Source: a virus (Duplodnaviria > Caudoviricetes). Taken from it: a stretch of DNA of 58,832 nt. Made by a program: the position numbers and the translations under genes. Where the stretch lies: positions 1 to 58,832 of IMG/VR virus record IMGVR_UViG_3300037606_000073. One strand, written 5' to 3'. Numbering within the stretch: position 1 is the first letter of the stretch; every line of letters starts with the position of its first letter. Positions 1 through 58,832 of the stretch are shown here, one piece after another. The notes beneath the pieces are model-generated. The model saw nothing but the letters and a program-made list of their open reading frames with translations. It was not told where the DNA came from and did not search any database.

Positions 1-166
1 GAGCAACACCGACCCAGCGGTCGCCAACAGAATAGTGCATGAGGTTGTCCTCACCCGCAACCACTGCGCCCTTGTACGCCAAAGGGTCCAGCTCGATAGG
101 CGTGGTGTAGACCAAGGACCGGCCGACAGCGCGCTCGCGCCCTGATGCAAACTTTACGCTGCTCAT
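1..166 (-). CDS. 5' part of 84-aa tail-region protein (runs off window edge; copy of 57210..57464)
   Basis: ATG at 166 overlaps the stop of the 137-aa gene (ATGA). Translates MSSVKFASGRERAVG..., matching the full copy. Confidence 0.85.
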   Translation of the reverse strand, partial: MSSVKFASGRERAVGRSLVYTTPIELDPLAYKGAVVAGEDNLMHYSVGDRWVGVA

Positions 167-576
167 GTGATCACCGTAAATTCTTCACGTTGATTGAGGA
201 CGTAGGACAGATTGGCAATGGCGCCTTGAAAGTTTTCTGTCTTCAACTGCAGGCTCTCCCCGCTGCGCAGGTTCTGCCTGCCGAGCTCGATGATGGCAAA
301 GTCGTTCGGTGGGATGTCCATCTGGTTCAGGATCAAAAAGCTGACGCCGTTCGTGTCTACGATCCGAGCTGATAACTGCAACGTCTCTGTCGCGTTGTTG
401 GTGACCATCAGCGATGTTAGCAGCGCTACAGCCTCGACGGTGCGCTCTGGGTTCGGCCCGATGGCTGGGATGAAATAGTCCGGCGTCTCCAAAACCGTCG
501 TGTAGAACGACGGGATAACGACGCGTTCTACGTTAAACAGGTTGAGTGGGGGGCGGGGCGTAGTGATCGTAGGCAT
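163..576 (-). CDS. Tail-associated beta-rich structural protein (137 aa)
   Basis: Coupled to neighbouring genes. The second copy at 57461..57874 has mostly conservative changes, indicating purifying selection. Confidence 0.75.
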   Translation of the reverse strand: MPTITTPRPPLNLFNVERVVIPSFYTTVLETPDYFIPAIGPNPERTVEAVALLTSLMVTNNATETLQLSARIVDTNGVSFLILNQMDIPPNDFAIIELGRQNLRSGESLQLKTENFQGAIANLSYVLNQREEFTVIT

Positions 577-577
577 G

Positions 578-3052
578 TCAGCCTCCTAATGCTTGGATAA
601 GAGGTAGCGCGATATTCTGCACACCACGGGAGAAAGCCTGCCCCTCGACAGTACCGCGCTCGAAGTCCACGCGCAAGTCGTCCCCGAGGTAGGTGTCCCC
701 GAGTTCGGTTGAGAACGTGGCATAGACCCGCCCGCCATCCAGCTTCAGGTTCGCAAACGCTGGGTTCACGGCTTCGCCGGTACCACGCTGAGAGAACGGC
801 AGCGAGTTGTAGTTCACCCCCGAGCCGACGTAGCTGAACTGTTGCCCAGTTGCTTCGACTACAGATGGGAACCCTATCGTAGGGGGCGTCTCGACGTTGG
901 TCTTGATGAGCGTAATTAACGAGCCCAGCATGGCCTCAGCTGGAGCCGTCAGCGCACACCGCGCGAGGATTCGGGCTTGGATGATTTCCCAGCTGCGCAG
1001 GAAGATTGGTAGTAGCCCAGCGCTGAAGTGGTACTCAGCGTTCCAGTTGAACAGTCCCTTCACAAAGAACTGCGCCCCGCGGTCTTGGCCCGACCGGAAG
1101 TCACCCGACAGCTGGCGCAGCAAGGTTCCAGCGTCGCGGCGCGTCAGGGCCTCGTTCTCAACACTGAAGTTCTGCACTTCCACAAACTCGTCAGCGAGTT
1201 GTATGTACATCTCCTCGATGATGGTGGCCTGCTGCTCAATGATCGCATCGGCTGTGGCCACGTACACTCCGCGGGGCTGCCCAACAGGGTCTTCGATCCG
1301 GATTGTGTTCCGGAAGCCCGTCGCTACAAGCGCGTAGTCACCAAAGGTATTGTTGGAGTTGGCAACCGTAACCTGTCCGCCGTCGAGGCACCACAAGCCG
1401 TAGCGGCTCCAGTTCGTGAACACCGACACAAGCTGCACAAACGCGTTGCGTTTGATCAGGTAGCCGTAACCGTTCGGGTTGATCGCTGTAAAGCTGTCGA
1501 CCACCACGGACCGTAGCGGTGAGGAAGGCGCAAGTACAGAGCCGTCGGCCAGCAGGTTACCGCCACCGCGCGGCATGAGCGGATTACCCGCTGCACGGTC
1601 GATAGGCAGCGTCAGCTGGTCCTGTGTGAAGTTGTGCAGCATAGAGCAGTCAGAGATATACGGCGAGCGTATGATGACCGCACCGGGCTTAAACACGAAC
1701 ACAAAGCCCTTCTCAGGTGGATAATCATACTCGGGTTCTATGGCGACCCCAGCTATCTTGCGATACAGCTCCGAGCCAACAGTAAAGTAGCCCCGCTCAG
1801 CAACCGCCGCGAGGCCAGTGCCCTCGTTCACATAGTTTGGCGCTGCCTCATGCTGCAATCCGGTGAACGTAAAACCGCGGACTTTGGTGCCGCTGTTCAG
1901 CATGAACATATTGTTCTGCGCCAAACCACTGGGTAGCGACAGCTTCGTTGTACGTAAGTCGTACCCGTACAGCAGACAGTTTACAGGGACTTCTGTGTCC
2001 GGCTGTACTGTATACTCACCGGGGTAAACAATCACACCACATGGGACTGCAAGCACCGCGGCTTTTGCAAGCGCCGTGCCAATAGTCGCTAACGAGGCCC
2101 CGAGACTGGTGCCCGTGTTTGCGTCGTTGCCACCCATCGTCACGTAGAAAGTGCGCTCTACAGTGTACGAGTCAGCAACGCCAGCTCCAGCAGGGATCGT
2201 GCCTGCGGGCCACTGGAAATCGGACGGGATGACGAGGTTGTCGGCCGACACGACGAGCGGCGTTGGCAGCGCGGTTTGCGTTAGGGTCAGCGTGTCAAGG
2301 TCAGTCTCATGTCCGACGCCATAGGTACGGTACCATGCGATGCCGTAGCGGGCTGAACTGGGGACATATACGTCGTAGGCTTCACCGCCCGCGAAGCCGA
2401 CCGAGTAGGAGAACTCCCGGCGAAGCGAGCTTACGAGCAGTGTGTTGTCGGAGTGGACGACGATCTCACCGATCTTGTTGCCGAACCCGTTGTACCAGTC
2501 GATACCCGCAGTAATCCCGTCGTTGGCAGGATCGCCACTGTCCTTGAACCGCTGGTACCCGCCGCGGAAAGTGTATGTTTGGCCCGCTTCGAGCGGCACT
2601 GAGTACCTCATGGCTGCCATGCCAAGCCCCGTGAAGCGGTATACTTTACCGTTCAGGCCAACAGCGTTCGCGCCACCAGATAGATTGAAGTAATCGGGTG
2701 CGTCGCCGGGGCGGTGTTCACGGAAAAGCTCCGAAGCCTTCTGCACCTGAGCTGTCGTACTCGTGAGGTTCCCCACGGTGACGCGGAGCTCGACAAGACT
2801 GCCGGGGTTGAAGGCTTGCGGGATTGTCTCCTCAGCACCACGCTCAACGGTCAGTACGTCGCCCGCGCGAGCGGTGACGTTTACGATCTCAAGGGCGTTG
2901 TCTGTAGACACAATGGTCGCGAAGAAATTCTCACCGGCGCTCAGCGTCGGAAACGCCGCGCCCGTTCCCGCAGTCAGCGTGACCTGCGTACCCGTGTCGG
3001 TAATAGCGGCAGCAAGAAACCCGCGCGCGTTGTTCTTCAGTTTAACTGACAT
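578..3052 (-). CDS. Tail fibre/spike-like protein with beta-helix (pectin-lyase-like) region
   Basis: N-terminal phage tail anchor motif (NNARGFLAAAI...EIVNVTARAGDVLTVERG). FYVTMGGNDANTG and RSPYISDCS...VVDSFTAIN motifs resemble phage beta-helix virion proteins. Confidence 0.7.
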   Translation of the reverse strand: MSVKLKNNARGFLAAAITDTGTQVTLTAGTGAAFPTLSAGENFFATIVSTDNALEIVNVTARAGDVLTVERGAEETIPQAFNPGSLVELRVTVGNLTSTTAQVQKASELFREHRPGDAPDYFNLSGGANAVGLNGKVYRFTGLGMAAMRYSVPLEAGQTYTFRGGYQRFKDSGDPANDGITAGIDWYNGFGNKIGEIVVHSDNTLLVSSLRREFSYSVGFAGGEAYDVYVPSSARYGIAWYRTYGVGHETDLDTLTLTQTALPTPLVVSADNLVIPSDFQWPAGTIPAGAGVADSYTVERTFYVTMGGNDANTGTSLGASLATIGTALAKAAVLAVPCGVIVYPGEYTVQPDTEVPVNCLLYGYDLRTTKLSLPSGLAQNNMFMLNSGTKVRGFTFTGLQHEAAPNYVNEGTGLAAVAERGYFTVGSELYRKIAGVAIEPEYDYPPEKGFVFVFKPGAVIIRSPYISDCSMLHNFTQDQLTLPIDRAAGNPLMPRGGGNLLADGSVLAPSSPLRSVVVDSFTAINPNGYGYLIKRNAFVQLVSVFTNWSRYGLWCLDGGQVTVANSNNTFGDYALVATGFRNTIRIEDPVGQPRGVYVATADAIIEQQATIIEEMYIQLADEFVEVQNFSVENEALTRRDAGTLLRQLSGDFRSGQDRGAQFFVKGLFNWNAEYHFSAGLLPIFLRSWEIIQARILARCALTAPAEAMLGSLITLIKTNVETPPTIGFPSVVEATGQQFSYVGSGVNYNSLPFSQRGTGEAVNPAFANLKLDGGRVYATFSTELGDTYLGDDLRVDFERGTVEGQAFSRGVQNIALPLIQALGG

Positions 3053-3067
3053 TAACAGACTCCGTTA

Positions 3068-3832
3068 TCATACGAAGGGCCGCATTTGTACCGCCATAGT
3101 CCCGCGCATGTTGCCCAAATTAGCACGCGCCCTACGCTCTGTCACGTGTGAAAGGTACTGCTTGGCGTGGTAGGTCGCCAGCTCTCGGTCGCCCCACGCT
3201 TCGTTTGGTAATACCAGAAGTTCTTGCAGAGCGCCATGGAACAATACGTCCTCGATCTCGTCGAACAAATACTGTGGCATACCCTCGGCAGTTCGCTTCG
3301 GCTTCAGCGCATATATCAGCCGCAGCCGGTACGTATCGGCGCCGTCCGGAAGGGGCAGCAGTATGTATTGGTCCGGGGTTAGCTGCGTCATCGAGCGCGG
3401 CTCTGACGCCCCTTCCAGCGCGTCCTCGGGCATCTGGAAATCTGCCCCACTATTGAGCCCCTGCTCGTTGAGTGCCGCCCCGTTGAACGCCCCAGAGCCC
3501 GCCCATAGGTCTTCGTACGCCACGCCTGCGTAGAGGTCCGCCCACTGCGGATACCTGTGCGTGGCCTGCTCCAGCGTCAGGCGATCCAGCGGACTGTCAT
3601 TGATGGTTGCTGCGAATACAACATGGACGTCGGTGTTCTGGGGCTTGCGGTAATAGTACTGGTGCACCCCCGGGCTCACCGTCATAACGGGCTCCGCGTG
3701 CCGCCAGAATAGCGTGCGCTCGCAAGACCGTATCGCGGTGTTGCGAATCGCCTGCTCCATAAGCGGCTGCGGGCACCCCGGCACACTGGAGTTAATCCGC
3801 GGGATGAGTGAGCTGAACTCGCGATCTGCCAT
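3068..3832 (-). CDS. Putative head-tail adaptor protein
   Basis: VPGCPQPLMEQAIRNTAIRSCERT N-terminus and position downstream of the capsid genes. Confidence 0.6.
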   Translation of the reverse strand: MADREFSSLIPRINSSVPGCPQPLMEQAIRNTAIRSCERTLFWRHAEPVMTVSPGVHQYYYRKPQNTDVHVVFAATINDSPLDRLTLEQATHRYPQWADLYAGVAYEDLWAGSGAFNGAALNEQGLNSGADFQMPEDALEGASEPRSMTQLTPDQYILLPLPDGADTYRLRLIYALKPKRTAEGMPQYLFDEIEDVLFHGALQELLVLPNEAWGDRELATYHAKQYLSHVTERRARANLGNMRGTMAVQMRPFV

Positions 3833-4476
3833 TACACCACCTGTCTCGGGTCTAGGCTGCCCGCGTCTGTGTCGGTCAGCTGCTGCGTCTTCATGTCAGC
3901 AATGAGGTCTTGGACGAACGCATCGTTGAAAAGTTTTGCTCGGCCAGAGTTTACGTGCTCGTCGTCAATCGACTGGGCCAAGTACACGATACCGTTTATG
4001 AGTGCCGGGTGGTACGCGTCGCCGGGTACAGTTATCGTATCTCCCAACGCATACGGCGCAGGCGTCTCAGAATACTCGGCGATCAGAACGGTGCCGCTCT
4101 GTGGCGCTGGGTACAGGAAGAACATCCCGGGGTTCCGCACGTGGCGGACATAGTTTACAGGGACCCCAGCGGGCGATGAACGCCACATCGGAGCTGTTTG
4201 ATCTAGCGCGTCCTTGTTTACCTCGGTGATTACCCTGCCGCCCTGCACGTTGTAGATTTCTACGAGGCGGATGCCAGTGGTGGGTATGCGCTGTACTACA
4301 GTACCAGCAACGGTTTGGATTTCGCCGACCACAGTAAACAAGTCCGGCCGAATCGTGGTCATCCGTCGTATGGTCTGGTTTAGGAATCGCAGCAGCACCG
4401 CATCGGAATACCGATACGGCGCGCGAGTATCCTGCACCAAAGCGCGGACTTCGACTATGACCTCAGCAGCTGTCAT
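3832..4476 (-). CDS. Putative head-tail adaptor protein (DUF6682-like)
   Basis: VRALVQD...YRYSDAVLLRFLN...IRPD and FFLYPAP motifs typical of podophage adaptors. Confidence 0.6.
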   Translation of the reverse strand: MTAAEVIVEVRALVQDTRAPYRYSDAVLLRFLNQTIRRMTTIRPDLFTVVGEIQTVAGTVVQRIPTTGIRLVEIYNVQGGRVITEVNKDALDQTAPMWRSSPAGVPVNYVRHVRNPGMFFLYPAPQSGTVLIAEYSETPAPYALGDTITVPGDAYHPALINGIVYLAQSIDDEHVNSGRAKLFNDAFVQDLIADMKTQQLTDTDAGSLDPRQVV

Positions 4477-4730
4477 TCAGGCAGGTCCCTTGACGCATCG
4501 GCTTCTATCTCGGGTGAAGTATACTTCGGTTCTTCTGGGATGTCATCTGTAGAAACGTTAAGCGGTTTCTTCCTGTTTGTCGTGGCTTTGGTGACCAGTT
4601 TCTTAGGGACAAACTTTTCTGGGAACGCTTCTTCTTCGGTGACCTCAAAGAGCTTGTGGTTCTTTGACATGTCTGAGGTCCACCCAAAGATGTACCCGTC
4701 GTCTACGTGCTTGAGCCAACGCTGTGTCAT
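4473..4730 (-). CDS. Hypothetical protein (85 aa)
   Basis: ATGA coupling on both sides within the structural operon. Confidence 0.65.
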   Translation of the reverse strand: MTQRWLKHVDDGYIFGWTSDMSKNHKLFEVTEEEAFPEKFVPKKLVTKATTNRKKPLNVSTDDIPEEPKYTSPEIEADASRDLPE

Positions 4731-4963
4731 TTTTTTGTCCTTTTCCCCGAGGGTTTTACTGGCCAGCTCTTTCGCTCTGGTCCGGTCTTCTTAGTAGACA
4801 TACTACGTTTCTCCGCAGCAGTCATCTTGCTTGCTGCTTTCTGCGGTCTGCAGGCTGGGTACGAGCGACTGGACTTCTCAGACCCGGAACGGCCGCAGGG
4901 CTTGCCGGTCTTCACGTCGACCCACTTCTCCCCGAACCATTTGCCGAGGCCGCCCTTGCTCAT
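4727..4963 (-). CDS. Small basic protein (DUF5872-like, KWFGEKWVDVKTGKPCGR)
   Basis: Likely start ATG 4963 overlaps the upstream stop (ATGA); Lys/Arg-rich phage motif. Confidence 0.7.
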   Translation of the reverse strand: MSKGGLGKWFGEKWVDVKTGKPCGRSGSEKSSRSYPACRPQKAASKMTAAEKRSMSTKKTGPERKSWPVKPSGKRTKK

Positions 4964-5127
4964 TTCTTCACCCGGTTGTCTGGGCCTTTCCAACCGCCGC
5001 CGCGCTTCTTGTACTCCTTGGAGGCCCACGCATTAGCGTACGCGCTCGGGTACACATCGAACTTCTTCTTGGCCTCGGACTTTACCTTGGACCAGAGTGA
5101 CGGGTTCGTAGGTTTGGGACTAGCCAT
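4960..5127 (-). CDS. Small basic protein (55 aa, DUF5872-like), absent from the ORF track
   Basis: Translated manually: MASPKPTNPSLWSKVKSEAKKKFDVYPSAYANAWASKEYKKRGGGWKGPDNRVKK*. Coupled to the next gene. Confidence 0.75.
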   Translation of the reverse strand: MASPKPTNPSLWSKVKSEAKKKFDVYPSAYANAWASKEYKKRGGGWKGPDNRVKK

Positions 5128-5128
5128 G

Positions 5129-5199
5129 TCAGCACTTCCACGCTCTTAAGGATTTATTGATTCGGCTGTTCGGGTCGTTGGCCGTCTTCTTCGAGGTCA
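5129..5199 (-). pseudogene. Orphaned duplicate 3' end of the 5489..5743 gene
   Basis: Translates TSKKTANDPNSRINKSLRAWKC* versus TSKKTASDPNSRINKSLRAWKC* in the intact gene. Confidence 0.85.
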
Positions 5200-5472
5200 C
5201 TTGCCCCCTCTAGGTTTGCCTACACGCTTCTTAGCCTCTTTACTGCCCTTCGCCATTTCTGATAAGCGACTAACACCGGACTTCATAAACGCCGCAGCGT
5301 TTGCCCGCCCCGTCATTTGTGCGGCCTTTTTCCGGTCCTTGTCGTCTTTCACAGTGGAGAGAGGCTTTGAGTTCCCAACCCCGTCCTTCTTCATGCGAAA
5401 CGCCTCACTCTCATACTGTTGAGAGCCGTCGTTGTTTTTGCGTGTGGCAACTTTTTTGACGGGTTCTTTCAT
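5197..5472 (-). CDS. Small basic hypothetical protein (91 aa), cargo of a 360-bp insertion
   Basis: GGAGGAG RBS; lies between 34-bp direct repeats at 5166..5199 and 5526..5559. Confidence 0.75.
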   Translation of the reverse strand: MKEPVKKVATRKNNDGSQQYESEAFRMKKDGVGNSKPLSTVKDDKDRKKAAQMTGRANAAAFMKSGVSRLSEMAKGSKEAKKRVGKPRGGK

Positions 5473-5488
5473 TTCGTCGCTCCTCCAT

Positions 5489-5743
5489 CTAACATTTCCA
5501 AGCCCGCAGGCTTTTGTTTATGCGACTGTTCGGGTCGCTGGCCGTCTTCTTCGAGGTCAACTTCTTCTTCATGCCTGTCATTCTGGCACAAAAACTCGCT
5601 TTGCGGGAGCCCCCTTCTGGCTGGGGGGCCTTGAGTCCCGGCTTACCCGGGTTGGCCTTGTTGTAGGACGCGCGCCCCTTGGCGTTCAGGCCCCCCTTCG
5701 GGTCCTTGCCTTCCTTGCGGGTCCAAGCAGGGCTCTTAGCCAT
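5489..5743 (-). CDS. Small basic phage protein (DUF6321-like)
   Basis: Recognisable motif AWTRKEGKDPKGGLNAKGRASY...RKASFCARM...SLRAWKC. Confidence 0.8.
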   Translation of the reverse strand: MAKSPAWTRKEGKDPKGGLNAKGRASYNKANPGKPGLKAPQPEGGSRKASFCARMTGMKKKLTSKKTASDPNSRINKSLRAWKC

Positions 5744-6663
5744 TACGCAATCCTATTCACTACGAGGATAACCGCAGGTATCACTGGGCGGTTGTAGGGC
5801 ACAGTCTGTGCATCTACATGGTGCAAAGTCACCCCGGCGTTTTCCACAGCAACGACGACTTCAAGGTACTGCCCCGCTGTGACTTGTAGGAGTCCGGTAA
5901 CAGCCTGACAAGTAACGCCGCCGTCAGAAGACTTGGGTATAACCAGCTCAGACGCTGAGTTCGGGATGTCCGTACCGTTCAGTCGGAACCACACCTCCGC
6001 GTCGTGGTCATTGTTATCGGTGTTCTGAAACTGAAGGCGGGATGCAATCTCGTACACCCCTGCAGCCGCAAACGTGATCCGCGTACTGCTCGTGACCGAC
6101 ACCCCAGCTGCAAGCCCAGTTGTGTCGAACTCTACAACTGTAGCTGTATCTGCAGTAAATGTCTGGTCGCTGAGGTCGTAGAAGATTCCGTGCGCCCGCC
6201 CGGTCACGTCGCCAAAGGCCACGCTGATTGGGTCTCCGGGCTGCAGCGCGCTATCAGCCAGCGCACCCTGCGCGGCTGTGGCGAAGTCTCCGGGCTGCAG
6301 CGCGCTATCAGCCAGCGCACCCTGCGCGGCTGTGGCGAAGTCGCCTGTGTCATTTAGCGCGGCAGTCCCGAGACCAAGCTCAGCCCGCGCCTGCGCCTGA
6401 TCGCCGTATGTAACCTTAGTGATAACCACCGAGCCAGTCCCATTGGGGCTCAAGGTGATGTCACCGTTCTCGTCAATGCTGCTGATCGTGTTGCCCGCGA
6501 TGCGTACGTTGCCAGCCGAGGCGGACACTGTACCGACCTTCAGGGCTGTGGCAACGCCCGTGCCGCTGTAGACGACCTTCTCGGTAGCCGCCGGCCCGCC
6601 GTCGACGTGCAGCAGCTGGCTGTACGTGTCTTTGATTTTGTTCGCTGTCAGGTTGGTAGTCAT
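5743..6663 (-). CDS. Virion fibre-like structural protein with C-terminal beta-sandwich
   Basis: ATAAQGALADSALQP fibre motif (x2) and a beta-rich C-terminus. Start placed at ATG 6663. Confidence 0.6.
   Translation of the reverse strand: MTTNLTANKIKDTYSQLLHVDGGPAATEKVVYSGTGVATALKVGTVSASAGNVRIAGNTISSIDENGDITLSPNGTGSVVITKVTYGDQAQARAELGLGTAALNDTGDFATAAQGALADSALQPGDFATAAQGALADSALQPGDPISVAFGDVTGRAHGIFYDLSDQTFTADTATVVEFDTTGLAAGVSVTSSTRITFAAAGVYEIASRLQFQNTDNNDHDAEVWFRLNGTDIPNSASELVIPKSSDGGVTCQAVTGLLQVTAGQYLEVVVAVENAGVTLHHVDAQTVPYNRPVIPAVILVVNRIA
6232..6342. repeat. Perfect 54-bp in-frame tandem duplication (DFATAAQGALADSALQPG x2)
   Basis: 6232..6285 equals 6286..6339. Confidence 0.95.
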
Positions 6664-6686
6664 TGCACGCACCCCAAATGGTAGGT

Positions 6687-6704
6687 GGGGCCCCGAAGGG
6701 CCCC
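6687..6704 (-). terminator. cUUCGg hairpin downstream of capsid/decoration genes (stabiliser or weak terminator)
   Basis: GGGGCCC-TTCG-GGGCCCC on the minus strand; no clear U-tract. Confidence 0.55.
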
Positions 6705-6709
6705 GACCG

Positions 6710-7183
6710 TTATGTTACGTTTGGAATCGTGCCGAGATCGGCACCCATGTTGACCACAGCCAGCGAGACTTTGATGCGTGCTGCGTCAGTGGCCGCGGTG
6801 TTGACGGTCAACACAACGTCGGTATCCGCAGCTGCGTAGTACGCGCCCGCGGTCACGCCCGCGGTAGTGCCAACTGCCGCGTTCAGGTCCACGTTGTTGC
6901 CCCAGAGCGCGTGTGTAACCGCGACGCCAATGTCGACAGTGGCTGCTGCGCCTTCAGCACGTACAACAGTGACGGCAGTCGCCACCACGTACGCACCTGC
7001 GGGCAGCGTGCCAATGACCAGCGTGTCCGCGGCTCCCAGAGCAGCGGCGCTTGCAGCAGAACGAGCTGCTGCAATCTTGGCGAAGTCGAGATCAATCTCG
7101 ATGACGCTCACGCGGTCGGTGTAGTTGGCTGTAAAGCCTGCAGAGTTCTTATAGAACCCCAGCGAGTCGGTGTAAGCAACCAT
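6710..7183 (-). CDS. Putative capsid decoration/cement protein
   Basis: 157-aa Ala/Val/Thr-rich protein directly after the major capsid gene, with AGGAGG RBS. Confidence 0.6.
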   Translation of the reverse strand: MVAYTDSLGFYKNSAGFTANYTDRVSVIEIDLDFAKIAAARSAASAAALGAADTLVIGTLPAGAYVVATAVTVVRAEGAAATVDIGVAVTHALWGNNVDLNAAVGTTAGVTAGAYYAAADTDVVLTVNTAATDAARIKVSLAVVNMGADLGTIPNVT

Positions 7184-7196
7184 TGGTCAGCCCTCC

Positions 7197-8123
7197 TTAC
7201 GCGAAGTTGACGACTGCAGTGGACAGTGCCTCAGGCTTTACAACCTGATAACCATACACCTGCATACCGCGAATGATATTGCCAAACGTAGACTGAGCAC
7301 GGAGAGTTTCCATCTCGGTCATCTGTGTGGCAAAGGTGAAGCCCATCTTGTGCCCCGCGATCACCGACGTATTACCGGCGGTGACATTCAGGTTGTGCGA
7401 CACGTAGATGGTGAAGCGGTCGATCATGCCAAGGCGGCCGTTGCGCAGCGGAGTAGTGCTGTCACCGGTCAGCGAGGCATCCTTCAGCTCGGACTTCTTA
7501 ATGAGGCCCGCAGCACGTGCTGGGATCACAAGGAAGCGGTCGCTCTCGGGGCAGTTCGCCTCGTCCAGCACAGTACCCATATCGACGATCAGGTCGACGA
7601 TGGACACAGTCGAAGACGCGCCGTCCTTGGTGATGGTCAGCGGAGCGCCAGCCGTACCAAGGTTAAACGCGCTAGACTTAGCACCGGCAGTGACGCCGCG
7701 GTTGGATGTGCCTACGCCGGGCAGCAGATCGGTCAGCACGCGCTGGTCAATCCTGATCTTCATCTGCTCGGACGCGTCTTTCGACCACATATCCATCAGT
7801 TTCACATCGGTCTGTACCTTATCCACATCGTCTTCGATGCAGGAGAAGTACTCGCCTTTGTCAATGACCAGCTGAAGTTTCGGCTTGTCAGGGGTTTCTA
7901 CGACAAGGTTCTGACCCTTGATGTACTCACGAATCGTGATGTTGGGCTGGGTACGGATATTGACCGTATCACCCATGCTCTTGATCTCGCCTTCGTAGTC
8001 GGTATTCGAGATCGCTGCGAGCACAGTGGCGTCGTAGAAGTTCTCGATCAGTTTACCGGACCAAATCTCAGGGATGAAATTCCCGGAGTAGTTGGGTCGG
8101 CCGGGGGAAACGGGGTACGCCAT
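7197..8123 (-). CDS. Major capsid protein (HK97 fold, P22-coat-like)
   Basis: FIPEIWSGKLIENFY, TDYEGEIKSMGDTVNI and IRGMQVYGYQVVKPE motifs; follows the scaffold gene. Confidence 0.9.
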   Translation of the reverse strand: MAYPVSPGRPNYSGNFIPEIWSGKLIENFYDATVLAAISNTDYEGEIKSMGDTVNIRTQPNITIREYIKGQNLVVETPDKPKLQLVIDKGEYFSCIEDDVDKVQTDVKLMDMWSKDASEQMKIRIDQRVLTDLLPGVGTSNRGVTAGAKSSAFNLGTAGAPLTITKDGASSTVSIVDLIVDMGTVLDEANCPESDRFLVIPARAAGLIKKSELKDASLTGDSTTPLRNGRLGMIDRFTIYVSHNLNVTAGNTSVIAGHKMGFTFATQMTEMETLRAQSTFGNIIRGMQVYGYQVVKPEALSTAVVNFA

Positions 8124-8137
8124 GTTTTGGCTCCTAT

Positions 8138-9124
8138 CTAACCGTTGGTGATGCGACCTTCGCGCTGTGCGGCGAAGATGTCACGTTCAATGCGAGCACG
8201 CTCCTCGTCCTTGCCCTTGAAGCGACCTTGTCGGACATCTGCGTAAAACTTCGCGATGGCCTCGGGGTTGTAAGTCTTACTGGGTGAGCTGCTCGGGGTG
8301 CTACCCGACCGCCCTTTACCCGGGGAGACTTGCTTCTCAAGCTGACTTGCGGCGGCGTGCCGAGTGGTCTGAGCAACAGATTGGCCTGCTTGCCCCTGCC
8401 AAGACTCGAAGAACTGAGCAACGCGACGCACGTCTTGGCTGCGCTGTGCGTTGTCGAGGAAGGTCTGGCGGGTCAATCCCGACAGAGGGTCTACCTCCAA
8501 TAACCAACTATGGAACCCTTGGTCGGCATTGATATCACGCCAATCTGGCGTGAGCCGTCCTAGTTCCGCCCAAAAACTCTGCTCAGCAGAATGTGCTTGG
8601 TTCTGCACAACCTGCTCTACGCGGGGTAGTACGCTTGTCTGGAGCTGGCGGAGTGTACCACGCAGTTCCGCGATCTCTTTTGCCTGTGTCAGAGTTTCCT
8701 CACGGGTAACTCGCCGCATCAGATCAACAGAATCGCCGTAATCCTCCACATCCTGCTCCGTTACGAACTTCTGACCAGAGTCAATCTGGGTCGTTGGTTG
8801 CGCAGATAGCGTGGACATGAGCTGTTCTATTTGGGTCAGTCGGGTGCTCAACTGCTGGTTCTCGGCCCGTAACCGGGCTGTATCAGCGTTATACATACCT
8901 TGAAGGGTGCGGTAACGCTGCTCAGCAGTCTCTTGGGTCTGGTTGTACTTTTGCCCGTGCTCGGTAGGCTGGGACTCGGGTGCCTCCTCCGTCTCACTGT
9001 AGGCCTCTACATGCTGTACGACCCCCTCACCCCCCGCTACCTCAGTAACGGAATCGGTGTTGAGTTCTTCATACAGCTTGGCGACGGCCTCAGACTGTTT
9101 ACGGACTTGTGCTGGCATAGCCAT
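8138..9124 (-). CDS. Capsid scaffolding protein
   Basis: Acidic coiled-coil protein with YRTLQGMYN and IFAAQREGRI, between portal and capsid genes. Confidence 0.75.
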   Translation of the reverse strand: MAMPAQVRKQSEAVAKLYEELNTDSVTEVAGGEGVVQHVEAYSETEEAPESQPTEHGQKYNQTQETAEQRYRTLQGMYNADTARLRAENQQLSTRLTQIEQLMSTLSAQPTTQIDSGQKFVTEQDVEDYGDSVDLMRRVTREETLTQAKEIAELRGTLRQLQTSVLPRVEQVVQNQAHSAEQSFWAELGRLTPDWRDINADQGFHSWLLEVDPLSGLTRQTFLDNAQRSQDVRRVAQFFESWQGQAGQSVAQTTRHAAASQLEKQVSPGKGRSGSTPSSSPSKTYNPEAIAKFYADVRQGRFKGKDEERARIERDIFAAQREGRITNG

Positions 9125-9159
9125 GTTGAACGCTCCTCTCGGTGTGCGCGGTTAAACGG

Positions 9160-9387
9160 TCAGCTACCCCTCGTGGGCTCTGCTGCCAAATCAGGGGCTT
9201 GTTTTGCGAGCTTGTATATCTCGCCTAGAACCTGACATCGCCCCTGCGCAAATGCCACGTTCTGCGTTACGTTGGGGAGCCTATCCAATTCGTGACGCTG
9301 CCATTCTCCCAGCCAGTTCATAACTTCTGGGTATTGGCGCATCGTGATTGCAATAGCCTTCACAACGTCAGGGGCTGGTCGGATCAT
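9160..9387 (-). CDS. Small conserved protein downstream of portal
   Basis: ATGA-coupled to portal; AQGRCQVL motif typical of post-portal small proteins. Confidence 0.65.
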   Translation of the reverse strand: MIRPAPDVVKAIAITMRQYPEVMNWLGEWQRHELDRLPNVTQNVAFAQGRCQVLGEIYKLAKQAPDLAAEPTRGS

Positions 9388-11432
9388 CCTGCACCCCCTG
9401 TATCTCGGTTGCTCACGGTGTTTCCTTCGGTACCGCCAGCTTGGGCTCCACCGGGCTGTAGCGTCTCTGGCGAAGGCTGCCCCTGCGGTGGGGCCGCGGC
9501 AGCCGCAGTACTCGCGGTAAACTTCAGCTTGTCCCGTGAGGGAATGATCTCATCGGTTGGCATCTGCAGCCCCTTGGCAACTTCCCGCAGGATAGCCGCA
9601 CGGCCTTCGATACCAATGATCTGCATGTCGATCTCGTTAGCAGTGGCGTTAAGGAACTCAAGCCGCCGCACGTTCACAGTCTCTTTGACCGCGAGGTTGA
9701 CAGCGCCACGCGCGATAACTTCTGCGTCACCCTTGATGCTCTCGTCCTCGTCGTACCGCATGTTGTACACGAACTGGCGGTGCACGATGGCGTAGATCAC
9801 ATCGTTGTCGATGTGCATCACGACCTGCCGAATACCCTTACCCGCGGAGCCCATCAGCATGGACAGGCCCGAGGCTGTACGCCCCGCACCCTGCACGTTG
9901 GTGTCGCCGTAAATGTAGGATGGGATGCCACTGTGGTCGTCGGCCATCTTGGAGAACCGCTCGTACACTCCGAGCAACTCGTTGGCACGAGAGTCTGGCT
10001 GGTTGAACCGCACCGCCGGTGCGCTCGACCCCAGCGGGTCGTTCATAACCTGCCAGATTTTCCATGGGTGGATTTGGGTGATGTCTTCGTTCGGTGGGAT
10101 GCGCTCAAGGTTGACCTCGACCTGCGGGCCGGAGGCAATCGCCATGTTGTTGACCAGCGCGCGGACAGCGGCGTTACACACGCCCTGAATGTCTTCGATG
10201 ATGTCGGGGATACCGCGGCCCCAGAACGCCCCGGGCGTCTTGATGAACGACGTCTTAGCGTAGGGCTTCTCACCCAACGGGTCGTAGTTGAGGATCGCCT
10301 TTATGACGTACCGCCCCACAACCCACACATTGGCGTCGTACTCGCTGGCTTCGTCTGGGACTTCTTCTTCGCTAAGCCCCCACTCGCGCAGCATTTTACC
10401 GCTTACCTTGCCCCAAAACTCTAAGGCGTCGTACATATCGGTCGGGCGCATCTCGGTGTAGAACTTGCGTTCCTCCTCCTCGCGCTGCATCTCGACGTGC
10501 TCTTGAATCCATGACTGTGACGGGCCGTGCTCCAGCGTCGCCCGGATCGCCCCGTCGTCGTACCCCGGCACGCCTATTAGGTCCGCCAGCTGCGTCCTGC
10601 TCAGCTTGTGCAGCTCGAACAGGTATCCGTCGTCGATGTGTGTGACGCCCGGCTCAGGGAAGATGTTGAACGGGCTGACCCGCTCGTACTCCGGTGCCAG
10701 CCGCTCGCTGGCCTCGACCCGCGTGGTGCCGTCCTGACCTTTGCTCCAGCCCAGATGGCGCTGGCGGCGTACAATCGGGCCTTTTATGAAGGCACACGGA
10801 AATGTTACTAGGTCAGTGATGAACTCGTTGAAGGCTTCAGACCAGCCGCCCTGCGCAAACTGGTCGTCGATCTTGATCTTCATGCGGTCAACGGCGTTCT
10901 GCGCGGCCTGCATGATTTTGAAGCGGTACTCTTGGGCCACCAGCTCTTTGAGCTCAGACATCTGCGTTTCGTCCGGGGCCATGCCAGTGGACTGCACCAT
11001 AGCCACCACCTTCTGCGCAAAGCTGGACTCCAGCTCCGCGGTCTGGTCCGGCGACAGGTCAGGGATTGGCGTCGTCATCATGTCCCATGGGGGCGTACCG
11101 TTGTCCAGCAGGATGTCGCGCAGCCAGCTCTCGGCCGCCCGGCACTTCACCTCGGTAATCATCATGTAGACTTCAGAGCCGCCCTGCGTTTTGATATGCG
11201 ACAGCTTGTCTGCTTCGTACTCGCCATTGCGCTGGCGCATGGCGCGCAGCATTATGTACTCGATAGGCTTCTTGGCGAGCCGTGCGGCGTCCCAACAGGT
11301 GCGCACGTAGGCACCCAGACCGAGAATGAACGGGTCATTTTGCCGTGTCCGCACCTCACGGTCGATGCGCTCCTGCTCGTCACGAGCAAGATCGTCGTTG
11401 TTTAGGACGCGTAGTAGGGACAGCCCAGCCAT
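9384..11432 (-). CDS. Portal protein
   Basis: 682 aa following terL; YERVSPFNIFPEPG, EFWG, FWGRGIPD and RTASGLSMLM podophage portal motifs. Confidence 0.9.
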   Translation of the reverse strand: MAGLSLLRVLNNDDLARDEQERIDREVRTRQNDPFILGLGAYVRTCWDAARLAKKPIEYIMLRAMRQRNGEYEADKLSHIKTQGGSEVYMMITEVKCRAAESWLRDILLDNGTPPWDMMTTPIPDLSPDQTAELESSFAQKVVAMVQSTGMAPDETQMSELKELVAQEYRFKIMQAAQNAVDRMKIKIDDQFAQGGWSEAFNEFITDLVTFPCAFIKGPIVRRQRHLGWSKGQDGTTRVEASERLAPEYERVSPFNIFPEPGVTHIDDGYLFELHKLSRTQLADLIGVPGYDDGAIRATLEHGPSQSWIQEHVEMQREEEERKFYTEMRPTDMYDALEFWGKVSGKMLREWGLSEEEVPDEASEYDANVWVVGRYVIKAILNYDPLGEKPYAKTSFIKTPGAFWGRGIPDIIEDIQGVCNAAVRALVNNMAIASGPQVEVNLERIPPNEDITQIHPWKIWQVMNDPLGSSAPAVRFNQPDSRANELLGVYERFSKMADDHSGIPSYIYGDTNVQGAGRTASGLSMLMGSAGKGIRQVVMHIDNDVIYAIVHRQFVYNMRYDEDESIKGDAEVIARGAVNLAVKETVNVRRLEFLNATANEIDMQIIGIEGRAAILREVAKGLQMPTDEIIPSRDKLKFTASTAAAAAPPQGQPSPETLQPGGAQAGGTEGNTVSNRDTGGAG

Positions 11433-11465
11433 GGTACTCCGTCAATCACTTACCGATTTGTTGGC

Positions 11466-11494
11466 ACTATACACACGCTTTGTTTTTTCAGCAA
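11466..11494 (-). promoter_or_regulatory. Sigma70-type promoter for the portal/capsid operon
   Basis: TTGCTG-N17-TATAGT with an extended -10 TG. Confidence 0.6.
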
Positions 11495-11500
11495 GGTAAG

Positions 11501-11534
11501 AAAAAAACCCCCACTGGGGGAGAACCAGCGGGGG
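11501..11534 (-). terminator. Rho-independent terminator
   Basis: CCCCCGCTGG-TTCTCCC-CCAGTGGGGG followed by T7. Confidence 0.85.
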
Positions 11535-11585
11535 AGTAGTTCAGGCAAGCAGTGTCCAACAGGGAGGAATTGGACAGTAGTGACT
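11501..11585 (-). ncRNA. Candidate ~85-nt sRNA with two anti-SD hairpin loops
   Basis: Own promoter at 11591..11619. Hairpin UGUCCAAU-UCCUCCCU-GUUGGACA, then a terminator hairpin with loop UUCUCCC and U7. Confidence 0.55.
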
Positions 11586-11590
11586 TCACC

Positions 11591-11619
11591 TATATACTAC
11601 GTCCATCCGCTCGATGCAA
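11591..11619 (-). promoter_or_regulatory. Sigma70-type promoter overlapping the terL stop
   Basis: TTGCAT-N17-TATATA. Confidence 0.55.
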
Positions 11620-12982
11620 CCCGCTTTACATCACGGCGCTCTATCATGTGCTGTCCCTCCCCTGCGGACGCTATATGTAGCATTAGGTACTGCAGCGCTT
11701 CGGCCACGTGGCTGTGTTTGTTCTTGTCGATCCCACCGTTCTTATCGAACCGGTAGCCGCCCATCATGGCCGCCTTGAGGCGCATACACCTTGGGTCGAG
11801 CAGGAACCCCGGGTCGCCGTCGACCTGCCGCATGAGAAACTCATCCACGGAGTTGATCCGCGCGCTGACCTTGTTGGTCTTGGCCGGTATGACCCGCAGC
11901 CCTTCTGCCTTGATGATGTCGACCGCGGTCCGCTCGTCTGTCTGCGCCCGCTGCGTACCCGCTGGGTCGACGACGATCAGGATGGGCGCGCCCGGGAACC
12001 GCTCGTAGATCAGTGGCTTGAGCATCGTCCGCACGAAGCGCTGAATCCCCATGTCGAAGCTGACCAGTTCGTCGAATACCAGTGCCCGCCCCCGCGGGTC
12101 CTGCTGCCCAATCACAGCCGCCGGTGTCAGCCCGAGGTCCATCCCCACCACGATGGGTCGAGTCCCGTTACTGATAGGCCGTAGGGTCTGGCCTGCCATG
12201 TGGTAGTCCGGCCGAAAGTACTGGTAGACCGGCTTACCGTTGCTGCTCAGCCCGTACTCACCGTCGATGAACACCCGGACGTAGTCCTCGCTACGGCCTT
12301 GGATGTCGTAGTACCCCTCTGGCAGGTTCTCGACGTTCTCGGCGTAGGGGCTGCGCCCCGACGGCTGCTTGAACACATCCCAGCCGTTGTCGTTCTTACC
12401 GACCCCGTCCTTGGGGTCAATTTTCTCCATCTGGTAGTACCACCACGTGTCCATGGTTGGCGGGTTGGTGTCCCCCCACATCCCGTGCCACGTCGGCCCG
12501 CCGTCCTTGTTGGATGGGAACCGCCCGACGCGTTTGGACATGGCGTCCACGATCTCCGGCGCGATGTCCCTGCACTCGTTGAACCACGCGAAGGTAAGTT
12601 CCAGCGAGTTGAGGTTAGCCACGTCGTCCGCGTCGTCCAGCGCACGGAACATAATCTCACACTCAATATCACCGACCTCGAAGAAGTAGGTCTTGGTGGT
12701 GCGCATGTACCGCCCGCACACCCCCGGCGGGAACCAGTCGAGGAACGTCTTGATCGTGGTGTCCTGCAGCTGCCGTGCTGTCTCGCGGACCACAGCCGCC
12801 CGTGTCCTGCGCTTGCCCGTATTGGAGTCCGGTAGCTGTGCCGCCGCCCGGCGGATAACCTCAAAGCTGCAGGTCACAGACTTACCCGAGCCCACCGGGC
12901 CCATCAGCGTACGCATCTTGGCGTCGGACTTCATAAACCGCTCACCTGTCGGCGGCGGGGTGTAGTCTATGGACAAACCCAT
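11597..12982 (-). CDS. terL: Terminase large subunit
   Basis: Walker A GPVGSGKS, Walker B region AWFNECRD, DTNPP motif, RNase H-like nuclease GMDLGLTPA...HSHVAEALQY. Confidence 0.95.
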   Translation of the reverse strand: MGLSIDYTPPPTGERFMKSDAKMRTLMGPVGSGKSVTCSFEVIRRAAAQLPDSNTGKRRTRAAVVRETARQLQDTTIKTFLDWFPPGVCGRYMRTTKTYFFEVGDIECEIMFRALDDADDVANLNSLELTFAWFNECRDIAPEIVDAMSKRVGRFPSNKDGGPTWHGMWGDTNPPTMDTWWYYQMEKIDPKDGVGKNDNGWDVFKQPSGRSPYAENVENLPEGYYDIQGRSEDYVRVFIDGEYGLSSNGKPVYQYFRPDYHMAGQTLRPISNGTRPIVVGMDLGLTPAAVIGQQDPRGRALVFDELVSFDMGIQRFVRTMLKPLIYERFPGAPILIVVDPAGTQRAQTDERTAVDIIKAEGLRVIPAKTNKVSARINSVDEFLMRQVDGDPGFLLDPRCMRLKAAMMGGYRFDKNGGIDKNKHSHVAEALQYLMLHIASAGEGQHMIERRDVKRVASSGWT

Positions 12983-13199
12983 TGTGCCCGTGCTCCTGTG
13001 CCAATATCACCACGATTTCCCTCGGGCGCCCTTTTGGGCGGCGATGCGTTCTGCCGCGTGGGGGGACGATCTTCGTCCGGTACGAGTAGCCTCCACGCTC
13101 AAGCGTGAGGCGTAGGTCTTCATGTTCTTTGAGCGTTTGCAAACGTACGGCAGGAGCGCCTTCATAGGTACTACTGAAAATCGTCTGTATCGAGTTCAT
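12942..13199 (-). CDS. Hypothetical protein between terS and terL
   Basis: ATG 13199 with purine-rich RBS; overlaps both neighbours. Confidence 0.5.
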   Translation of the reverse strand: MNSIQTIFSSTYEGAPAVRLQTLKEHEDLRLTLERGGYSYRTKIVPPRGRTHRRPKGRPREIVVILAQEHGHNGFVHRLHPAADR

Positions 13200-13650
13200 A
13201 GGCTTCCCCTTCCACATCGGCTGTCAGGGTCATGGGGGGCGTGTTGTTACCGAAGTTGATGTTGATCTTCACACCACCGCCGCTGGCTGCGGCCTCATCG
13301 GTCTTGACCTCCAGTCCCGCCCACTTGATCGTGGACTTTATGAGGTCGGCCTTGACTGCTGGAGATACATCCGGGCTGTGGATCAACCCCCAAGATGTTG
13401 TGAGTAGCTCCTCTGCCTGCGCTCGGGCCTTGAGCTTGAAGGTCATGCCCTTGTCGCGGATATCGTCTCGATAGGTTTCCACGCGCTTGAGAAACACCGG
13501 GTCCTTGTTGAACACCAGCAACTCGGATGCGGTTATGCCATGCCGGTCCTTGATCTCATCCAACGCCTCCCCGCTGCCCTCAAGGGCAAGGGCGATGTCG
13601 AACGTGAGCCGGTCTGACCATTTGGTATGATGTAGCGGAAATTTATCCAT
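13171..13650 (-). CDS. terS: Terminase small subunit (probable)
   Basis: First gene of the late arm; helical protein with GGVKININFG C-terminal strand. Start inferred at ATG 13650. Confidence 0.7.
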   Translation of the reverse strand: MDKFPLHHTKWSDRLTFDIALALEGSGEALDEIKDRHGITASELLVFNKDPVFLKRVETYRDDIRDKGMTFKLKARAQAEELLTTSWGLIHSPDVSPAVKADLIKSTIKWAGLEVKTDEAAASGGGVKININFGNNTPPMTLTADVEGEAYELDTDDFQ

Positions 13651-13656
13651 GACGCC

Positions 13657-13686
13657 AAGATAGCGTGCAGTGAGGGGGTCTGGCAA
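13657..13686 (-). promoter_or_regulatory. Promoter for terS, likely giving a leaderless mRNA
   Basis: TTGCCA-N18-TATCTT, with the ATG 6 nt downstream and no SD. Confidence 0.5.
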
Positions 13687-13906
13687 GGGGGTATGCAAAG
13701 TATACAGTTTGGTTTCTGGAGGGCTTAAAAGTATACACGTTCCTTTTTCTGGCCTGTGCTTTGTGAGGTTTACTACACTATGGGGGGGCCAAAAAATCCG
13801 CTGTCCGACTGCCCCCCCGGCCCCCCGGCCCCTACGCTGCGGCGCCGCGCGGCGTGCTTAAAACTATACAAGGCAAGCCCGCAAACCCCTATAAAAACAG
13901 GCCTAT

Positions 13907-13935
13907 TTGACAAGGCGCGAATCTTTAGTCATACA
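13907..13935 (+). promoter_or_regulatory. Early promoter
   Basis: TTGACA-N17-CATACA at the start of the plus-strand arm, followed by leader hairpins. Confidence 0.5.
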
Positions 13936-13973
13936 TAACTTATCGAAACGGCAAACAAGACGCCGGGTCGACA

Positions 13974-13998
13974 GGGTGAAAGCCCGCGCTCTTTGAAA
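13974..13998 (+). promoter_or_regulatory. boxB-like GAAA hairpin plus boxA-like antitermination signal
   Basis: GGGT-GAAA-GCCC followed by CGCTCTTTGAAA, resembling the rrn/nut boxA GCTCTTTAACA. Confidence 0.5.
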
Positions 13999-14071
13999 CT
14001 GTTAGACTTTACCTAGGGATGTTGTCCCGATTATGGGACACCGCCCTTTTAATCCTCGAAAGGGAATCACT

Positions 14072-14359
14072 ATGACTAAGCGTATCGCATCCGAATTGAA
14101 CTGGATCGAAGTATCTTTGGAAGGTAATGCAGCACTTGCCAAGCGTCTCGACGCCGTGCGCCTTGCCGAAAAAGAGTATAAGGATGCTAAGTCGTCGTTT
14201 GAGGCACAATTCGTGACCGCCGCCCGCAAGAAAGGCGCACTCGACGAGGGCTTCACTCTGGCCTTCGGTTACCGCTTCGGCAAGCTCTCGGTTGCCAAGG
14301 TCACAGAGCAGGAGCAGCGCGTTACCAAGGCGAGCACCAAGCCGGTGTTCAAGCTGTAA
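14072..14359 (+). CDS. Early hypothetical protein (95 aa)
   Basis: AAGGGAA RBS; followed by the perfect hairpin GGCCAGCCC-GCAA-GGGCTGGCC (14367..14388). Confidence 0.75.
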   Translation: MTKRIASELNWIEVSLEGNAALAKRLDAVRLAEKEYKDAKSSFEAQFVTAARKKGALDEGFTLAFGYRFGKLSVAKVTEQEQRVTKASTKPVFKL

Positions 14360-14411
14360 ACACAACGGCCAGCCCGCAAGGGCTGGCCACCCTTTAATAT
14401 GGAGAAATACT

Positions 14412-14600
14412 ATGACACCACACGTTGATACTAAACTGAAGCAACTGCACTACGACGCCTATGTCAGCCGCATTGGCCAGCTGGCAGCGAGGCGGTACCT
14501 CGCCACCCGTGAAGAGCCACCTACACGCGGCAACATCCGCGCTACCATTGCCTTTATACTTTTGGCCGCGGCCGTGATCTTCATCGGCATGGTACTCTAA
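14412..14600 (+). CDS. Small membrane protein (62 aa)
   Basis: GGAG RBS; C-terminal hydrophobic helix. Confidence 0.65.
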   Translation: MTPHVDTKLKQLHYDAYVSRIGQLAARRYLATREEPPTRGNIRATIAFILLAAAVIFIGMVL

Positions 14601-14606
14601 CCACCG

Positions 14607-14640
14607 ACCCGTCTAGCGAAAGCTAGGCGGGTTTTCTTTT
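14607..14640 (+). terminator. Rho-independent terminator
   Basis: ACCCGTCTAGC-GAAA-GCTAGGCGGGT followed by TTTCTTTT. Confidence 0.85.
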
Positions 14641-14747
14641 GTCCTGCTGTCCTGCTGTCCTGCGGTCTCTTAGCGCTTTCGTCCCTCGATTCTCTCGGCA
14701 TACGTCGGGGGTCTTTAGCTCGAAACTGTACACACGCGCGCCCCGTA

Positions 14748-15226
14748 GTATACATGTAAACTTTGGAGTCATTAGTATACGTGTATAGTTAAAGTATACG
14801 TGTATACTCTCAACTAAGTATACACTTTACGCTTGTAACCTACTGAAAACAAACAACTATCTATTTTGCCCAAAAACTATCTACGTTTTTACGCTCTGTA
14901 AGTATACGTTTCAAGGGTCCGTGTATACCGGGTTTTGTGTAAGGTTTGCGGTATACAGGGAGAAAAAGCGTGTGAAACCAAGGGGATAGAGCGTGTTTAG
15001 TGTATATATACATTAGAGCAACTATCTAACTATCTATCTATCTACACATATATTAGCCCTTTCATGCGCGAATATATTCACAAGTATACACGCACCTGCA
15101 CTAAAAGATAGAGCCTCTACTGAAATAATCGTAGATAGTTAGATAGTTGTTTGTTTTCAGTAGGTTACAGCCGATTTTCGTAGATAGTTGCGTAGATAGT
15201 TTATCTAACCCACTTGGTGTATACTT
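14748..15226. other. AT-rich non-coding region with iteron-like repeats (putative replication origin)
   Basis: Eight AACTATCTA/TAGATAGTT copies, ten GTATAC palindromes, central TGTATATATACA palindrome. Confidence 0.6.
14834..15169. repeat. Perfect 30-bp inverted repeat (14834..14863 / 15140..15169)
   Basis: TGTAACCTACTGAAAACAAACAACTATCTA and its exact reverse complement, 276 bp apart. Confidence 0.95.
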
Positions 15227-15275
15227 GGGCCGCAAGCCGGAAAAACCTAGCAAAATCAAGGGCTTAACCCGAAAC

Positions 15276-15304
15276 TTGACACGGCTCGGCCGACGTGCTA
15301 GTTT
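15276..15304 (+). promoter_or_regulatory. Sigma70 early promoter
   Basis: TTGACA-N17-TAGTTT with extended -10 TG. Confidence 0.7.
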
Positions 15305-15367
15305 CAAAATCGCCAAGCCCAACCCGGCACGGTAGTATAAAATCTCTCCGAAAAGGAACTAACTATT

Positions 15368-15694
15368 ATGTTTGATAATATCTTCATGGACGTAACCGAC
15401 AACGAAGTTGACACTGTACCAGTGACTTGGGTCAATATCGCCGACCTAAGTGAACACACAACCCATCGTATACTTACCATACGTCCTCGTCGTCGGACCT
15501 ATCTACACCAGTCTGAGGCTGGTTATGACTGGGCTGCTGGTCGTGAGTTCGTGGTTACTTCCGTATCAAGCCCCTACTGTGGGCAGGTAGTGGCAGTAGA
15601 CGAACGCCGTAACCTCGTTGGGTATGGTTACACTCATGTACAAATTCACTACAACAACGTGTCAGCACCGCTGATGCTTTCCCTCGTAAAGTAA
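15368..15694 (+). CDS. Hypothetical protein (108 aa)
   Basis: AAGGA RBS, downstream of the promoter. Confidence 0.7.
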   Translation: MFDNIFMDVTDNEVDTVPVTWVNIADLSEHTTHRILTIRPRRRTYLHQSEAGYDWAAGREFVVTSVSSPYCGQVVAVDERRNLVGYGYTHVQIHYNNVSAPLMLSLVK

Positions 15695-15707
15695 GGATGA
15701 CTACGCT

Positions 15708-15980
15708 ATGAACTATACAATCGAGATCGACGAGTACAGCCTTGAGGCAACCGCCGACGTGCTGCGTATTATCAACCCCGGTAAGTCCAGTGCTGCCCAT
15801 ATCAGGGCCAGGGTCAACGCTAATATGCGGGATGGTTCCACGTCCCTTAGTACTGCTGGCTGGGAAGCTGCTGGTTTCTTCCCTGACCATAAGCCCGGTG
15901 TAATGGTAGTCCGCTTTGCTGTCGCTGCCTACACAGTACAGTGCTGGCTTGATAACAACCCCACCAAGGAGATCAACTAA
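15708..15980 (+). CDS. Hypothetical protein (90 aa)
   Basis: AAGGA RBS; TAATG coupling to the next gene. Confidence 0.7.
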   Translation: MNYTIEIDEYSLEATADVLRIINPGKSSAAHIRARVNANMRDGSTSLSTAGWEAAGFFPDHKPGVMVVRFAVAAYTVQCWLDNNPTKEIN

Positions 15981-16777
15981 TGTACGGAAGTAACGTCCAA
16001 TTACCCAGCAACCGTATGCTGTCCTACAACACAGCACTGCTCAAGTACAACTCCATCAAGCCTATCCGTGGTCGGTCAGACCAGAACACAAGGCCACTGG
16101 CCCATCGTGGCAACGACAACCTGACCATCCGGATGGAGCCAACGACCAGTGACATACTGGTCCGGCTCTACTCCACGGATATTGTCCGCTATGTCCACCA
16201 GCAGGGTGGTGACCCCGACCTAAGTCCCATCATCTTGGACCCTTATGCTTCTGTCCTGACCAACAGTGTCATGCGGTCCATCCTTGGGCCACATGTTAAT
16301 ACCTACTGGTCGAATAGTGGCCTCATCACCGAAGTGGGTGGTCGGTACTATAACACCCCGTCCTTCGTCACGGTCCAGCCAGCAGAGACCGGTTGGACGC
16401 TTGTCGATGGTTCCAAGCCCATCGAGGTGCCGGCTTTCAACCGTAAAGAGGGCAAGCAGGCCCTCAAGGACAGCAACTACTACATGTTCAAGCTATGGTT
16501 GGATACACGTATTCGTCTCAACTTGAGTCCACTTGGCCCCCGTTGGTACACTCGCAGTCCGTTTTGGACACCTAGTGAGGCTATGGCCTACCTCCGCCAA
16601 GGTGAGACTGGTTGGGCTGAGATCGCTGGTCGTACGAGAAACCGTGAACCACTGGAGGCTGAGCTGCGGTTACTGCGTGAGGCTGTCTACAAGCACGGTA
16701 TGTGCTACGACACTGAGTCGTATGAGTACTTTGGCAGCCACACCAAGCTACAAGCCGCCATGCGTAGGGTCAGATAG
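15980..16777 (+). CDS. Hypothetical phage protein (265 aa)
   Basis: AAGGAG RBS; long ORF within the operon. Confidence 0.75.
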   Translation: MYGSNVQLPSNRMLSYNTALLKYNSIKPIRGRSDQNTRPLAHRGNDNLTIRMEPTTSDILVRLYSTDIVRYVHQQGGDPDLSPIILDPYASVLTNSVMRSILGPHVNTYWSNSGLITEVGGRYYNTPSFVTVQPAETGWTLVDGSKPIEVPAFNRKEGKQALKDSNYYMFKLWLDTRIRLNLSPLGPRWYTRSPFWTPSEAMAYLRQGETGWAEIAGRTRNREPLEAELRLLREAVYKHGMCYDTESYEYFGSHTKLQAAMRRVR

Positions 16778-16786
16778 TTTGGGTGA

Positions 16787-16850
16787 TGTCGAAACGCCCT
16801 ACGGGGCGTCTGACATGGGTGGCTCCCATGTCACTGATGAGACAAGCCAT
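16787..16850 (+). ncRNA. Type II hammerhead ribozyme with loop-I/3'-tail pseudoknot; predicted cleavage after C16810
   Basis: UGUC-GAA-ACGCCC(UACG)GGGCGU-C^-UGACAUGGG(UGGCU)CCCAUGUCA-CUGAUGA-GACA-AGCCA. Complete catalytic core, all three stems, and the UGGCU loop is complementary to AGCCA. Confidence 0.93.
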
Positions 16851-16866
16851 ATAATAGGAAAAAGAT

Positions 16867-17856
16867 ATGCGTGCTACATTACTGAAAGAAACACTCAAGT
16901 CGCTGGTCACGATTGGCCGGTCCACAGCTATCGAGGGGCCCCCGGGCGGGGGTAAGACCACCATCGTCCACGAGGTGGCCGAGGCTATGGGGCTGCCTGT
17001 CATGGAGCGGCACATGCCCACCATGCTGGTCGAGGACTTTGGGATACCGTATCCCACTGACGCTGGGTTCGAGTACAAGCTGCCCGATTGGTTCCCCCTC
17101 AAGGGCAAGGCTGGCACTGAGCGTGGTGGTATCCTGCTGTTTGACGACCGGAACCAAGCCAACGCTGATCTACAAAAGGTACTGGCCAACATCCAGCAAG
17201 CTCGGACCCTACATGGCAAGCCCTTGGCCGATGGGTGGACGGTGGTGTCAACTGGTAACAGGCAGTCCGACAGGGCTGGTGCCAACAGGGTTCTGTCACA
17301 CCTTCGTAACCGTGAGACCGTGCTGGAGTTCGAGACACACCTCGACGATAGCACCCAGTGGATGATCGACCACGACGTACACCCCATGGTCATTGCCTTC
17401 ACGCGGTTCCGACCCCACTTGCTGCATGACTTCGACCCACAGCGTGACGTCAACCCAACACCACGGTCATGGGTCGAGGGTGTCAGTGCAGTACTGGGCA
17501 ACGTGCCATCCGAGGCAGAGTACGAGTGCTTCAAGGGTGCCATTGGTGAGGGTGCCGCAGCTGAGTTTGTTGGGTTTGTGCGTATCTACCGTAAGCTGCC
17601 CAACCCCGATGCTATTCTCATCAACCCCGATACGGCAGAGGTACCGACTGACCCGGCCACACTCTACGCCTTGTCCGGTGCCTTGGCTGACCGTGCCACC
17701 GAGGCCAACTTGGAACGTGTTGTGACGTACACCAGCCGTATGCCAGCCGAGTTCTCGGTCCTCAGCATCTCCCATGCTGTCCGTAAGACACCCGATCTGG
17801 CCAACACGGCAGCCTTTACCAAGTGGGCAGTGAGCCACCAAGATGTCCTCTTTTAA
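16867..17856 (+). CDS. MoxR-like AAA+ ATPase
   Basis: Walker A GPPGGGKT, Walker B ILLFDD, TGNRQSDRAGA sensor region, PTPRSW motif. Confidence 0.9.
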   Translation: MRATLLKETLKSLVTIGRSTAIEGPPGGGKTTIVHEVAEAMGLPVMERHMPTMLVEDFGIPYPTDAGFEYKLPDWFPLKGKAGTERGGILLFDDRNQANADLQKVLANIQQARTLHGKPLADGWTVVSTGNRQSDRAGANRVLSHLRNRETVLEFETHLDDSTQWMIDHDVHPMVIAFTRFRPHLLHDFDPQRDVNPTPRSWVEGVSAVLGNVPSEAEYECFKGAIGEGAAAEFVGFVRIYRKLPNPDAILINPDTAEVPTDPATLYALSGALADRATEANLERVVTYTSRMPAEFSVLSISHAVRKTPDLANTAAFTKWAVSHQDVLF

Positions 17857-18097
17857 GCCCAAGAGGCCGACGTTTGTCCACTGGTTGCGTACCAGTGGAC
17901 AGATCGCTGACGCGGAACTCGACGGCCTCGCCGAGGAGTGGGTCAAGTACCGCAAAGAAGCCCCAAAGAATATAAACTTCACCACTGGCCCCACCACGTG
18001 GGACCAGTTCGTTGCCAGCAAATACCCGCGTAAAGTGCTGACCTACCAAGCGTATCTCCGACTGATCGGGGCTGCGCCAACCTTCAACAAGGACTGA
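17843..18097 (+). CDS. Hypothetical protein (84 aa)
   Basis: Fills the operon gap between ATPase and next gene. Confidence 0.55.
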   Translation: MSSFKPKRPTFVHWLRTSGQIADAELDGLAEEWVKYRKEAPKNINFTTGPTTWDQFVASKYPRKVLTYQAYLRLIGAAPTFNKD

Positions 18098-18101
18098 CAA
18101 C

Positions 18102-18965
18102 ATGAAACTCAACGACCGAGCAATCCTCGTACAACTCAGCATCTCCACATGGTCAGCCAACAAGCTGGACAAGGAGATCAGCACCGAGACAACCCGTGCC
18201 AAGGGCGCGATGTCCGGTTCGATCCGTAGTCACAAGAGCCTGCTGCCCATGTGTGACCTGCTGAACGACATCAAGTCCAAGGCCAGCCTTATCCGCAGCA
18301 AGTTCTACGAGAACACCCTACCTTGGGGTGTGAAGGGTATCCAAATCCTGCCGACTGCCAACTACCTCACCTTTATGACCGAGTTCCGCAAGGAACGCAG
18401 CGAGTATGAGTACCTTGTGCAGCAGTTTGCACCTGCCTACCCTCAGATGGTGCTCGACGCCAAGTACCTACTTGGGTCCAGCTACAAGGCCGAGGACTAC
18501 CCCGACGTCAGCGAGATCGCCGACAAGTTCAAGATGGATATGCAGATCATGCCTGTCCCCAACGACGACTTCCGGGTCAACATCGCCGACGAGGAACTGG
18601 GCCGCATACAGCAAGAGGTCCAAGCCCGTGTCAAACAGGCCGGGCAGCAGGCTATGCGAGACATATGGCAGCGGCTTTATGACAAGGTTACTCACATGGC
18701 AGACCGACTGTCCAAGCTGGACGACCCCAAGGCCCGCTTCCATGAGAGCACTCTGGAGCATGTGACTGACCTGTGTGAGTTACTGCCACGGCTCAACGTA
18801 ATGGACGACCCCAACCTTGAGGCCATGCGCCAAGAGGTCGAGGGCAAGCTGGCTGGACTGAGCAAGGACAGCGTGGTGTTAAGCACCACGTTCCGGCAGA
18901 CCAAGATCAACGAGGCCAACGATATCGCTGCCAAGATGGCCGCCTTCATGGGGGGACTGAAGTGA
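18102..18965 (+). CDS. DUF3150-like coiled-coil protein associated with the AAA/VWA module
   Basis: ILVQLSISTWSANKLD...TLPW...NVMDDPNLE motifs; located between MoxR and VWA genes. Confidence 0.65.
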   Translation: MKLNDRAILVQLSISTWSANKLDKEISTETTRAKGAMSGSIRSHKSLLPMCDLLNDIKSKASLIRSKFYENTLPWGVKGIQILPTANYLTFMTEFRKERSEYEYLVQQFAPAYPQMVLDAKYLLGSSYKAEDYPDVSEIADKFKMDMQIMPVPNDDFRVNIADEELGRIQQEVQARVKQAGQQAMRDIWQRLYDKVTHMADRLSKLDDPKARFHESTLEHVTDLCELLPRLNVMDDPNLEAMRQEVEGKLAGLSKDSVVLSTTFRQTKINEANDIAAKMAAFMGGLK

Positions 18966-19120
18966 CCAAATTCGACACAGAGTACGTCAAGGCCAGACTG
19001 AGGCAGGCAGTGGCCGCTGCCGGGCAGCCACACTACGGCTGCAATGTCACCGAGATCGACAACTTACACGAGGCCATAGACGTAGTGCGTGGACTCATTG
19101 AAGAACTGGAGAAAAACTGA
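18962..19120 (+). CDS. Small hypothetical protein (52 aa), absent from the ORF track
   Basis: GTGA and TGATG overlaps with neighbours; translates MTKFDTEYVKARLRQAV...EELEKN*. Confidence 0.6.
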   Translation: MTKFDTEYVKARLRQAVAAAGQPHYGCNVTEIDNLHEAIDVVRGLIEELEKN

Positions 19121-20238
19121 TGGACCTGATGAAACGACTGAGCAAGGCCAAGACCAGCCTGATCTTGGAACACCCCTTCATTGGAAGCGTGGCACTCAAC
19201 ATGCCCATGACGCTGAGCACCGATGTGCCCACCGCTGCGACCAACGGTAAACGTGTGCTGTACAACCCCGACTTCATCGAGCCACTGACTGACGATGAGC
19301 TCAAGTTCCTTGTGGCCCATGAGTGTCTTCACCCCATGCTGGAGCACAACTTCCGCCGTGGTTCTCGTGACCCCAAGAAGTGGAACAAGGCCGCCGACTA
19401 TGTCATCAACCAGCTACTTGTCGATGAGGGCATTGGCAGATTCATCGAGGGAGGCTGCCTAGACAAGAACATCTACACCAACGGCGGCGGTACAAGCGAC
19501 GGTATATACAACCTGTTACCAGACAGTGACGGTGATGGCGATGATGGCGACGACGATGGCCCCGGTGGACCCGGTAACGATCTGGAGGATGGGGGCGGTA
19601 GCCCAGCGGAGCAGGCTCAAGAGGCTGCCGAGTGGAAGATCAAGGTGGCCCAAGCGGCGCAGGCTGCCAAGATGATAGATAAACTGAGCGCCAACATGGC
19701 ACGGCTTGTTGACGAGGTACTCAGGCCCAAGGTTGACTGGCGCGACAGACTGCGGCAGTTCGTGCAGAAGGCCAAGACAGACCAGCGTACCTTTTCCAGA
19801 CCCAACCGTAGGTTCCTGTCCCAAGGGCTGTACATGCCGAGCATCACAGGCGAGGCGCTGGGTGAGATGGTGTTCGCCGTGGATATGTCAGGGTCTATTG
19901 GCCAAGACGAGGCCAACCAGTACGGCGCCGAGTGCCGCGTGGTGTACGAGGATGGCCGACCGCTCAAGCTGCATCTTGTGTTCTTCAGTCACGAGGTATG
20001 TGCTCACGATGCTATCGGTCGTGACGACGAGTTCGTGTTCAATCCCCGCGGTGGTGGTGGTACAGCGTTCAGCCCTGTGTTCAAGTACATCGAGGAGCAA
20101 GGCATCGAGCCTGCTGGCATCGTGTTCCTCACTGACCTGTACTGCCATGACTTTGGCGACGCACCTGCCTGCCCTGTGCTTTGGGTGACGACAGGCGCGA
20201 CAAGCGCGCCGTTCGGCGAAGTAGTGGGGATGGTATGA
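19120..20238 (+). CDS. DUF2201-like metallopeptidase-VWA domain protein
   Basis: HECLH (HEXXH), acidic Gly linker, MIDAS DMSGS, GGGGTAF and FLTD motifs. Confidence 0.85.
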   Translation: MDLMKRLSKAKTSLILEHPFIGSVALNMPMTLSTDVPTAATNGKRVLYNPDFIEPLTDDELKFLVAHECLHPMLEHNFRRGSRDPKKWNKAADYVINQLLVDEGIGRFIEGGCLDKNIYTNGGGTSDGIYNLLPDSDGDGDDGDDDGPGGPGNDLEDGGGSPAEQAQEAAEWKIKVAQAAQAAKMIDKLSANMARLVDEVLRPKVDWRDRLRQFVQKAKTDQRTFSRPNRRFLSQGLYMPSITGEALGEMVFAVDMSGSIGQDEANQYGAECRVVYEDGRPLKLHLVFFSHEVCAHDAIGRDDEFVFNPRGGGGTAFSPVFKYIEEQGIEPAGIVFLTDLYCHDFGDAPACPVLWVTTGATSAPFGEVVGMV

Positions 20239-20471
20239 CAACACTTACCCAGATCGGCAAGGCAAAACCAGACGAGCAACTGATTGAAATCTGCGAAAAA
20301 CTGCTGGAACGTGCGAAATCTGGCGAGCTTCGGTCCCTAGTCTACGGGGGCTCGCTCGCCAATGGTTCGTTCACCACGGGGTTTGATACCGCCGATACCT
20401 TGGAGGCCGTGGGCCTTATGACAATCGCAATCCATAACATTGCAGCCCTCAACCGCGATATTTCAGACTAA
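20235..20471 (+). CDS. Hypothetical protein (78 aa)
   Basis: ATGA overlap with the VWA gene. Confidence 0.65.
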   Translation: MTTLTQIGKAKPDEQLIEICEKLLERAKSGELRSLVYGGSLANGSFTTGFDTADTLEAVGLMTIAIHNIAALNRDISD

Positions 20472-20484
20472 GAAGGAGATGATG

Positions 20485-20817
20485 ATGACAACGAAATCTG
20501 ACATCTATGACAGCTTCGACCGCATGATCGTACTGTGCAACGAAAAGGTTAGGCTAATGATTGAGCTCAAGAAAGGACTGCGAATGGCAGACCTCTTGGG
20601 CATGAAACCAAAAGACATCAAGGGTAAGATGCGCGCCCGTGTGATCGCAGCAAGTAACTCTGGATATGAACCTAGACCTTGGCGTGGTGCACAGTACACG
20701 TTGCAGATAGACGATGGACCGGTACACAAATTCCCGTTGATCGACGTGCACAAAGACTTGTGGCCAGCCGACATGCTTGCAGCCCACGCACGGTGGGAGA
20801 AAAGAGGTAACAAATGA
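20485..20817 (+). CDS. Hypothetical protein (~110 aa)
   Basis: AAGGAG RBS. Confidence 0.7.
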   Translation: MTTKSDIYDSFDRMIVLCNEKVRLMIELKKGLRMADLLGMKPKDIKGKMRARVIAASNSGYEPRPWRGAQYTLQIDDGPVHKFPLIDVHKDLWPADMLAAHARWEKRGNK

Positions 20818-20954
20818 GATATGAAAACAGAGAAAAACTAATAGAAAAGTACAGATACACTAACGTCGAGGACTACCAGTGGTGGGACTGTGTATACGCC
20901 GACTTCGCGGAGGACATGCGGGGCTGTCGTCCACCCTACAGAGGAGCAGACTGA
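20814..20954 (+). pseudogene. Truncated 5' duplicate of the 21430..22020 gene
   Basis: MRYENREKLIEKYRYTNVEDYQWWDCVYADFAEDMR... versus MVKSEHRNALLEKYRCINVEYDKWWDCVYADFKEDMR...; diverges and stops after 46 aa. Confidence 0.8.
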
Positions 20955-20958
20955 CCGA

Positions 20959-21192
20959 ATGACCAACAGACCAACAAACCTTGAGCCAGCGGTCGGGAGG
21001 CTGCTGGTCACAGCCGAAGGCTACACATGGGTAATTACGGTGGTCCACCCCGACGGGGCGCTTGATCTGCATGATCCGTCCCCCACAGCCTACGAGGAGC
21101 GCAACGCAGCCGTCCACACGGGGGACTGGATCGCCGCTGATATGGACACGCTGCGGGCCTATGCCCGCCTAACAGGGCTGGAATTACGATGA
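20959..21192 (+). CDS. Hypothetical protein (77 aa), inserted cargo
   Basis: GAGGAG RBS before ATG 20959. Confidence 0.6.
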   Translation: MTNRPTNLEPAVGRLLVTAEGYTWVITVVHPDGALDLHDPSPTAYEERNAAVHTGDWIAADMDTLRAYARLTGLELR

Positions 21193-21482
21193 TGAACACA
21201 CTCATACTGATGGCGGCCATACTGATCGCCACTTTCTGGGTTGGCTTCCAGCAACGGACGCTGACTACAACACTCAAGCGGTTGGAGAAAGTGGAGAGGC
21301 GGCTGCACTCAGCCAAGTTGACACTGACCAGCACTAAGCAAACCAACGAGGAACTCATGGCTGAGTCCATGTCCCTCAAAGCAGTACTATCGGACGTAGC
21401 AAAGGGAGAAGCACATGTCTGGATTGAAGATGGTGAAGTCAGAGCACAGAAACGCGCTACTGGAGAAATACAGATGCATTAA
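21189..21482 (+). CDS. Membrane-anchored coiled-coil protein (97 aa), inserted cargo
   Basis: N-terminal hydrophobic helix; ATGA coupling. Confidence 0.6.
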   Translation: MMNTLILMAAILIATFWVGFQQRTLTTTLKRLEKVERRLHSAKLTLTSTKQTNEELMAESMSLKAVLSDVAKGEAHVWIEDGEVRAQKRATGEIQMH

Positions 21483-22020
21483 CGTCGAGTACGACAAGTG
21501 GTGGGACTGCGTGTACGCAGACTTCAAGGAGGACATGCGAGAGGTTGGTATCTGTGTAGATCGTATGCACTTCAGCGGGTTCGGGTCACAGGGCGACGGG
21601 GCCGGTTTCGAGGGATCATTCGACAACCTGCGGACCTACCTCGACCATCACCACAAGGATCAGTACCCCATGATCCGCAAGCTGCTGGCGTCAGACGGTT
21701 ACGTCTACGTCACGAGCCGTGGGATGTACTGTCACGCGAACAGTATGGTGTTCAGCATCGAGCACGACACGTTCTACCGGCTGATCGAATGTCCGACGGA
21801 GTTCCAAGAGAAGATCGTGGACGCATGGGACAGGCAGCTGGAGGACGAGGCTAGTGACTTCGAGAAGGACGTGATCGAGCAGTGGCGATCCTACATGCAA
21901 GACCTCTACCGCAAGCTGAAGGAGGAGTATTACTACCTGACCAGTGACGAGGCGGTGTGGGAGGCCATTGTGGCCAATGAGTTAGACATGGATGGGGAGG
22001 ACTTAGATGACGCTGCCTAA
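21430..22020 (+). CDS. Conserved acidic phage/MGE protein (FSGFGSQGDGA family)
   Basis: WWDCVYADF, FSGFGSQGDGAGF and EYYYLTSDEAV motifs; function unknown. Confidence 0.75.
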   Translation: MVKSEHRNALLEKYRCINVEYDKWWDCVYADFKEDMREVGICVDRMHFSGFGSQGDGAGFEGSFDNLRTYLDHHHKDQYPMIRKLLASDGYVYVTSRGMYCHANSMVFSIEHDTFYRLIECPTEFQEKIVDAWDRQLEDEASDFEKDVIEQWRSYMQDLYRKLKEEYYYLTSDEAVWEAIVANELDMDGEDLDDAA

Positions 22021-22264
22021 GATATTGGCGAGGTGTGACTGGTGCCAAGAGAACGCACCTGAGGTTGCCGGACACCGACCTGAGGAGGTGGCATGGGGTG
22101 AGAGCAGCCAACAGTGGCTGTGTAACGACTGCTGGGCGGAGCGGGAGAACGTGCATGATGAGGACATAACCCCCATGGTGTGGGCCAGTGACGTACTGCT
22201 GGACGATGCCGCGCAGGCGGACCGGCTTGTCGTTGCCGCTGCCCGACGGCGCATTTTAACTTGA
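22007..22264 (+). CDS. Small zinc-finger-like protein
   Basis: CDWC...WLCNDC; GGGGAGG RBS. Confidence 0.65.
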   Translation: MTLPKILARCDWCQENAPEVAGHRPEEVAWGESSQQWLCNDCWAERENVHDEDITPMVWASDVLLDDAAQADRLVVAAARRRILT

Positions 22265-22314
22265 CATACTATACAAACTAAACCACTTATGTAACCTCAA
22301 TACGGGAGACTATC

Positions 22315-22764
22315 ATGCCAAAACCAAAGATTACCTTCGCCCCCACCCCATGGGATGGGGAAGAAGAACGCACATGGGGGTACCTTGTGAAGAACAAGTT
22401 TGCCACAGCGAAACAGGTGGCCCTCAACTGCGATGTACCCGAGCCGTTCGCACAAGGCCTGATCGACAAGATCGGCACACCCAAAGAAGTATTTGTAAAA
22501 GAAGCAGAGGAACAGACTATGGTTAAGTTCAAGTCGAAGCGCATCCCCACACTGGACACACAGGTCGGCGGTAGCCACTACGAGAACATGAAGGTCCAGC
22601 CTTGGGCGGCCATGGAAGCATGGATGACACCTGAGGAGTACCGTGGGTACCACAAGGGCGTGGCCATTGCGTACCTCGCGCGTGCGAATGGCGAGGGCGG
22701 CATAGGGGATATCAAGAAGGCGGCCCACCACCTACAGCACCTGATATCAGTGTTCCAAGAGTAA
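22315..22764 (+). CDS. DUF3310 (SaV-like) domain protein
   Basis: QVGGSHY...YHKGVAIAYLAR...DIKKAAHHL. Confidence 0.75.
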   Translation: MPKPKITFAPTPWDGEEERTWGYLVKNKFATAKQVALNCDVPEPFAQGLIDKIGTPKEVFVKEAEEQTMVKFKSKRIPTLDTQVGGSHYENMKVQPWAAMEAWMTPEEYRGYHKGVAIAYLARANGEGGIGDIKKAAHHLQHLISVFQE

Positions 22765-22801
22765 GCCCCAAGTCCATACCAACTAAATAAGGAGAAAGCA
22801 A

Positions 22802-23272
22802 ATGCCTACAGCAAGCGTGTTCTGCGTACATATTCTTAATACGGGTTCCGCGTTCGGGGCCCGCACGGACAACGGCGAGCAGGTGTTTATCCCCCCGACC
22901 GTGGCGCGATCTGCCAAACTCGCCGTCGGTGAGACCGTGGAGACTGACCTAATACCAAACGTGCACCATACCGACCAAGGGGTTTTATCGGTTAAAACCC
23001 CTTGGTTCGCCACGCACGTCGTCCGCACTATGGGCACCGATCTGGATAGCAAAGCGTACAGTATCATCGTCGATACACCAACCTACCTGACGACGGCGGA
23101 GCTCGCAGCGGAGCTCAACGTGAGTGCCAGTGAGGCAAACGCTACACTCAACAGGTTGTTCAAAGCAGGGCGTATATCCAAGGCAGATGTGATTGGTAAG
23201 TACGGCCAGCCACGGCCATCGTTCTGCCTATGGGCGGCAGCCACCAGCTGTTTCATAGCAACCGAGGAGTAA
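22802..23272 (+). CDS. Cold-shock/OB-like plus winged-helix protein
   Basis: GSAFGARTDNGEQVFIPP followed by LTTAELAAELNVSASEANATLNRLFKAGRI. Confidence 0.6.
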   Translation: MPTASVFCVHILNTGSAFGARTDNGEQVFIPPTVARSAKLAVGETVETDLIPNVHHTDQGVLSVKTPWFATHVVRTMGTDLDSKAYSIIVDTPTYLTTAELAAELNVSASEANATLNRLFKAGRISKADVIGKYGQPRPSFCLWAAATSCFIATEE

Positions 23273-23275
23273 AAC

Positions 23276-23569
23276 ATGGAGAATCCCGACTACGTAGGGC
23301 TGGGCCGCGTCTTGGGCGCAGCCTACAACCAAGCGGCCGCAGGCAAAGGCAAGGAGCGCCACGCCAACGGCCAACCCTTTGGCCGCCAACCCATCATGGA
23401 GATCAGCCGTATGGTGGGGCCCGGGTACGCCCTCGGCCAAGCCATGAAGAAAGCACAGGAAGCCTCGGGCATGCTGGGCCGTAAGGAACCCGCCCGCGCA
23501 CAGGCCGAGCTGCTCGGGGCGATCACCTACCTCGCAGCGTGCTACCTGCTTATTGAGGAGACAAACTGA
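23276..23569 (+). CDS. Conserved phage hypothetical protein (GKGKERHA family)
   Basis: GAGGAG RBS; recognisable motif. Confidence 0.7.
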   Translation: MENPDYVGLGRVLGAAYNQAAAGKGKERHANGQPFGRQPIMEISRMVGPGYALGQAMKKAQEASGMLGRKEPARAQAELLGAITYLAACYLLIEETN

Positions 23570-24102
23570 TGCATATCATGCTTGACCTAGAGACCATGGG
23601 CACCCGCCCGGATGCCCCAATCGTGGCTATTGGTGCCGTGGCGTTTAACGCCATGGGCGTGACTGACGAGACGTTCTACCGCGTTGTGTCCCTTCACAGC
23701 GCCGTGCGCTTCGGCGCTGTCATTGACCCCAGCACTGTCATGTGGTGGCTGCAGCAAGGAGACAGTGCGCGCAACGCACTGACCGAAGCCCAAGACGAAG
23801 CCATTGGACTTGACGTGGCTTTGCGCGACTTCATGCAGTTTGTATGCGCCTACGGCGACAGCCTAAAAGGCGTATGGGGTAACGGGGCGCCTTTCGACAA
23901 CGTATTGATGCACGAGTCGGGGAAGCGATGCGACGTGCCGATGTGGGAGATCTGGAAAGACAAGTGCTACCGCACTACTAAAGGCATGTATCCTGACGTG
24001 AAGATGGAGCGTAGCGGCACCCACCACAACGCGCTGGACGATGCCCGCTCGCAGGCAGAGCACTTGATCGCGATCAGTGCCAAGCATGGCGAGTTCCTGT
24101 GA
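23569..24102 (+). CDS. DEDDh 3'-5' exonuclease (DUF5051/ExoVIII-like)
   Basis: IMLDLETMG, WGNGAPFD, HHNALDDA. Confidence 0.9.
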   Translation: MHIMLDLETMGTRPDAPIVAIGAVAFNAMGVTDETFYRVVSLHSAVRFGAVIDPSTVMWWLQQGDSARNALTEAQDEAIGLDVALRDFMQFVCAYGDSLKGVWGNGAPFDNVLMHESGKRCDVPMWEIWKDKCYRTTKGMYPDVKMERSGTHHNALDDARSQAEHLIAISAKHGEFL

Positions 24103-25958
24103 TAGACATCATCACCATCGACTTCGAGACCTACTACGCCAATGACTACGGCCTCTCCAAGATGACGACCGAGGCGTACATCCGTGACCCCCGCTTCGAG
24201 ATCATCGGTGTAGGGATCAAGGTCAACGACGACGAGACTGACTGGTACTCCGGCGCTGACGCGCCGGGGTTCCTCAACGCTATCGACTACACGAACGCGG
24301 CGATCCTGTGCCACAACACCGCCTTCGACGGGGCGATCCTGTCTTGGCACTGTGGTATCAAGCCCAAGCTGTGGCTCGACACGCTGAGCATGGCGCGACC
24401 CCTGCACTCCATGACTGTGGGCGGCAGTCTCAAGGCGTTGGCTACTTACTACGAGCTGGGTACAAAGGGTGACGAGGTGGTGCGTGCTATAGGTATGCAG
24501 CGGCGGGACTTCACACCCGAGCAGATGCGGGCCTACGCTGACTACTGCGTGCAAGACGTTGACCTTACGTACAAGCTGTTCAAAAAGCTGATGCGACAGT
24601 TCCCCAAGGAGGAGTTGCTGGTCATCGACCAGACCATCCGGATGTACACCGAGCCCCAGTTTGAGCTGGACACGGATGCGCTGGAACACCACCTCTACGT
24701 TGTCCACGAGCGCAAGGCCAAGCTGCTGGAGAAGCTGGGTGGCGAGGAGCGGGCCAAGAAGTTCCTCATGTCCAACCAGAAGTTTGCTGGCCTGCTGCAA
24801 GCTATGGGTGTACATGCTCCCATGAAGGTCAGCCTCACCACGGGCAAGCCGACCTACGCCTTTTCTAAGACCGACACGGTGTTCACGGAGTTGCTTGAAC
24901 ACCCTAAGGCGGCGGTACGCGCCGTCGTCGAGGCACGACTGGGTACTAGGAGTACCCTAGAGGAGACCCGCACCCAACGGTTCCTTGATATAGCGGGGCG
25001 GGGGCGCCTCCCCATCATGCTCAACTACTACGGTGCCCACACTGGGCGGTTCAGCGGCGGCGACAAGGTAAACCTGCAGAACCTACCGCGAGGCGGTGCG
25101 CTGCGCCGTGCACTGGTGGCCCCTACAGGTAAGTGCGTGGTGGCATGTGACTCCAGCCAGATCGAAGCACGACTGGTGGCATACCTTGCTGGGCAGAACG
25201 ATCTCGTGCAGTCCTTCCGCGAGGGGCGCGACGTGTACTCTGAGTTTGCCACCGATGTGTACGGTCGGCCCGTCAGCAAGGGTGAAAAGGTGGAGCGGCA
25301 CGTGGGGAAGACGGGTATCCTTGGGCTTGGCTACGGCATGGGCCCACTGAAGTTTATGCACTCGCTGGCCACGAGTTTCATCCCGGTGCAGATGGAGGAG
25401 AACGAGGCGCAGAAGATTGTCGCGTTATACCGAAACAAATACCACCGCATCCAATCCTTCTGGAACCGGTGCAACCAAGAGCTCACCGGTATGGTGGCAG
25501 GCGCGAGCGGTGAGCTCTGCGATATTATATCCTACGATAGCGAGGGTATCGTTCTACCCAATGGGTTGCGCCTTAGATACCCCGCCCTGCGCCGTGTTGC
25601 CCATGGGTTCGAGTACATTAACGACGCAAGGGCGTATCGAAAGTTTCTCGAAGCCCGCGTCATGGGTCACGATACCCCCCCACTAACGTGGAAGCGCATA
25701 TACGGAGCGTCCTGCGTGGAGAATATCACCCAAGCTGTTGCACGCATCGTTGTGTCCGAGCAGATGGTTAAGGTCGGACGGCGCTACCCCGTCGCCCTGC
25801 AAGTACACGACGAGATCGTCTGCGTAGTGGACGAGAAAGACGCAGATGACTGCAAAGCGTTTATGATGAGCGTCATGTCCACCCCGCCCGAGTGGGCACC
25901 GGACTTACCTGTCGCCTGCGAAGCAGACATCGGCCCCAACTACGGAGATGCCAAATGA
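24099..25958 (+). CDS. polA: Family A DNA polymerase with 3'-5' exonuclease domain
   Basis: DFET and HNTAFD exonuclease motifs; HTGRFSG, NLQNLP, motif A DSSQIEAR, motif B RHVGKTGILGLGYG, motif C VHDEIV. Confidence 0.95.
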   Translation: MIDIITIDFETYYANDYGLSKMTTEAYIRDPRFEIIGVGIKVNDDETDWYSGADAPGFLNAIDYTNAAILCHNTAFDGAILSWHCGIKPKLWLDTLSMARPLHSMTVGGSLKALATYYELGTKGDEVVRAIGMQRRDFTPEQMRAYADYCVQDVDLTYKLFKKLMRQFPKEELLVIDQTIRMYTEPQFELDTDALEHHLYVVHERKAKLLEKLGGEERAKKFLMSNQKFAGLLQAMGVHAPMKVSLTTGKPTYAFSKTDTVFTELLEHPKAAVRAVVEARLGTRSTLEETRTQRFLDIAGRGRLPIMLNYYGAHTGRFSGGDKVNLQNLPRGGALRRALVAPTGKCVVACDSSQIEARLVAYLAGQNDLVQSFREGRDVYSEFATDVYGRPVSKGEKVERHVGKTGILGLGYGMGPLKFMHSLATSFIPVQMEENEAQKIVALYRNKYHRIQSFWNRCNQELTGMVAGASGELCDIISYDSEGIVLPNGLRLRYPALRRVAHGFEYINDARAYRKFLEARVMGHDTPPLTWKRIYGASCVENITQAVARIVVSEQMVKVGRRYPVALQVHDEIVCVVDEKDADDCKAFMMSVMSTPPEWAPDLPVACEADIGPNYGDAK

Positions 25959-26617
25959 CCAAGCTAAGTCACTCGTACTCAGCGCTCAAGATGTACGATA
26001 ACTGTCCGAAGAACTACTTCCACCAGCGGATCGAGAAGTCTGTGAGGGATAGTGGCAACGCCGTCACCGCTTACGGCGAGCGTGTGCACAAGTCGTTGGA
26101 GCTAAGGTTGGGCGAGGGCGCGGCTGGGCTCAACCAAGAGACGTCGCGGTACGAGGCTCTGTGCGCCAGCATCCAGAAGCTGGCGGCAGCCGGTGTGCTT
26201 ACCGTCGAGGAGGAGATGACCCTTAACGACAGCCTAGAGCCCACAGGCTGGTGGGACCCCGACGCGTGGCTGCGCTCCAAGATCGACGTGCTCGTGCGCA
26301 ATGGGCCGGAAGCTATCATGTTTGACTGGAAGACAGGCAAGCGACGCCCCGACTTCGACCAGCTGGAGCTGTTCGCGGTGCAGGTGTTCAAGCATTACCC
26401 TGAGGTCCAGCGCGTCAAGACCACGTTCGTGTGGCTTAAAGAGATGAAGCTGGACCACGAGACTTACACCCGTGAGGACATGCCCAACATCTGGCAACGC
26501 ATCCTGTCCAAGATCAAACGGATCGAGGGTTCGGCCGAGCATGACAACTGGCCAGCCAAGCCAAGCGGGCTGTGCGGCTGGTGCCCGTGCAAAAGTTTCT
26601 GCGAGTTTGCGAAATAG
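25955..26617 (+). CDS. PD-(D/E)XK Cas4-like exonuclease
   Basis: SYSALKMYDNCP, KIDVL...FDWKTGK...QL, CGWCPC..C. Confidence 0.85.
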   Translation: MTKLSHSYSALKMYDNCPKNYFHQRIEKSVRDSGNAVTAYGERVHKSLELRLGEGAAGLNQETSRYEALCASIQKLAAAGVLTVEEEMTLNDSLEPTGWWDPDAWLRSKIDVLVRNGPEAIMFDWKTGKRRPDFDQLELFAVQVFKHYPEVQRVKTTFVWLKEMKLDHETYTREDMPNIWQRILSKIKRIEGSAEHDNWPAKPSGLCGWCPCKSFCEFAK

Positions 26618-26648
26618 AAGTTGACATAGTATACACGGGGGTATAGGC

Positions 26649-27041
26649 ATGGCCACAACACCTGAGGGCCGAATAAAGAGCAAGCTAGACAAAGTACTCA
26701 AGGCCGAGGGGGTCTGGTTCTACAGCCCACAAGCCGGGCCGTTCGGTGTGTCGGGCATACCCGACAGGGTCGCTTGTGTGAACGGACACTTCGTAGGTAT
26801 CGAGTGCAAGGCCGACAAAACCAAGAAGCCCACAGCGCTGCAGATGAAGTGCATGAGGGACATAGAAGCAGCGGGCGGCAAATGCTTTGTCGCGTACGAC
26901 GACAAAACCATTGAGACGGTAAGGGAGTATATCCGTGCTCGTAATCCCCAAGGCAAAAGCGCTGGCGCTAAAGCTAAAGAATCCGGCCCAAGTGCTGGCG
27001 ACGGTGACGTCCGCCAAGTCGATGACGGTGCGTGGGAATAA
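26649..27041 (+). CDS. VRR-NUC domain nuclease
   Basis: TPEGRIK, GIPD, IECKA, PTALQ. Confidence 0.85.
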   Translation: MATTPEGRIKSKLDKVLKAEGVWFYSPQAGPFGVSGIPDRVACVNGHFVGIECKADKTKKPTALQMKCMRDIEAAGGKCFVAYDDKTIETVREYIRARNPQGKSAGAKAKESGPSAGDGDVRQVDDGAWE

Positions 27042-28488
27042 CATCGTCGTCGTCCCGCACAAGCTGGCTGCTGTAAAGCAGCTGCGTGCACTGGGTATCG
27101 CAGCGCCTTCTCCGATCCTGCACTACTACGACTGGCCCGGCCAGTTCACACCATACGAGCACCAGCAGATGACGGCGTCGTTCCTCACTATGCAGGACCG
27201 CTGCCTTGTGCTCAACGAGATCGGTACAGGTAAGACCCAGAGCGCTCTGTGGGCAGCCGACTACCTCATCAACATCGGCGCTGTGAAGAAGGTGTTGGTC
27301 CTATCCCCGCTGTCTACACTGGAGCGGGTGTGGGGTGATGCTATCTTCAAGGGTTTCTACCACCGCAAGCACGTGGTACTGCACGGTACTGCGGCGCGCC
27401 GCAAGAAACTGCTTGGCACCGAGGCTGACTTCTACATCATCAACCACGACGGGTTCAGTATTATCTCGGAGGATACCGTTGGTAAGTTTGATCTTGTCAT
27501 CGTCGACGAGGCAGCAGTCATGCGCAACCCATCGACCACTCGATACAAGCACTTCAAGAAGTGGATGAACAAGAACCCAGACATGCGGCTGTGGCTGATG
27601 ACGGGCACGCCGACACCGAATGACCCCACTGACGCATGGACCCTGTCCCAGCTGGTGGAGAGCCCGTATGCACCTCGCACCTTCACGGCGTTCCGTGAGC
27701 AGGTTATGATGAAGATTGGTCAGTGGAAGTTTGTACCACGGCCAGAGAGCATGGAGATTGTGAAGAACATATTGCAGCCAGCAATACGTTACACACGGGA
27801 CGAGTGCTTCGATCTACCTGACACGGTGATCCAGACCCGCAGGGTAGAGCTGACACCCGAGCAGAAGAAACACTACACGACCATGATGCGCCGCCTTGTC
27901 ATTGAGATGGAGTCCGGCGACGGCACCATCAGCGCGGTGAACGAGGCTGTTAAGGTGCAGAAGCTGGTACAAATTGCCTGCGGTGTAGCGTACACCGACG
28001 ACGGGCAGGACTTTGAGATTGATTGTTCCCCCCGGGTGAACGCAGTGAAGGAGGTGATCGAAGAAGCAGGTGAAAAGATAATCGTGTTCGTGCCCCTGAC
28101 AGGGACGCTGAACATGCTGTCGCGGGAGCTGTCTAAGCGCTGGACCACAGCCGTTGTCAACGGCGCGGTGTCATCCAACAAGCGCAACCAGATATTCCAC
28201 GACTTTCAGAACAGTAAGGACCCGCGTGTACTGATCGCTCACCCTGCAACTATGGCTCACGGCCTGACCCTTACCTCGGCTTCGACCGTGGTGTGGTATG
28301 GCCCCATAACCAGCAATGAGCAATACGTTCAGGCCAACGGGCGGGTAGAGCGCATCGGGAAGCGGCACGTCAGTAACGTGGTCCACATAGAGGCCACCGA
28401 CCTTGAGTACAAAATGTATCAGAGGTTGTTGAGCAAACAGAAACTACAGGGCCTGCTTCTTGACCTGATCCAACAAGCAACGGAGTGA
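26935..28488 (+). CDS. SNF2-family helicase
   Basis: EIGTGKT, VDEA, MTGTP, QANGRVERIG; GTG start after AAGGGAG. Confidence 0.9.
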   Translation: MLVIPKAKALALKLKNPAQVLATVTSAKSMTVRGNNIVVVPHKLAAVKQLRALGIAAPSPILHYYDWPGQFTPYEHQQMTASFLTMQDRCLVLNEIGTGKTQSALWAADYLINIGAVKKVLVLSPLSTLERVWGDAIFKGFYHRKHVVLHGTAARRKKLLGTEADFYIINHDGFSIISEDTVGKFDLVIVDEAAVMRNPSTTRYKHFKKWMNKNPDMRLWLMTGTPTPNDPTDAWTLSQLVESPYAPRTFTAFREQVMMKIGQWKFVPRPESMEIVKNILQPAIRYTRDECFDLPDTVIQTRRVELTPEQKKHYTTMMRRLVIEMESGDGTISAVNEAVKVQKLVQIACGVAYTDDGQDFEIDCSPRVNAVKEVIEEAGEKIIVFVPLTGTLNMLSRELSKRWTTAVVNGAVSSNKRNQIFHDFQNSKDPRVLIAHPATMAHGLTLTSASTVVWYGPITSNEQYVQANGRVERIGKRHVSNVVHIEATDLEYKMYQRLLSKQKLQGLLLDLIQQATE

Positions 28489-28492
28489 CAAC

Positions 28493-28888
28493 ATGACCGT
28501 GACAGTCGATAGCGTCATCAAGACGTACATGAAATTACGTATCAAGAAGGAAGAGATCGAAGCGGAAGCCAAGGATAAGGTGGACGCTGTCAAGGGTAAC
28601 ATGCTCAAGCTAGAGGCATGGCTCAAGGCCAAGGCTGACGCTGACGGCGTCACGTCCTTCAAGACCGATCATGGCACAGCGTTCCTGACCACCACCGACT
28701 ACGCCAACGTCGCCGACTGGAAAGCAGTACTGGACTTCATCCGTAGGGAAGAAGCCTTCGACATGCTGGAGAAGCGCATCAGCAAGACCGCTGTCCGCGC
28801 CTACCTCGACGCTACCAATGAAGTCCCGCCGGGTGTGACCTATGGCACCAAGCTGGACATCAACATCCGCAAACCTACAGCTCGCTAA
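28493..28888 (+). CDS. Conserved phage protein (131 aa) upstream of SSB-like gene
   Basis: GGAG RBS; KTDHGTAF and VPPGV motifs. Confidence 0.7.
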   Translation: MTVTVDSVIKTYMKLRIKKEEIEAEAKDKVDAVKGNMLKLEAWLKAKADADGVTSFKTDHGTAFLTTTDYANVADWKAVLDFIRREEAFDMLEKRISKTAVRAYLDATNEVPPGVTYGTKLDINIRKPTAR

Positions 28889-28898
28889 GGAGGACCCT

Positions 28899-29885
28899 AT
28901 GAGCAACATTATCCCCGCAAACTTCAAAATCCCCGCACACCTTGCCGCCAAGGTGGGCCAACCCTCTACCCTGTCGCATAGCATTGCCGCTGGTATCTCC
29001 AGTGGCCAGTCGTTCCCGCGCATCTCCCTCAAGGGAAGCCGGTTCCGCATCGTCGAGGATGGTACTGAGACAGTGCTGGACACCACCTCGCTGGACATCG
29101 TGATCGTCGGTGCAAACCCGAAGCTGTCCAAGACTTTCTACGACAAGTCATGGGACAAGGATGCTGAGGCGACTGCACCTGACTGCTATTCTCTGGACGG
29201 CGTTAAACCCCACCCCGAGAGCGAGGCACCGCAGAACGACGTGTGTGCATCGTGCCCCCACAGTGCGTGGGGCTCCAAGACAGGACCACAAGGGCAGCAG
29301 CTCAAGGCATGTACTGACCAGAAGCGGTTGGCCATTGTCGCGGCTGACGATCCGGAAGGTCCTGTGTATCTGCTGCAGGTCACACCCGCCGCACTCAAGG
29401 GCCTTAACTCTTATCACAAGGAGTTGTCAGTACGTGGTATCCCCGCCGAGGTAGTCAAGACCAAGATTAGTTTCGACACCGACGCGTCGTTCCCCAAGCT
29501 GAAGTTCGGCTTCGGCGGGTTCCTCGACGAAGATACCTACGCCGCAGTCGAGCCTCTGTTCGGCGCTGACAACGTGATGGACATCACTGGCGAGAAGCAA
29601 CCCGATGCAGTCTCTGCGCCGTCGACGCCGCGTAAGGTGGCGGTCAAGGTGGCGAAGCCCGCGCCCGAGCCGGAGCCGGAGCCTGAGGAAGAAGTCGCGC
29701 CACCCGCCGCTGCGGGGGCACCCAAGCGTGGTTTTGGTGTAGCCAAGGCAGCCCCTGCTGAGCAGCCCAAGGTAGCAGCCAAGCCCAAGCCCAAGCCTGA
29801 GCCCAAGGCGGCTGTCGTGGTGGATGACGAAGTGTCCAGCTTGGCCGACGAGATCGCAGCGCTGATTGGAGATGACGATGACTAA
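28899..29885 (+). CDS. Putative ssDNA-binding/annealing protein
   Basis: AGGAGG RBS; FPRISLKGSRF, PDCYS...CASCP...KAC, Pro/Glu/Lys linker and acidic DDDD tail. Confidence 0.65.
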   Translation: MSNIIPANFKIPAHLAAKVGQPSTLSHSIAAGISSGQSFPRISLKGSRFRIVEDGTETVLDTTSLDIVIVGANPKLSKTFYDKSWDKDAEATAPDCYSLDGVKPHPESEAPQNDVCASCPHSAWGSKTGPQGQQLKACTDQKRLAIVAADDPEGPVYLLQVTPAALKGLNSYHKELSVRGIPAEVVKTKISFDTDASFPKLKFGFGGFLDEDTYAAVEPLFGADNVMDITGEKQPDAVSAPSTPRKVAVKVAKPAPEPEPEPEEEVAPPAAAGAPKRGFGVAKAAPAEQPKVAAKPKPKPEPKAAVVVDDEVSSLADEIAALIGDDDD

Positions 29886-30162
29886 TACACCCCTCGACTT
29901 CGAGAAGGTGGAGCTGGTCCGCGAGCGCATGGGCCTTACGATCAAGGATATGTGCCAGCTGCTCGACGTAACCCGCGTCACCTACTACAAGTGGGTGGAC
30001 GGCGGGGCACTCCGGGATCGCAACGACAGGCGCGTCAGGTACCTGCTCCGCCAGCTCCTACCTCTATTGAAAGACGGCTCTTGGCCCCCCGAAGGGGCCA
30101 AGTTCCAGACCAGCCCCGCCCGACTGCGCTCCTTACTTGAGATTTTAGAGGTAGTCGAGTAG
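29878..30162 (+). CDS. XRE/Cro-like HTH regulator
   Basis: RERMGLTIKDMCQLLDVTRVTYYKW. Confidence 0.8.
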   Translation: MTNTPLDFEKVELVRERMGLTIKDMCQLLDVTRVTYYKWVDGGALRDRNDRRVRYLLRQLLPLLKDGSWPPEGAKFQTSPARLRSLLEILEVVE

Positions 30163-30174
30163 GGTACCAAAACT

Positions 30175-30200
30175 GGGGAGGGATAAACCCTCCCCTTCTT
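30175..30200 (+). terminator. Hairpin, possible terminator before the primase gene
   Basis: GGGGAGGG-ATAAA-CCCTCCCC followed by TTCTT. Confidence 0.55.
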
Positions 30201-30222
30201 ACACCAGAGCAAGGCGTGACAC

Positions 30223-33063
30223 ATGGATACGTTGGACTTTCTCCAGCGTGTTCTGCCAACAGAGGGGAAGTACTGCTCATGGGGGCGCGCACAGCGGTTC
30301 TATGATTCAACCAGCGATTTGGCTGAAACAGTACTAGACAGAGACCAGCGTGGGCAGGACACTTACTTTGCTATTTCTAGTTTTAAGGATGACAGCAGCC
30401 GTAAGCAGGTGAACGTACACGCGATACGCGTGCTCACCATAGACGTAGACTGTGGTCCAGATAAGCCGTTCCCTACATGGAAGGAGGGGCTGCAAGCCCT
30501 TGGCAAGTTCGTAGCAGACGCGGGCCTGCCCAAGCCATTGGTTGTGCGCTCAGGCTACGGGCTCCACACCTACTGGGTACTTGATCGCGACCTCGACCGT
30601 GACGAGTGGACACCGCTCGCGCGTGCGCTGAAGGACGCGGCCAAGACCCGTGGCTTTGACATAGACACGACCAAGACGGCAGACGCAGCGCTGGTGCTGC
30701 GCCCTGTCGGAACCCATAACTACAAGAACCCGACTGCACCCAAGCTGGTGCGTGTAATCCTCGACGGTGGCGACACCACAGTGGATGCGATGCGCAAGGC
30801 GCTGGCGTACTACTACAACGCTTCGAACACCCCCGTTAAGCCCAAGAACAACAGCCTGTTGGACAGCCTCGCGGTCAAGACCGACATGCCCCCAGCTGTG
30901 GGCAGCCTCATCGTCGCCAAGTGCGAGCAGATCAAGTGGGCCTCAGAGAACCAAGCCAAGGTGGCTGAGCCACTGTGGTACGCCCTGATCGGTGTGGCTG
31001 CGTTCTGCGAGGACCCCGAGGGTACAGCCAAGATGTGGAGCGAGGACCACCCGGGCTACTCTGAGTCAGAGACGCTGCGCAAGCTGCAGCACTGGCGGGA
31101 GCAGGCCACTGGGCCGTCTACCTGCGCCAAGTTTGAGGCAGAGCGCCCCGTGGGGTGCAAGGGCTGTCCGTTCGCTGGTAAGATCGGTAGCCCAGCGCGA
31201 CTGGGTGTGCGGTATCAAGAGGTGGACACCAGCGCAACTGCACCGGACGAAGTCGTTACCGACATACCTGTACCCAAACCGTTCAAGCGTACAGCCACAG
31301 GGATAATGGCGACCATTGACGACACGGACGTGCCCGTCTGTAACTTCGATCTCTACCCACTGAGCTACGGGTACGACGAAGCGCTGGGCTACGAGGTGGC
31401 GCAGTTCATGTGGGAGCGCCCGCATGTGGGCTGGCTGGTACTGACGCTGCGACTTGCCTATCTGGCCGACGGTTCATACCGCGAGTTCGTCGGCGCTGTT
31501 GCTGACCAAGGCATCATGCTGGAGACCAAGCGGCAAACGGAGTACTTTCAGATCATGCTACGTGCTTACATCAACGAACTGCGCAAGGTACGGACAGTCA
31601 CCAACCTGTACTCGACCATGGGTTGGAAGGAAGACAACGAGGTGTTCGTCCTTGGCGACGACCTGTTCCGCCGCAGCGCCAACGGCGTCGTGACCACAGA
31701 GACGATCCGCCTGTCCGCCCGCAGCACGCGCGCGGGTAGCGATATGTATACCACGAAGGGCAGCTTCGAGACGTGGAAGTCCGGAACAGGTCTACTGCGC
31801 AAGGGCAAGCTCAACGCGCACCAGTTCTCCATAGGTATCGGGTTCGCCTCGATCCTCATGCAGTTCACAGGCCTCAAGGGTACGACCGTGTCGTTCTATG
31901 GCCCATCCGGTAGCGGTAAGTCACTGGCGCAGCTGATGCAGCAATCAGTATGGGGCGACCCAGAGAAGCTGCACTTCCAGTCCAAGTTCACCGCGAACTC
32001 TCTGTTCAACAGGTTTGGTACATACGCCCACCTGCCCATGACGGTGGACGAAGCCACGCAGATGTCCGACAAAGATGTCGGCGACTACCTGTACTGGGTG
32101 AGCCAAGGCCGGGACAAGGCACGCCTGTCCCGCACCGCAGAGGAGAAGGCACCACGGGAGTGGGCTCTGTTCTCGACGCTATCCACCAACAGACCAATTA
32201 CCAGTAAGCTGATATCCACAGGGCATGAGACGGACGCGCAGCTTGCGCGCCTGCTGGAACTCCGGGTCAACAAGTCCCCGCTGTTCGGCGACGGTACAGA
32301 CTTCGGCCGTAAGATACACCGCCTGTTCACTGAGAACTACGGGTGGGCAGGGCGCATGTTCCTGCACCGGATAATGGAGATCGGCGAGCAGGGCCTGCGG
32401 GCTATGATCGCGAGCGCACTGGATGAGTTCGAGGCACGGTACGGTGTGAAGTTCGACGGCGTCGAGCGGTACTGGGAGATCGCTGTTGTGCTGACAGAGC
32501 TGTGCCTGCGGCTGGCCCACGAGTGGGGCATCATCGACTTCGGACCCGTCGAGTGCACCAACTGGGTAATCATGCAGCTGGACTCCATGCGCGAAGCTGT
32601 GCAGGACAACGCGCTGGATCACTTCGATCTGCTGGCTGAGTATATCAACGAGCACCTGCGTGAGACAATCGTCGTGTACCACGAGGCAGGCAAGGCACCG
32701 CAGCCGGTGTACGAGCTGATGCCCAAGGGTTCGGTTCGGGTGCGCATCGACGGCCAGCGGACGCACGGTTCGACAGACCTCGTCGGGGGTGTGATGCTGC
32801 TGGAGCGTTCGAACTTTCGCAAATGGTTTGCAGAGAAGGGCGGGAACCCACGAGAGTTTGCTGAACAGCTGGCTACAGATGGGGCCGACGCTACACCGAG
32901 ATCGAAGAAGGCGTCGCTCGCCAAGAACACGACGCTCTCCATGCCGCAGTGCTACGTCATCGGGGTAAACCTGAACCACCCGCGCATGAACTCAATCCTC
33001 GAAGGGTTGCATCACGCACAGGAAGACGCTGTGTTCTCGAAGCTCATGCAGAGTGACTTATAG
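30223..33063 (+). CDS. Primase (AEP/RepB-like) fused to DUF927 helicase
   Basis: IDVDC, SGYGLHTYW, LRPVGTHN; Cys cluster; Walker A GPSGSGKS and TVDE. Confidence 0.85.
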   Translation: MDTLDFLQRVLPTEGKYCSWGRAQRFYDSTSDLAETVLDRDQRGQDTYFAISSFKDDSSRKQVNVHAIRVLTIDVDCGPDKPFPTWKEGLQALGKFVADAGLPKPLVVRSGYGLHTYWVLDRDLDRDEWTPLARALKDAAKTRGFDIDTTKTADAALVLRPVGTHNYKNPTAPKLVRVILDGGDTTVDAMRKALAYYYNASNTPVKPKNNSLLDSLAVKTDMPPAVGSLIVAKCEQIKWASENQAKVAEPLWYALIGVAAFCEDPEGTAKMWSEDHPGYSESETLRKLQHWREQATGPSTCAKFEAERPVGCKGCPFAGKIGSPARLGVRYQEVDTSATAPDEVVTDIPVPKPFKRTATGIMATIDDTDVPVCNFDLYPLSYGYDEALGYEVAQFMWERPHVGWLVLTLRLAYLADGSYREFVGAVADQGIMLETKRQTEYFQIMLRAYINELRKVRTVTNLYSTMGWKEDNEVFVLGDDLFRRSANGVVTTETIRLSARSTRAGSDMYTTKGSFETWKSGTGLLRKGKLNAHQFSIGIGFASILMQFTGLKGTTVSFYGPSGSGKSLAQLMQQSVWGDPEKLHFQSKFTANSLFNRFGTYAHLPMTVDEATQMSDKDVGDYLYWVSQGRDKARLSRTAEEKAPREWALFSTLSTNRPITSKLISTGHETDAQLARLLELRVNKSPLFGDGTDFGRKIHRLFTENYGWAGRMFLHRIMEIGEQGLRAMIASALDEFEARYGVKFDGVERYWEIAVVLTELCLRLAHEWGIIDFGPVECTNWVIMQLDSMREAVQDNALDHFDLLAEYINEHLRETIVVYHEAGKAPQPVYELMPKGSVRVRIDGQRTHGSTDLVGGVMLLERSNFRKWFAEKGGNPREFAEQLATDGADATPRSKKASLAKNTTLSMPQCYVIGVNLNHPRMNSILEGLHHAQEDAVFSKLMQSDL

Positions 33064-33073
33064 TCACTCTGCA
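33047..33073. terminator. Hairpin at the junction of the convergent arms
   Basis: TGCAGAGTGACT-TAT-AGTCACTCTGCA, a perfect 12-bp stem spanning both stop codons. Confidence 0.55.
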
Positions 33074-36000
33074 ATGTAGGCATCCACGATCTTCTGCGCC
33101 GCACTCCTTGAGGATAGCGGCGTGGTCTTCAGGAACCGCTCACTGGCACCTAGACGCTGCGATCTCAAGGCGCTGCGGACGCGGGACCTAAGGTTGACAA
33201 CCTCCAGCCCTGTCCCCTCGGCGGACTCATTCCACTCTCGGGCCTCTGCATATAGCGCCTGCACCTTGGCGTTATCGCCAGCCACTGTGGCGGCTACGAT
33301 GCGGTCGCGGTAGTACACAGACATAGACTTCTGGTACTCGGTGATGAGCTTGGCCTCACGGACAGCTCCGTACATTGCAGATGTTGCGCTCGGCTGGAGA
33401 CCAAGTATCCGCCCCAGACCTATGGCTGCATTGTAGTCTTCAGATACTACATACCCGCGTTTGTCCACGATGGCTCCGTGCTTCTCGAAGGCGAACGCGT
33501 CCGATACGGCACGCACGAACGCGACCGGCGACTCCCGCAGTGTTGACTCAAGGGAGAAGGCTTTCCCCCCGGGCAGGATGTTGGCCACATTACCTATGGT
33601 CCCTATCATCTGTTGTATCCACGACGCCATCGGTCCGCCAATCGAGATAAGCTCGCGTGACACATCTGCTCCAGCGAGGCCAATACCCGTACCCGGTAGG
33701 ATATTACCATTGGAGAAACGCACGCCAGCGTCGTACGGAATGAGCCGGTTGAGCCCACCGCTCACAATTATCTCCCCCAAGCCGGGGAGCAGCTCGTCCC
33801 CTGTACGGCGGATAGAGTCACGGATGCTGGGCATGGGTATACCAAACTTCTGCGCGAGGGTGTTGACGAGGTCCTCGATGTCTTCGGCGTAGGGCACACC
33901 ACGCAAACCGCTGAGCAGTAGCAGTGACCCTAGCAGCAGCACCTGCCCAGAGCGCGGCAGATTGGCGATGAGTGCCGCAGTGTTTACCGTAAACATCTGG
34001 AACATAAACGCAAACTGTAGCGGGCCGCCGCGGAACAGCGCTGGCCTGTCTATGGCGGTGTACCCCCCAAGCGTAGTCAGAACCATCTGAGTGGAGAACG
34101 CGGAGGCAGCCTCAGCGGCTTCTGCTCGTGACTTACCGGCGGCTAGGTGCCGCTGGAACATAAGCTCGAAACTTGCCAGCGCCGTGGTTCTACGCCCAAC
34201 TTGTTCTGTCCAGTTGAACGGGGCCATGTACACCATCAGGAACTTCTGTGCGCCACCGGATGTGATACGCCCACGCGCCGAGCCCATAAGAGAGTTGGTC
34301 TGGGCAGCTTGGAGGATGCCACTGTCAATACCGAGGGCTACGAAGTCTCGCGCCTCAGCCGAGATACCCATCTCTTGCAGCTGCGCGGGGGTGAGGTCTT
34401 GCCAATACTTAGCTGTGTCCTTCTGCCCACCCAGTCCAGCGGCCACCTTCGTCGCCCGAACCATTGCAGCATACGCGGCGTACACCCCAAAGCCCCCGCC
34501 AAACCCCGTCTCGTGGTTCATTGTGGCCAGTGCTGCGGGCGAGTTGACAAATCCACTCACGACGTTGAGCGCACCCGACGCCATCATAAAGCCGAGGTAG
34601 CTCACAGAGGTCAGCATCTGCACCATCGCGATGTGCTTGTTGTTTGCTAGGTCTGTCTCTAGCACACCCTTCTGCTGGTCGCGGAACGCCACCATCGACC
34701 GGGCCTCTGCGTAGAACTTGTTCCCGTTCGCGGGCGCATTTTCAGTGACATACCACCGGTGGTACTGCTCGAACTTCTGGCGGGCCACGCTGATCGCGTC
34801 GTCGTTCGGGTTAGGCGCAGCTTTGAGTCGTTCGTACTCAGCCTTGAGCGTGTCGTACCTTTTCTTGCTGCCCGTCCACAGCTCCGCGGATTCACCCCTG
34901 ATATCGAGCAGGGTCTCAAGTTCCACACTTGTATTGTTCCGGGCGATGGTGGCTGCGCGCGACTCGATGTGTGCTGAGATCGCACTGGTCAAGTCGTTGG
35001 GTGCACCGGGTGTGAAGCCAGTCTTCAGCTGCCGCAGGATCGCACGGTTACCACTAGTGGTCGAGGCTTTAACAATGTCCTCCAGTTTCTGTGGCGTCAG
35101 AGGGATGTTAAAGCGCCGGATGAACCGCAGCGCGGCGTCGTGGCTGATCTCCGGGTCTGTAGTGGGTGCGTCAAGGGTGACCGAGCTTACCCCTGACAGA
35201 TTGCCCTTCTTCATCACGAGCTTGCCACGACCGTTAGCAGCCTCTGGGTCCCACACTTCTACAGTAAACTCTTTATCACCAAACAAGGTTGTGAGTTCCT
35301 TGGCCGCGCGATCAGCATCCGTCCGGCTTTCGTACTGCATGTACGGGGCCTGCTCGCGATAGCTCTCGCCGAGCACGTACCCTTTTCCGTCTGCCCCGGT
35401 GAACACCATGTTTGCTTGGAACTTACCCTCGCGCACGATAGGGACGTAGCCTGTCTGGATCGTGCGGACAGCAGCCTTCTCAGCGTCGTGGCTTGTAGTG
35501 AGCTGCCCAGCGATGAGTCCTACTTCGCGTTGGACCACGCGCCGTTTTTCTAGGCTTTCGACAGCGTTAGGGTCTGCCGCTGGTGGATTGTAGCGGGTGA
35601 GGAACCCGTCGATCATGTCGGTAAGTTCTTTCCGCTCGCTCTCGGGTAACGCTACGATGTCGTTGTTGTCCGCGTTTGGAGCAAACAACCCGTAGATACG
35701 GTCACGGCCAGTGCCCAGCAGGGCGGCGTTAAACTGAACGAGGAACTTTTCAGCCGCGGCTGTGTCGCGGGTCGAGGGGTCGATTTGCCCGCCCTCAAAG
35801 AGGGTCAGGTTTGCGTCTTGTATCTCCACGTACCGGCGGACAACACGGTCCAGCAGCGCGCGGTCACCATCTGTCATGGCGGCGTCCAGCGCCTTCGCCA
35901 CTCGGCGGTAAGAGTTTAATCTCTCTTGGTCGTGTTTGGTGAGGATACTCTCCAGCAGCTCGACTGCGGTTGTGCCCATCGAGTCCAGCTCTTGGTTGAA

Positions 36001-39000
36001 CGCGCCCCACTCAAGGTCCGTGAACTCCTGCTTCACATCGAGGTATGCCACCCCTGTGTATGTGTTGTTCTCGATACGTGCCTTGTAGTTCCGTGTGATG
36101 CGGTTCTTTGCACGGTCCGTCGTGGCTGCTGCAACAGCAGCGTCGCGCTCAGCCGCAAGCTCGGCGCGCTTCGCGTCAGTCATCTCGATATCTGTGTCGT
36201 AAGGCACACGCACACCTGCGGCCCACTGCCCGCGCGACAGTCTGTTCCCTTCGAGGAGTTTCGTGAGCGTACCATCCTGAAGCTGCAGCTCGCCCGTCGC
36301 AGGGTTGCGCAAGAACAGCTTGGGTAGGTTGCGCATGGATGGCATCTTGTAGGCATGCGAGTGGTACATGCGGTTGGCTTTGAGTACGTACCCTGCCTTG
36401 GCGCGTCCGCCCACGCTGATCCCGCTACCGCCCATACCAACCGTGGCGAGCCTTTCTGCCCGTGGGTTAAGGGCGATGTCACGCATTGTCTGCATACGTG
36501 TGACCAGAGAGCGCGCAATGTTGGTTGTGCGCGTCATATTATCGAATACTTTTTGGAACCCTTCGTTGCGCATACCACGGAAGACAGCCGGAGTAACTGT
36601 GTTACGCTTGAGTGAGTCCCACTTATCGGCGAGGTCCTTGGGCGAGAAACCCAGTACCTCTACGGCGCGCGTGACCTTGTCCAGTGCATCTTGGATAGAG
36701 GACGGCATGACCCGCCCCGGGTCGTCCACCGTGTGGCCTATTGAGCGGATAGTAACGTGCTCGGCTGCAGTGCTGAAGCGGCCCACCCCAGTGGGGTCCG
36801 TGCCTGCGTCGAGCTGGTGCATAGTATTAGCGATTAGGTCAGTGTTGAACACAGAGCCTTTCTCCCCAGTGCGCAGGTACCTGCCGCTCTGGTTCATAAG
36901 GTAGCGCGCGGCATCGTCGTCGAACTTGAAGCCGATATTGTTCAGCGCGTCTTTGGCTTTGGCCCACCACCGACGCAGGATACTCATCTCCACGCGCGCG
37001 GCGAAGTCCGAGAGGTATTCTTCAACAGCTTCTGCGCGGGGGATACCACGTGCCGCGACCATATCGTCGACGGCGATCTTCATGTAGGGCACGCTGTCGG
37101 TGTAGAAGGACTCCATGAGCGTGTTGAACTCGGATGTACCGAGCACGGACCGCATACCAAAGTGGCCCAGCACCTCGTGGGCGACGACGAACTCCAGCTG
37201 CTGGCGCGTAGCGACACGGTCGCTGAAGATGATGACTTGGTTGTCGAAGAAGTACCCCACCGCCGGTGCGGTATCGAAGTCGCCTTGGCCACGGGCCGCA
37301 GCCGCGCGCTTGTAGAGCGCAGGGTTCCGCTGCTTCAGGTCAGCCTGACTTGCGAACACAGACAGCTCGGGCTTTACCTTAAACTTGTTGAGTATATTTC
37401 GGGCGATCATACGCTGCTTGCCGATGGCCAGCGGAACTGCACGACTGCCATTACCAAGAACAACGTCGGCCAGCGACGCGAGCGAGAACGCACCGCCGGG
37501 GTTTGTGTTGGGCGTGGTGTGGGCGATCTGCCCCATCTTTTTGTTTGGCGAATTGTTTACCGTAGCGTACCCGAGGACGTCTGCCTTAGGGTCGCTGTTA
37601 CGCACACGCGTGGCCAGTGCCCTAAACCGCGCTTCGAACGCCGACACGCTGTTGTCGGGCACAGAACCGGAGTTGAACATGGTTACCATGGCCTGTATTT
37701 CTTTGGTCGCGAAGTCCACGCCAGCCGGGTCACCCCCGAGGCTCCTATGGTTGTTCGCACGCGCGACATACGCGGCGAGTTCTTTGTACTGAGTGCTGGA
37801 CAGATTAAGCTCAAGCGCATCCAACGCGGCCGCTGCCACCGATGGGTCAGAGTTCTGGCTAAGCACGGTCAGCTCTGCGCCTGCGTCAAGCTCCGCCTGC
37901 GTGAGCAGGGTACGCTTCTTGCGCGCGTCGTTGAGGATTACATCCTCGGCGAGCTCCACAGCTTCCATCGCTACCGACTGGTCGAACTCTGCGTCTGTCG
38001 GCTCCGCGGGGAGCTTGACTTTCTCTGGCTTCGCGGGCTTCGCCGGGGGCGGCGCTACTTCAGATTCCCGAACAGGCGATTGTTCTTGGGGGGTGTTTTC
38101 TTGGGCGGTTTCTTGGGTAGCCTCTCCGGCAGTGGTTTGCCCTTGGGTGTCTCCGCTTCGAACTTCTCCGCCAGCTGTGGGTTTTTTGCGTAGAGGGTCC
38201 GTCTTTGGCTTTGGCTTTTGAACGGCATCAGGTTTTCCTCTCTTTAGGGTGGGCTTAGGAACCGGTGGCGTAGGTGGGGTTTTCACGCGCAGCGCCCAGC
38301 CCCCCGCGACTTCCATAGGTTCGAGGTCCTTCGGGGTTACAGCTTGGTCAGTCTCTTGGGTGATCTGCTCTGCCACGCGCTTGCGGTTGGCCGGTGCGTT
38401 GGCCTGCGCCTTGTTTTGGAAAGGTGCGCCCTCTGCTGTACCATAGGTGTTGGCAGGTAGCGGCGGGCGCACGCGCTCCATCCGTTGCCCCAGCGCACGC
38501 AGGGCCGCGGCCTGCCCTTGCAGGTCCCGCTGCGCAGCCTCAGTCGCACGGGCCGTAGTCACTTGCTGCTGCATGGCGTTGAGGTCGGCTTCGCGCGTGG
38601 CGGTTACACCGGTGGCTACCAGTGGCTCTGCCTTGCGGACTGTACGTTTCACGAGCCGCGCGAACAGGGCGGCGTCTGCCTCACCCGCACGCTCCGCCAT
38701 GGCCCACTCACGCTGGGCCTTCTTGTTCAGACGTGGCAGCAACGGGAGTGTGTCCGGGTTGGACCGACCAGCGCGTATCTCCGCCCAGCTGCCGTAGGCT
38801 GCGTCGTATTCCCGAGGGGTAATCGCACCAGTGGGGGTGGGCTCCACTACGGTGTCGGTGGGTGCTTCGACCGGCGGTGCTACCACAGGGGCTGGCGTCT
38901 GCGCCGGCTGCGCCGGCTGCTGTCTTTGCTGCAGCTGCATAAGTTGCTGCTGCAACTGGTTTGGTGCAGTCACTAGGGGTGCTGCCGTTGTGACCGCCGG

Positions 39001-40656
39001 AGTCGGCGGGCCTTGTCGCGTAGCAGCAATATCGAAGCCCTCAGCTACAGTACCTTCAAGTCCTAGACTTTGCGAAGTTGCAGGCGCAGGTGCCACGGGC
39101 GCAACAGGCGCAGGTGCCACGGGCGCAGCAGGCGCAGGTGCCACGGGCGCAGCAGGCGCAGCAGGCGGCGCGGGGGGTGTAATAATATCTGGGGCGGCGG
39201 CTGCACTACGGTCAGGCGCAGGGAGTGCAGCAGGCGGAGCTGGTAGTCCAAGCGTAGGAGGAGGAGCAGCAGCGGCTTCAGGCGCCGGTAACCTAAGCGT
39301 GGCCTCAGGCGCCGGTAGCCCAAGCGGGGAAGGAGCAGCGTCCACTGGCGGCGGCTCTTGCCGCCCCTGTAATATATCAGTTGGTTTGCCTGCACGTAGG
39401 TTTACCACACCACCGATACCACCGCCGACGACTGCACCGGCTACACCGGCTTCGATAAGGCGCGACAGGTATTCGTCGGTGTAATCCCCACCGAACTGCT
39501 GGCCGCCAGCCATGACAAGCGCTTCTTGTCCGGCCTCGGTTACACCTTCCAACCCTGCGCCGATTGCGGCGCCAGTGCCTGCGCGGCGGAGCAAACCACC
39601 GGCAGCATTTGAAAAGCCGAACAGCCGGCCCGCAGCGATAGCTTCCGGGATCGTGGACAGCACAGCGTAGGGGACACCAATGGCAGCGGATATCGCGCGA
39701 GCGTCCATGTCCTCTGGCCCCGCGCCTTGCCGGCGGGTCTCACTGTATACGTCCGAGACGCCCATGGCGTAGTTGTTGACCGCCGTCGCAGCGGCTGCAC
39801 CGCCGATGCGGGCCAGCAGTTTCTTCTGCTCGGTCGAGGCTGCGCCCCGCGCGTAGGCTTCTGCGGCTTCTCTGGCTGCGCCTTTGATAGCGCTTTTTGA
39901 CAGCAGCGCACCGAAACTACCGACGGCTGCGCCGATAGGATTACCAGACGCAACACCACCAGCGGCTGCGCCGACGAGCGCGGTACCAATACTCTCGAGG
40001 ATGTTCGGGCCCTGCTGACCAAGCACAGACACAGCGTACTCAATCGCGCCTAGCTCGCCAGAGGCAACCTCTGCGGCCGATACTTGGAAGGGCGACAGGC
40101 GCTGGAGTTCTTCGCTGGCACGGTTGACGACGCCCGCACCTGTCTCCTCTGCCCCAAGGAACTGCAAGCCTGCGCCGCCGAGGGTCTTCAGGTTCTGCAC
40201 CCCGATGTCGAAGCTACGCCCGAAGCGTGTGCCCAACTTGGGGTTTTCGATACTCGCCAAGTACTGTTCAAACATACCGGTGCCTATCCGGGTCCACGTC
40301 CCCCCCGCGGGTGGCTGCGCAGGCTCTGCGTCCAAGCGCGCCCGGGACTGCACGGCAGAATTGTAATCCTCCGCGTCGAAAGCGTACCCGTTTACAGAGA
40401 ACAGGTTGCGAGCTTGGTCAAAGTAGACCGCGGGCCCGGTCGGCGCCTGCGGGGCGCGCATCGTAGTGTAGTCAGGCGCGGGCAGGTTTACTACCTGATC
40501 GAAAGCAACCTGTACATCTGCCATGGTCGCGCCCAGCGCGCCTAGCCCACTGGCTCGGGACGGGTCTCGTAGCGCGACACCGAAGGCATCTTGGGGGCCA
40601 AGCTCCATAGCCGCTGCGCGCGACTCTGGCACCATCAATCCAGCACGTTCTACCAT
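33064..40656 (-). CDS. Giant internal virion/ejection protein (large polyvalent-type, 2530 aa)
   Basis: Last gene of the late arm; Gly/Ala membrane-like region, Pro/Ala linker, AHEVLGH zincin-like motif, helical C-terminus. Confidence 0.8.
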   Translation of the reverse strand: MVERAGLMVPESRAAAMELGPQDAFGVALRDPSRASGLGALGATMADVQVAFDQVVNLPAPDYTTMRAPQAPTGPAVYFDQARNLFSVNGYAFDAEDYNSAVQSRARLDAEPAQPPAGGTWTRIGTGMFEQYLASIENPKLGTRFGRSFDIGVQNLKTLGGAGLQFLGAEETGAGVVNRASEELQRLSPFQVSAAEVASGELGAIEYAVSVLGQQGPNILESIGTALVGAAAGGVASGNPIGAAVGSFGALLSKSAIKGAAREAAEAYARGAASTEQKKLLARIGGAAAATAVNNYAMGVSDVYSETRRQGAGPEDMDARAISAAIGVPYAVLSTIPEAIAAGRLFGFSNAAGGLLRRAGTGAAIGAGLEGVTEAGQEALVMAGGQQFGGDYTDEYLSRLIEAGVAGAVVGGGIGGVVNLRAGKPTDILQGRQEPPPVDAAPSPLGLPAPEATLRLPAPEAAAAPPPTLGLPAPPAALPAPDRSAAAAPDIITPPAPPAAPAAPVAPAPAAPVAPAPVAPVAPAPATSQSLGLEGTVAEGFDIAATRQGPPTPAVTTAAPLVTAPNQLQQQLMQLQQRQQPAQPAQTPAPVVAPPVEAPTDTVVEPTPTGAITPREYDAAYGSWAEIRAGRSNPDTLPLLPRLNKKAQREWAMAERAGEADAALFARLVKRTVRKAEPLVATGVTATREADLNAMQQQVTTARATEAAQRDLQGQAAALRALGQRMERVRPPLPANTYGTAEGAPFQNKAQANAPANRKRVAEQITQETDQAVTPKDLEPMEVAGGWALRVKTPPTPPVPKPTLKRGKPDAVQKPKPKTDPLRKKPTAGGEVRSGDTQGQTTAGEATQETAQENTPQEQSPVRESEVAPPPAKPAKPEKVKLPAEPTDAEFDQSVAMEAVELAEDVILNDARKKRTLLTQAELDAGAELTVLSQNSDPSVAAAALDALELNLSSTQYKELAAYVARANNHRSLGGDPAGVDFATKEIQAMVTMFNSGSVPDNSVSAFEARFRALATRVRNSDPKADVLGYATVNNSPNKKMGQIAHTTPNTNPGGAFSLASLADVVLGNGSRAVPLAIGKQRMIARNILNKFKVKPELSVFASQADLKQRNPALYKRAAAARGQGDFDTAPAVGYFFDNQVIIFSDRVATRQQLEFVVAHEVLGHFGMRSVLGTSEFNTLMESFYTDSVPYMKIAVDDMVAARGIPRAEAVEEYLSDFAARVEMSILRRWWAKAKDALNNIGFKFDDDAARYLMNQSGRYLRTGEKGSVFNTDLIANTMHQLDAGTDPTGVGRFSTAAEHVTIRSIGHTVDDPGRVMPSSIQDALDKVTRAVEVLGFSPKDLADKWDSLKRNTVTPAVFRGMRNEGFQKVFDNMTRTTNIARSLVTRMQTMRDIALNPRAERLATVGMGGSGISVGGRAKAGYVLKANRMYHSHAYKMPSMRNLPKLFLRNPATGELQLQDGTLTKLLEGNRLSRGQWAAGVRVPYDTDIEMTDAKRAELAAERDAAVAAATTDRAKNRITRNYKARIENNTYTGVAYLDVKQEFTDLEWGAFNQELDSMGTTAVELLESILTKHDQERLNSYRRVAKALDAAMTDGDRALLDRVVRRYVEIQDANLTLFEGGQIDPSTRDTAAAEKFLVQFNAALLGTGRDRIYGLFAPNADNNDIVALPESERKELTDMIDGFLTRYNPPAADPNAVESLEKRRVVQREVGLIAGQLTTSHDAEKAAVRTIQTGYVPIVREGKFQANMVFTGADGKGYVLGESYREQAPYMQYESRTDADRAAKELTTLFGDKEFTVEVWDPEAANGRGKLVMKKGNLSGVSSVTLDAPTTDPEISHDAALRFIRRFNIPLTPQKLEDIVKASTTSGNRAILRQLKTGFTPGAPNDLTSAISAHIESRAATIARNNTSVELETLLDIRGESAELWTGSKKRYDTLKAEYERLKAAPNPNDDAISVARQKFEQYHRWYVTENAPANGNKFYAEARSMVAFRDQQKGVLETDLANNKHIAMVQMLTSVSYLGFMMASGALNVVSGFVNSPAALATMNHETGFGGGFGVYAAYAAMVRATKVAAGLGGQKDTAKYWQDLTPAQLQEMGISAEARDFVALGIDSGILQAAQTNSLMGSARGRITSGGAQKFLMVYMAPFNWTEQVGRRTTALASFELMFQRHLAAGKSRAEAAEAASAFSTQMVLTTLGGYTAIDRPALFRGGPLQFAFMFQMFTVNTAALIANLPRSGQVLLLGSLLLLSGLRGVPYAEDIEDLVNTLAQKFGIPMPSIRDSIRRTGDELLPGLGEIIVSGGLNRLIPYDAGVRFSNGNILPGTGIGLAGADVSRELISIGGPMASWIQQMIGTIGNVANILPGGKAFSLESTLRESPVAFVRAVSDAFAFEKHGAIVDKRGYVVSEDYNAAIGLGRILGLQPSATSAMYGAVREAKLITEYQKSMSVYYRDRIVAATVAGDNAKVQALYAEAREWNESAEGTGLEVVNLRSRVRSALRSQRLGASERFLKTTPLSSRSAAQKIVDAYIAE
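39081..39161. repeat. 24-bp tandem repeat x3 encoding a Pro/Ala linker
   Basis: CAGGCGCAGGTGCCACGGGCGCA(A/G) units. Confidence 0.85.
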
Positions 40657-40665
40657 GGGGTCACC

Positions 40666-43059
40666 TTATTTTATATCTATGCGCGTAGAAGTCGGACCCG
40701 AGACCGTGTCACCATTGGCCTTCGTAATCCGTCCGTCAGGGTTTACTAGGTACATCTCGCTGCTGTCCTTCTTGTACAACACAATCCCTGCGTCTGTCGC
40801 CTCTACTGCGAACTCATTTTGCCTAAGTAGTTCTAGCGCTGCGGCGTTCTCTCCTGTTTGTACCAGCTTGGCAACTTCTAGCATCATTGTATTTATTGCG
40901 TCCGCGTCCTTGCCGCGCCGTTCAATCTCAGCCGCGACCACAAGTTCGTTGAGTGCCGCTTGCTGTTGGCGGTACTCGGCGTCCGTAACGCTTCGCACGT
41001 AGCCTTTTAGCTGGTCGAATGTGAGTCCTTCACCGAATACCTGCCCATTTGCCAGTAGGTTGAACGTATTGTTATCGAGCGGTTGGATTTGTATGGACGC
41101 ACCGGTTGCGGCGGACAACACACTGGCGGCCGGGGCGAAATTGTTGAAGTCCATAAACGTGACTGCCTGCGCCGCTTGCAACGCCTCATGTGACACGCGC
41201 AGCTCAAGACGCTTGAACCGCGTCGCCACCGCTTCTGCCCTATTACCGGTCGCTGCGTAATACTCCCCCAGCCGCGCGAGCAGGGCGTCTTGTTGCTCAA
41301 GCGCCTGCATCTCTTGGGTCATACGCGCAGGGCCAGCGGCAATAACTCCTCTGAGACTAGGTAGCTGTACCCCCGCTGGCTTGCTTAATATCTCGCCTGC
41401 GACATTACCACGGGTGGCTGGAAGGCCCGCAGCGGCGGGCGCATTGGCGGGCGCATTGGCAGGCGCAGCGACGGGAGCAGGAGCAGGAGCAGTGGCAGGC
41501 ACGGGGGCCCCAAGTAGTATATCCGCGGCGGGCACGGTGGGTCCAAGTGACAGGCCCACGCCGCCCACGCCCATGGTCTCAAGTTGCACGGCGGGAACGG
41601 CGGACCCAAATGACAAAGTCTCTCCGCCGGGTGTGCGCACTCGTATAGGAGCGGTGGGTGTTTCTGCTGCGGCCGCATCGGCTTCGGCCTGCGCGATAGC
41701 AGCGCGGAACTGTTCGGGCTCTGCGTCAAAATCTGCTGCAGACATACCTTGTGTCGCCGACAGACCTTGGAGCAAGTTGGTATATGCAATGTTGTACGCT
41801 TGGTCGGACGCCTTTTCAAAGCCCGCGGCTGCCTTTGGAAAGCCCAATACAGCGGCCCCGGTACCAAGGACATCCGCAGCAACTCCGAACAAACCTGATC
41901 CCGCAGCGCTGGCTGCGCCTGCAGCTTGGTCAAAGACGCCGCCAACTGCGCCCCGTACACCGCCTCCAAAATCTCGCGCTTCAAGGACCCGTGGGTCGAC
42001 CTCGGGGGCCCCCGGGGCCACGGCTGGAGGCGTCTCGGGTACGGTACCCGGGCGCGGTGGCACGTTCCGCCGTGAGTTAGACCCCCCGTTAAACTTATTG
42101 ATCCAGAGTGCGGCGAACTCGCCCGCAGTCGTAGTCGCCGGGTCGCCACCATTGAGTCGGATTGCAGCCTCGCCCACAACCGCGGACGCTAATTGATTGG
42201 GGTTACGAAGCAGATTGACTGCGCCACCGGCCCCCTGCTGGTGGGCCAGATACAACTCGGCGGGCGTGGGCTGCCGCCCTAAAGCCTGCGTAAGCACGCG
42301 CACGGAGTCCACGGTGTACCGCACCGCCCCTTGCGTAGCGTCCATCGGGTCGCTTGGGTTCTGTACGTTGTACTGTCGGGCAGTGCCACGCAGAAACTGA
42401 AACAGACCTTCAGCAGTACTGTTCGGGTTGCGGGCTGCAGGGTTCAGACTGCTCTCGACCTCGGCAAGTCGGCGCAGATAACCCTGTGGCAGGTTATTTT
42501 GCTGCTCCAGCTGCGACCAAATTGGGGCAAACTGTATGGCCAAGGAGGTATCCTGCATGGACGACGGAACAGCCGCTCGTGTGCCATCCGGTGCAGCTGG
42601 CTCAAGCGGTAGTGGTTGCCCACCCGGAGCTTCGGGTGCAGGTGCGGTAGGCCCGACTCCAAATTGCTCAAGTTGCACGGCGGGAACGGCGGGCCCAAAT
42701 GACAGGCCTGCGCTGGCTCCAAACTGCCCGGGTTGCACCCCGGCTCCAAACTGCCCGGGTTGCACCCCGGCTTTAAATGGTGGGGGTGCGGTGCCCTCAA
42801 AGAACTTTAGGAACTCGGCTTCCTCTTTATCTCGCGCGGTTTTAACTCTGTCCCGTTCGGCTGCAGCCACACCATCGGCTTCGTCTAGTCGGCGCATCTG
42901 CTGGTCGGCAACCACGCGATTTTGGCGTGCGTTAAGCGTTAGCTCCCGCTGAGTTTGCGCTGCTCGGCCAGCGGCCATACCTGCTTCCGCACCAGCCGCC
43001 GGTGAGATACCAGTGGGGCCGTACGTAGGTATCAAGTACCCTTCTCTCGTCGCTACCAC
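40666..43059 (-). CDS. Internal virion protein with lytic transglycosylase (SLT) domain
   Basis: AEVESSLNPAARNPNSTAEGLFQF...YLAHQQGAGG. Confidence 0.85.
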   Translation of the reverse strand: MVATREGYLIPTYGPTGISPAAGAEAGMAAGRAAQTQRELTLNARQNRVVADQQMRRLDEADGVAAAERDRVKTARDKEEAEFLKFFEGTAPPPFKAGVQPGQFGAGVQPGQFGASAGLSFGPAVPAVQLEQFGVGPTAPAPEAPGGQPLPLEPAAPDGTRAAVPSSMQDTSLAIQFAPIWSQLEQQNNLPQGYLRRLAEVESSLNPAARNPNSTAEGLFQFLRGTARQYNVQNPSDPMDATQGAVRYTVDSVRVLTQALGRQPTPAELYLAHQQGAGGAVNLLRNPNQLASAVVGEAAIRLNGGDPATTTAGEFAALWINKFNGGSNSRRNVPPRPGTVPETPPAVAPGAPEVDPRVLEARDFGGGVRGAVGGVFDQAAGAASAAGSGLFGVAADVLGTGAAVLGFPKAAAGFEKASDQAYNIAYTNLLQGLSATQGMSAADFDAEPEQFRAAIAQAEADAAAAETPTAPIRVRTPGGETLSFGSAVPAVQLETMGVGGVGLSLGPTVPAADILLGAPVPATAPAPAPVAAPANAPANAPAAAGLPATRGNVAGEILSKPAGVQLPSLRGVIAAGPARMTQEMQALEQQDALLARLGEYYAATGNRAEAVATRFKRLELRVSHEALQAAQAVTFMDFNNFAPAASVLSAATGASIQIQPLDNNTFNLLANGQVFGEGLTFDQLKGYVRSVTDAEYRQQQAALNELVVAAEIERRGKDADAINTMMLEVAKLVQTGENAAALELLRQNEFAVEATDAGIVLYKKDSSEMYLVNPDGRITKANGDTVSGPTSTRIDIK

Positions 43060-43071
43060 AGCATGGTCTCC

Positions 43072-44106
43072 TTAACTTGTGCCAGCCGCAGGCGTGGCGG
43101 GCGTACCGAATAAGTCTCTCAACGAGTCCGCGGCGGACGTGAACGCGGCTCCGCTCTGCCCCATACGGTTCAGACGTTCGGCTTCTTCCTCCGCGCGGCG
43201 CTTGCGGTCGGCGTCTGCCTGCATCATGAGCCCTGCAGCAGCACCCTGCGGCGCTGTCCCTAACCCGCTAAGGGCAGTAATGCCTGATGACAGCGCACCG
43301 TCAGCGCGCGTCTGTTCCTGCACAGCAGCACCGCCGCCGGAGCGCGCAGCCTCAATAGCCGTGCGTCGTTGTAGTTCAGAGGCCATACCCGGTGCCTGCC
43401 CGCGGCTCAGGTCGAGCCCTGCACGCTGCGTCGCAGCAGAGGCTTGGCCGTAAGCCAGTTCGGGGTTAGCCGTACCACGGGCGATGAGGTCGCGGCCCTG
43501 TGAGACGAGTTGATCATACTGTGCCCGGTTGGTCGATGACAGTTCTTCGAGTTCCCCTTGGAACCGCGTGCGCAGTGCGATCTCCTCGGGGGTTAGGCCC
43601 TGAGTTGACCCATCAGCGAGCGAGGCTGCGAGGCGCGCCTGCTGCACAGAAGACAGTGCAGATAATACAGTTGACCCAGTAGAAGCCAGCTTACCTACTG
43701 TGCCGAGGAAAGTGCTGGGTGCCGCTGCCGCTGCCGTTACGCCGGGTGCCACCGCTAGGCCGGGTGCTGCTGCTGCTAGGCCGGGTGATGCTGCTGCTGC
43801 TACGCCGGGTGCTGCTGACGCCCCGAACCCAGTCCCGAGGAACCCGCCGGAAGTGCCAGCGCCTAACATGGGGCCAGCGAAGCCAAGGGTACCACCGATG
43901 AGAGCACCGTCTATGAATGACCCGCCAGTGGCAGCGGACGTAACCCCCCCAACCGCGGCACCAACAAGTGGTGCGCCAAACGCACTGGTCATAATCGGCG
44001 CGAGAGCTGGGACCGCCGTGGCAATACTCGCGGCTATGGCGGGCGCGAATACGAATACAGCGACAACTGCGGCGATGCGTAGTAGCTTCTTAAAGAACTT
44101 TTTCAT
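43072..44106 (-). CDS. Ejection/pilot-like internal virion protein
   Basis: Hydrophobic Gly/Ala-rich N-terminus followed by coiled coil. Confidence 0.6.
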   Translation of the reverse strand: MKKFFKKLLRIAAVVAVFVFAPAIAASIATAVPALAPIMTSAFGAPLVGAAVGGVTSAATGGSFIDGALIGGTLGFAGPMLGAGTSGGFLGTGFGASAAPGVAAAASPGLAAAAPGLAVAPGVTAAAAAPSTFLGTVGKLASTGSTVLSALSSVQQARLAASLADGSTQGLTPEEIALRTRFQGELEELSSTNRAQYDQLVSQGRDLIARGTANPELAYGQASAATQRAGLDLSRGQAPGMASELQRRTAIEAARSGGGAAVQEQTRADGALSSGITALSGLGTAPQGAAAGLMMQADADRKRRAEEEAERLNRMGQSGAAFTSAADSLRDLFGTPATPAAGTS

Positions 44107-44942
44107 TTTGCCGCCCCTTCTTGCTTGTACTGCTGGAGCAGCTTGTCGAAGAACTCAGTACCCTTCGCGCGCACCACATCCGCTGGGATAACGTACTCCC
44201 CCTCGTGGGCGTTAATTGGGATGGACCCATCAGCCTTGGGGCTGTTAGTTGGCAGCGGGCCGCCTTCCTTCATGGACATCATTGGCTGGCCGCCACCCGA
44301 GATGACTTGCTCGCCGACCTTACCAATCAGGTACAGCAGAAGCATTACGCCTTGGTTGTAATCAAGCGGCAGGTCTTCCTCGTCCAAGAACCCATTTTGC
44401 AGCAGTGCCTGCCTGATCTGTGGGTACATCTGAGGGTTCTGCAGCCCGACGACTGCGAGCTGGCCAATCATCCGGATACTTTCCGGGGTCACTTCGCCAG
44501 ACTGCAGCCCCTGTTGAATCTCCGCTTGGATCGACTGCACCTGCTGTGGGTCACGGCGAATGAGGTCTTGAACTTGTGCCTCTAAAACCTGTGGGTCCTC
44601 TGTGGCGCTCATGCTACCGGGCTGTTGTAGACCGGGCCGCTGCCCGGGCATACCGGGCATACTGGGCATACCGGGCTGAGGCATACCGGGCATACCTGCA
44701 CCGGGGGGCATTGCTGTCTGGGGACGGATGGGCATACCACCGGGGCCAACCATACCGCCCAGCTGGTAGCTAGGCATAGGCGCGGGGGCCATGTTATTCA
44801 TTGGTATTTGCTGAGGAGCCTGCTGTGGCATGGGCACTGCCTGCAACATTGGCGCCGCAAGTAGTCGCGCCAGCATAGGCGGTAGGTCCAGCGAAGTTGT
44901 GGACTGCGGGGCGGGCGCCGTTGGGCGGTTTATATTCTGCAT
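44103..44942 (-). CDS. Internal virion protein (Pro/Gln/Met-rich)
   Basis: EGEYVIPADVVRAKG motif typical of podophage ejection-region proteins. Confidence 0.65.
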   Translation of the reverse strand: MQNINRPTAPAPQSTTSLDLPPMLARLLAAPMLQAVPMPQQAPQQIPMNNMAPAPMPSYQLGGMVGPGGMPIRPQTAMPPGAGMPGMPQPGMPSMPGMPGQRPGLQQPGSMSATEDPQVLEAQVQDLIRRDPQQVQSIQAEIQQGLQSGEVTPESIRMIGQLAVVGLQNPQMYPQIRQALLQNGFLDEEDLPLDYNQGVMLLLYLIGKVGEQVISGGGQPMMSMKEGGPLPTNSPKADGSIPINAHEGEYVIPADVVRAKGTEFFDKLLQQYKQEGAAK

Positions 44943-44944
44943 CG

Positions 44945-45289
44945 TTATCTCCGGAGTTGCTGTAGCAGCGCGTTAAGCGCGGTTCGCAAGGTGTTTACAT
45001 CCGCGGCCAAGTTCTGCACGTCACGCAACAAGTTCTGGTAGTCGGAAAGGCTCACTAACTGTACACCATTTATAGTATATCCGCTACCCCGTGCTGACAA
45101 GCTAGTAAACTGGGCGGCTACCGCGGGTACCGACACTGCGTCGCGCGTGATAGCCCGGCTGACTCCGTCGAGTTCGCCGCGCGTACCGGTTAGAAGCTCG
45201 ACGTTTTCTTTCATGGTTGCCAGCAACCGGTACTGAGCCGGATCGAGCCCAGCCGGGGGTAGCGCTGGTATTGCTGTGAACCGGGGCAT
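44945..45289 (-). CDS. Small tail protein (114 aa)
   Basis: TGATG-coupled to the nozzle gene; MKENVELLTG motif. Confidence 0.65.
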   Translation of the reverse strand: MPRFTAIPALPPAGLDPAQYRLLATMKENVELLTGTRGELDGVSRAITRDAVSVPAVAAQFTSLSARGSGYTINGVQLVSLSDYQNLLRDVQNLAADVNTLRTALNALLQQLRR

Positions 45290-47703
45290 CAGACACGCAC
45301 CAGCGCTGAAGGTGTCTCACCCACGTGGATCGACCGCACGCGGATCGTGCCCGACACGCTAAACTCAAACGTATCAGACTTATAACCAGTGGGGAGGCGG
45401 AATATATCACTGCTGTTCAATGGCGTTGTGAACTCCAACTTCTTGTCGACGTATAGGCTAAACGTCAGTGGGTCGTCTTGGTCCCAGTTCTCCCCTGCTG
45501 CTTCCCAGTTGATATCCGCAGTGTCCCAAACAGACGAGGAGGCCACACTGGCGTAGTCGGCTACAACGCGCGCCGCGCCTACGTTGGTGTACAGCGGAGT
45601 GATGAACACCTTGGACTTCCACTCCAATGTAGCTGTGGGCTGCGCCGGATCATCCCAGCGGTACACGTCGCCGTTCTCACCACTGGTGTAGTAGAGGATA
45701 TTTGTCAGTGAGTCGTACCACGTAGCAGAGAACGTGTAGCCGCTGTTTACAAAAGACGCGCCACGCTCCAGCACTTCGTAAACGAAAGAGCCCGTGCTGT
45801 GCGCTGCGAAGTACACCCCTTTGTAGTTGGCACCCACCACGGTTTCTGGGTCGAGTGCCGCGTTCCATGTATCGCTGCTGTGTACTTTTGCAGAGAAGAC
45901 TTGCGGGCCGGTCATAGGCCCCATGGTAATCAGTCCGTCGTGAGATGAGAACACCGCCCCGCCGGTGGTCAACACAACGCTGCGCCGACTTATGCAGGGG
46001 TATCGTGCGTCCACCTTGTCAATCGACAACGTCCGCGGGTCGCTACCAGCTACGTAATAGGGGTAGCTGTCTGTCAGTACGAGTAGGTCCCCGGCGATTG
46101 GAACAACCTTGACGATGTTGTGCTCCAGCGAGCGCTTGTATTCCACCGGCCATGCGTGAAACTTGCCGGGCTCGGAGAAGTACAAGTCATTACCCGCAAA
46201 CCCCACAAGGATATTGTTCTTGAGGACAGCCAGACCCTGCAGGTCTTTGGGCGGCGCGTTGTAGTTGTCCGAGGACAGGACGCTAAGCAGGCTGCGAAAG
46301 CTAAAATTGTCGACAAAGGTGTACACGCCACCGTCACCCCAGTACCGAGCCGGGTCTGTCGCGCGCTCCGCGCTGTCGTAATAGAGCGTACCAGTGGCTG
46401 CACCATCTGCGACATCAGCTGCTGTCTGTGCGTACTCGAACGTGTACTGGTCGACGAGTGCCGTGACGACACCGTCAGTTATGTCAAAGCTCGCTGGGGC
46501 CGCGCCACTGATCTTTACCCGGTCACCGCTCAACAAGTTGTGTGGAGACTCCAGTCGAACGCGGGACACATTTGCTGCGCGCGACGCGCGTGCCAGCGGG
46601 TTGGGGAACCACAGGGTAGACAGCCGAAAGAACTCACTCGTACCGTTTGTTGCTGCGAGGGACCGGTACAGCCGAATACCGCGGACGAACGTGCCCACCG
46701 GGGGCGCGGTCGGCAGCCCCGCAACAGTGGTGATCTGGCCTTCTTTTATGAACAGCGGTTCGGACGGAATGGAGCCCACGGACTCCTCCTGCCATGGGGT
46801 GAACCACGTGTAGACGTAGTTGCGCGCAAACACCGCGCCACCGAGATCGACTTTGCCGTCTGTGCTGGCTGTCGTTGTGACAGCGGGGCCAGTCGTGCGG
46901 TATGTGATCGTTGTCGCGTCTACGACTGTGATGCTGGTCGTAATGTTAAGGTCTCGGATGTCCCACCGCGCATTGCCTGACCGGGTGGCGGCGTCGGGCG
47001 CAGCAGTGGTGAAGGTGTTCGGGTCAACAACCGTGACGGTGTACGCGCCGGTCAGCGCGCCGCCGCTGGTAAACTCCACAAACACTTGCGCGCCCGTTGT
47101 CAGGCCATGCGCGGCGATTGCCACTGTGACCGCACTACCTTCTTGGCTGTAGGTACCAGTGCGGAACGCAAACCCAGAGACCGTGGTGAACGCACCGGTC
47201 TTGAGACTGTGCGGTGCTGCTGTGACCAGCGTCACGTTGTTACTATCATCGCGTGCGAAGCTCGCCGATGTCGCTGGTGTAAACGGAGCCGAAGTCGCGG
47301 TGGGTGTCTCTGTTGGGAGCGGCAGCCCTAACTCGTAAAACCCCGTGGGGTACGGCGCTGCGCCCGTAGTGGCGAGGTCATAGGTGCTAACCTTCGGCAC
47401 GCCGTCACCTGCGTAGTAGAATCGCTGCTCGTTGATCTCGTCCGCCGCGGGCGTGACAATGTCCACGTCGTTGGGCCATGACAACCACACGGGTTCGTCT
47501 GTGTCTGTGCCGCGTAACGCGTAAAGCGTACGGGTTTCCCCCGTACGCCCTGTGTTCGCGGTGATGACCGGTAGCGGGTAGGGTATAAGATCACCAGAGT
47601 AGAGCTTGCAGTTCTCCGCTACTTGCGCAGCAGTGTCGGGCAATAACTCCGCGGAGTTCTTTGGTACGACGCCAAGAAAGTTGATGATCTTTAGCGCGGT
47701 CAC
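45289..47703 (-). CDS. Tail nozzle/stabilisation protein
   Basis: GTG start at 47703 (GTGA overlap); RNYVYTW, LYFSEPGKFHAWP and LEWKSKVF motifs. Confidence 0.75.
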   Translation of the reverse strand: MTALKIINFLGVVPKNSAELLPDTAAQVAENCKLYSGDLIPYPLPVITANTGRTGETRTLYALRGTDTDEPVWLSWPNDVDIVTPAADEINEQRFYYAGDGVPKVSTYDLATTGAAPYPTGFYELGLPLPTETPTATSAPFTPATSASFARDDSNNVTLVTAAPHSLKTGAFTTVSGFAFRTGTYSQEGSAVTVAIAAHGLTTGAQVFVEFTSGGALTGAYTVTVVDPNTFTTAAPDAATRSGNARWDIRDLNITTSITVVDATTITYRTTGPAVTTTASTDGKVDLGGAVFARNYVYTWFTPWQEESVGSIPSEPLFIKEGQITTVAGLPTAPPVGTFVRGIRLYRSLAATNGTSEFFRLSTLWFPNPLARASRAANVSRVRLESPHNLLSGDRVKISGAAPASFDITDGVVTALVDQYTFEYAQTAADVADGAATGTLYYDSAERATDPARYWGDGGVYTFVDNFSFRSLLSVLSSDNYNAPPKDLQGLAVLKNNILVGFAGNDLYFSEPGKFHAWPVEYKRSLEHNIVKVVPIAGDLLVLTDSYPYYVAGSDPRTLSIDKVDARYPCISRRSVVLTTGGAVFSSHDGLITMGPMTGPQVFSAKVHSSDTWNAALDPETVVGANYKGVYFAAHSTGSFVYEVLERGASFVNSGYTFSATWYDSLTNILYYTSGENGDVYRWDDPAQPTATLEWKSKVFITPLYTNVGAARVVADYASVASSSVWDTADINWEAAGENWDQDDPLTFSLYVDKKLEFTTPLNSSDIFRLPTGYKSDTFEFSVSGTIRVRSIHVGETPSALVRV

Positions 47704-47834
47704 TTCTTCGTACCCGCCTTCTTCATGCACTTACCCATGGCTTTGCAGCGCGTAGGGTTGGGGCACGTGGGGCAGGGCTTAAACACCATGCCCCCCTTTT
47801 TGTAGCTCATAGGCTTGTTCTTCTTATCCATCAT
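47700..47834 (-). CDS. 44-aa basic Cys4 microprotein, absent from the ORF track
   Basis: AAGGAG RBS; MMDKKNKPMSYKKGGMVFKPCPTCPNPTRCKAMGKCMKKAGTKK*; coupled to the nozzle gene. Confidence 0.65.
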   Translation of the reverse strand: MMDKKNKPMSYKKGGMVFKPCPTCPNPTRCKAMGKCMKKAGTKK

Positions 47835-47859
47835 TGGCGCGGCTCCTTGTGGGTTTGGA

Positions 47860-48312
47860 TCACATAATCTCGAAGTGTGGACCGTCTATGAACGGGCGCT
47901 TCCCTTGGCTGCGGCGCAAGTCCACATACGCGTTCATGGCCTGCTCCATTGTACCACTCCATTTCCGGATGTCGGAGATGTGCCACGCGGCGCCCCAGCG
48001 CAGGGCAGCGCCAGTCTCTACAGCGGCTTCTTTCATGGCGTCAGCGATGTCGTCATACAGGTTCAGCTCCCACGACCCCCGGCTGCCGATGTAGGCCATC
48101 AGGTCAACGGCCTTGCCTTCTAGGTGCTTGGAGCGCATGGTCTTGCTCGCGCCTTTGTCGACCAGTAACCGCTGTTCCGCCACCGTGCGAATACCGCAGA
48201 TCACACCGAAGTCGATTTTGGTAATGGCTATCGCCAGCTTCACAGTTGCCACTAGCTGTTCGTCAACGCCCTGCAATGTGCTCAAGCTGCGATCTGAAAG
48301 TTTGAAGTTCAT
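47860..48312 (-). CDS. Endolysin, M15 family L-alanyl-D-glutamate peptidase
   Basis: GIRTVAEQ, SKHLEGKAVD, DGPHFE. Confidence 0.9.
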   Translation of the reverse strand: MNFKLSDRSLSTLQGVDEQLVATVKLAIAITKIDFGVICGIRTVAEQRLLVDKGASKTMRSKHLEGKAVDLMAYIGSRGSWELNLYDDIADAMKEAAVETGAALRWGAAWHISDIRKWSGTMEQAMNAYVDLRRSQGKRPFIDGPHFEIM

Positions 48313-48791
48313 GTGTCTTTCTCCGGGGTGTTGCTTGCGCCGAAATAGAAGGAGATAACAGCAGATGCGCTACCGCCCAGCCAGCCTACGGCGACGTTGA
48401 TGAGACCGAGGTCAGCAGCGTGGTCGATGAAAGTCACCGCCCCAACGTAACCAAAGAACGCAAGCAGCGTTCCAACGGCAAGGACGGTAGGTGTCATGTC
48501 CTTCACGACGGTGTGGCGGCGGCGCGCACTGTCACGATCTGACGCGGCGATCTTCGTCAAGTTCACGTCCAGCTGTTTCATGCTGACCTTGAAGTCTGCC
48601 TCGACCTTTTTTATCTCAGCCAGCTGGGCTGGGGTAGCGTTTGTCACCGCGGCGTCCACCGCTTCCAAGGTCGACTCAGGAAGTCCCAGCTTGTCGGCCA
48701 CCAGCTTGAGTGCCATGCCACCTAGAGGGCCACCTAGCGCGGTTGCAAGGGTCGGGGCTATCGCTCCGAGTATCGCTGTCAGATTTTTCAT
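48309..48791 (-). CDS. Putative holin
   Basis: APTLATALGGP, DRDSARRR, two C-terminal TM segments ending FYFGAS. Confidence 0.7.
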   Translation of the reverse strand: MKNLTAILGAIAPTLATALGGPLGGMALKLVADKLGLPESTLEAVDAAVTNATPAQLAEIKKVEADFKVSMKQLDVNLTKIAASDRDSARRRHTVVKDMTPTVLAVGTLLAFFGYVGAVTFIDHAADLGLINVAVGWLGGSASAVISFYFGASNTPEKDT

Positions 48792-49273
48792 TGTTGTAGG
48801 CCCCTCAAAAACATTGCGAAAAAGTACAACAGGCCACCGCCTATACCCACAGTAGCAAAAAGCGTAGCACCAATAAACACTTTTACAAAGAACGCTCGTT
48901 GCGCTGCAATCGCCGCCTGTCGTTGTTTGCGCAGCTGGCCCTCAGTGCGTAGTATTTCTTCCCACGTCCTTATGCCATAAGTCATGTAAACCCAAACCTT
49001 TAGCTCGTATCGCTGCGCTTCGATCCGCTTGCGCGCCAGCACCGCTTGTGTGGCCATCGCTTCGATATTGTCGGACCCTGTCAGGAGCCGAGCGACGATA
49101 CCGGGGTTTTTCGTAGCCTTCTCAATCGCCGCGATCTGGGCAGACGCCCCCATCCACTTATGAATGTCCCCGTGCATAGACTCTATGTCGCGACCAACCT
49201 CGAACCCGTGCTTGAGCATAGCGAACGCTTTGCTGGCCGCGCTTATTGCAAGGGTGACAGAAGCGGGGTCCAC
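48788..49273 (-). CDS. Membrane-anchored hypothetical protein
   Basis: MDPASVTLA N-terminus and C-terminal TM segment, within the lysis cluster. Confidence 0.65.
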   Translation of the reverse strand: MDPASVTLAISAASKAFAMLKHGFEVGRDIESMHGDIHKWMGASAQIAAIEKATKNPGIVARLLTGSDNIEAMATQAVLARKRIEAQRYELKVWVYMTYGIRTWEEILRTEGQLRKQRQAAIAAQRAFFVKVFIGATLFATVGIGGGLLYFFAMFLRGLQQ

Positions 49274-49274
49274 A

Positions 49275-49499
49275 TCACTTCCTCAAATGCTGCTCGATGT
49301 TGTCAAGTTTTTCCAAGACCATCTTGAAACTCTCCTTGACCTCTTTGAACTCGCGGTCAGACGCTTCTTTGCTCGCAGACGTTTGCGCCTTGATGACAGC
49401 AATGTCAGTCGTGTTGGCCTGCGTTTTGTTGTGCAGCATCCAGACGGCACCCGCTACGGGGGCCACAATCCACTGCATGATGGTGTTAAGCACGTCCAT
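49275..49499 (-). CDS. Small TM/coiled-coil lysis-region protein (74 aa)
   Basis: GAGGAG RBS before ATG 49499; N-terminal TM segment. Confidence 0.65.
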   Translation of the reverse strand: MDVLNTIMQWIVAPVAGAVWMLHNKTQANTTDIAVIKAQTSASKEASDREFKEVKESFKMVLEKLDNIEQHLRK

Positions 49500-50007
49500 C
49501 GGTACGCTCCTCGATCTCGTCCATACAATCCAACAGGCACTGGAAGGCAGCGACCGCTGCGCCCGCCAGCGCATCCTTTTCTCTCAACCACTTTACCAGA
49601 GCTTCGGCTTCCGTGGCAGCAAAAAAGTGCACGTGCCTCGTAGGTAAATTACGTCCGGCGTCTTTGAACTTCTTCTCGGTTACACGTCCGCCGCGGCGGT
49701 GCGCACCGACCAGTACATACGCAGCACCCCCGATACGCTCGGGGGTGGTCAGTGTTCTGGTGAATGTCTGCGCGGCGGTCAGGGGCCGGGGCACCATCGG
49801 GAGCATGTCAACCATGTCGAGCGTCAGCTCCCCAGATACCTGCGCGTAAGGCGGCAAGTGTGGGTCGATCCGCTCGTGGATCAAACGCAACGCGCCAAGC
49901 CAGTCACACCACTGCTGCGATGTGATCGTGGCTTGTATCATCGCCTGCCCAAGCGGGTGCTCCTCGCAAGCGTGGTGCAGGTGGCGTGTTGCGTCAAAGA
50001 GGGTCAT
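49486..50007 (-). CDS. Heme oxygenase-like protein (173 aa)
   Basis: LFDATRHLHHACEEHP (proximal His helix) and AYVLVGAHRRGG (distal helix analogue); GGAG RBS. Confidence 0.6.
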   Translation of the reverse strand: MTLFDATRHLHHACEEHPLGQAMIQATITSQQWCDWLGALRLIHERIDPHLPPYAQVSGELTLDMVDMLPMVPRPLTAAQTFTRTLTTPERIGGAAYVLVGAHRRGGRVTEKKFKDAGRNLPTRHVHFFAATEAEALVKWLREKDALAGAAVAAFQCLLDCMDEIEERTDGRA

Positions 50008-50029
50008 CACTTCTTCTCCAGTTCCGCTG

Positions 50030-50365
50030 TTAGCCAGCGTTGGGGTAAGGGAACCTTGTGCGGATTTCCTCACGCTTTGCCAGCCACTCAACTTCTGTGG
50101 CCTCACCAGCCTGCCACTTGAAGAACAACGGGTCAGCTTCAGCGGTGTATGCTGACTGGCGTTTGGCTTCCTGTTCGGCTTGTGTGGGCGGGGGTGGGGG
50201 AGGTGGTGCAACGTAAACCCATTCAGAGCCATTCCACTGGTGGTCCCCAGAAGGAATCAGCGGCACTTCAACGGTTCCTGCGAGGTATGACGCAAATATC
50301 TCCGCACTTGGTGCGGTGTTAGTTTGCCAGTAACCTATCTTTGGATGAAAGAAACCTTTTTCCAT
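50030..50365 (-). CDS. Tail fibre assembly/chaperone-like protein
   Basis: TAATG-coupled to the fibre gene; HQWNGSEWV and AYTAEADPLFF...EIRTRFPYP. Confidence 0.65.
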   Translation of the reverse strand: MEKGFFHPKIGYWQTNTAPSAEIFASYLAGTVEVPLIPSGDHQWNGSEWVYVAPPPPPPPTQAEQEAKRQSAYTAEADPLFFKWQAGEATEVEWLAKREEIRTRFPYPNAG

Positions 50366-52836
50366 TACCGTAACTCCACCACCGCTGTGATTGACATTCC
50401 ACCACCACTTGCTCGGTAGTAGTGATTGGGCGGGATAATTACACAAGCCGCGTCAGCGGTGCCGCTAGAAAGGTCACCCCAACTTTGGATATTGAAAACG
50501 GACGTGCTGGGGCCAACCGAAATAATTAAGTTACCATTCCCATTTCCCCGCATTTGAAAAACAATCGACCTGCCTGTGGTGTTTTGATACCAAACATTCG
50601 CGAAGCGAAAAGCTCCCTGCCACGTTTGACCGACTCCAATGCCAGCAGGAATGTCAGACTTAAAAGCGATCGCCCCTCGGTCAGAGGCATCAACTTGCGC
50701 CTTCAGTTCGCTACCGCTCCAGCCGATGTAAACTTTATTGTTAAACTGACCTGCACCACCACCTTGCTGCACTGGTGTAAAACCAAGGGCACCTGCGGGG
50801 CCGGTAGGGCCTGTAGTGCCTGTACCCGAAACACCCTGCGGACCCTGCGGACCAGTTGGGCCGGTCGAACCACCAGTGCCGTTAAGGCCAGATGGACCAG
50901 TTGGGCCTGCGGGGCCTGCGACTGTAGAGTTCGCGCCTTGGGGGCCTGTCGGGCCTGTAGTGCCTGTACCCTGCACACCTTGTGGGCCCCGCGGACCAGT
51001 TGGGCCAGTTGCGCCGGTAGGGCCACCGCCGGTAGGACCTGTCACACCTTGGACACCTCGCGGTCCAGTTGGACCAGTGTTTCCTGTACCAGTCGCACCT
51101 TGGATACCTGTCGGGCCAGTGGGCCCGGCGTTGCCAAACACACCCTGAATACCTTGCGGACCAGTGGGGCCCGCTGCGCCGAGCGCACCGGATGTACCTT
51201 GGATACCCTGTGGGCCAGTGGGACCAACCGCACCGAGTGTACCGTCTATGCCCTGCGGGCCGCTTGGGCCGGTCGGACCTGCGAGACCTTGGAGACCACG
51301 GGGGCCGGTTGGGCCTTGTGGGCCGACGATCTGGCCAGCATTATTCCAAGCCGAACCGTCCCAGATGTACAGATCACCGGATGCCTGCACGATGATGGCA
51401 TCGTTAAGTGTGTTGCCTGTAGGCGGCAGGTCACCAACAGTGGCGACCTCGCCAACAAAATTGATCGACGTACCTTGAGGACCCTCTGAACCAGTCGGTC
51501 CAGTGTTACCCTGCGGACCTGTCGGACCTGCTACACCAATCGAACCTGTCGGGCCGCTGAGGCCAGTACTACCCTGAGTACCTTGAATACCTTGAATACC
51601 CTGCACGCCTTGCGCACCAGTCGGACCAGTGGGGCCGACACTACCTGCACCGCCTGCGGCGCCGGAGGCGCCCGTGGGGCCTGTCGCACCAGTCGAACCC
51701 GTTGGGCCCTTGAGGCCGGGTGTACCTGTCGGACCTGTAGGACCAGCGACTGTCGACTCCGTGCCTTGCGGGCCTGTCGGGCCAGTGCTGCCTACTACGC
51801 CGGTGGCGCCAGCTAAACCTTCTGGACCAGTGGGGCCCTGCGGGCCAACGATTTGCCCGACGTTATCCCACGCCGCGCCATCCCATACGTAGAGGTCGCC
51901 GTCAGCCGCAACGATGTAAGCGTCGTTGATGACATTGTCGACAGCAGGTAGGTCACCGACAGTGGCGACCTCACCCTTAAATGTGATGGATGTACCCTGC
52001 GGGCCTTGCGACCCTGTTGGTCCAGTCGGACCTTGGGTTCCGGTTGGGCCTGTTACACCTTGCGGTCCAGTTGGACCGGCCTGTGTAGAAGCTGCGCCTG
52101 TTGGACCAGTAGTACCGATGTCGCCCGTTGGGCCAGTTGGGCCTGTTATGCCGTCGAGTCCAGCGCCGCCCTGCGCACCAGTTGGGCCTACCTCACCCTG
52201 AATACCCTGCGCGCCAGTGTCGCCTTGAATACCTTGTACACCCTGTGGACCAGTGGGGCCGAGTGGGCCCTGCACCGTTGAGTCTGCACCCGTAGGACCA
52301 GTCGGCCCTTGCGGGCCTAGGATCAGCCCGACGTTGGCCCACTCCGAACCGCTCCAGACATACAGGTTGCTATCAGCAACAACGACGTACGCATCGTTTA
52401 TTTCAGCATCGCCGGGCAAATCTCCGACAGTAGCGACTTCGCCCCTGAACGTGATTGAAATACCCTGCGCACCCTGCGCACCCTGCGGGCCGGTAGGGCC
52501 AGCGACAGTCGAGTCAGCGCCTGTGTCGCCTGTGAGGCCCTGCGGACCGGTCGGACCTTGGATACCCTGCACGCCTTGCACACCTTGGATACCTTGCGGA
52601 CCAGTCGCGCCCGTGTCGCCTGTGAGGCCAGTAAGGCCTGTGTCGCCAACGGGGCCAACGATCCCGCCATATGGCAGGCTGAGATACGCGTTCACCCCAT
52701 CCCCGATTTTAAACTGGTTCGTGTCTGTCTCAAGGACAATCTCCCGGTCCGCAAGAACCGGGTTAAACTCAGTCCAACGGCCGAGCGTGTCACCGCGCAG
52801 CGCGAAGCCAATCGTGGAGGATGGGGTGATGGTCAT
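50365..52836 (-). CDS. Collagen-like tail fibre with Mtd_N/hyaluronidase-type N-terminal domain
   Basis: [34 protein letters not shown]; long G-X-Y runs interrupted by three knob modules (LY[VI]W[SD]G..W.N.G); C-terminal GVGQTWQ domain. Confidence 0.85.
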
Positions 52837-52838
52837 TC

Positions 52839-53903
52839 TCAGGCCGCCTTATCGAGGGAGTAGAACTCCAAGTTACGCTTCAGGCGATCATCGCCGGGTT
52901 CTAACTCGCAGGCAATCTGCCCGTGTTCTACCGCGTCGTCCCGCTTCCCGAGGTGGTACGCCGCCAACGCTACAAGATCGTGCGGCTTCGCCCCCCAGAC
53001 AGTCGGGTCCATGGTGTAGACCAGAGCTTTGTCCTTGATTGTCAATGCCTGTATAGCACAGTCATAGCTCAGCTGCCAATCCTCAGTTTTGCGCGCGAGG
53101 TCAGCCAGTTCGACCCATGGTTCACGGGTGCCCGGGGCTTCCTTGGTCGCCTTATCCAGCCAGACCTTGGCTTGCCCACGGTCGTTAAGAGCTTCATAGG
53201 CTTGGGCCATGACACGCATGGCGTAGCACCGCTCGTTCGCCCAGTTTGCGTTGGGGTTCTCAAGGTACTTATGCAGCGCCACAATGGCGTCGATCCACTG
53301 GCGGCTGAACGTCAGCTCGCGGGCGTAATAGAACGCATTGCGGGGGCAGCTCGGGTCCTCTTTGACCGACAGCTCCAGCAGGTCCATATACTGGCCACGG
53401 CTCTTGGTCGGGTCAGGGTGGTGCGTAACCAGCAGCTTGTCGGTGTGAGCGTAAACCTCTTTGATCCGGGCGTCCGGACGTGGGTACTCGTGGCACGGGT
53501 GATGCCAGTGATAGCCGTGGCGCGCATGGATTTTCTCATAGAAGAACTCGATGCCTGCGCCCCAGTCGAACTTGTAACGCAGCCGGGTGGTCTCATCCAT
53601 CTTCCATACGCGCTCGATCTCCTCACGCCAGCCGGGTTCCAGCCGCTCGTCAAGGTCAAGGCTGATACACACGTCGATGTCGCGTGGGATCAGCGCAAGC
53701 GCTGCGTCACGGGCTTTGTCGAACCGCCACGGGGTGATGCAGATTTCAGGCACGGTCGCGCCGCACGCGCGGGCGAGCTCGACGGTCTCGTCGGTGCTGC
53801 CGGTGTCGGCAATAAGGATCAGGTCCGCATCTTGTGCGGACTCACAGAACTGCTCGACGAACGAAGCCTCGTTCTTGCTGATGGCGTATACGCAGATTTT
53901 CAT
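52839..53903 (-). CDS. GT2 glycosyltransferase with C-terminal TPR repeats
   Basis: [27 protein letters not shown] (DxD motif), HHPCHE; helical TPR tail. Confidence 0.9.
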
Positions 53904-53906
53904 ATG

Positions 53907-54368
53907 TCACTCTCCCGGTTTAGTTGGCCACTCGATGGTGTAGGGGAATCCCCCTTGGGAGGTTATGTCACGAAGTGCCTGCCGATAGGAAGCCCATTCG
54001 GTTGTGATGGTGTTGTCGCTCAGGGCCATCCAGTCACTGTCCGACAGCAGTTGGTTGCGTTTGGCTCTAACTCTTGCAGAGGATGCGTTGTAATAATTTT
54101 GTTTTTCCTCTGGTGTCTTTTCGACAACCGACCACTCAAGATGCCACTTGTCACCTGCATAGGTGGGCGTGTCTGCTCGAACGGCTCTGTAGGTCGTTTC
54201 GTCGATGGATGGGGCGGCACCAACGACCACCTCAAATACCTCATAAGAGGCAAGCATTTCATCAGGTATGCGGCGAGGGAAAGATGTCTGCGGATGGTCT
54301 TTGTGCAAGTCTCCAATAGTATAAGGAAACTTTGTGACTTGTCCGTCTTGTGTTTTTGTGTAGGTCAT
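53907..54368 (-). CDS. Phage tail assembly chaperone-like protein
   Basis: VRAKRNQLLSDSDW...WASYRQALRDIT...WPTKP. Confidence 0.8.
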   Translation of the reverse strand: MTYTKTQDGQVTKFPYTIGDLHKDHPQTSFPRRIPDEMLASYEVFEVVVGAAPSIDETTYRAVRADTPTYAGDKWHLEWSVVEKTPEEKQNYYNASSARVRAKRNQLLSDSDWMALSDNTITTEWASYRQALRDITSQGGFPYTIEWPTKPGE

Positions 54369-54380
54369 AGTTGTATCTCC

Positions 54381-55702
54381 TTATAACGTGATATCTATAA
54401 GTTCTTCCGTGAGGACGGCAGGTGCGTCTGTCAGTACAGCAACGACGTCTGTTAAAACGGCGGGCGCATCGGTGAGTACGTCCAGTGCGTCTGTTAAAAC
54501 GGCGGGTGCATCAGTAAGTACGGCAGCTTCATAAGTAAAAGAGCCGTATGTCCCTGTCCCAGAACCATCGGGCGGCAGTTTAGCGATGAGAAAGTCATTG
54601 CCGCCAGCGCCGTCTGAGGAGGTCTGGCCCGTCACAATGATGTTGTCAGCCGAGTCTATGGCTACGGCATTGCCTCGTTCAGCTCCTGTTCCGCCTAGAG
54701 TCCGGTCCCATTGCAGAGCTCCTGCAGAGTTGTACTTAGCGATGAGGAGGTCATCACCGCCAGCGCCGTCTGAGGTGGTATAACCCACCACAATGATGTT
54801 GTTGGCCGAGTCTATGGCTACGGCATTGCCGATGTCAGTTCCTGTTCCGCCTAGAGTCCGGTCCCATTGCAGAGCTCCTGCAGAGTTGTACTTAGCGATG
54901 AGAAAGTCATTGCCGCCAGCGCCGTCTGAGGAGGTCTGGCCCGTCACAATGATGTTGTTGGCCGAGTCTATGGCTACGGCACGGCCGAGGTCAGTTCCTG
55001 TTCCGCCTAGAGTCCGGTCCCATTGCAGAGCTCCTGCAGAGTTGTACTTAGCGATGAGAAAGTCAGTGCCGCCAGCGCCGTCTGAGGTGGTATAACCCAC
55101 CACAATGATGTTGTCAGCCGAGTCTATGGCTACGGCATTGCCGATGTCAGCTCCTGTTCCGCCTAGAGTCCGGTCCCATTGCAGAGCTCCTGCAGAGTTG
55201 TACTTAGCGATGAGGAGGTCAGTGCCGCCAGCGCCGTCTGAGGTGGTATAACCCACCACAATGATGTTGTTGGCCGAGTCTATGGCTACGGCATTGCCGA
55301 GGTCAGTTCCTGTTCCGCCTAGAGTCCGGTCCCATTGCAGAGCTCCTGCAGAGTTGTACTTAGCGATGAGAACGTCAGCGCCGCCAGCGCCGTCTGAGGC
55401 GGTATAACCCGTCACAATGATGTTGTTGGCCGAGTCTATGGCTACGGCACGGCCGATGTCAGTTCCTGTTCCGCCTAGAGTCCGGTCCCATTGCAGAGCT
55501 CCTGCAGAGTTGTACTTAGCGATGAGAAAGTCAGTGCCGCCAGCGCCGTCTGAGGAGGTCTGGCCCACCACAATGATGTTGTTGGCCGAGTCTATGGCTA
55601 CGGCATTGCCGATGTCAGCTCCTGTTCCGCCTAGAAGTGCGATCCAAGAACTAACAACCTCGCGGACAGCAGCAGCCTGTAACAGCTTTGTGCTAATACC
55701 GC

Positions 55703-55706
<4 letters not shown>
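54381..55706 (-). CDS. Seven-bladed beta-propeller protein (putative receptor-binding)
   Basis: Seven 52-aa blades ([18 protein letters not shown]-like) and C-terminal AVLTDAP heptads. Confidence 0.8.
54579..55634. repeat. Tandem array of near-identical 156-bp units (6 full plus 1 partial)
   Basis: CCTGTTCCGCCTAGA recurs every 156 bp (54841 and 55621 are 5 units apart). Confidence 0.95.
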
Positions 55707-57209
<1,503 letters not shown>

Positions 57210-57213
<4 letters not shown>

Positions 57214-57464
57214 GTCTGGGCGCTCCCGAGGTCAATCTTAGCCCCGCCGGTGTAATCCGTCTCAGCGTTGCCCGCGTCGATCAGCGTCGACAGCACAGGA
57301 GCAACACCGACCCAGCGGTCGCCAACAGAATAGTGCATGAGGTTGTCCTCACCCGCAACCACTGCGCCCTTGTACGCCAAAGGGTCCAGCTCGATAGGCG
57401 TGGTGTAGACCAAGGACCGGCCGACGGCGCGCTCGCGCCCGGATGCAAACTTTACGCTGCTCAT
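57210..57464 (-). CDS. Small tail-region protein (84 aa)
   Basis: ATGA coupling on both sides. Confidence 0.7.
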
Positions 57465-57874
57465 GTAATCACCGTGTATTCTTCGCGTTGGTTGAGGACA
57501 TAGGACAGATTGGCGATTGCGCCTTGAAAGTTCTCGGTCTTGAGGTCCAAGCGCTCCCCACTGCGCAGGTTCTGCTTGCCAAGCTCAATGACGGCAAAAT
57601 CGTTCGGCGGGATGTCCATCCGGTTCAGGATCAAAAACTCAACGCCGTCTGCGTCCACGATCCGCGCCGACAGCTGCAGTGTCTCTGTTGCGTTGTTGGT
57701 AACCATCAGCGAGGTCAGCAGCGCTACGGCCTCGATAGTACGCTCAGGGTTGGGGCCAACCGCAGGGATTAGGTAGTCCGGCGTCTCCAAGACCGTCGTG
57801 TAGAACGACGGGATAACGACGCGGGCTACGTTAAATAGGTTGAGCGGTGGGCGGGGGGTTGTAATCGTAGGCAT
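57461..57874 (-). CDS. Tail-associated protein (allele B of 163..576)
   Basis: 124/137 aa identical to 163..576. Confidence 0.75.
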   Translation of the reverse strand: MPTITTPRPPLNLFNVARVVIPSFYTTVLETPDYLIPAVGPNPERTIEAVALLTSLMVTNNATETLQLSARIVDADGVEFLILNRMDIPPNDFAVIELGKQNLRSGERLDLKTENFQGAIANLSYVLNQREEYTVIT

Positions 57875-57875
57875 G

Positions 57876-58832
57876 TCAGGCTCCTAATGCTTGGATAAGC
57901 GGCAGAGTAATGTTCTGCACGCCACGTGAAAACGCCTGCCCATCGACAGTGCCGCGTTCGAAGTCTACCCGCAAGTCATCCCCGAGGTAGGTGTCCCCGA
58001 GCTCAGTCGAGAACGTGGCGTATATCCGGCCGCCTTCCAGTTTAAGGTTCGCAAAGGCTGGGTCGACAGCCTCACCCGTGCCACGCTGGGAGAACGGCAG
58101 CGAGTTGTAGTTCACCCCCGAGCCGACGTAGCTGAACTGTTGCCCAGTTGCTTCGACCACAGACGGGAACCCCAGTGTAGGTGGCGTCTCGACATTGGTC
58201 TTGATGAGCGTAATCAGCGAGTCCAGCATGTCCTCAGCCGGAGAGGTCAGAGCACAGCGTGCGAGGATTCGTGCTTGGATGATCTCCCAGCTGCGCAGGA
58301 ATATTGGGAGGAGCCCAGCGTCGAAGTGGTACTCAGCGTTCCAGTTGAACAGGCCCTTCACAAAGAACTGCGCCCCGCGGTCTTGCCCAGACCGGAAGTC
58401 GTCCGACAGCTGCTTGAGGAGCGTGGCTGCATCCCGGCGCGTTAAGTCCTCGTTCTCTTGGCTGAAGTTCTGGACCACAACAAACTCATCCGCGAGGAGC
58501 ACATACATCTCCTCGATGATCGTAGCCTGTTGCTCAAGGATTGCGTCTGCTGTTGCAACGTAGACGCCGCGCGGCTGCCCGACAGGGTCAGGGATGCGGA
58601 TCGTGTTGCGGAACCCAGTCGCCACAAGCGCGTAGTCCCCGAAGGTGTTGTTGGAGTTGGCGACCGTAACCTGCCCGCCATCGAGACACCACAGGCCGTA
58701 GCGGCTCCAGTTCGTGAACACCGACACAAGCTGCACAAACGCGTTGCGTTTAATCAGGTAGGCGTAGCCGTTCGGGTTGATCCCTGTAAAGCTGTCGACC
58801 ACCACGGACCGTAGCGGTGAGGAAGGCGCAAG
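57876..58832 (-). CDS. C-terminal part of tail fibre/spike (allele B of 578..3052; 5' end beyond the window)
   Basis: Colinear with 578..1534; the frame stays open to the window edge. Confidence 0.85.
   Translation of the reverse strand, partial: LAPSSPLRSVVVDSFTGINPNGYAYLIKRNAFVQLVSVFTNWSRYGLWCLDGGQVTVANSNNTFGDYALVATGFRNTIRIPDPVGQPRGVYVATADAILEQQATIIEEMYVLLADEFVVVQNFSQENEDLTRRDAATLLKQLSDDFRSGQDRGAQFFVKGLFNWNAEYHFDAGLLPIFLRSWEIIQARILARCALTSPAEDMLDSLITLIKTNVETPPTLGFPSVVEATGQQFSYVGSGVNYNSLPFSQRGTGEAVDPAFANLKLEGGRIYATFSTELGDTYLGDDLRVDFERGTVDGQAFSRGVQNITLPLIQALGA

Follow-up and report, generated by a model that had tools for sequence, protein, structure and literature searches.

Among described systems, the double-hairpin small RNAs (sRNAs) of Burkholderia (ncS03, ncS05, ncS27, and ncS62) carry CU-rich unpaired stretches complementary to ribosome-binding sites (PMC5688073). 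Overexpression of ncS27 attenuates growth (PMC5688073, PMC4603805), and anti-hemB, or ncS04, is a proposed non-coding RNA (PMC1950547). The cuckoo RNAs of alphaproteobacteria consist of at least two hairpin modules with a CCUCCUCCC-type motif in loops of 9–27 nt, and they usually lie beside the orthologous gene OG1. Compensatory changes predominate in their stems, and sequence conservation is confined to the loop motif; the word “phage” does not occur in the text of that paper (PMC4615179). Known phage sRNAs are few, and most of those in the literature covered here belong to temperate phages with model hosts and act through long, specific complementarity. According to a review, the c4 RNA of phages P1 and P7 has loops that pair around a ribosome-binding site and block translation (PMC12197685). 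The main text of that 2025 review contains neither “terminase” nor “portal,” and our searches of the open-access literature turned up no report describing an sRNA at a terminase–portal junction or of a generic anti-Shine–Dalgarno (anti-SD) phage sRNA.

The DNA analyzed here (the window) comprises an entire IMG/VR virus record, 58,832 bp long, which CheckV rates as complete. On its minus strand, between the genes for the large terminase subunit (terL) and the portal protein, lies a unit of about 84 nt (11584..11501). That this is a genuine non-coding RNA element, both conserved and structured, whose loop resembles an anti-SD sequence is well supported, at a probability of roughly 85%. An earlier note on this DNA had proposed a phage sRNA at this place, and every sequence element that it listed was found there on the minus strand (Table 1). 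The portal gene is followed by the major head protein and tail genes on the same strand, while the DNA polymerase, helicase, and primase genes lie in a plus-strand block at 15.4–33 kb; no tRNA genes were found in the window.

Table 1. Features of the terS–terL–portal region of the window, in the order of transcription on the minus strand.
Feature	Position	Strand	Remarks
Promoter motif GTGTATACT 5' of the terS–terL operon	13730..13738	-	GTGTATA[CG]T class
terL (large terminase, 461 aa)	11597..12982	-	ORF; phrog_2 terminase large subunit, E 4.3e-26; stop TAG 11599-11597
-35-like TTGCAT	11614..11619	-	within last terL codons (Val-Ala)
-10-like TATATA	11591..11596	-	directly after stop TAG 11599-11597; 17-nt spacer from TTGCAT; no T at -7
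GUCAC motif	11580..11584	-	predicted 5' end of unit
Hairpin 1, 8 bp, arms TGTCCAAT / GTTGGACA	11553..11576	-	loop UCCUCCCU 11568-11561 (8 nt)
Intrinsic terminator hairpin, 10 bp, arms CCCCCGCTGG / CCAGTGGGGG	11508..11534	-	loop UUCUCCC 11524-11518 (7 nt)
Terminator U7 tract (T7 in DNA)	11501..11507	-	sequence reading
Portal promoter TTGCTG-N17-TATAGT	11466..11494	-	TTGCTG 11494-11489, TATAGT 11471-11466; phage-wide motif GTGTATAGT at 11474-11466
Portal gene (682 aa)	9384..11432	-	phrog_332 / phrog_1216; GGAG 11440-11437; ATG 11432

For the 90-nt stretch, the folding energy is -33.8 kcal/mol, compared with -22.0 ± 2.9 kcal/mol for shuffled sequences (z = -4.15; none of 200 shuffles was as good). 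Its second hairpin is a G+C-rich stem-loop that runs directly into the U tract, as in an intrinsic (Rho-independent) terminator, and with 10 pairs, eight of them G–C, it is the strongest of nine terminator-like sites between positions 6000 and 18000. The unit had been described as free of open reading frames. A mechanical 33-aa frame with a GTG start does span it (11589..11488), but the frame is unconserved, and four of 16 homologues have no sense frame longer than 5 aa. On the plus strand, a promoter-like site (TGGACA-16-TATACT, 11571-11598, 10/12 consensus positions) lies antisense to the unit and points into terL. We treated it as a chance occurrence because its -35 element is the complement of a hairpin-1 arm that is replaced in relatives.

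In a search of the unit against Rfam, no family reached its gathering score. The best of the sub-threshold matches was anti-hemB (RF02837), with 26.6 bits over the whole model (E = 3.5e-4; gathering score 49.5), followed by NsiR1 (26.0 bits against 39), ar14/cuckoo (RF02344; 24.2 bits, E = 0.016, against 58.8), and mmgR (20.2 bits against 41). Membership of the cuckoo RNAs, with which, as with the AbcR RNAs, the unit had been compared, is not borne out by the ar14 score, and no AbcR-type family (AbcR-type sRNAs being, we assume, the ar15 family of Rfam) is among the six matches at E ≤ 10. By bit score, by loop motif and length, and by OG1 context, the unit falls outside the cuckoo RNAs each time: its loops are 8 and 7 nt long, they read UCCUCCC and UCUCCC rather than CCUCCUCCC, only one of them is conserved, and the unit sits in a phage between terL and the portal gene instead of in an alphaproteobacterial OG1 neighborhood. 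What it does share with the cuckoo, ar14, and CcsR RNAs is a modular arrangement of hairpins with a C-rich anti-SD motif in a loop, together with stems that change mainly by compensation around a conserved loop motif.

The likeness to betaproteobacterial RNAs is of a similar kind. Anti-hemB also has a hairpin with a CCUCCCUG-type loop, followed by a terminator, but it is a chromosomal motif of betaproteobacteria that adjoins hemB. The Burkholderia double-hairpin RNAs resemble the unit in their length of about 60–90 nt, in a single strand of the UGUC type at the 5' end, in a CU-rich first hairpin, and in a second hairpin that is the terminator; unlike the unit, they are encoded in the chromosome, at several places that are not linked to one another. 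The Betaproteobacteria toxic sRNA family (RF02278) gave no match for the window's unit at E values up to 10. The unit of one relative (L017) aligned with that family over the full length of the model and scored 30 bits, where the gathering score is 50; the two have in common the 5' UGUC, the CU-rich first hairpin, and the terminator. The c4 RNA has long and specific complementarity to the ant mRNA, whereas the unit has only a generic match to SD-like sequences. The unit would thus work like the sRNA families with C-rich loops while being a member of none of them.

The best match of the window's terL in a cultured phage is that of Pseudomonas phage Rollin, at 45.6% amino-acid identity, and related terL genes are present in more than 602 viral metagenome contigs from uncultured phages. 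Eighty of these contigs, with loci at 78–95% identity, were analyzed, and together with the window they yielded 61 distinct 3' flanks of terL. Most of these flanks begin with the same kind of short CU-rich unit and terminator directly 3' of terL. By our own criterion, a terminator lies within 200 nt of the stop codon in 49 of the 61; three of the 49 were false short calls and were dropped, which left 46 units in 30 sequence clusters. The portal start could be located in 68 of the 80 loci, at distances from terL of about 120 to about 2,350 nt, and many relatives have other genes between the unit and the portal gene.

Across the related terL–portal spacers, both hairpins keep their pairing through compensatory changes. 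A covariance model (R1), built from 11 close homologues with a structure given by hand, had a single match in the window, the unit itself (84.7 bits), and it recovered 16 clear homologues at E < 0.001. In the alignment of these 16, 89.3% of cells pair, compared with 78.4 ± 1.3% in shuffles, although the alignment was fitted to R1 and therefore favors the structure of that model. Changes on both sides occur in 11 of 17 pairs (3.9 ± 1.4 in shuffles, with none of 500 reaching 11; 1–3 in slid controls). Among the 16 homologues, compensatory changes affect five of seven pairs in helix 1 and six of ten in the terminator helix, where 93.1% of cells are paired. Whole stems have been replaced around a loop that stays CU-rich, for example with GCAAGC/GCTTGC around UUCUCCCA in one relative (L016) and GUGCUA/UAGCAU around UCCUCCA in another (L088). 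The frequent G–U pairs work only on the minus strand, which favors an RNA of that sense over a DNA signal. RNAalifold, run on a plain MAFFT alignment, gave a 3-bp helix inside the loop, which we rejected as an artifact of three misaligned sequences (L014, L015, and L012).

The loop of hairpin 1 contains CUCCC in 12 of the 13 homologues that have this hairpin, and the exception (L014) carries UCCUCCC in its terminator loop instead. The unit had been said to present two anti-SD loops. Retention of CUCCC supports the first of them, but in the terminator loop CUCC occurs in only nine of 16 homologues. The earlier note had also named, as one outcome that would speak against it, loops that vary on conserved stems. 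What we see is the reverse, covarying stems around a CUCCC loop that persists, and this gives good support to a structured RNA whose loop is anti-SD-like.

The same tendency is visible beyond the homologues recovered by the model. In the part of the unit before the terminator, CUCC is found in 24 of the 30 clusters, compared with 13.1 ± 2.6 in dinucleotide shuffles (none of 500 reached 24), and it is mostly unpaired in the minimum-energy fold; the complement, GGAG, is found in one of 30. Within 100 nt of the stop codon, GTCAC was present in 17 of 38 clusters (4.3 ± 1.8 in shuffles), CCTCC in 20 (shuffle mean 8.2), and CTCCC in 19 (8.4), while the complements GGAGG and GTGAC were present in none (2.3) and two (3.2), respectively, counts that are not independent events given that the clusters are related. 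The motifs nevertheless persist where the flanking sequence has diverged. Contiguous UCACCUCC, which we take to be the 3' tail of 16S rRNA, occurs in two of 38 clusters against 0.18 expected (four of 300 shuffles reach two), which we regard as no more than a lead, and the looser UCACC(N)UC occurs in six against 1.0. GUCAC is also found in the terminator loops of three relatives (L009, L010, and L011).

A promoter overlapping the terL stop codon had been proposed for the unit, and the comparison bears this out in one group of relatives and weakens it in the window. Over the 61 flanks, the bases after the stop are T (55/61) and A (52/61), then three variable positions and T (44/61), with a purine seven bases further on, at the predicted start, in 47 of 61. 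Directly after the stop (offset +3), 39 of 61 flanks have the pattern TAnnnT, whereas no other offset shows it in more than seven. Seventeen nucleotides upstream, a TTG within Val-Ala codons is present in 45 of the 61 distinct flanks; the wobble base of the Val codon is T in 50, compared with at most 30 at other mixed wobble positions nearby. Such a TTG-17-nt-TAnnnT arrangement is, by its sequence, a good sigma-70 signature placed to transcribe only the unit. It is clear in flanks with a TGA stop, of which 36 of 45 (19 of 27 clusters) have TAnnnT, but degraded in the TAG-stop clade to which the window belongs, with TAnnnT in three of 14 flanks (two of nine clusters); two further members of this clade, found by a pattern search, also lack the final T. 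The window's own TTGCAT-N17-TATATA agrees with the consensus at seven of 12 positions, has no T at -7, and is absent from the seven promoter-like sites returned by a scan, so that taken alone it is no better than chance. It also falls outside the GTGTATA[CG]T class of promoters in this phage.

These observations make an independently promoted sRNA likely in the TGA-type relatives. For the window it is doubtful, as is a discrete primary transcript from about 11584, because the -10 element is degraded in its clade. Here, the element is at least the 3' end of the terS–terL operon. Host sRNAs of the DapZ and MicL type, which derive from 3' UTRs, have a promoter inside the upstream gene and share the terminator of the mRNA, and they are regulators with defined targets. 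The unit resembles them in that its promoter would overlap the end of the upstream coding sequence and its terminator would be shared, with the qualification that the putative promoter is clear only in relatives.

The layout of the surrounding genes bears on the same question. The motif GTGTATA[CG]T (GTGTATANT) appears to be a phage-wide promoter motif, with eight copies in the window against 0.70 expected. The separate portal promoter noted earlier is present and is of this type. With a promoter of the same class in front of terS and the terminator between the two, terS and terL form an operon of their own that is closed by the terminator. Two GTATACT boxes precede terS on the minus strand (13738-13730 and 13707-13699). 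The terS message had been predicted to be leaderless; against this, the GTATACT -10 motifs lie about 45–80 nt upstream of the first ATG (13650), but the 30 nt 5' of that ATG are C-rich and without an SD match. The listed TTG start of terS abuts a -10 motif.

The terS–terL operon would start with the GTGTATACT promoter motif (13738), run as far as the terminator (11534-11501), and end in a three-part RNA module, made up of a 5' GUCAC, a hairpin with a CUCCC (anti-SD-like) loop, and the intrinsic terminator. In most relatives, the module would have its own promoter laid over the terL stop codon (TTGnnn, 14 nt, TGA, TAnnnT), in which the TGA stop supplies the TG of an extended -10 element, and this promoter would give rise to a discrete sRNA of 65–85 nt that shares the mRNA terminator, the arrangement of a “type I 3' UTR sRNA.” In the clade of the window, with TAG and TATATA, any promoter belonging to the unit would be weak at best, and the RNA probably arises mainly as the 3' end of the terminase mRNA, from which it may be trimmed back to GUCAC. 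For the exposed loop, the best pairing partner is predicted to be AGGGAGGA. By base-pairing with G-rich ribosome-binding sites, it may lower translation in trans, a mode of action proposed for the Burkholderia double-hairpin (“toxic”) sRNAs and for the alphaproteobacterial cuckoo/CcsR RNAs. Of the mechanisms considered for the unit, we favor this pairing, but we hold it tentatively, at somewhat under an even chance. What the sequences show directly is the conservation of sequence and structure, the covariation, the terminator, the promoter signature in relatives, and the lack of a conserved reading frame; the transcription of the unit, its 5' end, its trans action, and its targets are inferred.

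Much of the same evidence could be read more simply. The unit may be merely the 3' untranslated end of the terminase operon, where a terminator precedes a separately promoted portal gene, hairpin 1 protects or stabilizes the message, and the loop has no pairing role. The position of the terminator between two promoters of the phage-wide motif agrees with this, as do the weakness of the window's own promoter (7/12, no T at -7) and the failure to find a specific target among the phage gene starts. However, a plain stabilizer does not need to retain its loop sequence while its stems are replaced, and the promoter signature in most relatives would transcribe only the unit. The unit also persists when an inserted gene separates it from terL, and there is an excess of GUCAC and CUCC but not of their complements. 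We regard a simple 3' end as rather unlikely. If the loop does pair, its partners might lie close by: the CUCCC loop could bind the SD sequence of terL (AGGAG) or of the portal gene (GGAG) and set the ratio of terminase to portal protein. The fixed position at the terL–portal junction across the family and the GGAG-type SD sequences of both neighbors would suit regulation in cis or within the phage, but the complementarity is just 4–6 nt and generic, many relatives have intervening genes with spacers of up to about 2,350 nt between unit and portal gene, and a promoter that makes the unit alone fits trans action better. Such local regulation seems to us quite improbable.

A third possibility is that GUCAC...CCUCC mimics the 3' tail of 16S rRNA and binds a factor that recognizes this tail, so that the RNA would be a decoy for a protein or the ribosome and not a partner of mRNAs. 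The excess of contiguous UCACCUCC and of the looser UCACC(N)UC points in this direction, as does the recurrence of GUCAC in terminator loops of relatives. The contiguous mimic is rare, though; in the window its two halves are separated by 12 nt that include part of the stem, and no candidate binding partner has been identified, which leaves a decoy of this kind very improbable. Pairing of the loop with ribosome-binding sites remains our preferred mechanism for the unit.

As to possible targets of such pairing, the 11-mer complementary to the loop region is not enriched in the window: allowing up to two mismatches, there were 10 matches against 11.6 expected. The sole exact match was the gene's own complement, and the one intergenic match (14956) does not lie at a gene start. 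At the 54 phage gene starts, we found no extended complementarity to the loop, the longest contiguous match being 7 nt (one gene) and 6 nt (five genes), so any pairing would be of the short, generic SD kind. A ranking of the 54 starts with RNA.duplexfold produced long, loop-ridden duplexes in no sensible order and was set aside as uninformative. SD-like tetramers are present in 31 of the 54, and the phage's own genes would consequently not be immune to the loop. A broader and speculative idea, which we consider unlikely, is that in abundant uncultured aquatic phages a GUCAC...CCUCC RNA made from a stop-codon promoter acts as a mimic of the 16S tail that soaks up SD sites or their reader. It would then be a general brake on host or late SD-led translation, from which messages without an SD, such as that of terS, would escape.

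If the unit does act on ribosome-binding sites, it would give these phages a way to reshape translation during infection by means of an RNA. This CU-rich RNA of uncultured phages would be family-wide and conserved in structure, with a fixed place at the terminase–portal junction, and in most members a promoter signature is overlaid on the terL stop codon. The module is compact, an RNA of 84 nt with one loop, and it has natural variants that carry the promoter as well as others that lack it. With the homologue alignment and the covariance model, metagenomes can be searched for related units.

Outside the family, the reach of the unit appears limited. A DNA search of the spacer against cultured phages gave chance-level matches only, and R1 had no matches in Pseudomonas phage Rollin, Rhizobium phage RHph_TM3_14A, Burkholderia phage BcepC6B, or Pelagibacter phage Hodr, where the gap after terL is 9, 16, 88, and 2 nt, respectively. 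When a viral collection was scanned with the core pattern of hairpin 1, it turned up in eight places, five after terL and three in unrelated coding contexts, and thus the unit has apparently not spread to other contexts. Relatives are also found on eight contigs from metagenome-assembled genomes (MAGs), whose labels include Burkholderiales (two), Planctomycetales, Actinobacteria, Paraglaciecola, and Armatimonadia; these are too mixed for a host to be named. R1 had no match in one of the two Burkholderiales MAGs, and in the other it matched only the copy on the phage contig itself.

Several relatives depart from the common layout. In three of them (L064, L068, and L070), a 174-aa reading frame has been inserted after terL, and the unit is kept 630 nt downstream, accompanied by a duplicated 33-nt end of terL that carries TTGCAG-N17-TATACA. 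The inserted frame is Cys-rich and reads as HNH-like, and terL itself (2038-5023 in L064) encodes 755 instead of 461 aa in all three, with an extra segment that looks intein-like. In four others, an apparent protein-coding start rather than an RNA unit directly follows terL; the sequence after the stop is TGA-TACAGT in two of them (L050 and L054), where the TAnnnT box is present, and TGA-TACACC in the other two (L078 and L079). One relative (L088) has a second such unit about 1.4 kb upstream of terL (989-1077, plus strand), for which the score was 19.2 bits against R1 and 27.6 bits against anti-hemB.

Elsewhere in the window, a non-coding control region at 14600-15370 separates the divergent gene blocks, in a part (14–16 kb) with a G+C content of 0.488. 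GTGTATA[CG]T occurs in it five times, counting both strands, alongside many GTATAC palindromes and recurring TAGATAGTT and CTATCTA words, and the region may hold early promoters, operators, or an origin. A reading frame of 2,530 aa (33064-40656, minus strand) has a single PHROG match, which covers the last ~460 residues and is to a family of unknown function. Just one Rfam match in the window exceeds its gathering score: a type II hammerhead on the plus strand (16787-16852; 41.9 bits against 37), which lies between two early plus-strand genes, 15980..16777 and an ATPase gene at 16867..17856.

Follow-up and report, generated by a model that had tools for sequence, protein, structure and literature searches.

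Type II hammerhead ribozymes, as described in the available portions of Perreault et al. 2011 (PMC3088659), rely on a pseudoknot between loop I and the 3' tail for fast cleavage. The same work reported multiple hammerheads that flank prophage genes and cut polycistronic RNAs both in vitro and in E. coli, and found that the addition of one pair to a construct with a 1-bp stem II reduced activity. Processing of polycistronic RNA by bacterial hammerheads has likewise been proposed in a review, whose accessible text does not define the role (PMC6765202). In Desulfovibrio vulgaris, three type II hammerheads were seen to cleave in vivo by cyPhyRNA-seq, and the available part of that report indicates that such hammerhead predictions are usually active in cells (PMC8782182). 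The original prediction for the DNA analyzed here had called the roles of phage hammerheads largely unknown, in agreement with the unsettled picture in the accessible text of PMC3088659 and PMC6765202.

Here, we analyzed a candidate of this type in a virus record of 58,832 bases (hereafter the window, i.e., the whole stretch of DNA under analysis), rated 100% complete and with 58.5% G+C. PHROG matches to terminase, portal/adaptor, internal virion protein, transglycosylase, and tail fibres lie on the - strand, and matches to DNA polymerase, helicase, and primase on the + strand. From these matches, the + strand block at ~13.2–33 kb, which includes the ribozyme, is a module of the replication type. 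The elements at the locus are as follows:

15980..16777, + strand: upstream cistron of 265 aa, named fam0 here, which the ribozyme tracks in relatives
16787..16790, + strand: 5' strand of stem II, UGUC, pairing with GACA at 16841-44
16791..16794, + strand: core GAAA (G12 A13 A14 A15.1), invariant in 26/26 aligned copies
16794..16809, + strand: stem III hairpin ACGCCC-UACG-GGGCGU, with strands at 16794-99 and 16804-09
16808..16810, + strand: cleavage triplet GUC, placed by the Rfam alignment, with predicted scission after C16810
16811..16833, + strand: stem I hairpin of 9 bp (16811-19 / 16825-33) with loop UGGCU at 16820-24
16834..16840, + strand: core CUGAUGA, found as CUGAYGA in 26/26 aligned copies
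16841..16844, + strand: 3' strand of stem II, GACA, partner of UGUC at 16787-90
16845..16849, + strand: pseudoknot strand AGCCA, complementary to loop I UGGCU at 16820-24
16856..16859, + strand: Shine-Dalgarno-like AGGA, read from the sequence, 7 nt before the ATG
16867..17856, + strand: AAA+ ATPase gene (AAA_5/MoxR-like), the downstream cistron (Pfam AAA_5, E 5.6e-6; PHROG 1297 'ATPase', E 9.4e-68)

The hammerhead lies in sense orientation and fills an intercistronic gap of 89 nt within the + strand gene block, between the upstream ORF stop at 16777 and the ATG at 16867. The fam0 stop codon lies 9 nt before stem II, the ATG follows 26 nt past the core, and U16811, at which the downstream RNA is predicted to begin after cleavage, precedes the ATG by 56 nt. 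A direct reading of positions 16600–17050 showed that all element coordinates of the original prediction were correct, as were the sense position in a gap between two genes (here of the replication-module block), the gap length, the hairpin that would begin the downstream mRNA 56 nt before the ATG were cleavage to occur, and the location of the pseudoknot strand just upstream of the ribosome-binding site, 6 nt away. The variable position of CUGAYGA is presumably N7 of the hammerhead consensus, and the cleavage triplet is GUC in 25/26 aligned copies and GUA in 1/26.

We next consider the family assignment. The Rfam model RF02276 (Hammerhead_II) matched 16787-16852 on the + strand with 41.9 bits (E 3.3e-5), above its gathering cut-off of 37 bits and across model positions 1-66 of 66, as the original prediction had anticipated. 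Across the whole 58,832-base window, Hammerhead_II was the only Rfam family to exceed its own cut-off, and no other ribozyme was found at E ≤ 1. The RF02276 core elements are all present (CUGANGA, GAAA, and a triplet NUH), and both the Rfam alignment and the minimum free energy (MFE) fold show the type II topology, in which the molecule ends in stem II while stems I and III are loop-capped. The core pattern (CGAAAC..GTC..CTGATGAG) has a single match in the window and none in any of 100 dinucleotide shuffles. The MFE structure of 16780–16870 is a three-way junction of -32.8 kcal/mol (z -3.2), and equally good folding was reached in 1/200 shuffles. Elsewhere in the window, sub-cut-off Rfam matches were obtained at 11500-11578 on the - strand (anti-hemB, 26.6 vs 49.5 bits; NsiR1, 26 vs 39), where 164 nt separate the portal-like gene from the terminase gene; a hairpin or terminator is the probable cause.

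Compared to the described family (RF02276; available text of PMC3088659), the element has the same core in the same permuted topology, with stem II open and stems I and III capped, and a UGG.../...CCA pseudoknot that likewise follows stem II directly. The only difference from the RF02276 consensus is in stem II, which has 3–4 bp here and 2 bp there, the two inserted positions costing score. In view of the reduced activity of the lengthened construct in PMC3088659, this speaks somewhat against cleavage; however, the longer stem II is constant across the present subfamily. The ardA triple arrangement of Agrobacterium tumefaciens, as given in the accessible portion of PMC3088659, is also similar in that sense ribozymes bracket genes or short blocks in polycistronic units of phage origin. 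Relatives of the window carry 2–3 copies that bracket fam0 and its neighbours much like the ardA arrangement, while the window itself has one copy, and the flanked gene here, unlike ardA, is without known family or fold. The D. vulgaris ribozymes are of the same type and, in the available part of PMC8782182, lie near hypothetical and phage-like genes; those loci are chromosomal and in a cultured bacterium, whereas the present one belongs to an uncultured virus record known from sequence alone. Overall, the ribozyme is a well-supported but ordinary member of a family known since 2011, for which several copies bracketing phage genes had already been described. The longer arrays and the precise packing of stop codon, ribozyme, and Shine-Dalgarno sequence described below are refinements, and the supplements of PMC3088659 may already list similar arrays.

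Next, we evaluated conservation of the element among relatives. A scan of viral contigs with the AAA+ ATPase yielded 141 relatives, of which the best 80 were kept (68–93% identity, matching over residues 1–329 or nearly so). When whole records of two sets of 40 relatives were searched, Rfam Hammerhead_II was detected at E ≤ 0.01 in 21/40 and 6/40, with 14 and 3 of these above the cut-off. A covariance model built from 26 aligned copies and applied to the window and the 80 loci gave 38 matches, i.e., 1 in the window and 37 in 25/80 loci. All 38 lie on the gene strand, and 37/37 in the relatives lie upstream of the AAA+ gene. Among 29 distinct copies, standard pairing was observed in 94.5% of cells, while only 31–44% of cells paired when the partners were slid by 1–3 columns. 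Changes on both sides were found for 19/24 pairs, and the resulting covariation score was reached by 0/500 shuffles; this 29-copy alignment was fitted to the model, and an independent MAFFT alignment gave the same picture.

These patterns extended to every helix. Stem I was paired in 97.6% of cells with both-side changes in 9/9 pairs, and stem III in 99.4% of cells with both-side changes in 4/6 pairs. In stem II, both-side changes affected 3/4 pairs, and the inner three pairs were each retained in 29/29 distinct relatives, the outer one in 13/29. The pseudoknot was paired in 89.9% of cells with both-side changes in 3/5 pairs, including the compensatory variants UGGUU/AACCA and UGACC/GGUCA. The Rfam match and this covariation together bear out the proposed type II hammerhead with a pseudoknot between loop I and the 3' tail. 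Since covariation is strong and compensatory and orientation is strictly sense, we reasoned that selection acts on the RNA, and these alignments identify the element as a genuine RNA structure under selection.

The same data bear on whether the element might be a hammerhead-like relic without cleavage, or a chance promoter (ATGTCA-16 nt-TATAAT, 16828-16855), which we consider extremely unlikely. Cleavage activity is a prediction, which leaves room for a relic, and of 24 listed sequencing runs that contain the stretch, none is on record as RNA. The promoter-like site, with 10/12 matches, overlaps the 3' half of the ribozyme. However, all core positions are intact, and the copy of the closest relative among the best 80 of 141 (L020) differs at three positions that preserve the structure, i.e., two stem pairs that went from A-U to G-U and one change at the terminal pseudoknot pair; a decayed relic is unlikely given this intact core and these structure-preserving substitutions. 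As for the promoter, the scan gave 4 sites in the region against 5.5 expected, and a start ~7 nt past TATAAT would omit the ribosome-binding site. The TATAAT is retained only in L020 among the aligned copies, and the promoter reading of 16828-16855 was rejected as a match at chance expectation with this limited conservation.

To identify the gene with which the ribozyme is associated, we compared its position across the same 80 relatives (best 80 of 141). The original prediction had linked it to the genes downstream, as a "ribozyme-gated AAA+/VWA module" that relatives should share. In the window, the AAA+ gene is followed by an 84-aa ORF, then by a DUF3150-like gene and a DUF2201 metallopeptidase-VWA gene (Pfam E 5e-49 for the latter protein). 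The DUF3150-like label is tentative, since its 18.5 bits fall short of the Pfam cut-off of 24.9. A hammerhead was found 7–49 nt before the AAA+ start in 12/80 relatives (L002-L005, L010, L014-L016, L018, L020, L078, and L080), and 189–203 nt upstream of the AAA+ gene in 3 further loci. In 30/80 loci, the preceding ORF abuts or overlaps the AAA+ start (-11 to +4 nt), and a ribozyme would not fit in between. An ORF that abuts or overlaps the next start is the usual sign of translational coupling. Additional Rfam searches at gathering thresholds in 19 of the 80 loci, picked for long gaps before the AAA+ gene, returned only Hammerhead_II at the junction (3 matches) and no other ribozyme class.

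By contrast, the ribozyme follows fam0 closely. This gene is present in 17/80 loci, and 16/17 have an adjacent hammerhead, L019 being the only exception. The hammerhead lies just 5' of fam0 in 12 loci, directly 3' in 8, and 141–152 nt 3' in 2 more; fam0 is bracketed on both sides in L002-4, L010, L014, and L018, while in L008/9 a hammerhead pair brackets fam0 together with a 78-aa ORF. Where the hammerhead directly precedes the ATPase gene (12 loci), the upstream gene is fam0 in 10 and belongs to another family in 2. The distance between fam0 and the AAA+ gene varies between relatives, and further copies flank other small gene families. This flanking pattern of fam0 and other families suggests that the ribozymes mark junctions of a variable gene region that ends at the ATPase block.

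Specific gating of the AAA+/DUF3150/peptidase-VWA module thus appears unlikely. It would accommodate the window and the 12 relatives with a hammerhead just before the AAA+ start, among them the distant L078 and L080 (68–69% identity), as well as the ribosome-binding site only 6 nt past the pseudoknot strand. However, 68/80 relatives are without a hammerhead at the AAA+ junction and the 30 loci with an abutting or overlapping ORF could not host one, so that the expected synteny largely failed; fam0 is upstream in 10/12 of the positive loci, and the link of the ribozyme may therefore be to fam0 instead; and the same subfamily precedes many unrelated genes. No cleavage-dependent change near the ribosome-binding site was seen in the predicted folds, with AGGA single-stranded in the MFE structures of precursor and 3' product alike, although the ensembles are diffuse (MFE frequencies of 0.007–0.06) and say little on this point. 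The gating claim was thus not upheld, and the ribozyme instead follows variable upstream genes and adjoins unrelated ones.

The fam0 protein itself matched no Pfam or PHROG family. Its AlphaFold model is confident (pLDDT 88.3), yet no fold match was found in the PDB with Foldseek (best E 0.11), and a VIA-align comparison to 48,161 chains gave a best Z of 4.1 and no assignment. Between L020 and the window, amino acid identity is 75% for fam0 and 94% for the AAA+ ATPase, while synonymous-site identity is 0.84 and 0.80, respectively; as judged from these sequences, the fam0 protein evolves much faster than the ATPase at similar synonymous divergence.

A variable gene next to a repeated element could also indicate that the ~70-nt hammerhead DNA acts mainly as a shared boundary for recombinational exchange of cassettes between phages, with RNA cleavage secondary. 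Single variable genes bracketed by hammerheads would fit such exchange, as would the differing distances of fam0 from the AAA+ gene among relatives and the stem III or stem I modules shared by copies within a genome (e.g., in L008 and L014). Exchange at the ribozyme would nonetheless be hard to reconcile with four-fold degenerate third-position identity, which is similar in fam0 and the AAA+ gene across 9 window-relative pairs (0.84 vs 0.80 for L020, 0.52 vs 0.52 for L018, and 0.48 vs 0.46 for L010), and no recombination breakpoint was visible at the ribozyme from the synonymous sites of these 9 pairs (of 17 fam0 loci). Compensatory covariation and strict sense orientation again point to selection at the level of RNA, and we consider this boundary role very unlikely.

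We also searched for cultured relatives. A DNA search of 15900–19200 against cultured phages gave no match. By DNA polymerase, the nearest cultured phages are Rhizobium phage RHph_TM3_14A and Pseudomonas phage KPP25 (38–39% identity), from which host inference is weak. The gene order of RHph_TM3_14A resembles that of the window, and no hammerhead was found in this phage with Rfam (whole record) or with the covariance model (37.9 kb); it does not provide a cultured model of the ribozyme. The window also includes a 2530-aa ORF at 33064-40656 on the - strand, with one weak PHROG match in its C-terminal part (E 9e-15) to a family of unknown function; a giant - strand gene occupies the matching place in RHph_TM3_14A.

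Taken together, 16787-16852 is likely to be a functional type II hammerhead of a common phage subfamily, which probably serves as general intercistronic punctuation and is not specific to the AAA+ gene. Based on the observed sequence, fold, covariation, orientation, and distribution, we propose a mechanism in which cleavage and its effects on stability and expression are the predicted steps. The ribozyme would be transcribed within a polycistronic RNA, assuming co-transcription of both flanking genes. No terminator-like element was found between fam0 and the ATPase gene. The RNA would adopt the three-way junction, held in place by pairing of loop I with the 3' tail in the pseudoknot, and would cleave itself after C16810, parting fam0 from the AAA+ ATPase/DUF3150-like/metallopeptidase-VWA block. 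The fam0 RNA would then have the stem III hairpin at its 3' terminus, bearing a 2',3'-cyclic phosphate ~33 nt past the stop codon, while the ATPase RNA would open with the 9-bp stem I hairpin, a 5'-OH at its base, and keep its ribosome-binding site free. Consistent with this, the stem I hairpin persists in the fold of the 3' product, and AGGA, which begins 6 nt past the pseudoknot strand, is unpaired in the MFE folds. The ATPase RNA would retain both loop I and the strand that pairs with it in the pseudoknot.

The likely effect would be to uncouple the fates of neighbouring cistrons, i.e., their stability and stoichiometry, with the ribozyme as a general "punctuation mark" of a variable early-gene region. 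Cleavage-type RNA ends alter decay in a direction that depends on the host. RNA with a 5'-OH end evades 5'-monophosphate-dependent entry of RNase E, while in Bacillus, RNase J1 targets 5'-OH ends, as for the glmS ribozyme product. Any effect of the 5'-OH on stability would thus depend on the RNases of the host. In this phage lineage, the ribozymes sit at the borders between variable accessory genes in the region leading up to the conserved AAA+/VWA block, in an architecture with the upstream stop at the 5' edge of the ribozyme and the next ribosome-binding site just past the pseudoknot. Further upstream, a strong terminator-like hairpin (12-bp stem, T-rich tail) was observed at 14606-14633 on the + strand, ~0.7 kb ahead of the first clear + strand ORFs; it may be where a preceding transcription unit terminates and the operon carrying the ribozyme has its start region.

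Finally, we examined how widely this architecture is distributed. The exact subfamily pattern was found in at least 120 viral contig stretches, and the covariance model, applied to 80 of these, detected 124 copies and as many as 7 at a single locus. The densest stretch, L159:2923-5805, contains seven type II hammerheads on one strand within 2.9 kb, and 6/7 copies have an ORF of 74–201 aa starting within ~10 nt downstream, so that it looks punctuated gene by gene. Four hammerhead copies each were found in L111 and L152.

We then scored the flanks of 129 unique contexts (from the window, L002-L081, and L082-L161), 110 of which had enough flanking sequence. The distance of the upstream stop from the first base of stem II is -3 to +10 nt in 86/110 contexts (vs 2/110 in an antisense control), the downstream ORF starts within 35 nt in 90/110 (vs 18), and both features occur together in 72/110 (vs 2). 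The window conforms to this stop-ribozyme-start pattern. Such tight spacing to the flanking genes could reflect plain genome compaction.

An alternative view of this spacing is that type II hammerheads punctuate phage early operons gene by gene, with their activity tied to translation, an extension that we regard as rather doubtful. Since the upstream stop abuts or overlaps stem II in these 86/110 contexts, a terminating ribosome would cover the 5' part of the ribozyme, i.e., the stem II 5' strand, GAAA, and part of stem III. Folding and cutting by the ribozyme would then have to wait until the terminating ribosome has left the upstream cistron, and each cut would release a monocistronic RNA with hairpins at both ends. 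RtcB-type ligases join 5'-OH and 2',3'-cyclic phosphate ends, and a gene between two copies would, if this were true, yield an RNA with exactly such ends. More generally, the genomic context provided by this follow-up eases testing of what bacterial and phage hammerheads are for.

Among cultured phages, blastn of the 83-nt element matched 39 records, 34 of them Streptomyces phages. No ribozyme paper on hammerheads in Streptomyces phages, and none from 2018 onwards on phage hammerhead arrays, was found in open PMC and bioRxiv searches by title and abstract. On phage hammerheads and polycistronic RNA, the relevant papers in these sources were PMC3088659 and PMC6765202. Seven Hammerhead_II matches above the Rfam cut-off were detected within ~6 kb in each of Streptomyces phages Puginator (PP978857.1 45480-51543, L203) and Alvy (NC_054669.1 47025-53011, L204). 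These matches score 38.8–60.4 bits and all lie on the gene strand, among small genes. Arrays of up to 7 copies, in these phages as in the other contigs, go beyond the ardA triple. The architecture seen in the window's lineage recurs in these arrays of seven in cultured Streptomyces phages, in which infection experiments are feasible. In Puginator, 7/7 copies are located between annotated genes. In Alvy, some copies overlap with tiny ORFs that are annotated as "hypothetical protein" (24 aa for gene 84, for example), and these short ORFs may be mis-annotated ribozymes.
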